From the IMG/VR virus record IMGVR_UViG_2548876936_000010: a stretch of DNA of 34,655 nt; one strand, given 5' to 3'. Below, one piece after another: positions 1 through 34,655 of this stretch. The stretch's first letter is position 1, and the number at the start of each line of letters is the position of its first letter. The notes under the pieces are model-generated. The model had not been told where the DNA came from, made no database searches, and was given only the letters and a program-made list of their open reading frames with translations. This stretch comes from a virus (Duplodnaviria > Heunggongvirae > Uroviricota > Caudoviricetes). The position numbers and the translations under genes are program-made.

Positions 1-219
1 TTACATCCACATAATTTGCTGCCCTGACGGCAACGGGTGCGGCCTCACGGCGTGGACTTCTCCCGGCTTCACGATGTATCGCTGTACCGACTCATAAGTG
101 ATGAACGTGGCGCTGCAATTCACGTTCTGGCACTGGTGATAACGCTCTTTTGTCGTGTCAGTGATATAGCGGCTTGTACGCGCATGTGCGGCATGCTGGC
201 ATAAAGGACAATGAAACAT
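1..219 (-). CDS. ogr: Ogr-type C4 zinc-finger late-gene transcription activator (72 aa from internal ATG at 219)
   Basis: ORF 1..294 (-); ATG at 219 gives MFHCPLCQH...CQNVNC with two Cys pairs, as in P2 Ogr; lies downstream of D as in P2. Confidence 0.85.
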   Translation of the reverse strand: MFHCPLCQHAAHARTSRYITDTTKERYHQCQNVNCSATFITYESVQRYIVKPGEVHAVRPHPLPSGQQIMWM

Positions 220-300
220 CGCGAGCACCTCTTCCGGTTTTGTTGATAGTGCCATTTTAGTTAATTTATCCTTATAAAACAAACAGATAAACAAAATACA

Positions 301-1464
301 TCACTCATAATCTTCTGTTTCGTACTCCACATCAGAAAGCCTGACCTCAAGCTCTAAGGACGTCGTGAAGCCGCTATTATTCAGAAAATGTGTCACCTTA
401 GTGATTGTCCAGTCCTGCTCGTCTATGACGCGCTTAAAGCCTGACACTCTGACCGGTGTTTCCGTGTAAATATCTGCACGACCGGTAGCCAGGATGATGG
501 AGAACTCCGCAACGCCCCGTTGCAGTTTATCCCACTTCGCCTGAGCGGCACGCATGGCCTGCGCTTTTGTGGCATATACCGTGGTCAGGGCAAAAACGTT
601 GTCAGCTTCACCTGCCATGTATTCACCTTCGCGCGCTTCCGGTGCTTTTGGCGCTTTCTTCTGCGTGACCGGTTTCGCTTTCGGGTGCTCCAGTGCGCGC
701 AGGTGTTTCTCTTTCTTTTTGCGTTTCAGTTTTACCTTCTGCTTTTGCGGCTTCGGGTCTTTGGTGTGTAACCACTTTGCCGTTACGCCGGTGTAAGCTC
801 CACGGTCAGCAATCGCAAAATGATGACGGTCGCCGTCGCTGCGGGTGATGGTAATCTGCGGGATTTTTTTACCGCTGGCCGTCACCCCCTGCCCCGCTTT
901 GAGAAACAGCAGTTTTCCCATTTTTACCGACACCTCACCGCCGTTGCGTTCAGCAAGGCGGGTCAGGAATTTCGCATCAGACTCCTGCGACTGGTCGATG
1001 TGCGGAATTTTAATTCCGGCCAGTGACGGAGCGACACTGGCTTCCAGCCTGTTACGGGAGGCTATCGCCTCAACAATCGCGCCGAGTGTGGTGTCATGCC
1101 AAGAGCCTTCCCGGCGGGAATTAAGCGTCCCGCGGAAATCTGCACTCCGGGCGCGGATGGTAACCACATCCGGCGCGCCCCGGTGTTCAACCTCATCAAC
1201 GGTAAATTTCCCTTTGCATACCAGGGCAAAACCTTTCCAGCCGATATACACCGTCAGGACAGCGCCACGAATCGGTAGCCCGACCAGCCCATCGGCGTCG
1301 TTCAGTTCAATATCAAGCTGGTCAGCCTCAAAGCCCCGGTTATCCGTCAGGGTCATGCTCATCAGACGGTCGCTGATATTGCCGGTAATATCCCTGCTGT
1401 CGAGCATCAGCATGTAATCCGGCGTCAGCGTACTGCCTGCATCAAATGTCAGCGCATCCAGCAT
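301..1464 (-). CDS. D: Late control / tail protein gpD (387 aa)
   Basis: 387-aa ORF with ATG at 1464; position between U and ogr; length equals P2 D (recalled). Confidence 0.85.
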   Translation of the reverse strand: MLDALTFDAGSTLTPDYMLMLDSRDITGNISDRLMSMTLTDNRGFEADQLDIELNDADGLVGLPIRGAVLTVYIGWKGFALVCKGKFTVDEVEHRGAPDVVTIRARSADFRGTLNSRREGSWHDTTLGAIVEAIASRNRLEASVAPSLAGIKIPHIDQSQESDAKFLTRLAERNGGEVSVKMGKLLFLKAGQGVTASGKKIPQITITRSDGDRHHFAIADRGAYTGVTAKWLHTKDPKPQKQKVKLKRKKKEKHLRALEHPKAKPVTQKKAPKAPEAREGEYMAGEADNVFALTTVYATKAQAMRAAQAKWDKLQRGVAEFSIILATGRADIYTETPVRVSGFKRVIDEQDWTITKVTHFLNNSGFTTSLELEVRLSDVEYETEDYE

Positions 1465-1943
1465 TATCCCGCCTCCGTCATACCCGTGAATTTAGTCGCC
1501 ATACTGCCAGCCTTACCGATGAGCGATTCCGCCTGTTTACCGATATCGCCATAAAGCGCGGCCAGTGATTCATCAACGCGGGTGAGCGACAGCGTAAAAT
1601 CAATTTTTCGGGGTGTGCCGTCTGCAAAGAAAATACTCCCTGTTTCACTCACCCTGCTGATGACATACATGCCGTAAATCATGCCGGTGCCATCCAGCAA
1701 CGGCCACGCCCGACCTTCCTCTGCCATCAGCCTGAGCGTGGTCATCGTCAGCTTGCCGCCGGTCAGTTCGGGATAAAGCACACCGGCCAGCGTGATGTTT
1801 TCCTCACCCACACCGAGAAATTGAAAGGCATCCCGTTTGCCGATACGGGAATTTGACGGCCAGCGATAATCTGATTCACGCTGCATGGTCTGGTGTGGCA
1901 GCGTCTGGCGCATAAAAACAAACATACCTAACGCGAGCATCAT
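1464..1943 (-). CDS. U: Tail protein gpU (159 aa)
   Basis: 159-aa ORF between T and D; stop overlaps D start; synteny and length as P2 U. Confidence 0.85.
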   Translation of the reverse strand: MMLALGMFVFMRQTLPHQTMQRESDYRWPSNSRIGKRDAFQFLGVGEENITLAGVLYPELTGGKLTMTTLRLMAEEGRAWPLLDGTGMIYGMYVISRVSETGSIFFADGTPRKIDFTLSLTRVDESLAALYGDIGKQAESLIGKAGSMATKFTGMTEAG

Positions 1944-1957
1944 TTTTCGTCACCTCC

Positions 1958-4405
1958 TTAACCGTCATGCATCATGCTGGCACGGGCGCGCGCACGTTTA
2001 TCCCGCTCGTATTTTTCGAGCGCATCCTGTAACTGGCGGTCAAGCTGTGTCCCCGGCGCAGTACCACCCGTCAGGCTGATGTGATATTCGTTTTTACTCT
2101 GGTCTACATAAGAGCGGCCAGCCGGTGCCGTGACCGGCTGATAAGCCTGATAGCCTGCATAAGAGCTGGTCGCCGGAATATAACCACCGCTGCCATACGT
2201 GGCGGCTTGAGTTCTGGCGGCGGTCTGGTCAAGTGTGTCTGACTCTTTGTTGATAACACCGAGTTTTTCCAGTACCCAGTCAATACCACTGCGCAGTTTG
2301 TTGAACGCATTAAGCGGCAGCATCAGCGCGTCAGCCAGTGCCTGCCCGAACATGACGCCCGTGTCACGGCAACGGTTCAGGGTGTCCTGGGTGGCTTTGA
2401 CCGGGGCAATCAGGTTTTTAAACCACTGCCACGCGGCCTGTAACTTTTCACCCAGCCAGTCAAACACCGGCTTCAGTGGCGTGAACAGTTCCCCCACCGG
2501 CGCAAATGCCGCTTTCAGCCCTTCAACCACACCGCCAAAGAATGCGCTGACAGGCTCCCAGTATTTACGGATAAGCAACGCCCCGGCGACAATGGCGGCC
2601 ACCACGGCCACAACCGGCCAGCTAATCGCCCCGATGGCCGTCATAACAGCACTGCTAACCGTCGTGAAGATTGCCCCCATTGCGCCTGCTGCCGCGATAA
2701 TGGCATTGATGCCGGTGATAACCGGCCAGGCTACAAGACCAATGGTACCGATGATGCCAATAAGCGCCAGCGCGCCACCGACAATGAGGCCGATGGTTGA
2801 CGCCAGTGATTTGTTTTTCTGGATCCAGCCGTCGAGTTTTAACACATACTTTGTGGCCGTCTGAGTGAGCTTACGCAGTGCGCCTTCCTGCTGGTCAAAC
2901 AGGTCAGTCCCCACTGCCTCATAAGCGGACTGAAACTCTTTAAAGTCACCGCCTAGGTTGTCCTGCATGATATTTACCAGCTCGGCGGTCTTCCCGTCTG
3001 AGGCTTTAAACGCAGCGGTCAGTTTGTCCAGCTTTCCGGTTGAGGCGGCAGTCATCAGCACGGCGGCGGCTGAGCTGGCCTCCTCCCCGAAAATAGTTTT
3101 CATGTATTCAGCCTGCTGGGCAGTACCGAGCCGGTTTTTCTCAAAACTGGCCTGCATTTCTTTCAGAATGGTAAATATTGGCCGGGTGTTTCCCTTGCTG
3201 TCTGAGGTTTTCACTCCAAGCTCTTTGAGTGCATCCCATGCTTTTCCCGTCGGTGCCTGCAGGCGGCTTAACACGGCACGGCTTCCCGTCCCCGCCATTG
3301 AGCCTGTGATTTTTGCATCATGCAGCGCCCCGACCATTGCGGCGGTTTCTTCAATGCTGACACCGGCATTTTTTGCCACAGGTGCGGCATAGGTCAGCGC
3401 ATCGCTCATGCCGTCAAAATCGGCGGCGGTTTTGTTCATCGTCATGGAGAGAACATCCCCGATATGAGCGACCTTATCGTTTGAAAGCTGAAAGGCGGAT
3501 TTCATCCCCATCAGCAGGGCGGCGTTTTCTTCCATCGTGCGACGGTTCGCCAGCGCCATATTCAGCGTGACCGGCGTTGCCGCCTGAATGGCATCAACAT
3601 CCCCACCGGCTTTTGCAATGATAATCTGCGCACCGGCTGCATCATCCGCCGAGGCGGCGGTGTTGTCGCCGAGCTGGCGCGCCTGTTTGCGGAGCGCGGC
3701 CATTTCGGCGGAGTCTTTTGCCACGCCGAGCACAGCCTGTAATTCTGAGTTTTTCTGCGCAAACTCATAACCGGGCATCAGCAGCTTAACTCCGGCCATC
3801 GTTCCCGCCGCCGCAATCCCCACACCGGCAGCGCCCACTGAGGCCATATTTCCGGCCAGTTCCTTTCCGGCCTGATAACGCTGTTTGACTGCGTTAAGTT
3901 TTGCCTGTTGCGCACTGACACGCGCCAGCGCGTCACGCTGCCGGTTAAGCTGCGCGGTGGTTTCACTGATACGGTTTTTCAGCCCCTGCTCATCATGTGC
4001 AAGATTGCGGGTATTAATTCCCACAGCAGCCAGTTCCCGCTGCTGGCGTTTAACGGAATCCGTCAGGCGGTTATATTTCGCCTGTAAGTCCTCCGCCGCT
4101 CGCTTTGCGGATTCCAGCACTTTCGCCTGAGCACGGGTCGGACGTTCGGTATTTTTAAACTGTGTGGCAAGGGCTTCGGCTTCCAGCCGTGCCTTCTCAA
4201 GTGCATGACCAGTCACGGCGAGCTGTGCGCTGGTCTTGCGAAATCCCTCAATATGGGATGCGTGACCGTTCAGCTCGCGCAGTGATTTTTGTGTGTCCCG
4301 GATATCCCCCGACAGCGACTTGCTCGCTGTACGGATGGATTTAAACGGGCGGGATGCCTGGTCAACAGCCCTGAGCAATACCTGTAATTTTACATTGTTA
4401 CTCAT
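1958..4405 (-). CDS. T: Tail tape measure protein gpT (815 aa)
   Basis: 815-aa ORF, Ala/Gln-rich helical N-terminal part, long hydrophobic Gly/Ala-rich central segments, between E/E' and U; ATG at 4405. Confidence 0.9.
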   Translation of the reverse strand: MSNNVKLQVLLRAVDQASRPFKSIRTASKSLSGDIRDTQKSLRELNGHASHIEGFRKTSAQLAVTGHALEKARLEAEALATQFKNTERPTRAQAKVLESAKRAAEDLQAKYNRLTDSVKRQQRELAAVGINTRNLAHDEQGLKNRISETTAQLNRQRDALARVSAQQAKLNAVKQRYQAGKELAGNMASVGAAGVGIAAAGTMAGVKLLMPGYEFAQKNSELQAVLGVAKDSAEMAALRKQARQLGDNTAASADDAAGAQIIIAKAGGDVDAIQAATPVTLNMALANRRTMEENAALLMGMKSAFQLSNDKVAHIGDVLSMTMNKTAADFDGMSDALTYAAPVAKNAGVSIEETAAMVGALHDAKITGSMAGTGSRAVLSRLQAPTGKAWDALKELGVKTSDSKGNTRPIFTILKEMQASFEKNRLGTAQQAEYMKTIFGEEASSAAAVLMTAASTGKLDKLTAAFKASDGKTAELVNIMQDNLGGDFKEFQSAYEAVGTDLFDQQEGALRKLTQTATKYVLKLDGWIQKNKSLASTIGLIVGGALALIGIIGTIGLVAWPVITGINAIIAAAGAMGAIFTTVSSAVMTAIGAISWPVVAVVAAIVAGALLIRKYWEPVSAFFGGVVEGLKAAFAPVGELFTPLKPVFDWLGEKLQAAWQWFKNLIAPVKATQDTLNRCRDTGVMFGQALADALMLPLNAFNKLRSGIDWVLEKLGVINKESDTLDQTAARTQAATYGSGGYIPATSSYAGYQAYQPVTAPAGRSYVDQSKNEYHISLTGGTAPGTQLDRQLQDALEKYERDKRARARASMMHDG

Positions 4406-4825
4406 TCGTGTTTCCGCTTCGCCGGAGCGCCTTTTCGCGCCATGTGATGAGTTCGGTCAGGCTCATGGGATACAGTTCTGATGGCGGCCAGTGAAATATC
4501 ACTGCCACATCCGCCATCAGGTCATCGACCGACAGATTTTTCGGAAACGTCACTGCACCGAGTTCGGCGACAAAAAACCGACCACCTTACCGGCCAGCGC
4601 CACAAGGTCAGGCAGTTCCAGCGCGGCGACTTCCTGCTCGGTCAGCATCGGTGCCGTCATGCGCGGCAGCACCTTAATCAGTGCATCGACTTCTGAGTTT
4701 GCGACCGCAGCCAGACTGACACCGCGCAGCGTCCCCGCACTGGGTTTCATCAGAGTGACCTGTTCGATAACCTGCTCACCACGCTTGACCGGATTGTCCA
4801 GGGTAATCACATTTTCTTTGTTCAT
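4398..4825 (-). CDS. E+E': gpE+E' frameshift-extended tail chaperone (predicted 142 aa via -1 slip at TTTTTTG, - strand 4577..4571)
   Basis: Hand translation: codons GGT TTT TTG (G F L) in E frame; after -1 slip the frame stays open for 57 codons to TAA at 4400..4398, overlapping T start; same architecture as P2 E/E'. Confidence 0.7.
4550..4825 (-). CDS. E: Tail assembly chaperone gpE (91 aa)
   Basis: 91-aa ORF directly upstream of T; ends ...VVGFLSPNSVQ; contains slippery TTTTTTG near its 3' end. Confidence 0.85.
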   Translation of the reverse strand: MNKENVITLDNPVKRGEQVIEQVTLMKPSAGTLRGVSLAAVANSEVDALIKVLPRMTAPMLTEQEVAALELPDLVALAGKVVGFLSPNSVQ

Positions 4826-4881
4826 GGTTTTCTCACTTATGAATCGGGGTTAACCGGTCAGCCAGGCTGACCGGATGAAAA

Positions 4882-5400
4882 TCACAGGCCGATATTGCGG
4901 CGGTGTTGCTCCAGCCGGTCGACGCCGTTCACCTTCTCAATCATGTTGATGGTGTCGATTTCGACCAGCTCCTTACCGTCCATCGTCAGCCGGAAATAGG
5001 TGCAGACCACGGAGATTTTCGACTCGGTGTCTTCTCCCTGTTTGCCCTCGCCGGTGTCGATTTCTTTCTGACGTCCACGCATGACCACCTCGACGGCCAC
5101 CGTTTCGCCGGTATCGTCGCGCTGGTAAGAGCCAGCAAAACGAATCGGCACGGCATCCACGCCGGTTGCGGCGTAAAGCTCCCAGATAACCGAATCCGGG
5201 AAGCCCCCGAGCGACCACTCCATTGACAGCGCATCGTCATCAAGGCCGAGGTCTACCGGTGCGCTGCCGTTCATCCCCGCACCGCGATAGTTTTCAAGCT
5301 TACGGGTCAGTTTTGGCAGCGTGACGGACTTTGCAACGCCCTGATAGCTGTAGCCGTTCAGAAAGACGTTCATTAACTTGAGTTTGCGCGGCATTGCCAT
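4882..5400 (-). CDS. FII: Tail tube protein gpFII (172 aa)
   Basis: 172-aa ORF between FI and E; ATG at 5400; synteny and length as P2 FII. Confidence 0.85.
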   Translation of the reverse strand: MAMPRKLKLMNVFLNGYSYQGVAKSVTLPKLTRKLENYRGAGMNGSAPVDLGLDDDALSMEWSLGGFPDSVIWELYAATGVDAVPIRFAGSYQRDDTGETVAVEVVMRGRQKEIDTGEGKQGEDTESKISVVCTYFRLTMDGKELVEIDTINMIEKVNGVDRLEQHRRNIGL

Positions 5401-5412
5401 CGGTCAGGCTCC

Positions 5413-6603
5413 TTAATTGCTGTTAACCGAAGTGACCAGATTTGCCAGGTATTTATCGGTAATACGCTGGCGCAGGGTCAGGTTTTCGAGAGGAGGCACC
5501 GGTGTATAGTCGTAGTCGATATACAGTTTTCCGGCCTTGAGGGTTTCCGCATCGTTGGATTCTTCGCTGAACCAGCAGGTCGCATCCACGATATAGCCGT
5601 TTGTTTTCAGCTCACGGAATTTGGCATTAATGCCGTCAACGATGTCGCGAATCAGCGTTGCGGTGATGGGCTTATCCACAGCCCACATGTGCGCCTCAGC
5701 CATCGTGTCGGCCAGCACCTGCGCGGTGCGGGTGTAGTTTTCAAAGAGGAACAGCGGGTCATCAGAGCAGGTACGGTTACCCCAGAAGCGGAAACCGTCA
5801 CGGCGAATCAGCGTTGTGACGCCTGACTCGTTAAGCAGGTCAGCATCGGTGCCGGACTCCTGCAAATCCCAGAATACGGACGCGCTGATGCCGGTAACAC
5901 CGTTTACCCCGACGTTGGACAGCGTTTTATGCCAGCCCTGCTCCTGGTCGATTTTAGCGCGCAGACCCAGCGCACGGGCGGTGGCATACGCGGTGGCGGT
6001 GGTACTGGTGACCGTATCCCATGCGAGGAAATCCGGCCAGATGACCATCAGCTCACGCTGGCTGAAATTCTGGCGGTAGGCTTTCACCTCGGAAATGGTC
6101 TTACAGCCCCATGCGCTGATATATCCGAAAGCGCGCAGCTTCTGACAGACGGATGCCAGTGCAACAGCCACCTCTTTGGTATCCAGTCCCGGCACACCGA
6201 GAATACGCGGTTTAACACCGGTTACCGACTCCGCCGCCAGCAGGGCTTTTAGTCCGGTGTACTGACCGTTTTCGTCGGTGGTGCCGATGATATTGGAAAC
6301 GGTCTGCGCGAGTTTCGTTTCCTCGTCATCACCGGTGCCGTCTTCCACGCGCACGACAACGGTGACCGGTTTTGACTGGTCAGCGATGGCCTGCAACGAT
6401 GCCGCCAGCGTGCCTTTTTTACCGGCCTTTGCAATTGCGCTTTGCACATTGGTAATCAGCACCGGTTTATTGAGGGGGAAGGTTTCCGCATCCGCATCGC
6501 TGGCCGTGCAGACCATGCCGACAATGGCAGTGGATACGGTGGAAATGACGCGGGTGCCGTCGTTAATCTCCAGCACCTGCACGCCATGATGATAGTCACT
6601 CAT
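5413..6603 (-). CDS. FI: Contractile tail sheath protein gpFI (396 aa)
   Basis: 396-aa ORF, ATG at 6603, first gene of the FI-FII-E-T-U-D block. Confidence 0.9.
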   Translation of the reverse strand: MSDYHHGVQVLEINDGTRVISTVSTAIVGMVCTASDADAETFPLNKPVLITNVQSAIAKAGKKGTLAASLQAIADQSKPVTVVVRVEDGTGDDEETKLAQTVSNIIGTTDENGQYTGLKALLAAESVTGVKPRILGVPGLDTKEVAVALASVCQKLRAFGYISAWGCKTISEVKAYRQNFSQRELMVIWPDFLAWDTVTSTTATAYATARALGLRAKIDQEQGWHKTLSNVGVNGVTGISASVFWDLQESGTDADLLNESGVTTLIRRDGFRFWGNRTCSDDPLFLFENYTRTAQVLADTMAEAHMWAVDKPITATLIRDIVDGINAKFRELKTNGYIVDATCWFSEESNDAETLKAGKLYIDYDYTPVPPLENLTLRQRITDKYLANLVTSVNSN

Positions 6604-6698
6604 CCGTTTAACTCCGTGGTTAATGGGTGCAACTATTTTCTGTTGTGCAGAGCATAAGACGCTATTTGACCTGGCTGGTCAGTGGATGAAACAACAGA

Positions 6699-6727
6699 TA
6701 AAGAAAAGGCGGGCAATTCGCCCGCCT
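6699..6727 (-). terminator. Candidate intrinsic terminator (8-bp GC stem aggcgggc/gcccgcct, 5-nt loop, T-rich tail on - strand)
   Basis: Inverted repeat 6707..6714 / 6720..6727; - strand continues tttctttatc; lies between the cargo island and the FI start. Confidence 0.45.
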
Positions 6728-6786
6728 GTCCTGATTTGTACTCACTCATTTTCCGCCTGACAATTTACATAGCCCAAATGCTATCA

Positions 6787-6802
6787 AATCTGACAGTCTG
6801 CT
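6787..6802. repeat. Left copy of 16-bp perfect inverted repeat aatctgacagtctgct bracketing the FI-G cargo island
   Basis: Exact reverse complement of 9220..9235; a related direct copy at 9092..9116. Confidence 0.8.
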
Positions 6803-6933
6803 TTGAGCGAAAAGTGGACATTAGAGTTACAAAAGCAAGTTTAAATCATCCAAAATATTACAATGTCCTTATCTATCTGATATCGTTATGATAAAAAGCT
6901 CCTGAATATAATCGATAGTAGGTGGTTATTTCC

Positions 6934-7311
6934 ATGAAATCAATTTTAGAGGTTTTTACTCAAGGAAATACTAAAGAAAAACTGGCTGTTATCGCCGATC
7001 TCACAACCATTGCGGGAATATCGATTGCAACTATTATTGCTGGTTTGTTAACCCTAGTTGCAAAAACAGATAAACTAGATGTTGGAAATCTGTTTGGAGT
7101 TGTCATAATATCTCTGCTCGGATTGGCTGGTGTTTGCTGTTTTGTGGCCTTATTTATTTGGGTTATAACCCAAATGTCTAAACCATGGGGAACACCTCGG
7201 GGGGTTCAGCCCTTAGTTAAGTGTGCTATTTCCCTTATCTTTATCTGTATGTTTTTGCTGGCTGTCTTTACATTTTATGAGTTTATTTCTTCGATGAGCA
7301 TACGCTATTGA
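6934..7311 (+). CDS. Small hydrophobic membrane protein (125 aa, about 3-4 predicted TM helices), function unknown
   Basis: ATG at 6934 preceded by aggtgg; long hydrophobic stretches (IAGISIATIIAGLLTLVA, VVIISLLGLAGVCCFVALFIWVI, ISLIFICMFLLAVFTF); AT-rich relative to flanking phage genes. Confidence 0.6.
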   Translation: MKSILEVFTQGNTKEKLAVIADLTTIAGISIATIIAGLLTLVAKTDKLDVGNLFGVVIISLLGLAGVCCFVALFIWVITQMSKPWGTPRGVQPLVKCAISLIFICMFLLAVFTFYEFISSMSIRY

Positions 7312-7333
7312 ATATAAAATCAGCCCCCATAAC

Positions 7334-7918
7334 TTAAAAGAGACCTTCTATATCGACTTCAATGCCCAAATAACGGACTGTGCTTTCCAGTTTCTTATGG
7401 CCCAACAGAAGTTGGATCACCCGGAGACTCTTGGTTTTCTTGTAGATTAAGTAAGGTTTTGTTCTTCTCATGGAATGTGTGCTGTACAGCGAATCTTCGA
7501 GACCAAGCTTTTCTACCCACCCATGAAAAATTCGGTTGTATTGCCGGGTTGATATATGGTGGTTAGTTCCGACCCGAGAGCGGAACAGGAAGCCTTTACT
7601 ATGCCAGTTACCGAGCTTTATCAATGCAGTAACCGCTTCCCTTGTCCCTTTGGTTATCTCAAATTGGACAGGGCTGCCGGTTTTCTGTTGCAACACCGTT
7701 GCTCTGCTTGAGACAGAACTGCCATATGCAGCATCTGATACTTTGAGTTTGACCAAATCACAGCCCCGTAGCTTAGTGTCCAAAGCCATGTTGAACAGAG
7801 CTAGATCGCGTGTTTTACCTTCCAACTCAAGTCTAATCCGGATCCCCCAGATATGAGATATCTGAAGTGGCCTTTTTTGACCGATGGTACGGTCTTTATT
7901 CCACGGTGACGTTTTCAT
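7334..7918 (-). CDS. Small stand-alone tyrosine recombinase (about 194 aa, catalytic domain only)
   Basis: ATG at 7918 preceded by AGGAGA; candidate catalytic residues present: R in KLRGCDL, K in QQKTGSPV, HSMRRT (HxxR), LLGHKKLESTVRYLG (H and Y); no N-terminal arm/core-binding domain. Confidence 0.7.
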   Translation of the reverse strand: MKTSPWNKDRTIGQKRPLQISHIWGIRIRLELEGKTRDLALFNMALDTKLRGCDLVKLKVSDAAYGSSVSSRATVLQQKTGSPVQFEITKGTREAVTALIKLGNWHSKGFLFRSRVGTNHHISTRQYNRIFHGWVEKLGLEDSLYSTHSMRRTKPYLIYKKTKSLRVIQLLLGHKKLESTVRYLGIEVDIEGLF

Positions 7919-8024
7919 ATTCAAATCTCCTGCAATGTGGGAGATTTGAGTATGGTTGTCTCTCAAGAGCGAAAATAAGTCAACTATTACTAGTTGTTGC
8001 GCATGTACGTATTCTGTCAATTAA

Positions 8025-8867
8025 TTATTGACAATCATCAATTCTGGAATGATCAAAATCATCATATCGAATTATAGTCTGGTTGACTGTATCTATTGTT
8101 GGTGTCATTTCTGTTATAATATCCTGATAACCTAAAGAGTTAAATACATTTACTAAGGCCTCACACCGAAGGGCCGTAGCAATTACAAAATTATAAATTG
8201 CCAGCCGTTTATTTTCTTGTTTAACTGCAAGAATGAATTCGATAGCAGTATTTTCATCACTTTGGATTGCATTATATAGAGATACTATATTTACCATATC
8301 ATCAGAGAATGTATGTATTGAATCACAAAGGGGAACGTAATGGGCATGATAGTGTGTTTCCCAGCCAATTAATTCAAAAAGTTTTCTGGTTCCTGGATAT
8401 TCAGGTGTATTTGGCCACAATCTATTAAATAGATCAGTTAGTTCTTTTCCCATGCGAATCCTTTCATTTGCTGCTGGATTAGTCATTCCTTTGGATTTTA
8501 AACACTCCAGCCACCGTTTTCCATTACTATGAACTAATTTCTTACTAGCCTTGAGTAATGCTTGTGCATTTTCGCCATCATCTATTGCTATATAAAATTG
8601 ATTGGCAGCCTGTTCTATTATAACCCTAGCTAATACTTCCGATGCTGAAAAGGCTCCTATATTCAAAGAAGAGATAGCCTGATTACTAAGTTCATTCAGT
8701 ACATTAAAGTACTGTAAGACCATCAATTTTTGTTCCACACCCTTTAGGTTGTCTATTTTATTTTTATGCTCCTCAAATTTTGCATGGATATATTTATTTA
8801 TCGCGGCTATTTTTTTTACATCTTCGTCAAGATCAAACGGGCAACGTCCAAACAATTCTTTTTTCAT
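8025..8867 (-). CDS. Hypothetical protein (280 aa), AT-rich cargo gene, function unknown
   Basis: ATG at 8867 preceded by AGGAGA with 6-nt spacer; ends 4 nt upstream of the recombinase gene; no motif I can recognise. Confidence 0.65.
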   Translation of the reverse strand: MKKELFGRCPFDLDEDVKKIAAINKYIHAKFEEHKNKIDNLKGVEQKLMVLQYFNVLNELSNQAISSLNIGAFSASEVLARVIIEQAANQFYIAIDDGENAQALLKASKKLVHSNGKRWLECLKSKGMTNPAANERIRMGKELTDLFNRLWPNTPEYPGTRKLFELIGWETHYHAHYVPLCDSIHTFSDDMVNIVSLYNAIQSDENTAIEFILAVKQENKRLAIYNFVIATALRCEALVNVFNSLGYQDIITEMTPTIDTVNQTIIRYDDFDHSRIDDCQ

Positions 8868-8905
8868 ATATTTCTCCTGTTGTACAAGCTTCCATAAGTT
8901 GGCAG

Positions 8906-8911
8906 ATTATA
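8906..8911 (-). promoter_or_regulatory. Candidate -10 hexamer TATAAT about 38 nt upstream of the 280-aa gene start
   Basis: - strand reads TATAAT at 8911..8906; no good -35 found, so weakly supported. Confidence 0.25.
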
Positions 8912-9091
8912 CACTGAAGATTACCTATAAATAGCTGTGCGGGATAGCAGATCAGTGCAAGAAGTACAACCAAGTGAATGTGCGTATTCAGATACCTGGC
9001 CTAACGTTCGCGATAGCCGTCCCCTGCACGAAGCCATATATTAGATGTATTAGCTCAGACCTTATCTGACAGGTTGAGTAGGTAGAATCTA

Positions 9092-9116
9092 ATCAAAGCT
9101 GACAGTCTGGTTTGGA
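9092..9116. repeat. Direct-orientation degenerate copy (atcaaaGctgacagtctgGtttgG) of the left repeat
   Basis: About 22 of 25 positions match 6783..6807; a further partial copy atctgacag at 9064..9072. Confidence 0.6.
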
Positions 9117-9211
9117 CTGTGAGTTCAACCGATGGATGCAACACACAGCGATCTACGGACATTACTAGCATAGCTGTGTATTAATCATCGGGAAGCAGGT
9201 CAGTCCGCTCC

Positions 9212-9253
9212 TAGCACAGAGCAGACTGTCAGATTAGGCTTTACTCTGTGCTA
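9212..9253. repeat. 10-bp perfect inverted repeat (tagcacagag / ctctgtgcta) enclosing the right 16-bp repeat copy (9220..9235)
   Basis: Arms at 9212..9221 and 9244..9253; 9220..9235 agcagactgtcagatt is the exact reverse complement of 6787..6802. Confidence 0.75.
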
Positions 9254-9287
9254 TAGATACGTTAGCTCACTCCAGAGATCATACAAC

Positions 9288-9815
9288 TTATTGCGGCATT
9301 TCCGGCCATTCAGGATTTGCAGGATCCACACGGCTGACCAGAACACTGTAGCGTTCCCATGCTTCCAGTCGGCTACGCTCCTCATCTGTTGCCATATTCA
9401 GTCTGACAGAGCGTTCCAGTGGCTGAATGATAGTTTCAGCTTCGGAACGCAAAGCTGACTTCTGTAATTCCGCCAGTTGCAGCTGTTCGTCTGCCGTATA
9501 AATCCGCTTAATCACGGCACCATCCTTAAACATCCATTTACCTGAGTCATCAGCACGTCGGTTGGCGGTAATATCAGGAACCTCGACAACGCTAAAACCT
9601 TCAGGGTTGAGCGTTGAAGCATCTCTGGTGATGCCGACAATTATATTATTCTCATCGTAAACAATCTTTATCGTGTCTTCCTGAAAATTACTTACTTCCT
9701 CATACCAGTTTTTTCCCTCTTCGGACCATAACCAGATAACATCAAAATTTTTTGTCAGTTGATATTGGGCAACAGTTTTTGGATTACCCGCAGTAATATT
9801 TTTTAAATGCTGCAT
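9288..9815 (-). CDS. G: Tail fibre assembly protein gpG (175 aa)
   Basis: 175-aa ORF immediately downstream of H; ATG at 9815; length as P2 G. Confidence 0.8.
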
Positions 9816-9818
9816 AAA

Positions 9819-11792
9819 TTACACCTGTGCGACGTTATACCATGTGCCATTGATGTATTTTTGTATTGGTCTGAATACTGCGGGGTCATCACCATCGACT
9901 TCACCGACAATACCAAGCCCGGTAATTACGTGCCCTGCTTTCTCATACATCACCCCTTTCTGCATGGTCTGGACAACACGTGTGCCAAGTCTGACATCTC
10001 TCACATAGCGGGAATCAAAGTTACCGTAATCCGAGGGATTAACACGCCCCGTAATATTTATGGTTTTATTACTTTGAACGCTTCCGGAGACAAAGCGCAT
10101 AACATGGACGCTATTAGCATAAACATCCAGATTACCATCACCATTTTGTTTAAAGCCCGTGTCATTATCACCCAAAACAATCGAATTACCGCCAAGAGCA
10201 CTGGATGTTCCTATACCCAGAGCACCATTCAATTGACCACCAGATAATGATAACGCCCCAACATCAGCAGCAGTCGGTTTAATGTACGAACTGTAAATTA
10301 CATATACAGTTCCATCTGTCAGGCCTGTTGGTTTATTCGCTGTATAAGTTGGTGATGTATGAATCGTTACGCTGGCGTTACTGGTATAATCCCACTGAAT
10401 ATTAACACCTGTGGCGTAATTACCTATTTCAACATAAACATCATAGGTATCACCGGATGTATTCACCCATGCAAAATTAGTAAATCCAACCGATGTCCGT
10501 CGCCATAACGCACCAGTAAGACCTTTTGGATTTCCATTTCCCGCACGAAGAACAAGTTCAGATATACCAGCCTGCATAGGGGAGTTAACATTATATCCGG
10601 CACCACCAATCAGGCTTATGTAAACCACGGAACTGGCCTGGGGCATGGTTACAGTTGCCAGCCTGAACCATCCTGTACCACCACTAAAAGACATGGTTGT
10701 TGAATTTGTTGCTCCAATATTGCGCAGGAATAATCTTTTATCAGGAATATCCGCACCGTTCTGATCTTTCTGAAGACGTTTTTCAGCATTGTCATAGGCA
10801 GACTTCACCGCTTTTGGTGTTGCGGCCAGTGTTTCAGAATCACTGTTGGTGGCGCTACTGAGCTGAACAAGCCCTTTTCGCGCTGTGGTGGCATCCTGTG
10901 CAGTGTATTTCCCGTTAGCAAGGTCATACGCGACCTTTACCGCCTTTGGCGTTGCGGCCAGCGTTTCAGAATCGCTGTTGGTGGCGCTACTGAGCTGAAC
11001 AAGACCTTTTCGCGCTGTGGTGGCGTCCTGTGCAGTGTATTTCCCGTTAGCAAGGTCATACGCGGCCTTTACCGCTTTTGGTGTTGCGGCGAGCGTTTCA
11101 GACGTGCTGTTGGTGGCACTACTGAGTTGGACAAGACCTTTTCGCGCTGTGGTGGCATCCTGCGCAGTATATTTCCCGTTAGCAAGGTCATACGCGGCCT
11201 TTACCGCTTTCGGCGTTGCAGCCAGTGTTTCAGACGCGCTGTTGGTTGCACTGCTTAACTGAGTAAAACCTTTTGCGGTCAGCGAGGCGTCCGGGTGACG
11301 TCGTGACTGTTCATGCTCTGCAATTTTGTCATCAACGTAATCCTGCGTTGCCATCACCGTTGTGGTGTCAATGGTCAGCTCCACTGAGGCCACACTGCTG
11401 ACGATGATGACCATGCGGCAGGTCTGCGAACGCCCTGAGCCTTCGGCAAGAGCGGGTTTATAACTTTCAGCCATGTTCGCCACGGCAATTAGCGTTCCCG
11501 CATCATCGTACAGGCCAAGCTCACGCATCCAGAAACCGCCCACCTCCGGCGGAATAACCAGCTCTGCGATAATATAATTACTGTTTCGTTTGTCCTGGCT
11601 GATTTTGTTCAGCGCATGTCGCCAGACTTCGCGGATAAGCCCGGTCTGTCCGGCATCCGGGACAGGCAATTTACCACCGCCATCCCCGACGGCCATCGTG
11701 GTAATGTTGACCTTCCGCCCTCCCGGTGCGGTTGCCGCTGCCAGCTTTGCTGCACCGGCAGTGGTGATAACGGTTTTGAATTTTGTGCTCAT
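9819..11792 (-). CDS. H: Tail fibre protein gpH (657 aa) with internal 44-aa tandem repeats
   Basis: 657-aa ORF; N-terminus MSTKFKTVITTAGAAKLAAATAP...; repeat KGLVQLSSATNS.SETLAATPKAVKAAYDLANGKYTAQDATTAR; Gly/Ser/Thr-rich C-terminal half. Confidence 0.9.
   Translation of the reverse strand: MSTKFKTVITTAGAAKLAAATAPGGRKVNITTMAVGDGGGKLPVPDAGQTGLIREVWRHALNKISQDKRNSNYIIAELVIPPEVGGFWMRELGLYDDAGTLIAVANMAESYKPALAEGSGRSQTCRMVIIVSSVASVELTIDTTTVMATQDYVDDKIAEHEQSRRHPDASLTAKGFTQLSSATNSASETLAATPKAVKAAYDLANGKYTAQDATTARKGLVQLSSATNSTSETLAATPKAVKAAYDLANGKYTAQDATTARKGLVQLSSATNSDSETLAATPKAVKVAYDLANGKYTAQDATTARKGLVQLSSATNSDSETLAATPKAVKSAYDNAEKRLQKDQNGADIPDKRLFLRNIGATNSTTMSFSGGTGWFRLATVTMPQASSVVYISLIGGAGYNVNSPMQAGISELVLRAGNGNPKGLTGALWRRTSVGFTNFAWVNTSGDTYDVYVEIGNYATGVNIQWDYTSNASVTIHTSPTYTANKPTGLTDGTVYVIYSSYIKPTAADVGALSLSGGQLNGALGIGTSSALGGNSIVLGDNDTGFKQNGDGNLDVYANSVHVMRFVSGSVQSNKTINITGRVNPSDYGNFDSRYVRDVRLGTRVVQTMQKGVMYEKAGHVITGLGIVGEVDGDDPAVFRPIQKYINGTWYNVAQV
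10791..11276. repeat. About 3.7 in-frame tandem copies of a 132-bp unit inside tail fibre gene H
   Basis: Unit starts ccgc(t/c)tttgg at 10807, 10939, 11071, 11203 (period 132 bp), near-identical copies. Confidence 0.85.
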
Positions 11793-11802
11793 TATTCCTC
11801 AC

Positions 11803-12333
11803 TTATCCGGGGTAAACCGTAATTACATCGCCGTCGTAAGCCATACCACCGGCGAACAGGTAGCCGGGAATGTCCCGGGTAATGTTCAGGCCAATAAGAT
11901 GACGACTTGCAGGTTTGGCATCAGCAATAAGCCGTTCCATTTCCTGATACATTGCCTCTGTGATGCCACTTTCCAGTACACCAATATCAAGCCGGAAGGT
12001 GCCGGGCGGGTCACTGTTTTCCCACCACTCCGTCACGTTGATGAGATAGCCGAGCGGCTCCACCACACGCCGGATTGCACCTATAGTGCCCTTATGACAG
12101 TGGATGAAATAGGCATCGCGGATAACGGTGCGTTTTGTCGCTTCCGGCCACTTTTCATCCCACCTGTCGACCGAAAACGCCCACGCCAGCCACGGCAGCA
12201 GATTTGCCGGACAGGTATCCGGGTTCCACAGTTCACGAATCCTGACCGGCGTTTTTTCAATTTCCGCACAGGCTTTTGCGGCAGCAACTTCAAGCGGTGA
12301 TGAGCCGGTCGGCAGCAGTCGCGAATCACTCAT
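11803..12333 (-). CDS. I: Baseplate assembly protein gpI (176 aa)
   Basis: 176-aa ORF between J and H; ATG at 12333; length as P2 I. Confidence 0.8.
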   Translation of the reverse strand: MSDSRLLPTGSSPLEVAAAKACAEIEKTPVRIRELWNPDTCPANLLPWLAWAFSVDRWDEKWPEATKRTVIRDAYFIHCHKGTIGAIRRVVEPLGYLINVTEWWENSDPPGTFRLDIGVLESGITEAMYQEMERLIADAKPASRHLIGLNITRDIPGYLFAGGMAYDGDVITVYPG

Positions 12334-13234
12334 CCGAGCCTCCGGTCACGACGCGATATTCGGTACAGAAAGACGCCTGCGTACTGTTGAGCACAATGTC
12401 GGCCAGCGGTGCAGTCAGTTCGACACGCTGCACGCCTTCCACATGCAAAGCGGCATAAATGGCAGACAGACGGATGTCACGCCCCAGCCGGTGCTGTGCC
12501 GTGATATACGCTTCCAGTTTTTTCACGGCGGCAGCGCGGATGGGTTCGCTTTCGGGACCAGGGTAAAGGTAAAGCGTGGCGTTTATCTGGTATTCAACAA
12601 TGGCGGCAGACTGCACGGTCACGCGGTCGGCCACCGGCCTGACGTCCTCGCCATTAAGGGCGTTACGCACCACGGCCAGCAGGTCTTCGGATGCGACACC
12701 GTTATTTTCACGTGACAGCACAGAGATGGTGACGCAGGCCGGAGACGGACTGGTGACAGAGATATCCGCGACACGCCCGTCGGCACTGCGACCATGATAC
12801 TGATAGGCACCCACCGACCCGGCGACGCTTAAGCCCTCAAACGCCTGCTGAATACGCAGACGATAATCGGTGTCAGACTCCATCACTGCCGGTGTCGGCG
12901 GAATGGTCGAATCATCTGCCGGGGTGATAGTCAGGCGCGTGGTGTTGTAATTGGCACCAATCACATCAAGGTCATTACCGGCGGCACAGGCCAGCATCAC
13001 CGCCCGTGCGGCCTCATTCACACGCTGACGCCAGATAAGCTCACGATAAGCATTTTCCTCCAGCAGTTTGACGAGAGGCTCGGATTCCAGTGTCAGGGTA
13101 CCGGCGACCGCCTCCTGCTGATCTTCCGGGTAAAGGGAAATCAGTGTCGCCTTGCGTTCAGCGAGAATGCTTTCAAAATCCAGCTCCTCGACCACATCCG
13201 GTGCGGGTAGCTGGTTCAGGTCGATAATCGGCAT
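12326..13234 (-). CDS. J: Baseplate protein gpJ (302 aa)
   Basis: 302-aa ORF; ATG at 13234; overlaps I start by 8 nt; length as P2 J. Confidence 0.85.
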   Translation of the reverse strand: MPIIDLNQLPAPDVVEELDFESILAERKATLISLYPEDQQEAVAGTLTLESEPLVKLLEENAYRELIWRQRVNEAARAVMLACAAGNDLDVIGANYNTTRLTITPADDSTIPPTPAVMESDTDYRLRIQQAFEGLSVAGSVGAYQYHGRSADGRVADISVTSPSPACVTISVLSRENNGVASEDLLAVVRNALNGEDVRPVADRVTVQSAAIVEYQINATLYLYPGPESEPIRAAAVKKLEAYITAQHRLGRDIRLSAIYAALHVEGVQRVELTAPLADIVLNSTQASFCTEYRVVTGGSDE

Positions 13235-13238
13235 GGTT

Positions 13239-13586
13239 TCAACTCACAGGGATGGTTAACGAAAGTGGCTGGCCGGTGTCGTTGTGCTGGCCGGTTAACG
13301 TGACCGTCATTCGCCCGTCAAAACTGCGCTCAGTGGTGACGGATGACAGGGTGACGCGGGGTTCCCATTTCAGCACCGCCATGTAACAGGCGACCTTAAT
13401 CTGCAACTCAAGCGCCGGGGTCTGCGGCTGGTCAATCATTGATGCCAGCAACGAGCCGTAATCACGACGCATCACCCGTGAGCCGACCGGTGTGCGCAGG
13501 ATATCGCCGATACTCTGGCTGATATGCTCAAGGTCAGTGACAGTCAGGCCATCACTGCGATTCATTCCGAGATAACGCGCTGTCAT
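13239..13586 (-). CDS. W: Baseplate wedge protein gpW (115 aa)
   Basis: 115-aa ORF; ATGA overlap with V stop; length as P2 W. Confidence 0.8.
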   Translation of the reverse strand: MTARYLGMNRSDGLTVTDLEHISQSIGDILRTPVGSRVMRRDYGSLLASMIDQPQTPALELQIKVACYMAVLKWEPRVTLSSVTTERSFDGRMTVTLTGQHNDTGQPLSLTIPVS

Positions 13587-14218
13587 AAAGGACTCCCGGT
13601 TGTGCCGCCGCTGTCGCCGGGGTGTTTATGGGTATGCAGTACCTTACCGTTTGATGAGAGTTCACCGCCGGTGTGTTCAATGTTGCCGCGCATCGTCCCG
13701 CCCTTCTGCACTTCCAGCGTGCCGGTAGTCAGTTTGTTAGTGCAGACCACTTCTGGTGTGTCCAGGGTTACACGGGTTGACGCTTTCACCGTGACCACCG
13801 GTACCGTGGCAGTAACAGAATCAGAAGCCGTCACGCTGGCCGTTTTAATTCCGCTTACCGTGAGTGCACTGGTTTCGGGTTCATACTCAATCACCGCCCC
13901 GTCAGGGAAACGGATATGCCGGGCATCAGCCGACGCAGACGGCGCAGGGTTATCGCCGGAATAAATCCCCGGCAGAACGAACGCCGTGTCGAGTTCACCG
14001 CCCACGGCCAGAATCAGCACCTGTTCCCCCACGGAAGGTGCCCACCATGTGCGCGAACGTCCTGCGCGATGGGTCAGCCACTGAAGCCAGTCGGTGCACA
14101 TGCCGCCGGTCTGCACGCGGCAGCGACCGGCGTTAAGGTCGGTTTCGACGATAATGCCGGTGCGAATCATGTTGCGCAGTGCGCGCGCGAGTTCCTGAAT
14201 ATTTGCGAGAGTGTTCAT
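13583..14218 (-). CDS. V: Baseplate spike protein gpV (211 aa from ATG at 14218)
   Basis: ORF 13583..14236; internal ATG gives MNTLANIQELARALRNMIRTG...; Gly-rich C-terminus. Confidence 0.8.
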   Translation of the reverse strand: MNTLANIQELARALRNMIRTGIIVETDLNAGRCRVQTGGMCTDWLQWLTHRAGRSRTWWAPSVGEQVLILAVGGELDTAFVLPGIYSGDNPAPSASADARHIRFPDGAVIEYEPETSALTVSGIKTASVTASDSVTATVPVVTVKASTRVTLDTPEVVCTNKLTTGTLEVQKGGTMRGNIEHTGGELSSNGKVLHTHKHPGDSGGTTGSPL

Positions 14219-14301
14219 GCATGTGAGATTGCACAATATATAAAAGTTATGCTATCTGGATTCATTTGTAGAACTACCAGACAACATTCAAGGAGAGCGT
14301 A

Positions 14302-15087
14302 ATGGTCAGCTATAATGTGACTAATGTGTGGGGGCTAATCGTTTTTTTCCTTTGTAGCTTTGCAGTATTAGCATTTTTTAGCTTTGGTAAAAGTAACCTT
14401 ATGAGGCTTATTGCACATTATTTCAATTTTGGATATTCAGACAAAAAATTAAAAAGACTTGACCGCGAGTGGCGCGACATTCAACTATTTAAAATAATTA
14501 ACGGAATCAATGTATCAGGCATTGAAAATGTGAGAATGATACAGCAGGGACTGATTGATGGAAAACTAAAAACATCGTATTTTTTCCTTACTCGCATCTG
14601 GGGTGACATAACAAAACCACCACACATAATTAAAACAATAATTGTAATTCTGGCTAGTATTTTTTACATTCTTCTCGCATGTTACATACACAACGAACAA
14701 TCCGTTATAGTAAGGGATGCCATAGGCATACCATATAAAAACATGATGTACTATGTTTATAGTGACAAAGTTCTTTTATCCTTCAAAAATAAAGCAGTTG
14801 AATTTAATAAAACTTATAGCCTTGCCGATTGCAAGAGACTGCAAAACGTATTTATAAAAGACACACTTCCTGAGATCGCCTGCAATAAGCTCTTACAGCT
14901 AAACGAGGAGGACTCCGAATGGTTAAGTCAGGAGATTAAAGATAATAACAGTCACAAAAAAGCATTATTAATACTATCCCTCGTCTATTTCACTTCAGGT
15001 CTGGTTATATTCCTGTCATATACAAAATTCTTTTACGCCAATAAGAAGGTTTTAGAATACAAAGCATCAAATAAAAATCACTCATAA
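14302..15087 (+). CDS. AT-rich membrane protein (261 aa, three predicted TM helices), opposite strand to flanking late genes; moron
   Basis: ATG at 14302 with AGGAGA 5 nt upstream; TM segments VWGLIVFFLCSFAVLAFFSF, IIKTIIVILASIFYILLACYI, ALLILSLVYFTSGLVIFLSYT; marked AT-richness. Confidence 0.65.
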   Translation: MVSYNVTNVWGLIVFFLCSFAVLAFFSFGKSNLMRLIAHYFNFGYSDKKLKRLDREWRDIQLFKIINGINVSGIENVRMIQQGLIDGKLKTSYFFLTRIWGDITKPPHIIKTIIVILASIFYILLACYIHNEQSVIVRDAIGIPYKNMMYYVYSDKVLLSFKNKAVEFNKTYSLADCKRLQNVFIKDTLPEIACNKLLQLNEEDSEWLSQEIKDNNSHKKALLILSLVYFTSGLVIFLSYTKFFYANKKVLEYKASNKNHS

Positions 15088-15093
15088 ACCTCT

Positions 15094-15128
15094 AAACATT
15101 GAGCGCCCAGCATGGCCGCTCAATGTTT
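15094..15128. terminator. 12-bp perfect hairpin (aaacattgagcg / cgctcaatgttt, 11-nt loop) between the convergent moron and gene S; candidate bidirectional terminator
   Basis: Arms 15094..15105 and 15117..15128, directly after the moron stop (15085..15087) and after the S stop on the other strand. Confidence 0.45.
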
Positions 15129-15158
15129 AATTGCGCATCAGCCTCTGCCTGGATAAAA

Positions 15159-15611
15159 CTAACGCTCAAGGTGAGCCAGGATAATCTCTTCAATCATCTG
15201 CACATCCTCACAGGTAAAGCCGAGCAGAGGACGCGCCGGATAATCAATTTTCTTACCGTCTTTCCGGGTTTCTTCCGACAGACCGAACTGATGCACACTG
15301 GCGATTTTCGGCGACTTCCCGCCGTAAAATTCCATTGATGCCTGTTCCGGGCTGGCGCGGATATGCAAAAAACGACTGGTGATAAGTTTCGCAAACATTT
15401 TTCGCTTAACACGACCGGTCTTTTTTCTGGCGCGCTGCTGCTGGCGTGGCGCGTAGGGTGTACCGTCCAGGGCTTTCTGTGCCATCACCCGGCGCTGCTG
15501 ACTCTGCCGCAGACGTTTCGCCAGTTCGGTGCTCAGTCGCCGACGCCCTGACGGTGACAGTGATTCAATCAGTCCGGTCAGACGGTCTTCAAAACGCTTA
15601 AACTCATTCAT
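15159..15611 (-). CDS. S: Tail completion protein gpS (150 aa)
   Basis: 150-aa ORF; overlaps R; length as P2 S. Confidence 0.8.
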   Translation of the reverse strand: MNEFKRFEDRLTGLIESLSPSGRRRLSTELAKRLRQSQQRRVMAQKALDGTPYAPRQQQRARKKTGRVKRKMFAKLITSRFLHIRASPEQASMEFYGGKSPKIASVHQFGLSEETRKDGKKIDYPARPLLGFTCEDVQMIEEIILAHLER

Positions 15612-16071
15612 CCCACTTGCTCACCAGTTCACCATTGATATAAAGCTCCATCGGGCGGGTGACCGGCTCCGGCGGCGGAGGTTCCGGGATATTTTTCACA
15701 TGCAGTGCGCCGCCAACCTCACTGACCAGCGTGCGCTCGGTCAGCATCAGGCTGATGCTGATATCAAAGCTGCTGTCATTGTTGATGTCCGCATAAAACG
15801 TGAAGCCCTTTTTCTGGCCTTCGTCGGTGGTCATGATGTCGGGCTGATTTTCCCGCAGCCACGCCAGCACCGGCACGATGAGCAGGTCAAAATCACCGGT
15901 AAAGTCGGTCACAATCACATTGAGCGTGTAACGCTTTTCGAACGACAGCGACGCCGCCAGCGTGGAGGCAATACTCCCGTCATCCACGAATATCCGCAGC
16001 ATATCGGGGTTAGTTTTCAGCACCGTGACGGCATCAGTCAGCGCCCTGCGCAGGCTGTCGGGTTTGAGCAT
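15604..16071 (-). CDS. R: Tail completion protein gpR (155 aa)
   Basis: 155-aa ORF downstream of the lysis cassette; length as P2 R. Confidence 0.8.
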   Translation of the reverse strand: MLKPDSLRRALTDAVTVLKTNPDMLRIFVDDGSIASTLAASLSFEKRYTLNVIVTDFTGDFDLLIVPVLAWLRENQPDIMTTDEGQKKGFTFYADINNDSSFDISISLMLTERTLVSEVGGALHVKNIPEPPPPEPVTRPMELYINGELVSKWDE

Positions 16072-16324
16072 CGTTTTCGTCCTGACAGTGTTTAACCATT
16101 TTTACCTGGCTGGCACAGCGTGCCAGCGCGTTCTCAAGCTGCCGGATATCGGCACTTAAATCGCCGTTCGTCTCCGGGTCACTGCCCGGCATCGGGCAAA
16201 GGCTCACTTTCGGGCAGGCGTTGTGGACAATCACTGGCGTCGGTGCAGGCGGGGCGCTGGTGCAACCGGCGCACAGCATCAGGCAGGTCAGCGCCGTACC
16301 AGCGGCGAAAATCTTCGTTTTCAT
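16034..16324 (-). CDS. lysC: Rz1-like outer-membrane lipoprotein spanin LysC (96 aa), in a different frame overlapping the lysB 3' end and R start
   Basis: ATG at 16324; signal peptide with lipobox MKTKIFAAGTALTCLMLCAGC; Pro-rich mature part. Confidence 0.6.
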   Translation of the reverse strand: MKTKIFAAGTALTCLMLCAGCTSAPPAPTPVIVHNACPKVSLCPMPGSDPETNGDLSADIRQLENALARCASQVKMVKHCQDENDAQTRQPAQGAD

Positions 16325-16604
16325 TGAGTAACCTCGTGATGGTTTTCTCGCGCTGTGCTTCACGCTTCGCGGCGTTTTCCAGTTCCTGACGCAGTGCAAC
16401 CTGCGCCAGCTCGTTTTTGTCTGCCCTGGTGATGGCAACATGAAGCTGATTTTTCAGCATGGTGATGGTCGCCTGCTGCCCGCTGGCGACGTTGTTCGCC
16501 CTGTCCAGCGAGGCGCGCAGGCTGGCATTTTTATGTTTCACCAGAAACAGCCCCGCCACCGCCAGCGATAACAACACGACCAGCACAATCATCAGCCTTG
16601 ACAT
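16179..16604 (-). CDS. lysB: Rz-like inner-membrane spanin LysB (141 aa)
   Basis: N-terminal TM segment MSRLMIVLVVLLSLAVAGLFL followed by a helical charged domain; position after lysA. Confidence 0.75.
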   Translation of the reverse strand: MSRLMIVLVVLLSLAVAGLFLVKHKNASLRASLDRANNVASGQQATITMLKNQLHVAITRADKNELAQVALRQELENAAKREAQREKTITRLLNENEDFRRWYGADLPDAVRRLHQRPACTDASDCPQRLPESEPLPDAGQ

Positions 16605-17017
16605 GGTTCCCGCCCCTCAAAACGCTGACGGCAGGCCGTACGTATCAGCCGGAAGAACACCGATGCCACGAGATAAATCAGCGCGGTAAAAATCCACCCG
16701 GCAGCGACCAGCGAGATAAACGTCGCCACCATCACTACCAGAGCCGCCGCCCGTCTGCACCACGGCACCGGCTGCAAAAACAGCGACGTGACAATCTTCA
16801 CGGCCATCGATTCCGGCGGCAGCTCCCGCCCGTAGCGTTCCAGTACATACTCAGTGGCATACACGCCGACACCACCGGCAACCACACAGATAACCGTCGC
16901 CAGAATCGCCCAGGCAGCGACAAAATTGACGGCCACGCTCTGCGGGTAAATCAGGGACAGTGCCAACATCAGCGCCAGCGACACGTTCAGCATCAGTGAA
17001 AGGGATAATTTCTTCAT
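16592..17017 (-). CDS. lysA: Lysis timing membrane protein LysA (141 aa)
   Basis: Multi-TM hydrophobic 141-aa ORF between K and lysB. Confidence 0.75.
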   Translation of the reverse strand: MKKLSLSLMLNVSLALMLALSLIYPQSVAVNFVAAWAILATVICVVAGGVGVYATEYVLERYGRELPPESMAVKIVTSLFLQPVPWCRRAAALVVMVATFISLVAAGWIFTALIYLVASVFFRLIRTACRQRFEGREPCQG

Positions 17018-17031
17018 GGTGTTTACTCCGT

Positions 17032-17529
17032 TTAAGCCGGTACGCCGCCAGCGGTACGCCAGACGGTGACCAGTTTTTCCAGTGAATGCTCACGCTGACC
17101 GTAACCGGCACCCGGCAGGGACGCCCAGATATTGCGACAGCGTGAAATGGCGCGCTCAATGCGTCCCGCCCGGATGTCATCCAGTGCACCGCGTTCGCGG
17201 ATCAACTGAATGGCAAGTCTGTCCTGTGACAACGGACTGAAATCCGGCAGGGCAAGCTGTTTGCGGTAATGCGGCCAGAACAGGTAAAGCTGCTGATAGC
17301 GACCGGAGGCCGTGGATTTTTCACCGCGACGGTTAAACACCTTCGCCGGTCGGCCATGTGCGAACGGGTGGTCACTGTAGTCGGTGAAGATTTCCGGCTT
17401 CCCGTCCAGTCCGGTGACTATCACGTCATAGCCACGGTTTTTCGTCAGCGGATGATTCGCCGTCCCTTCGGACACGGCCAGCATGTCGAGAAAGGCAGCG
17501 ATATTCTGATGCGTGTTAATTACCGGCAT
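17032..17529 (-). CDS. K: Endolysin gpK (165 aa)
   Basis: 165-aa soluble ORF immediately after holin Y with ATGA-type overlap; length as P2 K. Confidence 0.8.
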   Translation of the reverse strand: MPVINTHQNIAAFLDMLAVSEGTANHPLTKNRGYDVIVTGLDGKPEIFTDYSDHPFAHGRPAKVFNRRGEKSTASGRYQQLYLFWPHYRKQLALPDFSPLSQDRLAIQLIRERGALDDIRAGRIERAISRCRNIWASLPGAGYGQREHSLEKLVTVWRTAGGVPA

Positions 17530-17810
17530 TACGGTTTCCCCCTGCCCTTAAAGCGGCGCTGAATGGCAATCTCAATCACCTGATAACCGGCGATACCCAG
17601 CATGGAGCCGATGCCGCACACCGCAGGCAGTGACAGGTCAGGAAACTGCACCAGAACAACACCGGCAACCATCGAGACAAAACCACCGAGCAACATGCGC
17701 CCGATAAACAGACGCGGGGTGATGGGTTCACCACCGGCAAGCACCTTGCCGACAACAATCAGCACCCCAATCATGAAAAGCGACAGGACGCTTTTTTCTT
17801 CTGCTGTCAT
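17529..17810 (-). CDS. Y: Holin gpY (93 aa)
   Basis: 93-aa protein with hydrophobic helices and charged C-terminus; first gene of the lysis cassette. Confidence 0.8.
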   Translation of the reverse strand: MTAEEKSVLSLFMIGVLIVVGKVLAGGEPITPRLFIGRMLLGGFVSMVAGVVLVQFPDLSLPAVCGIGSMLGIAGYQVIEIAIQRRFKGRGKP

Positions 17811-17813
17811 GCG

Positions 17814-18017
17814 TTACTCCCACAGATTGACAGTTTCAGCCACGGGCGCGGTCTGAACGTCGGGCAGTTCGACGGCGGTGCCGTGCGGCAGCACCGCGCC
17901 CAGTTCAGCCAGTCCCGGATTTGCGGCGAGCACGGCTTCGACCACGCCCTCAGTGCGCCCGTAATACCGGACACAAATGGCGTCGAGCGTGTCGCCCTGT
18001 AGCGCAAAGGTCTTCAT
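17814..18017 (-). CDS. X: Tail protein gpX (67 aa from ATG at 18017)
   Basis: Internal ATG overlapping L stop (ATGA); MKTFALQGDTLDAICVRYYG...; length as P2 X. Confidence 0.7.
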   Translation of the reverse strand: MKTFALQGDTLDAICVRYYGRTEGVVEAVLAANPGLAELGAVLPHGTAVELPDVQTAPVAETVNLWE

Positions 18018-18526
18018 CAGATTTGACTCACGATGCAGCGCGGCTTGTCCTGGATTCGCGCCACTGCCCAGCGCATATCCCGCCACAGCTCATCAATGGT
18101 GCTGTCTATGCTGTCGGCCTTCTTGTCGCCTTTCGCACTGGCATCCACGCCGCGATAACGCTCATAAAGCGACGCGGTCGCCATCGCACACACGGCGCGC
18201 TCGTAGTAAAAAACTTTGATGCTTTCACCGTCGATGTCGTCCGCCGGAACGTCCGCCAGACGCGTAAAACCGGCGGCAATTTTCTGTTCGCGGTACTCGT
18301 ACAGCTCCGCATTCGTCTCCGCCATGCCTGACTTGATGGCCTCACGCAGACGGGCGGGGGCGACGGTCTGCTCAAGACGCATACGTTCCCGGACGCGCTT
18401 CGGGTCGATATCGGGAAAAAAGAACGTGTTTTTAATCACCGGCTCGTCGCCTGCCGGTTGCGGGATGACCACCGTACCCTCACCGGACACGGGAGCCTCC
18501 TTTCGCGGAATAATCAGCGTCATCAT
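18017..18526 (-). CDS. L: Head completion protein gpL (169 aa from ATG at 18526)
   Basis: ORF 18017..18586; internal start MMTLIIPRKE gives 169 aa as in P2 L. Confidence 0.75.
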   Translation of the reverse strand: MMTLIIPRKEAPVSGEGTVVIPQPAGDEPVIKNTFFFPDIDPKRVRERMRLEQTVAPARLREAIKSGMAETNAELYEYREQKIAAGFTRLADVPADDIDGESIKVFYYERAVCAMATASLYERYRGVDASAKGDKKADSIDSTIDELWRDMRWAVARIQDKPRCIVSQI

Positions 18527-18625
18527 GACTACCTCAGAAAAGTCGGGCGGTGGACGCCGGTGCAGTGTCAGGTGATTCACCCTCACTGACCGGCGTGCCG
18601 CCCTGGCGCGGGGCGCATTCGGTTG

Positions 18626-19369
18626 TTAACTGGCTTTCTTTTTCGGGCGTCCACGTTTTGCCGGTGTCACGCTCCGGGTCTTACGCGGGGCGCGGGTGGC
18701 CGCTTTGGGTTGCGGCTCCGGCTTCGGTTTCAGCTCCCGCTCCAGTCGTTCAATCTCTTTTTTGACGCCTGCCTGACAGTCGAGCTGTGTCGCACGTTGC
18801 AGGTGCGCCAGCGCACCGGCGGCATCACCAGCGTCACGCAGAAACAGACCGGTGATTTTGTGCAGCTTTGCGCGCACTTCATCAGGCATGTCTGCCGTGG
18901 CAGTCAGTTCAAGGGTTTCCGTCAGCAGGCGGATATCCACGGATTCACCGGCAGCGTGAGCGCGCATGGCCGCGAGCGCCACCTCCTCGGTGAACATGTA
19001 CGGCGGGGTGCGGCGGTGTTTACCCGGCATGGTCAGACCGTACTTCAGGGCATAACGGGCAATCTCCAGCGCACCGGCAATATCGCCGGTATCCAGACGC
19101 CACAGCATGACCGTCATCAGAATGTCATCCTGTGCGCCTTTGCCCTGCTCCAGCACGCCGTTCACCCACGGCAACCAGAACGGCAGCAGTTCGCGTTTTT
19201 TTGCGGCCTTCAGCTCTTTTGAATAAATCGCTTTCAGTGTGCGCTGGTCTGCGGCGAGCTTAACCAGCATCTGCTCATAGACAGTTGCATGTCGCAGCGG
19301 GGCGGCTTCCCGCTGCGCGGTCATCGCTGCCGAGACCCGCATCATGTGGCGCTGTGCGGGACTCGTCAT
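18626..19369 (-). CDS. M: Terminase small (endonuclease) subunit gpM (247 aa)
   Basis: 247-aa ORF with basic Lys/Arg-rich C-terminus, between N and L. Confidence 0.8.
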   Translation of the reverse strand: MTSPAQRHMMRVSAAMTAQREAAPLRHATVYEQMLVKLAADQRTLKAIYSKELKAAKKRELLPFWLPWVNGVLEQGKGAQDDILMTVMLWRLDTGDIAGALEIARYALKYGLTMPGKHRRTPPYMFTEEVALAAMRAHAAGESVDIRLLTETLELTATADMPDEVRAKLHKITGLFLRDAGDAAGALAHLQRATQLDCQAGVKKEIERLERELKPKPEPQPKAATRAPRKTRSVTPAKRGRPKKKAS

Positions 19370-19372
19370 CGG

Positions 19373-20446
19373 TTACGCTCCCGGCTCTGCGGTCGCCTTA
19401 GCCGGTGTGGAGAAGTCACCGACCCTGATTTTTTCCACCAGACAACCGGCGGCGTAGTCTTCCACCACGTAATCAATGTTCATTGACTCGTAGTTCTCCA
19501 CGCGGTCGAGTTTCGGGTTTTCCTCAATCACGCGGCGATGGCTGTCATCCATGTAGTAGATGGACAGGTTTTCCAGCTTCGTGATGAGCATCGCATCCGC
19601 CGGGAAGTACGGGACGCGTACCGCCGGCAGGTTGCCGATGCGTTTCTGGCTGATGATGACGTCAGCGGCCAGCATTTCGCTGTTGTCCTGCTCCTTGTTA
19701 ACGATGGGGAAATACTTGTCCGCCAGTAACTGACGCCCCACAATCACCACAAGGTCAGGGTCTTCCTGATACCACGGCTCAATCAGGTTGTTGGTCGCAT
19801 CCATCACCAGTGCATCAAGGCTGGCATAATCACCGCCCTTACCCACGCGGATGACCTCAGAGGTGGTGTGACCTTCCTCGTCAGTGACCTTGCTCATCAC
19901 ACGCGCCGGGGCTTCATTGCGGTATTTCTGCAGCCAGCCGACCGCCACATCCTGCAGCATCGGATTACTGTTGCGGTCAGAGGTTTCGGCACGCCTCACG
20001 CCGTTAAAACCGGCCATGATTAAATCAAGGGACTGGCGTTTGATAATGGCGTTACGGACACGGAGCTGGAAATCCTGATAACGCGCCCACAGGTCCAGCG
20101 TTTTGTAGCGGATATAAAAATCGAAGTTAATCTGGTCGCATTCGTACTTGTTTGACGCCAGCTTCGAGAAGTCCTTCGGCTGACGCTCGGTGCCACCGGC
20201 GGTGTCGGTGGTGCTGGCGATGGAGCCGGTGACACCGATGCCAATTTTTTCCCCTTTCATTTCGCTGACCGGCACAATGTTGATGCGGGTCAGAAAGTCA
20301 GAGGACTCCTGCATGGTGTTCATCAGGGTCTGGGTGACCGACGGTTCAACGGTGAATTTTTTCGACACATCACCGGCGTCGATGCCGTTCAGTTCGGCAA
20401 CACGGGACAGGTAGGCATTAAATTTAAAGCGGGTTTCCTGGCGCAT
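19373..20446 (-). CDS. N: Major capsid protein gpN (357 aa)
   Basis: 357-aa ORF following scaffold O; length as P2 N. Confidence 0.85.
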   Translation of the reverse strand: MRQETRFKFNAYLSRVAELNGIDAGDVSKKFTVEPSVTQTLMNTMQESSDFLTRINIVPVSEMKGEKIGIGVTGSIASTTDTAGGTERQPKDFSKLASNKYECDQINFDFYIRYKTLDLWARYQDFQLRVRNAIIKRQSLDLIMAGFNGVRRAETSDRNSNPMLQDVAVGWLQKYRNEAPARVMSKVTDEEGHTTSEVIRVGKGGDYASLDALVMDATNNLIEPWYQEDPDLVVIVGRQLLADKYFPIVNKEQDNSEMLAADVIISQKRIGNLPAVRVPYFPADAMLITKLENLSIYYMDDSHRRVIEENPKLDRVENYESMNIDYVVEDYAAGCLVEKIRVGDFSTPAKATAEPGA

Positions 20447-20504
20447 AGTTTTTCCTGAAATTAAGGGTTAATCGTGAAGGTTTTCCCGGACTGACTGACG
20501 CCGG

Positions 20505-21359
20505 TCAGCAGTTCGTCATCAGGGCGTCACCGCCACCACCGGTGGCCTTGCTGCGGCGCTGCTGGGTCAGACTTTCGGTGTGGTCGAGACTGTTTTTCAG
20601 GCGGGTGAATGCCTGGCTGGTTTCATCCGCCCTGTCAGTCACATCCTGCTTAAGTGCGGAAAAAGCGGTTTCCATCTCAGCGAGGCGCTGCTCAGTGGCG
20701 CTCAGTTTTTCCTGCACATGTTCAGCAACAGCGGTCACCGCTTCATGCACGTCATTCAGACGGGCGTCATCGCTGGCCTGTTTGCGGCCAAAAATGGACT
20801 TCACCTTTTCGGTCAGGGCGGTGAACACGGTTTCAGGCAGGTCTTCAAATTCCAGCTCAACGGGCGTTGCCACTGAAATCAGGTTTTCAGGGCTTAATTT
20901 GAAGCGGTTCAGGGGGTTGTGTTTTGCCGTGCGGCAGAATTCCAGGTATTCCGTGCCGAGGCTTGCCGGGTCATCGGTGACGGCCAGCCCCACCAGATAA
21001 CATTTGCCGGTATTGGCAAAGTTCGGCTGAATTTCCATTGAGGTATAGACCTTCTGCGCGGCCTTGTTCATCGCGATAAGGTCATCGGTCGGGGTGATTT
21101 TCGCAAACAGCGCCCATTTGCCTTTCAGCGCCGAATCATCGTCAATCTTTTCGGCCTTCAGTTCGACCACATCGCCATAACGCTTAAAAATACCGTCAGG
21201 CAGGATGCCGCGCAGATGTTCCAGGTTAATGCGGCAACCATAGACTCGCGGGTCAAAGGTTTCGGCCATTTCCTGAATATCCTGCGCACTGATGACACGC
21301 CCGTCACAGGTGTCACCCTCAACGCCGATACGAAAGAATTTTGAGACTTTTTTTGCCAT
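20505..21359 (-). CDS. O: Capsid scaffolding protein gpO (284 aa from ATG at 21359)
   Basis: ORF 20505..21425; internal ATG MAKKVSKFF... gives 284 aa; acidic helical C-terminal half. Confidence 0.8.
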   Translation of the reverse strand: MAKKVSKFFRIGVEGDTCDGRVISAQDIQEMAETFDPRVYGCRINLEHLRGILPDGIFKRYGDVVELKAEKIDDDSALKGKWALFAKITPTDDLIAMNKAAQKVYTSMEIQPNFANTGKCYLVGLAVTDDPASLGTEYLEFCRTAKHNPLNRFKLSPENLISVATPVELEFEDLPETVFTALTEKVKSIFGRKQASDDARLNDVHEAVTAVAEHVQEKLSATEQRLAEMETAFSALKQDVTDRADETSQAFTRLKNSLDHTESLTQQRRSKATGGGGDALMTNC

Positions 21360-21532
21360 TGTCAGGAGTCCTGAATAGTGATTAGAGGAGTCACATGTCG
21401 GCATCAGTTTCCCGACGATGCGCATCCTCCGCCATCAGTCCCGGATGGCTTATCACTGACACAACAGCACCTTAGCGAATCGCGGGGCGCGACTCAGTAG
21501 CCTTGCCGTGTATTCATCACGGCGAGGTATTC

Positions 21533-23305
21533 ATGACCATCACCACAGACACCACTCTTTTACACGACCCGCGTCGTCAGGCGGCGCTGCTGTACTGGCA
21601 GGGATTTTCCGTGCCGCAGATTGCCGCCATGTTGCAGATGAAACGCCCGACGGTGCAGAGCTGGAAACAGCGCGACGGCTGGGACAGCGTTGCCCCCATC
21701 AGCCGTGTCGAAATGAGTCTGGAAGCGCGGCTGACCCAGCTCATCATCAAACCGCAGAAAACCGGCGGTGACTTCAAGGAAATTGACCTGCTCGGACGCC
21801 AGATTGAACGACTGGCACGGGTCAACCGTTACAGTCAGACCGGCAACGAGGCAGACCTTAATCCGAACGTCGCTAACCGCAACAAAGGCGGGCGGCGCAA
21901 ACCGAAAAAGAATTTTTTCAGTGACGAGGCCATCGAAAAGCTGGAGCAGATTTTCTTTGAGCAGTCTTTCGAATATCAGTTGCACTGGTATCGCGCCGGG
22001 CTTGAGCACCGCATCCGCGATATCCTGAAATCCCGCCAGATTGGCGCGACGTTTTATTTTTCCCGCGAGGCGCTGCTGCGCGCCCTGAAAACCGGTCATA
22101 ACCAGATTTTTCTGTCGGCCAGTAAAACGCAGGCGTATGTGTTCCGCGAATACATCATCGCCTTTGCCCGGCTGGTTGACGTTGACCTGACCGGTGACCC
22201 GATTGTCCTGGGCAATAACGGCGCAAAACTGATTTTTCTCGGCACCAACTCCAACACCGCACAGAGCCATAACGGCGACCTGTACGTCGACGAGATTTTC
22301 TGGATCCCGAATTTTCAGGTACTGCGTAAGGTGGCATCAGGTATGGCCTCACAGAGTCACCTGCGCTCGACCTATTTCTCCACCCCGTCCACACTGGCGC
22401 ACGACGCCTACCCGTTCTGGTCGGGTGAACTGTTCAACCGGGGACGCGCCAGCGCCGCCGAACGTGTGGAAATCGACGTCAGTCATAACGCCCTTGCCGG
22501 TGGTCTTCTCTGTGCGGACGGCCAGTGGCGGCAGATTGTCACCATTGAGGACGCCCTGAAAGGCGGCTGCACATTGTTCGACATTGAGCAGCTCAAACGC
22601 GAAAACAGCGCCGACGATTTTAAAAACCTGTTCATGTGTGAATTTGTTGACGACAAGGCATCGGTGTTCCCGTTCGAGGAGCTGCAACGCTGCATGGTCG
22701 ACACGCTGGAAGAATGGGAAGACTACGCGCCGTTTGCCGCAAATCCGTTCGGCTCCCGCCCGGTATGGATTGGTTACGACCCGTCACACCGTGGCGACAG
22801 CGCCGGATGCGTGGTGCTGGCACCGCCGGTGGTGGCCGGTGGCAAATTCAGAATACTTGAGCGTCACCAGTGGAAAGGCATGGACTTTGCCACCCAGGCG
22901 GAGTCCATCCGCAAACTCACCGAAAAATACAACGTCGAATACATCGGTATTGATGCCACCGGCCTCGGTGTCGGCGTGTTCCAGCTCGTGCGCTCGTTCT
23001 ATCCCGCCGCGCGCGATATCCGCTACACGCCGGAAATGAAAACCGCAATGGTGCTCAAGGCCAAAGACGTCATCCGCCGTGGCTGTCTGGAATATGACGT
23101 CAGCGCCACCGACATCACCAGCTCGTTCATGGCTATCCGCAAGACCATGACCAGCAGCGGACGCAGCGCCACCTATGAGGCCAGCCGCAGCGAGGAAGCC
23201 AGCCACGCCGACCTCGCCTGGGCAACCATGCACGCCCTGTTAAATGAGCCACTCACCGCCGGTATCAGCACTCCGCTGACATCCACCATTCTGGAGTTTT
23301 ACTGA
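21533..23305 (+). CDS. P: Terminase large (ATPase) subunit gpP (590 aa from ATG at 21533)
   Basis: ORF 21503..23305; ATG at 21533 after ggcgaggt; divergent from O; length as P2 P. Confidence 0.85.
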   Translation: MTITTDTTLLHDPRRQAALLYWQGFSVPQIAAMLQMKRPTVQSWKQRDGWDSVAPISRVEMSLEARLTQLIIKPQKTGGDFKEIDLLGRQIERLARVNRYSQTGNEADLNPNVANRNKGGRRKPKKNFFSDEAIEKLEQIFFEQSFEYQLHWYRAGLEHRIRDILKSRQIGATFYFSREALLRALKTGHNQIFLSASKTQAYVFREYIIAFARLVDVDLTGDPIVLGNNGAKLIFLGTNSNTAQSHNGDLYVDEIFWIPNFQVLRKVASGMASQSHLRSTYFSTPSTLAHDAYPFWSGELFNRGRASAAERVEIDVSHNALAGGLLCADGQWRQIVTIEDALKGGCTLFDIEQLKRENSADDFKNLFMCEFVDDKASVFPFEELQRCMVDTLEEWEDYAPFAANPFGSRPVWIGYDPSHRGDSAGCVVLAPPVVAGGKFRILERHQWKGMDFATQAESIRKLTEKYNVEYIGIDATGLGVGVFQLVRSFYPAARDIRYTPEMKTAMVLKAKDVIRRGCLEYDVSATDITSSFMAIRKTMTSSGRSATYEASRSEEASHADLAWATMHALLNEPLTAGISTPLTSTILEFY

Positions 23306-24324
23306 TGAGCAAGAAAAAAGGGAAAACACCGCGACCTGCGGCAAAAACAATCACCGCCAGCGCCCCGAAAATGGAAGCATTCACCTTTGGTGAGCCGGTG
23401 CCGGTACTCGACCGCCGTGACATTCTGGATTACGTCGAGTGCATCAGTAACGGCAGATGGTATGAGCCGCCGGTCAGCTTTACCGGTCTGGCAAAAAGCC
23501 TGCGTGCTGCCGTGCATCACAGCTCGCCGATTTACGTCAAACGCAATATTCTGGCCTCGACATTTATCCCGCATCCGTGGCTTTCCCAGCAGGATTTCAG
23601 CCGCTTTGTGCTGGATTTTCTGGTGTTCGGTAATGCGTTTCTGGAAAAGCGATACAGCACCACCGGTAAGGTCATCAGACTGGAAACCTCACCGGCAAAA
23701 TATACCCGCCGTGGCGTGGAGGAGGATGTTTACTGGTGGGTGCCGTCCTTCAACGAGCCGACACCTTTCGCGCCCGGCTCCGTGTTTCACCTGCTGGAGC
23801 CGGATATTAATCAGGAGCTGTACGGTCTGCCGGAATATCTCAGCGCCCTTAACTCTGCCTGGCTGAATGAGTCGGCCACGCTGTTCCGCCGCAAGTATTA
23901 CGAAAACGGCGCACATGCCGGATACATCATGTACGTCACCGATGCCGTGCAGGACCGCAACGATATCGAAATGCTTCGCGAAAACATGGTTAAGTCGAAA
24001 GGCCGCAACAACTTTAAAAACCTGTTTCTCTATGCCCCACAGGGGAAAGCCGACGGCATTAAAATTATCCCCCTCAGTGAAGTGGCGACGAAGGACGATT
24101 TTTTTAATATCAAAAAAGTCAGCGCCGCAGATCTCCTGGACGCACACCGCATCCCCTTTCAGTTGATGGGCGGTAAGCCGGAGAATGTCGGGTCACTAGG
24201 AGATATTGAAAAAGTGGCAAAGGTCTTTGTCCGCAATGAACTCACTCCATTACAGGAGAGAATAAAGTCAATAAATGAATGGTTAGATATGGAAGTCATA
24301 AAATTCCTTGATTATAACTTATAA
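23305..24324 (+). CDS. Q: Portal (capsid vertex) protein gpQ (339 aa)
   Basis: 339-aa ORF, start overlaps P stop; synteny P-Q. Confidence 0.85.
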   Translation: MSKKKGKTPRPAAKTITASAPKMEAFTFGEPVPVLDRRDILDYVECISNGRWYEPPVSFTGLAKSLRAAVHHSSPIYVKRNILASTFIPHPWLSQQDFSRFVLDFLVFGNAFLEKRYSTTGKVIRLETSPAKYTRRGVEEDVYWWVPSFNEPTPFAPGSVFHLLEPDINQELYGLPEYLSALNSAWLNESATLFRRKYYENGAHAGYIMYVTDAVQDRNDIEMLRENMVKSKGRNNFKNLFLYAPQGKADGIKIIPLSEVATKDDFFNIKKVSAADLLDAHRIPFQLMGGKPENVGSLGDIEKVAKVFVRNELTPLQERIKSINEWLDMEVIKFLDYNL

Positions 24325-24335
24325 GTAAATATATA

Positions 24336-24364
24336 AAGTTGGCGGAATGCAATCCCGCCAACTT
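24336..24364. terminator. 10-bp perfect hairpin (aagttggcgg / ccgccaactt, 9-nt loop) between convergent Q and the RT-module effector
   Basis: Arms 24336..24345 and 24355..24364; 2 nt after the effector stop; - strand continues with a T-rich tract. Confidence 0.5.
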
Positions 24365-24366
24365 AA

Positions 24367-25074
24367 CTATATATACTTCCTTTTTACTCTACTTAATTCT
24401 ATCACTGATGAGGAGTGACAAAATGACAAATTAATAGTATCGATATAATCCAAAATTTGACTCTCAACCTCAATAAAAATATTTTTGGGCCCATTACTAA
24501 TCGATATACCGATTTCATCCAAAACAGCCATCATTTTTCTCTGATGAGTTTTATATTTATAGTCTTTATTTTCCTCTGTAATATGTGCATTGGCTTCCTC
24601 AATAACACATTTGATTCTAGATATTATTTCTAGATAATCTCTCGAAACAGATATATCACCGCCTTGCGCTTCAGGGAACATAACCCTATACCATCTAAAA
24701 AAATTAACTTTCTCTGGATAGATGCTACTTCTTTTAGTTAACTCAGCACTTGCAAATTCTCTAAACATCGTCAGATGACTAGTGTAATTACTATTATTAT
24801 TATTTTTAACTCCAGCGTTATATGTCATCAAAGCAATCATAACACCAAAAACGGTAACAAAAGTTGTTATAAGCCATCCAAACGCCTGAAAATACATTAC
24901 TATACCAGATGTTTTTTCCGCAAAAAATTTTAAGCACTGGCTATCGAAGCATATATCACGCTCATATAGCTTTTCATTCTGAATAGTTTCAAAAAGAGAA
25001 ATTAGCGAAAAAATCAAAAAAAGAGCTGACGACACACCGACAATATATTTGAGAAGTCTAATATTTGCATTCAT
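24367..25074 (-). CDS. Two-TM membrane protein (235 aa) translationally coupled to the RT; candidate effector
   Basis: ATG at 25074 overlaps the RT stop (ATGA, 25071..25074); TM1 YIVGVSSALFLIFSLISLF, TM2 GIVMYFQAFGWLITTFVTVFGVMIALM, then about 150-aa soluble domain; AT-rich. Confidence 0.7.
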   Translation of the reverse strand: MNANIRLLKYIVGVSSALFLIFSLISLFETIQNEKLYERDICFDSQCLKFFAEKTSGIVMYFQAFGWLITTFVTVFGVMIALMTYNAGVKNNNNSNYTSHLTMFREFASAELTKRSSIYPEKVNFFRWYRVMFPEAQGGDISVSRDYLEIISRIKCVIEEANAHITEENKDYKYKTHQRKMMAVLDEIGISISNGPKNIFIEVESQILDYIDTINLSFCHSSSVIELSRVKRKYI

Positions 25075-26261
25075 AATGGTTTTAAAGATGCCAATCTAGA
25101 TTTAAAACACTCCAGTTTTTCTTTAAATGATTCAGAGCGAGTAAGAATAATCATCTTATATCTCGTCAAATCATATTTTCTTTTATACCAATGTTTATTT
25201 TGATTACCTTTCGAATACGACAACTCTAAACTTTTTATAGCTGCATCAATCACAGCAACATCTCTTTTAGATGGCATCGGTTTTATTGCCTGCAACTGTT
25301 TCTTGAATGATTCATATTTTTCATGCCCAACACGGCCAAGCTTATTCACTCTCCCCATACATCTATTGAATTCTTTTCTGTATGCAACACTTGTTTTTGT
25401 GTTATTTTTTGCCGCCAGTAATTTCAAATTATGTATAGATGCCCTGATTCTTTTGACTTCATCGGATGGTAGTCGAGGTGAGTCATAGTCAACTCTTAAA
25501 CCATGTACTTTTATAGGTTCAGATGAACAGTGAAATATTTTAGTTTTGTGCTTATTTATCGGCAAGTCATGCTCAGAAAGCATCCTCTCTATATGGCTTT
25601 GCATTTGAGAAAAATCATAATTACTTATTTTAGATGACACGGTAATATCATCTACCAAACGCGTATAAACAAGTCCTTTCCTCTGCGCACGTCTTACCAC
25701 ATCCCCTTCAACAGCGAATAAACACAAAGTTGCTATATAGCTTGATGTTAAGGCCCCCTGTACGACAAAATCATCCTTAGTACATATATCCACCAAGTAT
25801 TCAAGAGCCTCATCCTTAATATGCAATATCTCCTCAAACACGCTCCTAACCAGATCTCTATGGATATTATCGAAAAAATTACTTATATCCACCTTGAGAA
25901 CTGTTTTTGCTCCACAATGAGCCTTTGCACATGAAACATAGTCACGTTTGACATTAGAATTTAAAACATCATTTTTACTGGGAACTGAACCAAACAAAAA
26001 TGAAGGAAAAACAACCAATTCCTTAAAGATACGTTTATTAATTCTACTCTGTAATAATCTCATTTTAGGATGCAGGGAGTAGACAATCCGTTTGCTTCCG
26101 TCAATTTTGGGAATTTCTTTTAGAGTATATTTCTCATCTAATGATAATTCTGCAATAGCTTTAAGCTCTTCAACAGAAATCGATAAAGCCTTTGACAACT
26201 TTTCAAGTGTTGTGATAGGAGCATTGGATTTGCTGTATGGTTTAAATTTATCCATAAACAT
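25071..26261 (-). CDS. Reverse transcriptase, retron-like (about 397 aa; start ambiguous among ATGs at 26297, 26261, 26255)
   Basis: RT motifs in the translation: IPKIDGSKRIV, LLQSRINKRI, CAKAH...LKVDISNFFDNI, QGALTSSYIATLCL, YTRLVDDITV (YxDD-type), LPINKHKTKI, IKVHGLRV; basic C-terminal extension. Confidence 0.8.
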   Translation of the reverse strand: MFMDKFKPYSKSNAPITTLEKLSKALSISVEELKAIAELSLDEKYTLKEIPKIDGSKRIVYSLHPKMRLLQSRINKRIFKELVVFPSFLFGSVPSKNDVLNSNVKRDYVSCAKAHCGAKTVLKVDISNFFDNIHRDLVRSVFEEILHIKDEALEYLVDICTKDDFVVQGALTSSYIATLCLFAVEGDVVRRAQRKGLVYTRLVDDITVSSKISNYDFSQMQSHIERMLSEHDLPINKHKTKIFHCSSEPIKVHGLRVDYDSPRLPSDEVKRIRASIHNLKLLAAKNNTKTSVAYRKEFNRCMGRVNKLGRVGHEKYESFKKQLQAIKPMPSKRDVAVIDAAIKSLELSYSKGNQNKHWYKRKYDLTRYKMIILTRSESFKEKLECFKSRLASLKPL

Positions 26262-26512
26262 ACCATTCAAATTCAAAGTTACGTACGGTCTTCCCATACT
26301 CAAGGGTGGAACAGCAGAGATGCTTACATCAACAATTGTCAGCAACAGCCTCTGCTATCTTTCGACCGTACGTAATGTCGTCGGCTACGGCACCATCGTA
26401 GTTGACGACGGTGGGGCCTCGCTGATAGGTCCATAGTGGACGCTTTTTTGTAAAAGCAAAAACTGACAATTTAATGTTGTTGACTGCCGCATACCAAGCG
26501 AATCGCTGGTGC
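26262..26512 (-). ncRNA. Candidate structured non-coding leader of the RT (possible retron msr/msd-like RNA)
   Basis: 12-bp perfect inverted repeat ttacgtacggtc (26279..26290) / gaccgtacgtaa (26364..26375) with nested 7-bp repeat agcagag/ctctgct; adjacent hairpin 26377..26409; no ORF. Confidence 0.4.
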
Positions 26513-26519
26513 GCTAAGA

Positions 26520-26548
26520 ATAATGCAACAAAAAAATAAGAATTTCAA
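26520..26548 (-). promoter_or_regulatory. Candidate sigma70-type promoter for the RT module (-35 TTGAAA, 17-nt spacer, -10 CATTAT)
   Basis: - strand ggTTGAAAttcttatttttttgttgCATTATtc; -35 at 26548..26543, -10 at 26525..26520; between cos and the structured leader. Confidence 0.3.
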
Positions 26549-26586
26549 CCGGGTAACTGCAAGCCAGCGACATCGTTTAGCGCGCA

Positions 26587-26605
26587 GTGCTTTCCCCGCC
26601 TCGCC
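26587..26605 (-). other. cos: cos cohesive-end site (19 nt), - strand reads GGCGAGGCGGGGAAAGCAC
   Basis: + strand gtgctttccccgcctcgcc is the reverse complement of the 19-nt cohesive end I recall for P2. Confidence 0.65.
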
Positions 26606-26810
26606 CGCCCGCTACATGGGGCGGTTTTAATGCAGTTGCATGAACACGCCGGAGGCGTGCCAGCACTGGCGGCTCTCACACGTGACGAGAAAGGAAAACG
26701 CATGCGATTCAATGCAGTAATGCATGCAGGGCTAAAAATGTCAGAAAATACGGTAAAAACGCATAAAAAACCGGCATTCAGGTTACCGGTTTGAGTCAGC
26801 TTCATTGTGG

Positions 26811-26912
26811 TTACTTGTCGCGCAATGCGCCAATAATACTGGTAAGGCAACAAGTGGCAACAATCAGCAAAAAAACCGTTGTCCACGGATTCTCATAAAC
26901 GAGAGATAACAT
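26811..26912 (-). CDS. Possible small hydrophobic peptide (33 aa, MLSLVYENPWTTVFLLIVATCCLTSIIGALRDK)
   Basis: ATG at 26912 to TAA at 26813..26811, translated by hand; single TM-like segment; weak RBS; below the ORF-track size cut-off. Confidence 0.25.
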   Translation of the reverse strand: MLSLVYENPWTTVFLLIVATCCLTSIIGALRDK

Positions 26913-27312
26913 ATTGATATTGATCCTTTTATTGGTACATTATAATGCGACATTATCGGTCTTTAACAACCTGGCTGAGTTCTATCTTACCAATTTTCGT
27001 GATAAGCATTTAATCAATTACGTAGTATGGTTAAAGGCACACAAAGGAGAAAAATATGCGAATGCATTTTTTAGACAACCGACTTCCAAAAATCTTTTCA
27101 ACGTAATACAAAAAATTACAACCATCTATCAATTACAAATTAACAAATATCAACACTACCAGCTTAATTGCAGCAAAGATCAGGAGATAACATCACCACA
27201 ACAATAAATCAAAAACTGTTAGATTTGGCCAGAAATGCCAACTCCACACATAAATTCACGCAGATACATAGTTCATAATTAAACAATTTATCGACTTGGA
27301 GCGAATAGAATA

Positions 27313-28317
27313 ATGTCAAAAGAAAACACACCAATGGAACCAAGCATAAATATAAAGGCAGACTTCACTGAGATATTAAATTCATCGCCAAAGGGCGTTA
27401 AGTATATATTCAATATTCTCTTCGGAAAAAAACACGCAGAGGCCGAGAGAAGGATTAGGCTATCGAACGCTCAAGATTATGCAGATATGAAAAAGATCAT
27501 ATCTGGAGAAGCAACATATGATAATGAGAGGAACCAAATAACACCTTCTAACCAAGACATTAAGTCATTAATTGTTAGTGCATTGCAGGATGAGGAAATT
27601 AAAAATCTTATAGGCTGCATCAGAAGCGCCTCAGAATACATTAAAGATGATACTGATAACGATGGTGGTCCATCCCAAGACTTTATTAACAGATGGCGAA
27701 GCGATGCGAAACTAATCAGTGAACAGTCTATCCAGTACGTTTGGGGGCGAATTCTAGCGGAAGAAATAAACACACCTCAAACTGTAAGCGTAAGAACCCT
27801 TGATGTAATAAAAAACCTATCAAAAGAAGAGGCTGAATATTTCTCAGAGGTACTTGACTTTATATTTTACGATTCTTATTTGATTGATAATGGAGATACC
27901 AAGAATCCATTCATCTCACCAGAAAAAGGTCATAAATTGAGAGATGCAGGATTAATAGTTACTTTTACTCCTGGAATGTATTTCTCCGAGACATGGGATA
28001 CACAACATTTTGTTCTCAGTGGAGCCACCATACCAAAAGTATTCTACATCAGCAGTTCTGATAAGTATTACTTTATCGATGCAGGCAAAATAACTGACGA
28101 CCCTAAAATTCTGGTATGGAAGTTAACAAATGCTGGCAAAGAACTATATAAAATTCTAAAGAAAGATCATAAAACCAAAGAAGAATCAGTAAAAAAAATT
28201 ATTGACTGGATATTAAACAGCACTAAAGCTTCTGAGTTTTACCATGGGGATATTATTAAACATTCAGACAATAGCCTGTCAGTTGAGAACTTACTGACTA
28301 TAAGCAGAAATAGATAG
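27313..28317 (+). CDS. Hypothetical protein (334 aa), AT-rich cargo at the position P2 uses for tin/old
   Basis: ATG at 27313 with ggag upstream; no Walker A or other motif I can recognise; convergent with A; followed by a hairpin. Confidence 0.65.
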   Translation: MSKENTPMEPSINIKADFTEILNSSPKGVKYIFNILFGKKHAEAERRIRLSNAQDYADMKKIISGEATYDNERNQITPSNQDIKSLIVSALQDEEIKNLIGCIRSASEYIKDDTDNDGGPSQDFINRWRSDAKLISEQSIQYVWGRILAEEINTPQTVSVRTLDVIKNLSKEEAEYFSEVLDFIFYDSYLIDNGDTKNPFISPEKGHKLRDAGLIVTFTPGMYFSETWDTQHFVLSGATIPKVFYISSSDKYYFIDAGKITDDPKILVWKLTNAGKELYKILKKDHKTKEESVKKIIDWILNSTKASEFYHGDIIKHSDNSLSVENLLTISRNR

Positions 28318-28353
28318 AACATCAAAACAAGGCCCCATATCTAATCAGTATAC

Positions 28354-28392
28354 GAACAGGCAAGAACATCCGTTTTTGTCTGTTCCTTTCAA
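28354..28392 (+). terminator. Candidate intrinsic terminator (14-bp stem with two G-U pairs, 4-nt loop, then ctttcaaaac)
   Basis: gaacaggcaagaac (28354..28367) / gtttttgtctgttc (28372..28385), 37 nt after the stop of the 334-aa gene. Confidence 0.45.
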
Positions 28393-28762
28393 AACAACCC
28401 CCCGCATCCCCATAATACTAAAAGATGTTTTTCCTTTTATTCAAACCCACAATAATGTTTACGCTCAATAATAAAAAACATCAGAATATTTTTTGACTCC
28501 TACACAGCTTGCTTCTCAACCCCGTTGTGTATATCATCAGGACCAAGCCATTTCACACCAGTGTTATCCATCACTTGTTCAGAAATCATCGCTACTTTTA
28601 TGACAGAGTAGTGACTCTATATACTAAGAATTACGACCGCCCTTATTATCCTGACTTTCATCAATAAAGAAAATAATACCGCCAGCTTTATCTCTTGGTG
28701 AATAAGGAGGGCCAGTGCCAGTGCTAACCAGATAACTGCCTATCTGAATTAACTTGTTGTCA

Positions 28763-31048
28763 TTAGCTCCACTCCGTTTCTGTTGAATACCCCGGCCACT
28801 CATCAGCGACCGCATAACTGAATTTTTTCTCGCCATATATCACCGTTGCACCTCGCGTCAGCGCCTCAAGCTCCCATCGCTGCGGTCTGATACCGTTCTG
28901 AGCAAGGTCAACGCGGATAGGGATGATTTGCAATCGTTCAGACCTGGTCAGTCTGGCAGATGGTGCAATTTCATGCGGTTTTAACGGGCTTCCGTTTCTT
29001 TGCTGACGATTTGATGTTCTCAGGCCGTGTTTTAATGCGCCCCTGAGCGCCCTCACGACCTCCGGGTCATTCCATTCGATAACACCGTCATCAACCAGAT
29101 TAAGCACTGCTGAGGCGTGCTCAGAAGGTGTGGGAGCCGGTAACGAAATATCACCACCGGTGAGCTTTCCACAGTTATTGACAGGACTCCGAGGCGCGGC
29201 GATGCCGCTTTTTAAAGTCAAAGGCTCAACGACCGGAACTTTCGGCACAATGCGCCAGTCCGTCGTTCTGGTGATATGAATATGACGCGCGCCGAGATGC
29301 GGCGCGTAAATGCCGACCACTCTCTCGACTTCTTCCTCGTACTCGTTAACGTCATCCGACGGGCTACGGGCAACCCTGACAGTCTGACAATCGCGCGGGA
29401 CATTTGCCCCACCCTGCGCGCTGATATACAACGCAAAATCACCACTGTCTGCGGCAGCGCGAGCAGCCTCGACGCGTTCGTCAAACTCATCAGCAATACT
29501 GACGCCGCGAGGCAATTTGCGTAGTTCACGGTAAGCCCCCATTGTCGGCAGGCCAACCGTTTTAAATTGCGGAATTCGCCACGTTGACGCCCATGCGGTA
29601 ACAGCCGCAGCAGTATCTTTCAGCGGCCTGCCGGTATCATTATCGAGCTGACCATCCAGTGCATAGCCATCGATGTTTTTTGAGATGTATTTTGCGATAT
29701 ACCCCGCAGCACCGCCCCGGTTAAGATGTTTTGCCTGAAAACGGTTTCGCGCGGCTCCTCTTTCGTCGCCATCCTCTTTGAGCGCATAGCGACGCATGAT
29801 TTCGATAATCTGGTTACGCTGGCGTGGATTACAAAAAAGCATCATATGCCAGTGCGGCGTTCCGTCGTGGTGTGGCTCGACGACACGCAAACCGTAGACC
29901 TGTAAATCATTATCCTTGAATGCCGTGCGCATCAGGCTCCAGATATGGCAGAGATAACGCTGCGCATCCTTTGGATTAAATGCCTCATCGTTCCAGCCGT
30001 GATTTAGCTGGACGGTTTTACTTTCGCCTTTTCCGACCTGACGTGTCGGGTGATACTTTGACGGCGCGGTAAGCGTGATAAACATCCCCACATCACCCTC
30101 TGCGGCGGCGTAACGCTCAATACCGGCAATGGTGTTCATCAGCTCCATCCGGCGAATTTCAGGATTAGAAATACTGCCCATCACCTTACTGATAAGGTCG
30201 ATGCGTTCGCCGGTTTCCCTGTTTTCAAGGTCACACGATTTAAGAAATTCCAGATTTGCCTGGCGGCGTGCACGCACATCACGAATGGCATGTTTACTGG
30301 CATAAGGTGAACGGTCTTTATTGACCTCCCCGACAGCAATCAGTAACGCCTCATGCCAGCGCATACGCTGGCCTTTAAGCTGACTAATCCACCACTCATC
30401 GTTAAACAGGCGGGCAATGGCAGAATATGCCTGCCTCGTGGTCATCTGTCCTTTACGGTATTTTTTCCAGTAGAGCGGGGAAATATTGAAAGCACGTGCA
30501 GCGCCAGCAACATGACCATAGAGGTGAGCCTGCGCCTCATCCGTAAACAGCGATTCTTTTTCGCCATGCGCATCCACCCAGGCATCGCAGAGTTCCTCAT
30601 ACATCATGAAAAGCTGCGATGAGATACGGGCGGCAAACTTTTTCAGCTCCTTATCATTCATCCCCGGCAGACGCGCATAATGGTCACGCTCTGCCAGAAA
30701 CAGCAACGACGCGTCGGTGTTCATTTCATGGCGCTGATTCACGCGCTCAATGCGCGGCCATAAACGACGCTGAAAAGTGGATGTGAGGAAATAAAACCCG
30801 TGCACCGGGCTTTTATTGCGCCGGATGTAGTCATAGCGTGAAGTAAACAGCGAGCGCAAAAAGTAAGGCAGGCGGTTAATCGTGGATAAAACACCTTGCA
30901 CCTGACGCATCTCGTCACGTGTAAGGGGTCTTTCGCGCCCGACGGCCTCGCGTGGCGCGTTCCATGCATAAGCACCGGTAAACGCCTTACCGGTGCCTGC
31001 AGCAAATGCTGACGGAGGGACAAAACGCCCGGAGGCTTTAACGGCCAT
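28763..31048 (-). CDS. A: Rolling-circle replication initiator gpA (761 aa from ATG at 31048)
   Basis: ORF 28763..31090; contains HUH-type motif (PHWHMMLF) and tyrosine motif GYIAKYISK; internal start MAVKASGRF... Confidence 0.85.
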   Translation of the reverse strand: MAVKASGRFVPPSAFAAGTGKAFTGAYAWNAPREAVGRERPLTRDEMRQVQGVLSTINRLPYFLRSLFTSRYDYIRRNKSPVHGFYFLTSTFQRRLWPRIERVNQRHEMNTDASLLFLAERDHYARLPGMNDKELKKFAARISSQLFMMYEELCDAWVDAHGEKESLFTDEAQAHLYGHVAGAARAFNISPLYWKKYRKGQMTTRQAYSAIARLFNDEWWISQLKGQRMRWHEALLIAVGEVNKDRSPYASKHAIRDVRARRQANLEFLKSCDLENRETGERIDLISKVMGSISNPEIRRMELMNTIAGIERYAAAEGDVGMFITLTAPSKYHPTRQVGKGESKTVQLNHGWNDEAFNPKDAQRYLCHIWSLMRTAFKDNDLQVYGLRVVEPHHDGTPHWHMMLFCNPRQRNQIIEIMRRYALKEDGDERGAARNRFQAKHLNRGGAAGYIAKYISKNIDGYALDGQLDNDTGRPLKDTAAAVTAWASTWRIPQFKTVGLPTMGAYRELRKLPRGVSIADEFDERVEAARAAADSGDFALYISAQGGANVPRDCQTVRVARSPSDDVNEYEEEVERVVGIYAPHLGARHIHITRTTDWRIVPKVPVVEPLTLKSGIAAPRSPVNNCGKLTGGDISLPAPTPSEHASAVLNLVDDGVIEWNDPEVVRALRGALKHGLRTSNRQQRNGSPLKPHEIAPSARLTRSERLQIIPIRVDLAQNGIRPQRWELEALTRGATVIYGEKKFSYAVADEWPGYSTETEWS

Positions 31049-31313
31049 ATGAGCCAAAAGCCTCTGAACAACGCCTGCTGAGTTGCTCAACCTGCGCGTT
31101 TAAATCAGCAAAAGACTTTGCGCTTCCGGTCAGAATATCGTGATGCATCAGGCCGGAAACAAGCTGGCTTAATTTCGGGTAATAACCAACCACCGCCAGC
31201 CATTCCTGACCGGCGTTTTTACCGCTTTCCGCTCTCTTTTTCTCGTGGAGAATAAACTGGAAGCTGTCACTGGTAACGACATAACGTTCGCCAATTTCAA
31301 TACGAATACTCAT
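31038..31313 (-). CDS. Small early-operon protein (91 aa), P2 orf83-position
   Basis: 91-aa ORF immediately upstream of A, overlapping its start; synteny only. Confidence 0.5.
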   Translation of the reverse strand: MSIRIEIGERYVVTSDSFQFILHEKKRAESGKNAGQEWLAVVGYYPKLSQLVSGLMHHDILTGSAKSFADLNAQVEQLSRRCSEAFGSYGR

Positions 31314-31534
31314 GCCGTTCTCCGGTAATGTTTGTTTTTTGCTTCAAAGACTGACTGACAGGAAACACAACGCGTGGCTGACGGATAAGCCGCACGACGG
31401 GCAGCAGGTATTGGCGCGTCACACTCTTCGCAAACCAGCGCAGAAGCACCGCAATGTTTTACCCTTGCCGCGTTAATCTGGCGCTCCAGTAATTCAGCCT
31501 GTTGTTCCTGAATAAAATCTACGTTGTCCGGCAT
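31310..31534 (-). CDS. TraR/DksA-type C4 zinc-finger protein (74 aa)
   Basis: CxxC...CxxC pattern (CEECDAPIPAARRAAYPSATRCVSCQ) near the C-terminus. Confidence 0.6.
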   Translation of the reverse strand: MPDNVDFIQEQQAELLERQINAARVKHCGASALVCEECDAPIPAARRAAYPSATRCVSCQSVFEAKNKHYRRTA

Positions 31535-31536
31535 TA

Positions 31537-31839
31537 TCAGCTCCTTTTATCGTTAAGTTTCCTGGATACATCAGCGCAATAACTGGCAAGTTCTGTCGTT
31601 AATTTTGTCAGTTCATCCACTGAGGAAATTTGCTTGTGGAATACAGCGCGTTTAACAAGTAAATTGACCACATCAGACAGGAGGTTTAATTCATTCTGAT
31701 AAATCGCGATAACAGATTCAGTGATGTCGCGTTTTTCTTTATCAAGACAAAGTTGAATAAGAGACAAATCGCCATTTTTCATAACGGCGATTTTTAAGGC
31801 GTTATTCAGTAATACAACTGAATGAGAACAGGACATCAA
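31537..31839 (-). CDS. Small early-operon protein (100 aa), function unknown
   Basis: ORF tightly packed in the B-to-A operon (stop/start overlaps). Confidence 0.5.
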
Positions 31840-32093
31840 AGTACCTCCCCGCGAGACAATCCGATATTGTGAAATTTTTCCGACTCCTGACTGAGCAGCT
31901 CGACTATCTCCACGCGGGATAACTCCGCCTTTGTGATGTGGCGAATCATGGCGTCAAGATGAGAAGAAAAGCGCGTCGCCGCGTCGGCCTGTGCTTCGGT
32001 TCTGGCCTGTTGCAGCAGTAATGCGTATTTACCGCACTGATTTTCAGAAACTGTATGCATGACTTTCTCCAGGCAAAAAGAAGCCCCGCACAA
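31836..32093 (-). CDS. Small early-operon protein (85 aa or shorter from internal ATG), function unknown
   Basis: ORF between B and the next small ORF; overlapping stop/start. Confidence 0.45.
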
Positions 32094-32123
32094 TTAAGTG
32101 CGTTAAAAACTCTGGTTAATTAC

Positions 32124-32624
32124 TTAATGCAGATATTGCTCTGGTTTTACCGACGTCAGAATTGTCGGTGCATACTCAAACAGGCTGAATAATTCACGTA
32201 ATGCACGGAATAAAGCATCACGCCAGTAACATGACTCTTCATTAATTCGCCAGTATGGCTGGTTAAATTCTTTTTCTGTCAGTCGTGCGTGCATAAATAA
32301 AGTGCGACGCTGACTGACTGTTAAAAAACTAATATATGCATACTCACTTGCGCCAAGCTGACGGCGTTTTGAGAATGCCCCGCGCAATTCATCAATTGCA
32401 CATACCAGTCGTTCACGTTCGACGTCGTTCATTTCTTCAAAACGCATCGTTGCGTGACGCTGTTTTAACTGCGCATGAAAGCAAACCGTTAGCCGTTCGC
32501 GTTCCATCATCTGATTATAATAATCGCATGTCTCCTGCCAGCGAGGGACGGCCAGATGCTTACCAATTATCCGGCGCATAGTTGCTGGCTGTTTTTCAAC
32601 GAGATTGAGCGTCATCACTGTCAT
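32124..32624 (-). CDS. B: Replication protein gpB (166 aa)
   Basis: 166-aa ORF upstream of the small ORFs and A; length as P2 B. Confidence 0.75.
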   Translation of the reverse strand: MTVMTLNLVEKQPATMRRIIGKHLAVPRWQETCDYYNQMMERERLTVCFHAQLKQRHATMRFEEMNDVERERLVCAIDELRGAFSKRRQLGASEYAYISFLTVSQRRTLFMHARLTEKEFNQPYWRINEESCYWRDALFRALRELFSLFEYAPTILTSVKPEQYLH

Positions 32625-32818
32625 TTCCAGACCCTCCGGCTTTTCAGAAAGGTCAGAGCCTTCTTTAACGGACTCTGTTTTTTGGTGCGGATAATGATTC
32701 CCTTGCGTCCCTTCCCGTGGGTGATGGTAAAGTCAATCGCCCTGGGGCTTTCGTTACGCAATAACTGAGCAATACAACGAGGCTCGTTCATCCTTTCCAC
32801 CTTAAGCCGCACGGCCAT
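32621..32818 (-). CDS. Small basic protein between cox and B (about 56-65 aa; start uncertain)
   Basis: ORF 32621..32911 overlaps cox; internal ATGs at 32818 and 32791 are plausible starts; P2 orf78-position. Confidence 0.3.
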   Translation of the reverse strand: MAVRLKVERMNEPRCIAQLLRNESPRAIDFTITHGKGRKGIIIRTKKQSPLKKALTFLKSRRVWK

Positions 32819-33173
32819 GTCTTGATTTGCTGTAACTAATGCGATTTTTCCAGTCATGCCATTCTGTCGGAGCTTCATCAACCAGTTGGGCTGCGTACTT
32901 GTCCCACTCACGGCGATTAATCCATAATTCAGCTTTCCCTCTTGGTTTTAATGGGTCTGTCATGTAGAAGGCTGGCAGCTTTCCTGCTTTAGCCATTTCA
33001 GCCACCGCGCGTGGTGTCTTACCGATGTAAAGAGCAAAACCTTCTTTCGACAGCAAATCAGATGGGCGCTCTGAAATCTGAATGCTTTTACGTTTGGCTT
33101 CATTTTCGAAACTTGCCTCATCGCTAGTTGGACAAGAAATTTCTACATTTGTCGTCACTTTGCTATCCTCCAT
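32802..33173 (-). CDS. cox: Cox-like HTH protein (123 aa from ATG at 33173, or 118 aa from GTG after GGAGGA)
   Basis: HTH-like region FALYIGKTPRAVAEMAKAGKLPAFYMTD; first gene of the early operon divergent from C. Confidence 0.55.
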   Translation of the reverse strand: MEDSKVTTNVEISCPTSDEASFENEAKRKSIQISERPSDLLSKEGFALYIGKTPRAVAEMAKAGKLPAFYMTDPLKPRGKAELWINRREWDKYAAQLVDEAPTEWHDWKNRISYSKSRHGRAA

Positions 33174-33266
33174 AAGATTTGCGATTCACCAACTGGAGCC
33201 ATCTAGAGCCTTTTTGAGTGAATCACAAATTGCCAAGTAACAATATAATTGGAGATTAGCAAAATT
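33174..33266. promoter_or_regulatory. Immunity switch region between divergent cox and C (expected early and repressor promoters and operators)
   Basis: 93-bp intergenic region; contains 7-bp inverted repeat gattcac (33183..33189) / gtgaatc (33218..33224); assignment by synteny only. Confidence 0.4.
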
Positions 33267-33566
33267 ATGTCAAGTGAACAAAGTGAAAAACTAAAGCTCA
33301 TCCGTGAATCCGAACGCCTTAAAACTAAGGAACTTGCTGAATTAATTGGAATTAATTACTACACATATCATGGATATGAATCAGGAAAATCAAAAATGCC
33401 TATGGAAGCAGGTATGAAGCTGTTTAAGCATCCACGCTTTCGCAAGTATCGTGACTGGTTCATGTTTGATGAAACAGATCCAGCAGCTGGACAAATAGCC
33501 CCGGCTCTCGCACACATTGGGCAAGACTCAACAACCTTGCACCACTCAGACCAGAAAACTGGCTGA
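33267..33566 (+). CDS. C: Immunity repressor C (99 aa from ATG at 33267)
   Basis: ORF 33249..33566; ATG at 33267 after ggag; HTH-like KTKELAELIGINYYTYHGYESGKS; immediately upstream of int. Confidence 0.75.
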   Translation: MSSEQSEKLKLIRESERLKTKELAELIGINYYTYHGYESGKSKMPMEAGMKLFKHPRFRKYRDWFMFDETDPAAGQIAPALAHIGQDSTTLHHSDQKTG

Positions 33567-33659
33567 CGATTTATTCAGCATATGTGTGTAGTAAATGTAC
33601 GAAAGAAAATTGCATTAATTTTCAAGTAGTAGAAGTAAACAGCGTCATCGGAGGGCTTT

Positions 33660-34655
33660 ATGTCTATTAAAAAGCTCGATGATGGTCGTTATGAAGTGGA
33701 CGTCAGACCGCAGGGTGCAGATGGAAAACGTATCAGGCGGAAATTTAAAACTAAAGGTGAAGCTCAAGCATTCGAACGTCATGTACTGGTTAACTACCAC
33801 AACAAAGAGTGGCTGGAGAAACCAGCCGACCGCCGAACTCTTACAGAGTTGTTAGGCAGATGGTGGATATATCACGGAAAATCACATGAGCGTGGAGATA
33901 TTGAACGGGGGCGTTTAACGACAATAATCGCCAAATTTGCAGAAATGGGAGTGTCCAGAGCTGACCAGCTAACAAAGAAAACGATAACTGATTATCGCGT
34001 TGTAATGATGAACGATGGTCTAAAACCAGCCAGCGTAAATCGGCATCTGGCAATAATGAGCGGGATGTTCACCAAGTTAATTGACGCCGGTGAATACCAC
34101 TCTCACAACCCGTTCCGTGAGGTTAAGCGGTTACGTGAAGCTGTTACAGAAATGGCTTTTTTGTCCAGTGAAGAGATTACGCGACTGTTATCCATGCTTG
34201 ATGGTGATGAATTAAATGCGACTCTGGTCTGCCTTTCTACTGGTGGACGCTGGAGTGAAGTGTCTAATTTAAAAGCTGAACACATCATTAACCAGATGGT
34301 TACGTTTATGAAAACTAAAAACGGAAAGCGCAGGACAATTCCCGTTTCGCAGGACCTGATTAAACGGATCAAGACCAAAAATTCAGGCAGGCTTTTTAAT
34401 GCCAGTTACTACAAAGTGCGTAACGCTCTCCGGGAAGTAAAACCCGATTTACCTGACGGACAAGCAGTACATGTTTTGAGGCATACATTTGCCACACATT
34501 TTATAATGAATGGAGGTAACATAATCACATTGCAGCGCATCCTGGGTCATTCTAACATTCAGCAAACTATGACCTACGCACACTTTGCACCGGATTTCTT
34601 ACAAGATGCTGTGACTCTTAACCCGGTGTCAGGAATGTCCATAATGCGTCCATAA
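33660..34655 (+). CDS. int: Tyrosine integrase (331 aa)
   Basis: ATG at 33660 after ggaggg; C-terminal catalytic motifs HVLRHTFATHF and LGHSNIQQTMTYAHF; last gene before window end. Confidence 0.9.
   Translation: MSIKKLDDGRYEVDVRPQGADGKRIRRKFKTKGEAQAFERHVLVNYHNKEWLEKPADRRTLTELLGRWWIYHGKSHERGDIERGRLTTIIAKFAEMGVSRADQLTKKTITDYRVVMMNDGLKPASVNRHLAIMSGMFTKLIDAGEYHSHNPFREVKRLREAVTEMAFLSSEEITRLLSMLDGDELNATLVCLSTGGRWSEVSNLKAEHIINQMVTFMKTKNGKRRTIPVSQDLIKRIKTKNSGRLFNASYYKVRNALREVKPDLPDGQAVHVLRHTFATHFIMNGGNIITLQRILGHSNIQQTMTYAHFAPDFLQDAVTLNPVSGMSIMRP

Follow-up and report, generated by a model that had tools for sequence, protein, structure and literature searches.

A minus-strand cassette between the portal gene and cos

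The DNA analysed here is a stretch of 34,655 nt from a virus of the Caudoviricetes (IMG/VR record IMGVR_UViG_2548876936_000010; hereafter the window). Between its portal gene Q and a P2 cos site lies an AT-rich cassette, at approximately 24264..26578, the parts of which form a unit on the minus strand: a promoter-like site, a structured non-coding RNA (ncRNA), a reverse transcriptase (RT) gene, a gene for a membrane effector with two transmembrane (TM) segments and a terminator-like hairpin. Q is the ORF at 23305..24324 and encodes the portal protein (Phage_portal profile, 5.9e-14). The GC content is 0.30–0.37 over 24200..26400 compared with ∼0.55–0.56 in the phage backbone, and both observations bear out the AT-rich insert between Q and cos that had been noticed in a preliminary description of this DNA. 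The location given there holds, but its edges, drawn at the Q stop codon and at cos, do not: when the window is compared with phage 9W, a P2-like phage without the insert, homology ends at 24263 and restarts at 26579, and the foreign DNA thus begins at 24264, within the last ∼20 codons of Q, and extends to 26578. Therefore the cassette took the place of these last ∼20 codons, a terminator and a spacer of ∼160 bp.

The cos match noted earlier at 26587..26605 is present as the P2-type 19-mer GGCGAGGCGGGGAAAGCAC, read from the sequence on the minus strand (26605..26587), which corresponds to the P2 cos site reported by Ziermann and Calendar (1990). The 65–72 nt around this 19-mer match terminal stretches of linear records of P2-like phages at 91–98%. 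A candidate promoter had also been proposed, and a consensus scan predicted a promoter-like site (TTGAAA, 17 nt, CATTAT) at 26548..26520 on the minus strand; both hexamers are kept in the closest homologous loci, and this site would put the start of the transcript near 26514. At the other end, a terminator-like hairpin (24364..24336, minus strand) lies 3′ of the effector gene and faces the Q stop codon, and the two elements flank the unit on both sides.

The reverse transcriptase and its coupled membrane protein

The RT gene occupies 25071..26255 on the minus strand (394 aa), and other annotated starts are at 26261 (396 aa) and 26297 (408 aa). Judged by the lengths of the homologues, the start is most likely the ATG at 26255 or 26261, and not the TTG at 26345 that opens the mechanically called ORF. 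All of the motifs that had been quoted as canonical for an RT (IPKIDGSKRIV, LKVDISNFFDNI, QGALTSS, YTRLVDDITV and LPINKHKTKI) were found in the ORF, which also matches RVT_1 (1.7e-31). In the profile-HMM classification that had been suggested for this protein, the best PADLOC profiles were all those of retron RTs, with RT_IV at the top over the full length (1.1e-176, 586 bits), followed by RT_V (2.4e-63) and RT_VI (4.9e-54). Among NCBIfam models, those of retrons St85 and Ec67 scored highest, both under their own cut-offs, and the closest PDB sequences were the RTs of retrons Ec86 and Kva2; sequence searches of the PDB retrieved no structure for either the RT or the effector of Ec48.

Moreover, the sequence carries two departures from the usual retron pattern. 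Simon et al. (2019) described retron Ec48 as one of two outliers in which the N of NAXXH is substituted, and its VTG triplet as changed to VHG. Here, region X (NAXXH) has CAKAH at residue 140 of the ORF, and region Y has VHG at residue 280 in place of its VTG triplet, which fits these peculiarities of Ec48. Counted from the ATG at 26297, the catalytic aspartates of the LVDD motif are residues 216 and 217, in agreement with the D216A/D217A mutant of Millman et al. (2020), and the exact 408-aa sequence is present on 322 contigs.

The second gene (24367..25074, minus strand) encodes a protein of 235 aa and is coupled to the RT gene: the sequence itself shows that the two share an ATGA at 25074..25071. 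The protein has hydrophobic stretches at residues ∼7–30 and ∼62–85, and the coupled two-TM protein of the preliminary description is thereby confirmed. It matches the PADLOC profile 2TM_IV (4.1e-85) and the NCBIfam equivalog NF038235, retron_Ec48_2TM (‘retron Ec48 family effector membrane protein’), with 226.7 bits against a cut-off of 65. Its exact sequence is named TM48_ECOLX in UniRef (‘Retron Ec48 transmembrane protein’) and occurs on at least 1000 contigs. The Pfam release searched gave no match to the effector, and precomputed tables give the newer family PF28197 (Retron_Ec48_antiviral) for its homologues. Type IV retrons are defined by a two-TM effector, with Retron-Eco6 (Ec48) as an example (Mestre et al. 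2020).

A conserved, covarying ncRNA precedes the RT gene

Upstream of the RT gene, a hairpin-rich leader of ∼230 nt had been proposed. That this RNA is structured was confirmed by folding, in which the leader beat 200 of 200 shuffles (z = −4.4), but its limits have to be moved: the conserved RNA, taken as the conserved block in an alignment of eight loci, is the ∼240 nt from 26514 to 26274 on the minus strand, and comprises the msr-msd part and a downstream hairpin. We collected 40 related loci, and the eight closest (57–77% RT identity) were aligned over 26514..26274. A covariance model, R1, which contains two long-range helices (beta and gamma) and the local hairpins and leaves out a third long-range helix (alpha), matched over its full length immediately 5′ of the RT gene in 34 of 38 type IV loci, at RT identities down to ∼42%. 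Folding and covariance-model search, the two checks suggested for the leader, both point to a structured and conserved RNA. An Rfam scan of 24000..27400 at E ≤ 1 returned no match; the type IV ncRNA appears to lack a counterpart among the Rfam models, and this negative result says nothing about whether the element is a retron.

All three long-range helices show compensatory changes in the unfitted eight-locus alignment. Alpha pairs 26483–26463 with 26342–26329. Its 5′ strand belongs to the a1 repeat (26491..26463, minus strand; segments 26491–26489, 26483–26479 and 26471–26463), and its 3′ strand to the a2 repeat (26342..26321, minus strand), which accounts for the greater part of the loop at the tip of the beta/gamma hairpin. 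Compensatory changes were seen in 7 of the 14 pairs of this a1/a2 helix, with 93–100% of the cells paired in the unfitted alignment, and when the apical loop of 28–31 nt was compared with the P1–P3 segment, the complementarity was significant against shuffled loops in 32 of 34 loci. The a1 repeat ends with G26463, the candidate branching guanosine, and this column holds a G in 24 of 34 sequences. It is followed by the msr body (26462..26391, minus strand), in which the hairpins P3 (26457–26442), P4 (26441–26429) and P5 (26413–26391) show covariation. Further downstream, the beta and gamma arms build a hairpin of ∼97 nt (26375..26279, minus strand) that also includes a small hairpin at 26306–26293. 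In the fitted alignment, beta (26375–26364 with 26290–26279) has compensatory changes in all 12 of its pairs and is 97% paired, and gamma (26358–26349 with 26320–26311) has them in nine of ten pairs; the unfitted alignment gives the same picture for both.

The cassette is retron Ec48

The Ec48 clone of Millman et al. (2020) allowed a direct comparison at the DNA level, for which the start of the insert, its first 399 nt, was taken from their Supplementary Table 4. Within these 399 nt, positions 88–399 align to 26647..26336 of the window with three mismatches, at 26644, 26637 and 26614, which are substitutions in the cos-side flank. Because all three lie at or above 26614, the promoter and ncRNA stretch 26613..26336 (278 nt) is 100% identical to the tested Ec48. 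The first 87 nt of the insert, beyond 26647, could not be aligned to the window, so that the source prophage of the clone has another neighbour on the tin-old side. Because the insert text compared was its first 399 nt, we infer the identity of the coding part to the Millman clone from the exact-sequence names and the residue numbering.

All tested parts match Ec48/Retron-Eco6 (Mao et al. 1997; Millman et al. 2020; Mestre et al. 2020). The likeness covers the RT clade, the motif deviations, the two-TM effector, the ATGA coupling, the ncRNA (100% identity across 278 nt) and the P2 cos next to it, a site that even the published Ec48 clone includes. We therefore read the cassette as retron Ec48 (Retron-Eco6, type IV), which a P2-like prophage carries as cargo in its hotspot beside cos, with a probability of approximately 0.96. 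The retron-type architecture of RT, membrane effector and structured RNA suggested by the preliminary description is upheld by RT_IV (1e-176), 2TM_IV and the covarying ncRNA. Its suggestion that the combination might be novel did not survive, as RT, effector and ncRNA are all those of Ec48/Retron-Eco6; the observation is real and not new, the element being a characterised retron that was previously cloned and tested.

Of 5426 complete E. coli genomes searched with megablast, 57 contain the whole module at ≥99% identity, and in each of them the portal gene lies next to it; RefSeq labels its DNA in the 57 genomes as retron Ec48 family effector. Escherichia phage pro147 also carries the module, and has a second RT of 514 aa just across cos. 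Retron Ec48 itself was reportedly described in 1997 by Mao, Inouye and Inouye (J Bacteriol 179:7865), and a 2023 prime-editor engineering paper is said to mention it 31 times.

The preliminary description had left open that the RT belongs to the Abi-P2, AbiA/AbiK or DRT (UG-class) enzymes, which would act without a retron ncRNA or msDNA and would instead use routes such as protein-primed or template-jumping DNA synthesis. P2-like phages carry such defence RTs in the neighbouring tin-old slot, the 514-aa RT of phage pro147 just past cos is a second enzyme at this place, and weak, sub-threshold matches of the present RT to Drt3a, Drt2 and AbiA were indeed recorded. These matches amount to 24–40 bits against cut-offs of 200–390 (Drt3a 39.8 against 200, Drt2 34.8 against 390, AbiA 23.9 against 250), far from the 586 bits of the full-length match to the retron profile RT_IV, and such profile scores rule out the Abi and DRT assignments; moreover, 34 of 38 related loci have upstream an ncRNA that is conserved, covaries and contains an a1/a2 duplex, and the DNA is identical to that of a retron known for making msDNA. 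We consider this reading to have practically no chance of being right. A cassette that is truly Ec48 could also be a decayed or silent remnant, non-functional in its present host, but the RT and effector ORFs are intact and the same as widespread alleles (322 and at least 1000 contigs), promoter, ncRNA and terminator are intact as well, and the ncRNA is 100% identical to that of an active clone, which makes decay very improbable.

Assignment of the msd template and the branch point

For retron Ec48, the candidate msd template is 26390..26343 on the minus strand. Exactly 48 nt separate a2 (26342) from the base of P5 (26391), and the donor site of the retron census (130;136) lies within 26343..26390 for any plausible start of the ncRNA. 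Because of these two observations, and because a G ends a1 and is followed by the covarying msr hairpins, and because the first ATG past a2 to open an ORF is that of the classical 408-aa ORF (the ATG at 26328 comes before it but runs straight into a stop codon), we infer that the a1/a2 duplex is alpha and that the msd has these coordinates. The msDNA of 48 nt would then probably be the plus-strand sequence CAACAGCC...GGCTACGG. Neither Mestre 2020 nor Palka 2022 gives the sequence of msDNA-Ec48 in its supplement, and it is likewise missing from those of the retron census and of the type VI preprint.

Alternatively, the retron could be as described with beta as the a1/a2 helix, a branch point at G26363 and msDNA copied from 26291..26338, so that the 5′ end of the msDNA would read TTCCCATAC... 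instead of the CAACAGCC... of the alpha model. Folding of the two candidate 48-mers as DNA cannot separate these models, because neither folded better than its own shuffles. Beta is a perfect 12-bp inverted repeat with the strongest covariation among all helices, and in all eight close homologues the nucleotide after its 5′ arm is a G; across the wider set, G26363 is found in just 14 of 34 loci. Moreover, the branch point would have no msr hairpins after it, an ncRNA that begins at 26375 would have 97 nt only, incompatible with a donor site at 130–136, and the start of the classical 408-aa ORF (26297) would fall within the msd, whereas alpha leaves exactly 48 nt between a2 and P5. Taken together, these points make beta an unlikely priming helix, and alpha is used as the a1/a2 duplex in what follows.

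Several other pairings were tried and rejected. For a1/a2, the pairing of 26500–26486 with 26391–26379, which came from the single-sequence minimum free energy fold, and that of 26512–26504 with 26398–26390 both use a 5′ partner that lies in the local covarying hairpin P1 in homologues, and the pairing of 26573–26562 with 26386–26375 has a 5′ arm that falls beyond the conserved ncRNA, on the upstream side of the promoter-like site. A 13-bp inverted repeat (26409–26397/26389–26377), considered as the msd stem, is without conservation in homologues.

A hairpin that crosses the a1/a2 duplex

Across 34 type IV loci, a2 forms the apical loop of the covarying ∼97-nt hairpin, the 3′ strand of which ends 18–24 nt before the RT start codon and the 5′ strand of which is probably the msd template. 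The a1/a2 duplex and this hairpin cross, so that they would either form a pseudoknot or represent two alternative states. We found no description of such a crossing of a1/a2 with an msd-to-RT-leader hairpin in the literature compared, to which Mao et al. (1997) and the figures of the classification paper did not belong. The type IV ncRNA may have an undescribed architecture, with a2 in the apical loop, the msd template as the 5′ strand and the 3′ strand close to the RT start, although we hold this proposal to be rather doubtful and treat the crossing arrangement as a modest lead, not as a finding. If it were true, the hairpin would be lost for good once the template had been reverse transcribed and RNase H had acted, and synthesis of msDNA could be coupled to the translation or stability of the RT-effector mRNA, similar to the recent report on type VI. 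In any case, the comparative RNA analysis supplies a concrete and testable structure for the type IV ncRNA.

Function and proposed mechanism

Cloned Ec48 defends E. coli against lambda-vir, T7 and other phages from three families, and defence is abolished by the DD-to-AA mutation of the RT or by deletion of the TM helices of the effector (Millman et al. 2020). [quoted passage not shown] Lambda Gam was reconfirmed as an Ec48 trigger in 2025. The Ec48 RT-DNA is reported to be ∼48 nt long, or three bases shorter by sequencing, with a 3′ end that is shaped by RNase H1. It is published experiments on the same sequence that established the defence phenotype, its dependence on the active site of the RT and on the TM helices, and the RecBCD trigger. 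An annotation of this prophage can confidently list a second-line abortive system that guards RecBCD and lies next to cos.

In the mechanism that we propose, a single minus-strand transcript from ∼26514 would comprise the ncRNA together with the genes for the RT and the effector. The RT would bind the folded ncRNA, prime from the 2′-OH of a guanosine in which the a1/a2 duplex ends (probably G26463), and copy the neighbouring template, probably 26343..26390, into the 48-nt msDNA. In uninfected cells the RT-msDNA complex would keep the two-TM effector silent, and inhibition of RecBCD by a phage (lambda Gam, T7 gp5.9) or loss of recB would release it. The effector then probably acts on the inner membrane, and membrane damage of this kind may kill the cell before the phage cycle is complete (abortive infection). 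In one study the Eco6 accessory protein on its own was not toxic, so the picture of a toxin held in check may be too simple.

Relation to other cargo of P2-like prophages

The slot between Q and cos is already known from published retrons and as a defence hotspot of P2/186-like prophages. Rousset et al. (2022) described the gpA–gpQ cos-proximal region of P2-like phages as a hotspot of defence systems that include retrons, and the published clones of Ec67, Ec86 and Ec48 all start at a cos-like sequence (Millman et al. 2020). The present locus is one more case of a retron that occupies this slot in P2/186-like phages. Retrons Ec67 (Eco2) and Ec86 (Eco1), which reside in 186-related prophages (Dodd and Egan 1996), share the logic of insertion, but their RTs belong to clades I-C and II-A, their triggers are others, and their effectors, a Toprim fusion and a nucleoside deoxyribosyltransferase-like protein, differ from that of the present locus.

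Se72/Retron-Sen1 (type V) and the type VI retrons are sister groups within RT clade 3 with closely related RTs. Se72 is likewise triggered by Gam and by loss of recB. The effectors differ, with a cold-shock-domain protein in type V and an HTH protein plus a small protein in type VI, and in type VI the synthesis of msDNA is repressed until the trigger, whereas Ec48 makes its msDNA constitutively. Old of phage P2, an abortive system with an ABC ATPase-TOPRIM protein, is also cargo of P2-like prophages that adjoins cos, but it sits on the opposite side, in the tin-old slot, is an unrelated protein that works without RT or msDNA, and has a tRNA-cleaving nuclease as its effector.

Structure of the retron ncRNA

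In type IV retrons, as seen in the window and among the related loci collected for comparison (L001–L040), the ncRNA contains a covarying hairpin of ~97 nt (26279..26375), whose 5′ strand is probably the msd template and whose 3′ strand ends just ahead of the RT start. The apical loop of this hairpin is the a2 repeat (26321..26342), which pairs with a1 at 26463..26491. Since a2 lies in that loop, its duplex with a1 crosses the hairpin, and the result is a pseudoknot or a switch. On the 3′ side of the hairpin, the motif AACTTTG is invariant among the 8 close homologues.

Insertion site and mobility of the retron

At the other end of the cassette, the final ~20 codons of Q, the portal gene (24264..24324), are part of the AT-rich insert rather than of the P2 backbone; the portal C-terminus was thus rewritten by retron insertion. 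Q encodes 339 aa in the window compared with 344 aa in phage 9W, a P2-like phage without the insert. Two related type IV retrons, L036 and L040, found in Providencia and Morganella, lie in P4-like satellite contexts: upstream of each are an Ogr/Delta gene and a primase (Zn_Ribbon_Prim/Toprim/DUF927), and in L040 an integrase is close to the retron. A phage-type integrase is likewise close by in L038 and L039, for which no satellite genes are on record. Evidently, the type IV retron family moves between phage-related elements.

Genes across cos and elsewhere in the window

The same Ec48 retron is present in Escherichia phage pro147 (NC_028896), where the tin-old slot, just across cos, holds a second RT of 514 aa (6513..8057 of that genome, annotated 'RNA-directed DNA polymerase'), so that one cos site is flanked by two different RT systems. 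In the window, by contrast, this slot is occupied by an AT-rich 334-aa ORF (27313..28317, + strand) that matches DUF2806 (1.4e-19) and is flanked by cos and replication gene A (28763..31090). Its TIGR03899 match scored 60.5 bits, below the cut-off of 155.65, and PADLOC returned nothing convincing, only PDC-M35B at 0.0017. This ORF could be uncharacterised defence cargo.

A 261-aa ORF at 14302..15087 (+ strand, opposite to its neighbours) coincides with a local GC dip (0.40) and had neither a Pfam nor a PADLOC match. Among the late genes, a low-GC island (0.35–0.42; 7334..8867, − strand) carries two protein genes: one encodes an integrase-family protein of 228 aa (PF00589, 1.5e-17), the other a DUF5677 protein of 280 aa (5e-10). 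PADLOC matched neither of them. This island may occupy the Z/fun-type variable slot.

What the first reader, a model, noticed from the sequence alone, without database searches (positions are those of the whole stretch)
26262..26512. Nested inverted repeats upstream of the RT, candidate retron-like ncRNA
On the transcribed (-) strand, between the candidate promoter and the RT start, there is a 12-bp perfect inverted repeat (26279..26290 / 26364..26375) separated by 73 nt that itself contains a 7-bp inverted repeat (agcagag/ctctgct), and an adjacent 33-nt hairpin (26377..26409). No ORF covers the region. Retron msr/msd RNAs sit exactly here, but I cannot assign the a1/a2 repeats or the branching G with confidence. 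The 12-bp arms are too close together to bracket a whole msr-msd and more likely form the base of a long stem.
Basis: seen in the sequence. Interest (0 to 1): 0.7.

Follow-up and report, generated by a model that had tools for sequence, protein, structure and literature searches.

The report
Retron Ec48 non-coding RNA gene
The inverted repeats are real and belong to the template RNA of the already well-studied E. coli anti-phage retron Ec48 (Retron-Eco6); the only new point is that the 12-bp stem is part of a conserved 3' RNA domain that published definitions of this RNA leave out.

Summary
Observation confirmed. All three inverted repeats are at the stated coordinates, and a 12-bp perfect repeat exceeds chance (0 of 300 shuffles).

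The locus is retron Ec48 / Retron-Eco6 (type IV) in a P2-like prophage next to cos. The RT has an LVDD box. The 2TM effector is identical to TM48_ECOLX.

The "adjacent 33-nt hairpin" is the msd. Published RT-DNA sequencing starts at + strand 26368, so msDNA-Ec48 is 26368..26412/15. In 26 of 30 homologues this hairpin is more stable in the cDNA sense.

The 12-bp repeat (B/B') and the nested 7-bp repeat (C/C') are genuine RNA helices. Across 28-31 type IV retrons they are 92-94% paired, with compensatory changes in 18 of 22 pairs.

The conserved RNA runs 26513..26276 (238 nt), from a conserved sigma-70 start site to just after B'. A third covarying helix (A/A') crosses B/B' and C/C', giving a pseudoknot or two alternative folds.

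The published ncRNA (26534..26349) cuts off the 3' partner of all three helices. Its a2 arm lies partly in the promoter and is not conserved.

The branching G could not be assigned.

Verdict: a known element and a correct first reading, plus a modest structural refinement that can be tested.

The parts
26520..26548 (-). Sigma-70-type promoter: TTGAAA (-35), 17-nt spacer, CATTAT (-10). Predicted start near 26514-26513.
   Evidence: Consensus scan. A TTGACA-like box sits at the same distance upstream of the conserved RNA in essentially all 31 homologues.
26276..26513 (-). Conserved type IV retron ncRNA (about 238 nt): the msr-like 5' part, the msd, and a 3' domain.
   Evidence: An iterated nhmmer profile aligns 26513..26276 with the RT-upstream regions of 32 loci whose RTs are 41-79% identical.
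26494..26510 (-). P1 hairpin, with invariant C26505-G26504 / C26500-G26499 around a 3-nt loop. It contains G26506, my guess at the priming G implied by published alignments.
   Evidence: Inner 5 bp are 98% paired with compensatory changes. Invariant positions are listed.
26463..26492 (-). A strand: the 5' strand of the long-range helix A/A'. Segments are A0 26492-26489, A1 26484-26479 and A2 26471-26463.
26442..26457 (-). P2 hairpin (GCUUUU-ACAA-AAAAGC), an msr-like stem-loop with a conserved GC base.
   Evidence: Folding. Conserved UUUGCU / AGCG.
26428..26440 (-). P3 hairpin (GUCCA-CUA-UGGAC), variable in length among homologues.
26368..26415 (-). msd: the template for msDNA-Ec48. The cDNA equals the + strand 26368..26415 (48 nt as first reported) or ..26412 (45 nt by sequencing).
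   Evidence: The RT-DNA string in the supplement of 10.1101/2024.01.25.577267 maps with its 5' end at 26368. Length and 3' end are from PMC8989520.
It has 13 bp. The two A.C mismatches in the RNA become G.T wobbles in the cDNA.
   Evidence: The cDNA sense is more stable in 26 of 30 homologues.
26364..26375 (-). B: the upstream arm of the 12-bp repeat. It covers the first 8 template nucleotides (26375-26368) plus the first 4 nucleotides of the published a1.
26350..26356 (-). C: the upstream arm of the nested 7-bp repeat. It lies inside the published a1.
26320..26342 (-). A' strand: it sits in the apical loop of the long hairpin and pairs with the A strand about 120-170 nt upstream. This helix crosses B/B' and C/C'.
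26313..26319 (-). C': the downstream arm of the nested 7-bp repeat.
26293..26306 (-). P4 mini-hairpin, CCC-UUGAGUAU-GGG, with near-invariant loop and closing sequence including AUG 26297-26295.
   Evidence: C26304-G26295 invariant in 28 of 28.
26279..26290 (-). B': the downstream arm of the 12-bp repeat, opening with near-invariant G26290. It is the last conserved element, followed by an A/U-rich tract and then the RT start.
25071..26255 (-). Retron Ec48 reverse transcriptase (394 aa from ATG 26255). It has the LVDD active-site box and VHG in place of VTG.
24367..25074 (-). Retron Ec48 two-transmembrane effector (235 aa). Its start overlaps the RT stop codon.

Best explanation
The region is the msr-msd non-coding RNA gene of retron Ec48 (Retron-Eco6, type IV). 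It sits between its own sigma-70 promoter and the RT and 2TM-effector genes, in a P2-like prophage.

Transcription starts near 26514 (inferred). The first roughly 238 nt fold into P1, P2 and P3 (the msr-like part), the msd hairpin, and a 3' domain. The RT copies 26368 to 26412/15 into the 45-48-nt msDNA, whose core is the 13-bp hairpin. RNase H1 removes the template (both steps published).

Together with the P4 mini-hairpin they make a three-way junction between the msd and the RT start codon. They pair the start of the template and the whole of the published 'a1' with downstream sequence. The loop of this hairpin (A') pairs back to the msr side (A).

My preferred reading of their role is inferred, at about 0.55. 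The 3' domain is the conserved scaffold that clamps and presents the template start to the RT, doing the job usually given to a1/a2. Once the template, and with it 8 of the 12 nucleotides of B, is destroyed, A/A' keeps the two RNA halves together.

The msDNA-RT-effector complex then acts as the published RecBCD guard, killing the cell when phage Gam or gp5.9 inhibits RecBCD.
For: Identity:
- PADLOC RT_IV E = 8.9e-177 and 2TM_IV E = 4e-85.
- NCBIfam retron_Ec48_2TM 226.7 bits against a cut-off of 65.
- The effector is identical to TM48_ECOLX, and the 408-aa RT form occurs on 322 contigs.
- LVDD, VHG and D216/D217 numbering match the published descriptions.
- 57 E. coli genomes and phage pro147 carry it at 99% identity or more.

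msd:
- The published ncRNA maps to 26349-26534 and the RT-DNA to the + strand from 26368.
- The hairpin is more stable in the cDNA sense in 26 of 30 homologues, mean -3.6 kcal/mol, p = 2.6e-5.
- Substitutions in L009 create G.T wobbles in the DNA.

Helices:
- B/B' is 94% paired and C/C' 92% paired across 31 sequences, against 59-73% in shuffles.
- The official count gives 91.9% paired against 70.5% (0 of 500 shuffles), 29-45% for slid partners, and 18 of 22 pairs changed on both sides.
- A0/A1: all 11 pairs show compensatory changes.
- A2: 8-10 bp duplexes of unrelated sequence in nearly every homologue.

Extent and promoter.

Energetics: the MFE of -84.6 kcal/mol contains B/B' and C/C'. After the template is removed, the two fragments cofold through A/A'.
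Against: The branching G and a functional a2 could not be assigned. So 'scaffold that presents the template' is inference, not a result.

G26506 is my guess at the priming G implied by alignment to Ec86; the Ec48 position itself is not given in any text I could read. It is base-paired in P1 and is A in 4 of 31 homologues.

B' masks the first 8 template nucleotides, so it would have to be displaced before copying. That fits a repressive role equally well.

A/A' cannot be nested with B/B' and C/C'. With only 7 nt between C and A', and none between A' and C', the full A helix and C/C' may be sterically exclusive.

An ncRNA cut at 26349 still supported some editing, 0.66%. The 3' domain may therefore not be strictly essential, although I do not know what followed the ncRNA in that construct.

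I could not read Mao et al. 1997 or the consensus-structure figures of Mestre et al. 2020. Parts of this structure may already be published.
Confidence: 0.85

Rival explanations
1. Permuted priming. The conserved partner of a1 and of the template start lies downstream, so the primer is in the 3' domain rather than near the RNA 5' end. The leading candidate is the near-invariant G26290 at the junction end of B', just after the P4 stem. The msDNA would then branch from the RT mRNA leader, and A/A' would tether the 5' RNA fragment.
For: G26290 is G in every sequence that has a residue there (30 of 31 aligned; it pairs with C in 28 and U in 2), while every other B/B' pair except 26374-26280 covaries.

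All of the published a1 is paired with C'/B' across the family. The published a2 is not conserved and lies partly in the promoter.

The census RT-DNA string runs past G26506 to 26527, which would be unexpected if that G carried the branch.

Against: Priming at G26290 predicts a DNA 5' end at 26365, but 26368 is observed. A 3-nt trimming step would be needed, and none is reported for Eco6.

RNA on the 3' side of the proposed branch point would be paired with the template, which is unlike any known retron.

One published ncRNA alignment marks a conserved priming G alongside Ec86, which I take to lie near the 5' end.

The long census string may include low-level read-through of uncertain origin.
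Confidence: 0.25
2. Regulatory switch. B/B' plus C/C' and the full A/A' helix are mutually exclusive folds. The hairpin state sequesters the template start and a1 and limits msDNA synthesis. Alternatively, it acts as a leaky terminator or processing signal that sets the ncRNA 3' end and the ncRNA-to-RT-mRNA ratio. The A/A' state would be the active or post-synthesis fold.
For: The helices cross, and the linkers are very short: 7 nt and 0 nt.

The hairpin state is 10.6 kcal/mol more stable than the nested A/A' state in the precursor, but A/A' dominates once the template is removed.

B' is always followed by an A/U-rich tract, and conservation ends there.

In type VI retrons, RNA structure and msDNA control expression.
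Against: Eco6 makes abundant msDNA without a trigger.

The Shine-Dalgarno sequence and AUG of the RT lie 17-40 nt beyond B' and are not inside any conserved helix.

The terminator scan found nothing there.

A pseudoknot in which all helices coexist is not excluded.
Confidence: 0.3
3. Canonical mini-retron. The 12-bp repeat is the a2/a1 pair. G26363 just after the upstream arm is the branching G, and the 48-nt msDNA is copied from 26338..26291, between the arms.
For: It is a perfect 12-bp repeat followed by a G. The 73-nt interval could hold a 48-nt msd.
Against: Published RT-DNA maps to 26368 and upward, outside the arms and on the other side of B.

Position 26363 is A in most homologues.

The interval is occupied by the covarying RNA helices C/C', P4 and A'.
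Confidence: 0.02
4. The conserved AUG at 26297 inside the hairpin is a real start codon. It would be either the true RT start (408 aa) or a leader peptide translationally coupled to the RT, and the stem would regulate that translation.
For: AUG 26297 is invariant in 30 of 31 homologues. It is in frame with the RT in the Ec48 subgroup even across a 6-nt indel. Many records annotate the 408-aa form.
Against: From that AUG the reading frames are 0 to more than 29 codons long. They fall in all three frames relative to the RT and stop anywhere from -42 to +20 relative to the RT start.

No Shine-Dalgarno sequence lies at a workable distance.

The G of this AUG forms the invariant closing pair of P4.

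Most homologous RTs are 394-396 aa.
Confidence: 0.05

Closest known systems
Retron Ec48 / Retron-Eco6 (type IV, RT clade 3; Mao et al. 1996/1997; Millman et al. 2020)
   Same: It is this element. The effector is identical to TM48_ECOLX. The RT has LVDD, VHG and the D216/D217 numbering. The published ncRNA and RT-DNA strings map onto the window.
   Different: Nothing differs in the locus itself. What differs is the description. The working ncRNA (26534..26349) begins in the promoter and ends before A', C', P4 and B', whereas the family-conserved RNA is 26513..26276.
Canonical retron ncRNA, e.g. Ec86 / Retron-Eco1: a2, branching G, msr hairpins, msd long stem, a1
   Same: The order is promoter, ncRNA, RT on one strand. 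Short 5' hairpins are followed by one hairpin that becomes msDNA. Ec48 has GCGCACC-AGCGA where Ec86 has GCGCACCCUUAGCGA (my recollection of the Ec86 sequence).
   Different: There is no conserved terminal a2/a1 duplex and no invariant unpaired G on either side of the start site. The template start is inside a 12-bp helix whose partner lies downstream. Three long-range helices form a pseudoknot-like topology. Rfam finds nothing.
Type VI retron hybrid RNA (Retron-Vpa2 hyRNA; 10.1101/2025.10.22.683967)
   Same: It is in the same RT clade 3. A long structured transcript has a 3' repeat that anneals back next to the msr-msd arm, and conserved junction helices are supported by covariation.
   Different: The hyRNA is about 470 nt and encloses the effector coding sequence with its RBS sequestered. 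Its msDNA is repressed until triggered. Here no coding sequence or RBS lies inside the RNA, and msDNA is constitutive.
P2 prophage defence cargo at the cos-proximal variable loci (e.g. P2 old)
   Same: A defence cassette is carried as a moron in a P2-like genome, here next to cos. Both Ec48 and P2 Old respond to loss of RecBCD function (for Ec48; abstract listed for Old).
   Different: Old is a single ATPase-TOPRIM protein. This is an RT, ncRNA and membrane-effector system. It lies between cos and the portal gene Q rather than at the old/tin position.

Membership tests
Retron (type IV, Ec48 family) | Retron-clade reverse transcriptase | tested here: met
   PADLOC RT_IV E = 8.9e-177 over the full length. 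Pfam RVT_1 E = 1.4e-31. LVDD box and VHG as published for RT-Eco6.
Retron (type IV, Ec48 family) | Two-transmembrane effector gene immediately downstream of, or overlapping, the RT gene | tested here: met
   NF038235 retron_Ec48_2TM scores 226.7 bits against a cut-off of 65. PADLOC 2TM_IV E = 4e-85. Exact identity with TM48_ECOLX. The genes overlap at 25071-25074.
Retron (type IV, Ec48 family) | Structured ncRNA directly upstream of the RT on the same strand, conserved with the RT | tested here: met
   A 238-nt element is conserved upstream of 32 type IV RT genes. Its helices covary.
Retron (type IV, Ec48 family) | Part of the ncRNA (the msd) is reverse-transcribed into msDNA | not testable with these tools
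   This rests on the literature: the RT-DNA string maps to 26368 onward, with a length of 45-48 nt. Indirect support here is that the hairpin is selected in the cDNA sense in 26 of 30 homologues.
Retron (canonical ncRNA architecture) | Terminal inverted repeats a2/a1 that pair the 5' and 3' ends of msr-msd | tested here: not met
   The published pair (26534-26508 / 26367-26349) is a weak duplex of -10.3 kcal/mol. Its 5' two-thirds lie in the promoter, and the equivalent regions in 31 homologues show no better-than-shuffle pairing. Instead, a1 pairs with downstream C'/B'.
Retron (canonical ncRNA architecture) | Invariant unpaired branching G directly 3' of a2, and a second unpaired G next to the first template base | tested here: inconclusive
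   G26506 (AGC context) is paired in P1 and is A in 4 of 31 homologues. G26367 and G26366, next to the start, covary with B' (G-C to A-U). The near-invariant or invariant Gs are 26504, 26499, 26457, 26418/17, 26385, 26350/49, 26346, 26295 and 26290. None sits in the canonical geometry.
Rfam retron msr families | Match at the gathering score | tested here: not met
   No Rfam 15 family matched anywhere in the window.
Type VI retron hyRNA | Effector coding sequence and its RBS enclosed and sequestered within the structured RNA | tested here: not met
   The conserved RNA ends 17-40 nt before the RT start. The invariant AUG in P4 opens no conserved reading frame.

The most novel reading that the evidence does not exclude
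The functional ncRNA of Ec48 and of type IV retrons in general is a roughly 238-nt pseudoknotted RNA (26513..26276). Its conserved 3' domain (A', C', P4, B') supplies the real partner of the template start and of 'a1'. Priming geometry would then be non-canonical: either a primer in the 3' domain, or a priming G brought in by tertiary packing rather than by a terminal a1/a2 duplex. Reverse transcription, by destroying one arm of the 12-bp helix, would refold the RNA just upstream of the RT gene. If so, the truncated ncRNAs used so far for type IV retrons lack essential structure.
Probability: 0.35. Interest if true: 0.6.

Novelty: already known. Interest (0 to 1): 0.3.

Why it matters
As posed, the finding rediscovers a textbook retron, so it is no surprise.

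The added value is practical and can be tested. Type IV retrons did poorly in the experimental census (Eco6 editing at 0.2x Eco1; an Acinetobacter type IV retron made no RT-DNA). The ncRNA used for Eco6 stops at 26349, so it lacks the 3' partner of all three covarying long-range helices.

Extending the ncRNA to about 26276 is a simple experiment. It could improve RT-DNA yield.

Branch mapping would settle how a retron without a conserved a1/a2 duplex primes. That bears on how the RecBCD-guarding complex is built.

Tried and rejected
- **Rfam gathering scan of the whole window:** no family matched.
- **12-bp repeat as canonical a2/a1 around a mini msr-msd:** rejected, because the published RT-DNA maps outside the arms.
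- **Published a2 (26534-26508):** it reproduces the exact ends of the census ncRNA. But it lies partly in the promoter and is not conserved in 31 homologues, or even within the Ec48 subgroup.
- **a2 = CUAUCAGCGA (26428-26419) with G26418 as the branch:** it pairs in Ec48, weakens in L009 and L011, and is absent in Pseudomonas (reading).
- **GCACCAGCG (26512-26504) pairing with the msd loop CGAUGGUGC (I12):** it would start the DNA at 26399, which the RT-DNA contradicts.
- **GGCC (26418-26415) pairing with GGUC (26367-26364), seen in the cofold:** a1 variants covary with B', not with this motif.
- **Leader peptide or alternative RT start at the invariant AUG 26297:** rejected.
- **Intrinsic terminator after B':** not called by the scan. 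The A/U-rich tract is noted but was not tested.
- **Literature dead ends:**
  - Mao et al. 1997 (PMC179752) is not held.
  - No Mestre 2020 supplement is held, and its figures are unavailable.
  - The Simon 2019 supplement holds no sequences.
  - The Kong 2021 sequences are images only.
  - No Ec48 structural paper was found.
- **PADLOC scan of neighbouring ORFs:** nothing.

Full report
**1. Observation**

- The 12-bp perfect repeat is at 26279-26290 / 26364-26375, with 73 nt between the arms.
- The nested 7-bp repeat is at 26313-26319 / 26350-26356.
- The 33-nt hairpin is at 26377-26409 (13-nt arms, 85% complementary, 7-nt loop).

A 12-bp perfect repeat is beyond chance. The longest in 300 dinucleotide-preserving shuffles of 26262-26512 was 10 nt. 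The (-) strand RNA folds 3.3 SD better than shuffles, and the minimum-energy fold contains all three elements. The proposed promoter is found by the consensus scan: TTGAAA-17-CATTAT, 26548..26520.

The statement that no ORF covers the region needs a caveat. Mechanical ORFs overlap it, and many database records start the RT at ATG 26297, inside the hairpin.

**2. What the locus is**

- The ORF at 25071-26255 (-) is a type IV retron RT (PADLOC RT_IV, E = 8.9e-177; RVT_1).
- The overlapping ORF at 24367-25074 (-) is the Ec48-family 2TM effector (NF038235, 226.7 bits against a cut-off of 65).
- The effector is residue-for-residue the protein named TM48_ECOLX, 'Retron Ec48 transmembrane protein'. 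The 408-aa RT form occurs on 322 contigs.
- The RT has the LVDD box, VHG in place of VTG, and the substituted NAXXH motif described for RT-Eco6. Millman's catalytic D216/D217 equal D202/D203 plus the 14 codons from ATG 26297.
- The cassette is at least 99% identical in 57 complete E. coli genomes and in Peduovirus pro147.
- It lies between the P2 cos sequence and the portal gene.

This is retron Ec48 / Retron-Eco6, the retron shown to guard RecBCD.

**3. Which part is the msd**

The supplement of the retron census (10.1101/2024.01.25.577267, retron terminal 488) prints the Eco6 ncRNA and the sequenced RT-DNA.
- Aligned to the window, the ncRNA is 26534..26349 on the (-) strand.
- The RT-DNA is the + strand starting at 26368.
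- Using the reported 48 nt, or the 45 nt found by sequencing, msDNA-Ec48 is 26368..26415 or ..26412.
- That gives a 9-nt 5' tail, the 13-bp hairpin and a short 3' tail.

Comparative data agree. The hairpin region is more stable in the cDNA sense than in the RNA sense in 26 of 30 homologues (mean -3.6 kcal/mol, Wilcoxon p = 2.6e-5). The substitutions separating L009 from Ec48 turn Watson-Crick pairs into G.T wobbles in the DNA but into A.C mismatches in the RNA.

**4. What the 12-bp and 7-bp repeats are**

I collected 44 loci encoding relatives of the RT, at 28-100% identity. A sequence-only nhmmer profile, iterated three times, matched 34 of the 35 upstream regions searched; 32 of the matches cover most of the profile's length.

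For Ec48 the aligned element is 26513..26276. It begins at the predicted transcription start and ends just after the downstream arm of the 12-bp repeat.

In that structure-blind alignment:
- The 12-bp repeat (B/B') is 94% paired, with 28 additional pair types.
- The 7-bp repeat (C/C') is 92% paired, with 24 additional pair types.
- Column shuffles give 59-73% paired.
- Slid partners give 21-57% paired.

On an independent MAFFT alignment of 28 sequences, the pair-counting tool gives:
- 91.9% of cells paired against 70.5% in shuffles (0 of 500 reached the observed value).
- 29-45% for slid partners.
- 18 of 22 pairs changed on both sides.

For example, UUACGUACGGUC/GACCGUACGUAA in Ec48 becomes GUAGGUUUGGCC/GGUCAAACCUAU in Pseudomonas.

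A 3-bp mini-hairpin, P4, sits between C' and B'. It has an almost invariant loop (CCC-UUGAGUAU-GGG). B/B', C/C' and P4 therefore form a three-way junction.

**5. A third long-range helix and a topological problem**

The apical loop of that long hairpin (A', 26342-26320) pairs with a strand between P1 and P2 (A, 26492-26463).
- Segments A0 (AUGC/GCAU) and A1 (GUCAAC/GUUGAU) are 94-96% paired.
- All 11 pairs predicted by RNAalifold carry compensatory changes.
- Segment A2 (AAUUGUCAG/CUGACAAUU) is an 8-10-bp duplex of unrelated sequence in nearly every homologue.

A/A' crosses both B/B' and C/C'. The RNA is therefore either a pseudoknot or it alternates between folds.

The linkers are short, 7 nt between C and A' and none between A' and C'. 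I think the full A helix and C/C' may not coexist, but I could not test this.

Energetically, the precursor prefers the B/B' plus C/C' hairpin (-84.6 kcal/mol) over a nested A/A' fold (-74.0 kcal/mol). Once the template 26368-26412 is removed, the two remaining fragments cofold through A/A'.

**6. Conflict with the published boundaries**

The ends of the census ncRNA (26534 and 26349) are exactly the ends of a weak, G.U-rich duplex between 26534-26508 and 26367-26349 (-10.3 kcal/mol). This is evidently the a2/a1 of the literature.

However, 26534-26516 lies between the -35 and -10 boxes and the predicted start. Every homologue has a TTGACA-like box at the same distance upstream of the conserved RNA. 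The corresponding upstream regions pair with 'a1' no better than shuffled sequence. Even the short in-transcript part (GCGCACC with GGU/CG) is lost in L011.

Conversely, the whole of 'a1' is paired, with covariation, to C' and B', which lie beyond the published 3' end. The published ncRNA thus lacks the 3' partner strand of all three long-range helices.

I could not see the consensus structures of Mestre et al. 2020 or Mao et al. 1997. Part of this may already be drawn somewhere.

**7. Priming**

I could not assign the branching G.
- Kong et al. align the Ec48 ncRNA with those of Ec73, Ec86 and Ec107 and mark a conserved priming G, but the figure is an image and the position is not readable. 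From the resemblance of Ec48 'CCAGCGA' to Ec86 'UUAGCGA' (my recollection of the Ec86 sequence) I take it to be G26506.
- In the family, G26506 is paired in P1 and is A (with a compensating U) in 4 of 31 sequences.
- The two Gs next to the first template base (26367, 26366) covary with B'.
- Invariant or near-invariant Gs are 26504, 26499, 26457, 26418/17, 26385, 26350/49, 26346, 26295 and 26290.
- G26290 opens B' at the junction. It is the one B' position that does not covary.
- The census RT-DNA string runs past G26506 to 26527.

This keeps alive a 'permuted' model with the primer in the 3' domain. That model predicts a 5' end at 26365, not the observed 26368. I give it about 0.25.

**8. Things excluded**

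- The invariant AUG at 26297 is an RNA motif, not a start codon. Reading frames from it have every length and frame.
- The SD and AUG of the RT lie 17-40 nt beyond B', outside any conserved helix. Direct occlusion of RT translation is therefore not supported.
- No Rfam family matches.

**9. Mechanism, with status of each step**

| Step | Status |
|---|---|
| Promoter and start near 26514 | Inferred |
| Fold with P1-P3, msd hairpin, A/A', B/B', C/C', P4 | Shown by covariation |
| Copying of 26368..26412/15 and RNase H1 dependence | Published |
| 3' domain as scaffold presenting the template start, with A/A' as tether after template removal | Inferred, about 0.55 |
| Alternative-fold regulation | About 0.3 |
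| RecBCD guarding and abortive infection through the 2TM protein | Published |

**10. Verdict**

Interest as a discovery is low. The refinement is a 238-nt pseudoknotted ncRNA whose 3' domain is missing from current working definitions, with priming geometry unresolved. It is modest but directly testable, and it is relevant to retron engineering.

Noticed in passing
window 26587-26605 (- strand): GGCGAGGCGGGGAAAGCAC matches, from my memory, the 19-nt cohesive end of phage P2. The 42 nt around it match P2-like phage records close to the record ends in many of the listed hits. The retron therefore sits immediately inside cos, between cos and the portal gene Q (23305-24324, + strand).
   Followed up: partly
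window 26295-26297 and 25071-26297 (- strand): An in-frame ATG 14 codons upstream of the conserved RT start gives the 408-aa RT seen in many records, and it explains Millman's D216/D217 numbering. The AUG is invariant across the family as part of the P4 hairpin, but it opens no conserved reading frame. The 408-aa form is therefore probably an annotation artefact. Phage pro147 uses yet another start, ATG 26261.
   Followed up: yes
L045 (phage pro147, KR073660.1) 6547-7254: In the phage record the retron 2TM effector is annotated as 'alkylated DNA repair protein AlkB'. This appears to be a mis-annotation.
   Followed up: no
window 27313-28317 (+ strand): A 334-aa ORF with a DUF2806 domain (E = 1.4e-19) lies on the other side of cos. 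This is about where P2 carries its variable old/tin cargo, judging from memory of the P2 map. It has no PADLOC match. pro147 has a different, 514-aa gene there.
   Followed up: partly
window 26259-26272 and 26490-26503: A 14-nt direct repeat at 79% identity (on the - strand, ATTTGAATGGTATG and ATTCGCTTGGTATG). One copy is at the RT start and the other in the 3' strand of P1. It is unexplained and may be chance.
   Followed up: no
window 26364-26375 / 26279-26290; homologous loci L012-L043: The arms of the 12-bp helix are partly self-complementary. Ec48 has UUACGUAA and CGUACG, and most homologues have a UUGGCCAA core. Two RNA molecules, or the RNA and the 5' tail of the msDNA, could therefore pair through this segment.
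   Followed up: no
window 26485-26488 with 26324-26327: The internal loop between helix segments A0 and A1 is conserved in sequence: NNCA(A/G) opposite UGAA-like. That is unusual for a mere spacer and suggests a protein-binding or kink motif.
   Followed up: no
window 26417-26420 and 26385-26386: A near-invariant GAGG lies 2-5 nt beyond the point where the msDNA ends. An invariant AG lies inside the template (CT in the msDNA). Neither has an obvious pairing partner, and both are unexplained.
   Followed up: partly
homologous loci L011-L043, 30-45 nt upstream of the conserved RNA: Every type IV retron examined has a TTGACA-like box and a -10-like box at fixed spacing from the first conserved nucleotide. 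The promoter is as conserved in position as the RNA itself.
   Followed up: partly

What the first reader, a model, noticed from the sequence alone, without database searches (positions are those of the whole stretch)
26606..28762. tin/old position occupied by a single 334-aa unknown protein; no old-like ATPase
Between cos and the 3' end of A, where P2 carries tin and old, this phage has one AT-rich 334-aa ORF (27313..28317) convergent with A and followed by a G-U-containing 14-bp hairpin. I see no Walker A motif or TOPRIM-like signature, so it is not an old homologue. It could be a distinct exclusion gene; I cannot rule out that it is tin-like.
Basis: partly seen in the sequence, partly recalled or inferred. 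Interest (0 to 1): 0.6.

Follow-up and report, generated by a model that had tools for sequence, protein, structure and literature searches.

The report
Belisama-type abortive-infection gene in P2 prophage
Where phage P2 carries its tin and old exclusion genes, this E. coli P2-like prophage instead carries one gene of the DUF2806 family, whose tested relatives kill infected cells to stop rival phages, so it is probably a swapped-in defence gene of a known kind that has never itself been tested.

Summary
A 334-aa AT-rich ORF (27313..28317, +) lies between cos (26587-26605) and the end of gene A (28763). It is convergent with A and followed by a 14-bp G-U-containing hairpin (28354-28385). It has no Walker A or TOPRIM signature and no similarity to P2 Tin or Old.

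It is not an orphan, though. It is a full-length member of DUF2806 (PF10987), a superfamily of about 8,400 clusters. That superfamily includes Belisama, a Vibrio cholerae integron cassette shown to protect against phage with an abortive phenotype. It is also distantly related to Abi-alpha of Enterococcus prophage 6, which causes premature lysis.

The gene is under strong purifying selection (dN/dS about 0.1). In all 17 P2-like loci examined it occupies this slot as a single gene, and it also occurs in Mu-like and HP1-like prophages and on a small mobilisable plasmid. The slot is the published gpA-gpQ defence hotspot. This exact arrangement (retron RT + partner + DUF2806) is listed, untested, in Rousset 2022 Table S5.

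No solved structure resembles the protein, and how it acts is unknown. I could not obtain the Belisama reference sequence, so direct membership is untested.

Verdict: new member of a known kind, moderate-to-low interest.

The parts
26587..26605 (-). cos, the 19-nt P2 cohesive-end sequence; left landmark of the slot
   Evidence: Exact match to GGCGAGGCGGGGAAAGCAC on the minus strand. P2 homology covers 26587-26634.
26579..26947 (.). cos-proximal backbone segment shared by many P2-like prophages whatever cargo they carry (not in P2 itself beyond 26634)
   Evidence: About 91% identity in 2,101 of 5,426 complete E. coli genomes, with matches ending at 26947. 75-80% identity in Klebsiella and Salmonella phages. 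In E. coli JJ2434 it is followed by a different cargo, an RT plus HTH protein.
26914..26946 (+). Sigma-70-like promoter at the backbone/cargo junction: TTGATA (26914-19), then TACATT (26937-42) or TATAAT (26941-46). It reads toward the DUF2806 gene, the same direction as the P2 old-tin transcript.
   Evidence: Consensus scan, 9 of 12 matches with a TG extension. The element is conserved in all five diverged P2-like loci. P2 old-tin mRNA starts are annotated next to cos and read toward A. Promoter function is inferred, not shown.
26948..27312 (+). Long 5' leader (about 360 nt). The first ~115 nt (26948-27065) are conserved across P2-like lineages; the rest is indel-rich. GGAG Shine-Dalgarno at 27298-27301.
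   Evidence: Alignments A4 and A5. No stable or covarying RNA structure: z = 0.19 and a consensus fold of -7.9 kcal/mol. No Rfam hit. The 97-aa ORF 26914..27207 is not conserved in Enterobacter loci, which have an indel there, and has no family hit above noise.
27313..28317 (+). 334-aa DUF2806-family protein (38 kDa, pI 5.5, no TM segment); candidate single-gene abortive-infection/exclusion determinant
   Evidence: dN/dS is 0.09-0.12 against four diverged copies. The exact protein is on record from E. coli as 'DUF2806 domain-containing protein'.
27313..27507 (+). N-terminal 65 residues: the most conserved part (94% aa identity where the whole protein is 74-81%; dN/dS about 0.02) but modelled with low confidence; proposed interaction or effector segment
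   Evidence: regional dN/dS. (pLDDT 33-61 over residues 1-50). It aligns to the N-terminus of mainstream DUF2806 proteins.
27673..27867 (+). DUF2806 helical core (residues 121-185): signature F.NRWR..A..IS....Q..WG.ILA.E...P...S.RTLD.IKNLSK.EA..F, with invariant E151 and R161
   Evidence: Pfam match to residues 94-183. Invariant and near-invariant columns. dN/dS 0.04-0.07.
27868..28314 (+). C-terminal beta-rich domain (residues 186-334) containing the DAGL and LT.AG.EL motifs. It folds autonomously, evolves fastest, and has no solved structural neighbour. Proposed specificity or sensor domain.
28354..28385 (+). 14-bp G-U-containing hairpin 37 nt after the stop codon; probable but imperfect terminator (weak U tract)
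   Evidence: fold of 28310-28420: -21.3 kcal/mol, z = -5.0. Not called by the terminator scan.
28386..28753 (.). Cargo-specific spacer up to the point where P2 homology resumes (28754). No supported gene and no orf91/DUF3850 homologue.

Best explanation
The ORF is a stand-alone accessory gene (a moron) that a P2-like prophage of E. coli carries in the gpA-gpQ cos-proximal defence hotspot, in place of P2's orf91-tin-old. It encodes a full-length DUF2806-family protein, the family of the Vibrio cholerae anti-phage protein Belisama, which is distantly related to the enterococcal prophage protein Abi-alpha.

Proposed working, with each step marked. The gene is transcribed in the lysogen from its own sigma-70 promoter at the backbone/cargo junction, toward gene A, and transcription stops at the hairpin (inferred from sequence and conservation). 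The soluble 38-kDa protein sits idle until a heterologous phage infects (inferred from relatives). It is then activated and causes premature lysis or death of the infected cell before progeny mature, so the rest of the lysogen population, and the prophage with it, is protected. That phenotype is shown for Belisama and Abi-alpha but not for this protein.

Within the protein, the highly constrained N-terminal 65 residues and the DUF2806 helical core are proposed to be the common executing machinery. The fast-evolving, autonomously folding C-terminal domain is proposed to set which phage cue is recognised (inferred from the selection pattern only). The biochemical activity is unknown: no catalytic motif, TM segment or known effector fold was detected.
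For: Family membership:
- Pfam DUF2806 at 71.3 bits against a cut-off of 24.5.
- All 48 aligned relatives hit DUF2806, and 18 of 48 also weakly hit Abi_alpha.
- The profile-profile match to mainstream DUF2806 proteins covers residues 16-288: 99.9% probability, E 3.6e-37.
- The family has 8,388 cluster representatives, nearly all 290-350 aa with full-length matches.

Phenotype of relatives:
- Belisama 'has a DUF2806', is toxic when over-expressed, gives unrecoverable culture lysis at MOI 10 with no phage amplification, and occurs in 70 genera (bioRxiv 10.1101/2024.07.02.601686).
- DefenseFinder detects a Belisama on a Desulfovibrio piger prophage (PMC12724379).
- Abi-alpha (EF2833, DUF4393) on E. 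faecalis prophage 6 causes premature lysis, and its authors noted similarity to PF10987 (PMC6356687).

Real, selected gene: dN/dS is 0.09-0.12.

Context:
- The gpA-gpQ interval is the published P2 defence hotspot (PMC9122126; PMC13586616).
- All 17 P2-like loci with a >=71% homologue have the gene in this slot, convergent with gpA.
- More distant homologues are lone, oppositely oriented inserts in a Mu-like prophage and an HP1/P2-like prophage, lie on viral contigs, or are the cargo of a 4.5-kb mobilisable plasmid.
- In the same hotspot it sits beside validated defence systems: a type IV retron here and PD-T4-4 in L036.

Expression signals: a conserved promoter and a terminator hairpin.
Against: - No experiment exists on this protein or its subfamily.
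- I could not obtain the Belisama reference sequence: the supplement is truncated as stored, and three profile searches and a genome scan returned no named V. cholerae member. The link to Belisama is therefore by shared family, not by direct alignment.
- PADLOC (2023) has no model that hits the protein, apart from one weak 16.6-bit hit to PDC-M35B that I take as noise. PHROGs has none.
- The window protein itself does not hit Pfam Abi_alpha at E <= 1, and it is below the cut-off for TIGR03899.
- DUF2806 is a large family and need not be uniformly defensive.
- The sensor/effector assignment rests only on relative rates of evolution.
Confidence: 0.6

Rival explanations
1. A non-defensive accessory or regulatory protein: a winged-helix-like nucleic-acid-binding factor that the prophage uses for lysogenic conversion or to regulate host or phage genes, not to exclude other phages.
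Confidence: 0.15
2. An addiction or stabilisation toxin. The protein would be a growth-inhibiting toxin kept in check by a cis element (the conserved leader) or by a neighbouring small gene, and it would serve retention of the mobile element rather than phage defence.
For: Belisama is toxic when over-expressed. The gene has a long leader with a conserved proximal part and a conserved 33-aa hydrophobic ORF lying back-to-back with it. A 61% homologue is the main cargo of a small mobilisable plasmid that also carries ccdB.
Against: The leader has no stable or covarying structure, no tandem repeats and no Rfam hit. The 33-aa ORF belongs to a backbone segment present in about 2,100 E. coli genomes that lack this gene, and it is absent from the plasmid copy, whose upstream region is unrelated. 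Toxicity on over-expression is also typical of Abi proteins.
Confidence: 0.1
3. An accessory effector of the neighbouring type IV (Ec48-family) retron, so that the three genes form one system spanning cos.
For: The three genes are neighbours here and are listed together as 'RVT_1 + hypothetical + DUF2806' in Rousset 2022 Table S5.
Against: Of 17 P2-like loci with this gene, only the window and its identical copy L038 carry the retron. Two carry PD-T4-4 instead (L041 by identity of its source sample with L036) and the rest have nothing there. The genes are divergent and separated by cos. The retron partner WP_000993280 occurs 42 times in the stored part of that table, mostly without DUF2806. 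Type IV retrons are complete as RT + 2TM (PADLOC and NCBIfam models).
Confidence: 0.02
4. A diverged Tin or Old homologue.
For: Only its position: the same slot and the same orientation as P2 old-tin.
Against: BLASTP E = 0.93 against Tin and 0.51 against Old. PADLOC's Tin and Old models do not hit it, while the Tin model scores P2 Tin at 6.9e-98. It has no Walker A motif and no AAA or TOPRIM domains.
Confidence: 0.01

Closest known systems
Belisama (single-gene anti-phage cassette of the Vibrio cholerae N16961 chromosomal integron; Darracq et al., bioRxiv 10.1101/2024.07.02.601686)
   Same: It is a single-gene system. The protein is defined by a DUF2806 domain. It is carried as cargo of a mobile genetic platform. 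The family is widespread in Pseudomonadota. The window protein is homologous to mainstream DUF2806 proteins over nearly its full length.
   Different: The carrier differs: a P2-like prophage hotspot with its own promoter, against a promoter-less integron cassette. The window subfamily is 334 aa with about 45 subfamily-specific C-terminal residues. No phenotype has been measured. Sequence identity to the Belisama reference is unknown, because I could not retrieve the reference.
Abi-alpha (EF2833, DUF4393/PF14337, Enterococcus faecalis V583 prophage 6; PMC6356687)
   Same: It is a prophage-borne, single soluble protein of about 270-330 aa with no recognisable catalytic domain. Its family is related to DUF2806: the authors note similarity to PF10987, and 18 of 48 relatives of the window protein weakly hit Abi_alpha. 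Its phenotype is abortive infection by premature lysis.
   Different: The window protein itself does not reach Pfam Abi_alpha at E <= 1. The host is Gram-positive and the target is a Picovirinae phage. The relationship is at superfamily level only.
P2 Tin and P2 Old (the exclusion genes at this position in phage P2)
   Same: They occupy the same genomic slot between cos and gene A, have the same orientation (transcribed from the cos side toward A), and are AT-rich non-essential cargo.
   Different: There is no sequence or domain relationship. There is one gene here instead of the old-tin operon plus orf91.
AbiZ of Lactococcus lactis (functional analogy only, as discussed in PMC6356687)
   Same: It causes premature lysis of infected cells, proposed to act on the phage holin or lysis clock. 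That is the phenotype class reported for Abi-alpha.
   Different: There is no sequence similarity (stated for Abi-alpha). AbiZ is thought to act at the membrane, whereas the window protein has no predicted TM segment.

Membership tests
DUF2806 (Pfam PF10987) | Score above Pfam's gathering threshold | tested here: met
   71.3 bits against a cut-off of 24.5, E = 1.4e-19, residues 94-183. All 48 aligned relatives also match.
DUF2806 (Pfam PF10987) | Homology beyond the core motif, i.e. the same overall architecture as mainstream family members | tested here: met
   hhalign of the window subfamily against 16 mainstream DUF2806 proteins: 99.9% probability, E 3.6e-37, residues 16-288 aligned to 12-267.
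Belisama defence system | Single-gene system with no obligate partner gene | tested here: met
   The gene is alone in the slot in most P2-like loci. Neighbours vary: retron, PD-T4-4 or nothing. It is also a lone insert in Mu-like and HP1-like prophages and on a plasmid.
Belisama defence system | Protein carries a DUF2806 domain | tested here: met
Belisama defence system | Significant similarity to the V. cholerae N16961 reference protein (the authors used BLASTP E < 1e-3 with >= 50% coverage) or a hit to the DefenseFinder Belisama model | not testable with these tools
   The reference sequence and model were not available. The supplement is truncated. No named V. cholerae member appeared.
Belisama defence system | Anti-phage protection with an abortive phenotype, and toxicity on over-expression | not testable with these tools
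   Experimental. Shown only for the V. cholerae protein.
Abi-alpha (Pfam PF14337, formerly DUF4393) | Match to the Abi_alpha model | tested here: not met
   No hit for the window protein at E <= 1. Among its relatives, 18 of 48 hit weakly, best E 7.8e-5. The relationship is at superfamily level only.
TIGR03899 (NCBIfam) | Score above the curated cut-off | tested here: not met
   60.5 bits against a cut-off of 155.65.
P2 Tin | Sequence or profile similarity to Tin | tested here: not met
   BLASTP E = 0.93. The PADLOC Tin model gives no hit at E <= 0.1, while the positive control P2 Tin scores 6.9e-98.
OLD-family nucleases (P2 Old) | N-terminal ABC/AAA ATPase with a Walker A motif, plus a C-terminal TOPRIM domain | tested here: not met
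   No Walker A motif. No AAA or TOPRIM Pfam hit, whereas P2 Old gives AAA_15, AAA_21 and OLD-like_TOPRIM. BLASTP E = 0.51.
Cargo of the P2 gpA-gpQ defence hotspot (Rousset 2022) | Located between the replication gene A and the portal gene Q, next to cos, in a P2-like element; variable between otherwise similar phages | tested here: met
   Map of the window. P2 and JJ2434 carry other cargo at the same place. The arrangement is listed in Table S5 of PMC9122126.

The most novel reading that the evidence does not exclude
The P2-borne 334-aa DUF2806 subfamily could be a mechanistically new kind of single-protein abortive-infection device. A C-terminal domain of a fold with no solved relative would sense a phage cue. 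The ultra-conserved N-terminal segment plus DUF2806 core would execute killing by a route not yet described for any defence system, for example by direct interference with the lysis clock or membrane energetics without a TM segment or enzyme fold. Because it sits in an E. coli phage, it would make the so far uncharacterised Belisama/Abi-alpha mechanism directly testable with the coliphage toolbox.
Probability: 0.25. Interest if true: 0.55.

Novelty: new member of a known kind. Interest (0 to 1): 0.35.

Why it matters
If the gene is defensive, it adds a Belisama-type single-gene abortive system to the list of cargoes in the P2 gpA-gpQ hotspot. It would also show the same family travelling on integron cassettes, several prophage types and small plasmids. 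The practical value is tractability. Neither Belisama nor Abi-alpha has a known trigger or biochemical activity, and the E. coli/P2 setting, with diverged natural alleles from Salmonella and Enterobacter for domain swaps, is a convenient place to find both. It does not change the current picture of phage-borne defence hotspots; it fills in one of the many 'unknown function' entries, which a 2026 survey puts at 19% of P2-like phages.

Tried and rejected
1. Tin or Old homology: rejected.

2. Getting the Belisama reference sequence. The stored preprint supplement stops in Table S1. Profile searches with the subfamily alignment and with a generic DUF2806 alignment listed no V. cholerae protein.

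5. A riboregulator or type III antitoxin in the 360-nt leader: no tandem repeats, no Rfam hit, no stable fold, almost no covariation.

6. The 97-aa ORF 26914..27207 as a second gene: not conserved and no family hit above noise.

7. The small ORFs in 28386-28836: no family hits, and only a 12-residue resemblance to a small gene called in one Enterobacter locus.

8. Plasmid association of this subfamily: only two distant PLSDB hits.

9. Functional linkage to the retron: rejected on co-occurrence.
Full report
**What is in the sequence**

The window is a P2-like prophage cut at the integrase end. Terminase and portal genes lie at 21503-24324 (+). Gene A is at 28763-31090 (-); it is 96.7% nt identical to P2 A and hits Phage_GPA at 4.6e-124. 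Then come B/cox/C-type genes and int at 33660+.

The 19-nt P2 cohesive-end sequence matches the minus strand at 26587-26605. GC is 0.34-0.37 there against about 0.56 in the backbone.

Thirty-seven nt after the stop codon there is a 14-bp hairpin with G-U pairs (28354-28385). The local fold is 5 standard deviations more stable than shuffles. Its U tract is weak, so the consensus terminator scan did not call it. There is no Walker A motif and no ATPase or TOPRIM domain.

**Edges of the insert**

Homology to P2 covers 26587-26634 and resumes at 28754, so about 2.1 kb here replaces P2's orf91-tin-old.

Part of that is still backbone. Positions 26579-26947 match, at about 91%, a cos-proximal segment present in 2,101 of 5,426 complete E. 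coli genomes and in Klebsiella and Salmonella P2-like phages. In E. coli JJ2434 a different cargo follows that segment, a reverse transcriptase plus an HTH protein.

The truly foreign DNA is about 26948-28753. It has no match in 50,697 phage records or in the E. coli complete genomes, even at low stringency for the downstream part.

The backbone segment contains a conserved 33-aa ORF with a hydrophobic core (26811..26912, -). It is identical in a Salmonella prophage and conserved in an environmental P2-like contig. It is not specific to this cargo.

**Is it Tin or Old?**

No. BLASTP gives E = 0.93 against P2 Tin and 0.51 against P2 Old. PADLOC's Tin model scores P2 Tin at 6.9e-98 but finds nothing in the window protein at E <= 0.1, and the same holds for the Old model. 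P2 Old shows AAA_15, AAA_21 and OLD-like_TOPRIM domains; the window protein shows none.

**What it is**

- Pfam places residues 94-183 in DUF2806 (PF10987) at 71.3 bits, against a gathering score of 24.5.
- A word-indexed search of 5.8 billion proteins found 52 clusters, all DUF2806. The best is 96% identical, from Salmonella enterica.
- The exact protein is on record from E. coli draft genomes (15 contigs). Near-identical variants occur in Salmonella, one of them on 247 contigs. All are annotated only as 'DUF2806 domain-containing protein'.
- An exhaustive profile search of 1.84 billion cluster representatives found 8,388 relatives at E <= 1e-3 and 1,755 at E <= 1e-30. Nearly all are 290-350 aa and match end to end.
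- A profile-profile comparison of the window's subfamily with 16 mainstream DUF2806 proteins gives 99.9% probability, E 3.6e-37, over residues 16-288.

The protein is therefore a full-length family member and not merely a carrier of the core motif. Only the last ~45 residues are particular to the subfamily.

All 48 aligned relatives hit DUF2806, and 18 also weakly hit Pfam Abi_alpha (best E 7.8e-5). The window protein itself does not hit Abi_alpha.

**What is known about the family**

Only four papers in the held library mention DUF2806.

One is Darracq et al. (bioRxiv 10.1101/2024.07.02.601686). They tested 88 cassettes of the V. cholerae N16961 chromosomal integron and named 16 anti-phage systems. 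[quoted passage not shown] It is toxic at full induction and gives 'strong and unrecoverable culture lysis' at MOI 10 without phage amplification. Homologues are found in 70 genera. Belisama is now detected by DefenseFinder, for example on a Desulfovibrio piger prophage (PMC12724379).

Abi-alpha itself is EF2833, 272 aa, DUF4393, on E. faecalis V583 prophage 6. It aborts infection by phage Idefix, with lysis about 10 min early. Its authors noted similarity to PF10987 and found homologues mostly on prophages (PMC6356687).

So two tested relatives, one Gram-negative and one Gram-positive, both give a single-protein abortive phenotype with lysis.

I could not retrieve the Belisama reference sequence. 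The link is by family, not by direct alignment.

**The gene is real and selected**

Against four diverged P2-like copies (74-81% aa identity) dN/dS is 0.09-0.12. Constraint is uneven:

| Region | dN/dS | Note |
|---|---|---|
| Residues 1-65 | about 0.02 | 94% aa identity |
| DUF2806 core, 121-185 | 0.04-0.07 | |
| Residues 66-120 | 0.12-0.14 | |
| C-terminal part, 186-334 | 0.14-0.30 | fastest-evolving |

The invariant residues in the 48-sequence alignment are E151 and R161. They lie in the signature W..IL..E...P...S.RTLD.

The protein is soluble: the maximum 19-residue Kyte-Doolittle hydropathy average is 0.76 and the pI is 5.5.

**Structure**

AlphaFold2 with the family alignment gives pLDDT 79 and pTM 0.64. 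The model has:
- a low-confidence N-terminus;
- long helices;
- the helical core;
- a confident beta-rich C-terminal half.

Modelled alone, residues 186-334 reach pLDDT 93 and pTM 0.84, so this is an autonomous domain.

There is thus no structural clue to an enzymatic activity. The winged-helix resemblance is a lead, not a finding.

**Context**

The gpA-gpQ cos-proximal interval is the published defence hotspot of P2-like phages, with 1,650 gene arrangements in 18,150 loci. Old and tin are its occupants in P2 (PMC9122126). A 2026 survey confirms this and reports that 19% of P2-like phages have only unknown-function genes there (PMC13586616).

Table S5 of the 2022 paper lists 'NZ_AIAR01000007: RVT_1 + hypothetical + DUF2806'. 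That is this window's gene order. It appears once in the stored part of the table and is not among the tested systems.

I examined 17 P2-like loci from E. coli, Salmonella, Enterobacter and metagenomes that carry a >=71% homologue. In every one the gene lies between portal and gpA and is convergent with gpA.

The other side of cos varies:
- a type IV (Ec48-family) retron in the window and its identical IMG/VR copy (PADLOC RT_IV 1e-176 and 2TM_IV 4e-85; NCBIfam retron_Ec48_2TM);
- PD-T4-4 in L036, and presumably in L041, a contig from the same sample;
- nothing in the others.

The DUF2806 gene is therefore independent of the retron.

More distant homologues occur in other mobile settings:
- a lone reverse-oriented insert among the tail genes of a Mu-like prophage in Ignatzschineria;
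- an insert near the integrase end of an HP1/P2-like prophage in Halodesulfovibrio, close to a HigB toxin gene;
- a resolvase-rich variable region in Pseudomonas putida;
- nine further IMG/VR viral contigs;
- the cargo of a 4.5-kb mobilisable plasmid (61% identity).

Sequenced plasmids otherwise rarely carry this subfamily.

**Expression signals**

A sigma-70-like promoter sits exactly at the backbone/cargo junction: TTGATA at 26914-19, then TACATT or TATAAT at 26937-46. It is conserved in all five diverged P2-like lineages, and it reads toward A as the P2 old-tin transcript does.

The leader is about 360 nt. Its first ~115 nt are conserved about as well as the coding region, and the rest is indel-rich. 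I found no RNA structure, covariation, repeats or Rfam family in it. The plasmid copy has an unrelated upstream region. Why the proximal leader is conserved is unexplained.

**Most likely working**

This is a stand-alone abortive-infection/exclusion gene of the DUF2806 (Belisama/Abi-alpha) superfamily. It is expressed from the prophage in the lysogen, stays inactive until a heterologous phage infects, and then causes premature lysis or death of the infected cell.

| Step | Basis |
|---|---|
| Family membership | shown here |
| Purifying selection | shown here |
| Single-gene status | shown here |
| Hotspot and mobile-element cargo status | shown here |
| Defensive function and lysis phenotype | inferred from two tested relatives |
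| Promoter and terminator use | inferred from sequence |
| Effector (N-terminus + core) versus sensor (C-terminal domain) | inferred from relative rates of evolution only |

I put 0.6 on the defence reading. The rivals are a non-defensive winged-helix-like regulator (0.15), an addiction toxin (0.10), a retron accessory (0.02) and a Tin/Old relative (0.01). The remainder is unassigned.

**Novelty and score**

The kind is known: DUF2806 was established as a defence family in 2024, the P2 hotspot in 2022, and this arrangement is already listed in a supplementary table. What is new is modest. A 334-aa enterobacterial subfamily is fixed in the P2 slot, untested, and has a confidently predicted C-terminal domain without a solved structural neighbour.

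I rate it 'new member of a known kind', interest 0.35. Its main value is as a tractable E. coli entry point to a defence family whose trigger and activity are unknown.

Noticed in passing
window 24367-26345 (-), and 26346-26586: A type IV (Ec48-family) retron lies between the portal gene and cos: RT at 25071..26345 (PADLOC RT_IV, 1.1e-176) and the 2TM effector at 24367..25074 (PADLOC 2TM_IV, 4e-85; NCBIfam retron_Ec48_2TM, 2e-67). Rfam found no msr/msd RNA. The ncRNA would be expected in 26346-26586, upstream of the RT. Positions 26350-26647 are 99% identical to Escherichia phage pro147.
   Followed up: partly
window 26811-26912 (-): Conserved 33-aa ORF MLSLVYENPWTTVFLLIVATCCLTSIIGALRDK with a hydrophobic core and no family hit. 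It is identical in a Salmonella prophage and 73-85% identical in other P2-like loci. It lies in the cos-proximal backbone segment shared by about 2,100 E. coli genomes. Its start codon abuts the -35 of the cargo promoter. It may be an unannotated small membrane protein of P2-like phages.
   Followed up: partly
window 26938-26947 and 26948-27065: The palindrome CATTATAATG could serve as a -10 element on both strands, giving back-to-back promoters for the 33-aa ORF and the DUF2806 gene. The first ~115 nt of the DUF2806 leader are conserved across diverged P2-like lineages although no RNA structure is detectable. Function unexplained.
   Followed up: partly
window 7334-8867 (-), within the low-GC island at about 6500-10500: A second AT-rich island (GC 0.34-0.45) holds a 228-aa Phage_integrase-family protein (7334..8020; Pfam 1.5e-17) and a 280-aa DUF5677 protein (8025..8867; Pfam 5e-10). 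Neither hits PADLOC. It may be cargo of the other P2 variable locus (Z/fun).
   Followed up: partly
window 14302-15087 (+): A 261-aa ORF in a third AT-rich patch (GC 0.35), on the opposite strand to the surrounding morphogenesis genes, with no Pfam or PADLOC hit. It is another moron candidate.
   Followed up: partly
window 28386-28762: No homologue of P2 orf91 (DUF3850/ASCH) follows gene A. The 370-nt spacer is unique to this cassette, with no E. coli match even at low stringency. Its small ORFs (28509..28667 +, 28624..28836 -) have no family support.
   Followed up: yes
L036 257-2255 (-) (JGI 3300011229 P2-like contig): In a related prophage that carries a 77% DUF2806 homologue, the portal-to-cos side of the hotspot holds PD-T4-4 (A subunit 7e-115, B subunit 5e-12 in PADLOC). 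This shows independent assortment of the two halves of the hotspot around cos.
   Followed up: yes
L035 (ENA ERZ1467250, 4,559-nt contig): A 61% identical homologue is the main cargo of a small mobilisable plasmid-like contig that also carries Rep/PriCT, a relaxase, MobC/NikA and CcdB. Its upstream region is unrelated to the P2 leader.
   Followed up: partly
literature (PMC8221240): On IncX4 plasmids the mcr-1.1-pap2 colistin-resistance cassette is reported to sit inside, and disrupt, a DUF2806-domain gene. If DUF2806 genes are defence genes, this is a case of a resistance cassette inactivating a plasmid-borne defence gene.
   Followed up: no
window 28763-31090 (-): The mechanical ORF for gene A starts at a TTG and is 775 aa, whereas homologues are called at 761-773 aa. 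The true start is probably a downstream ATG.
   Followed up: no
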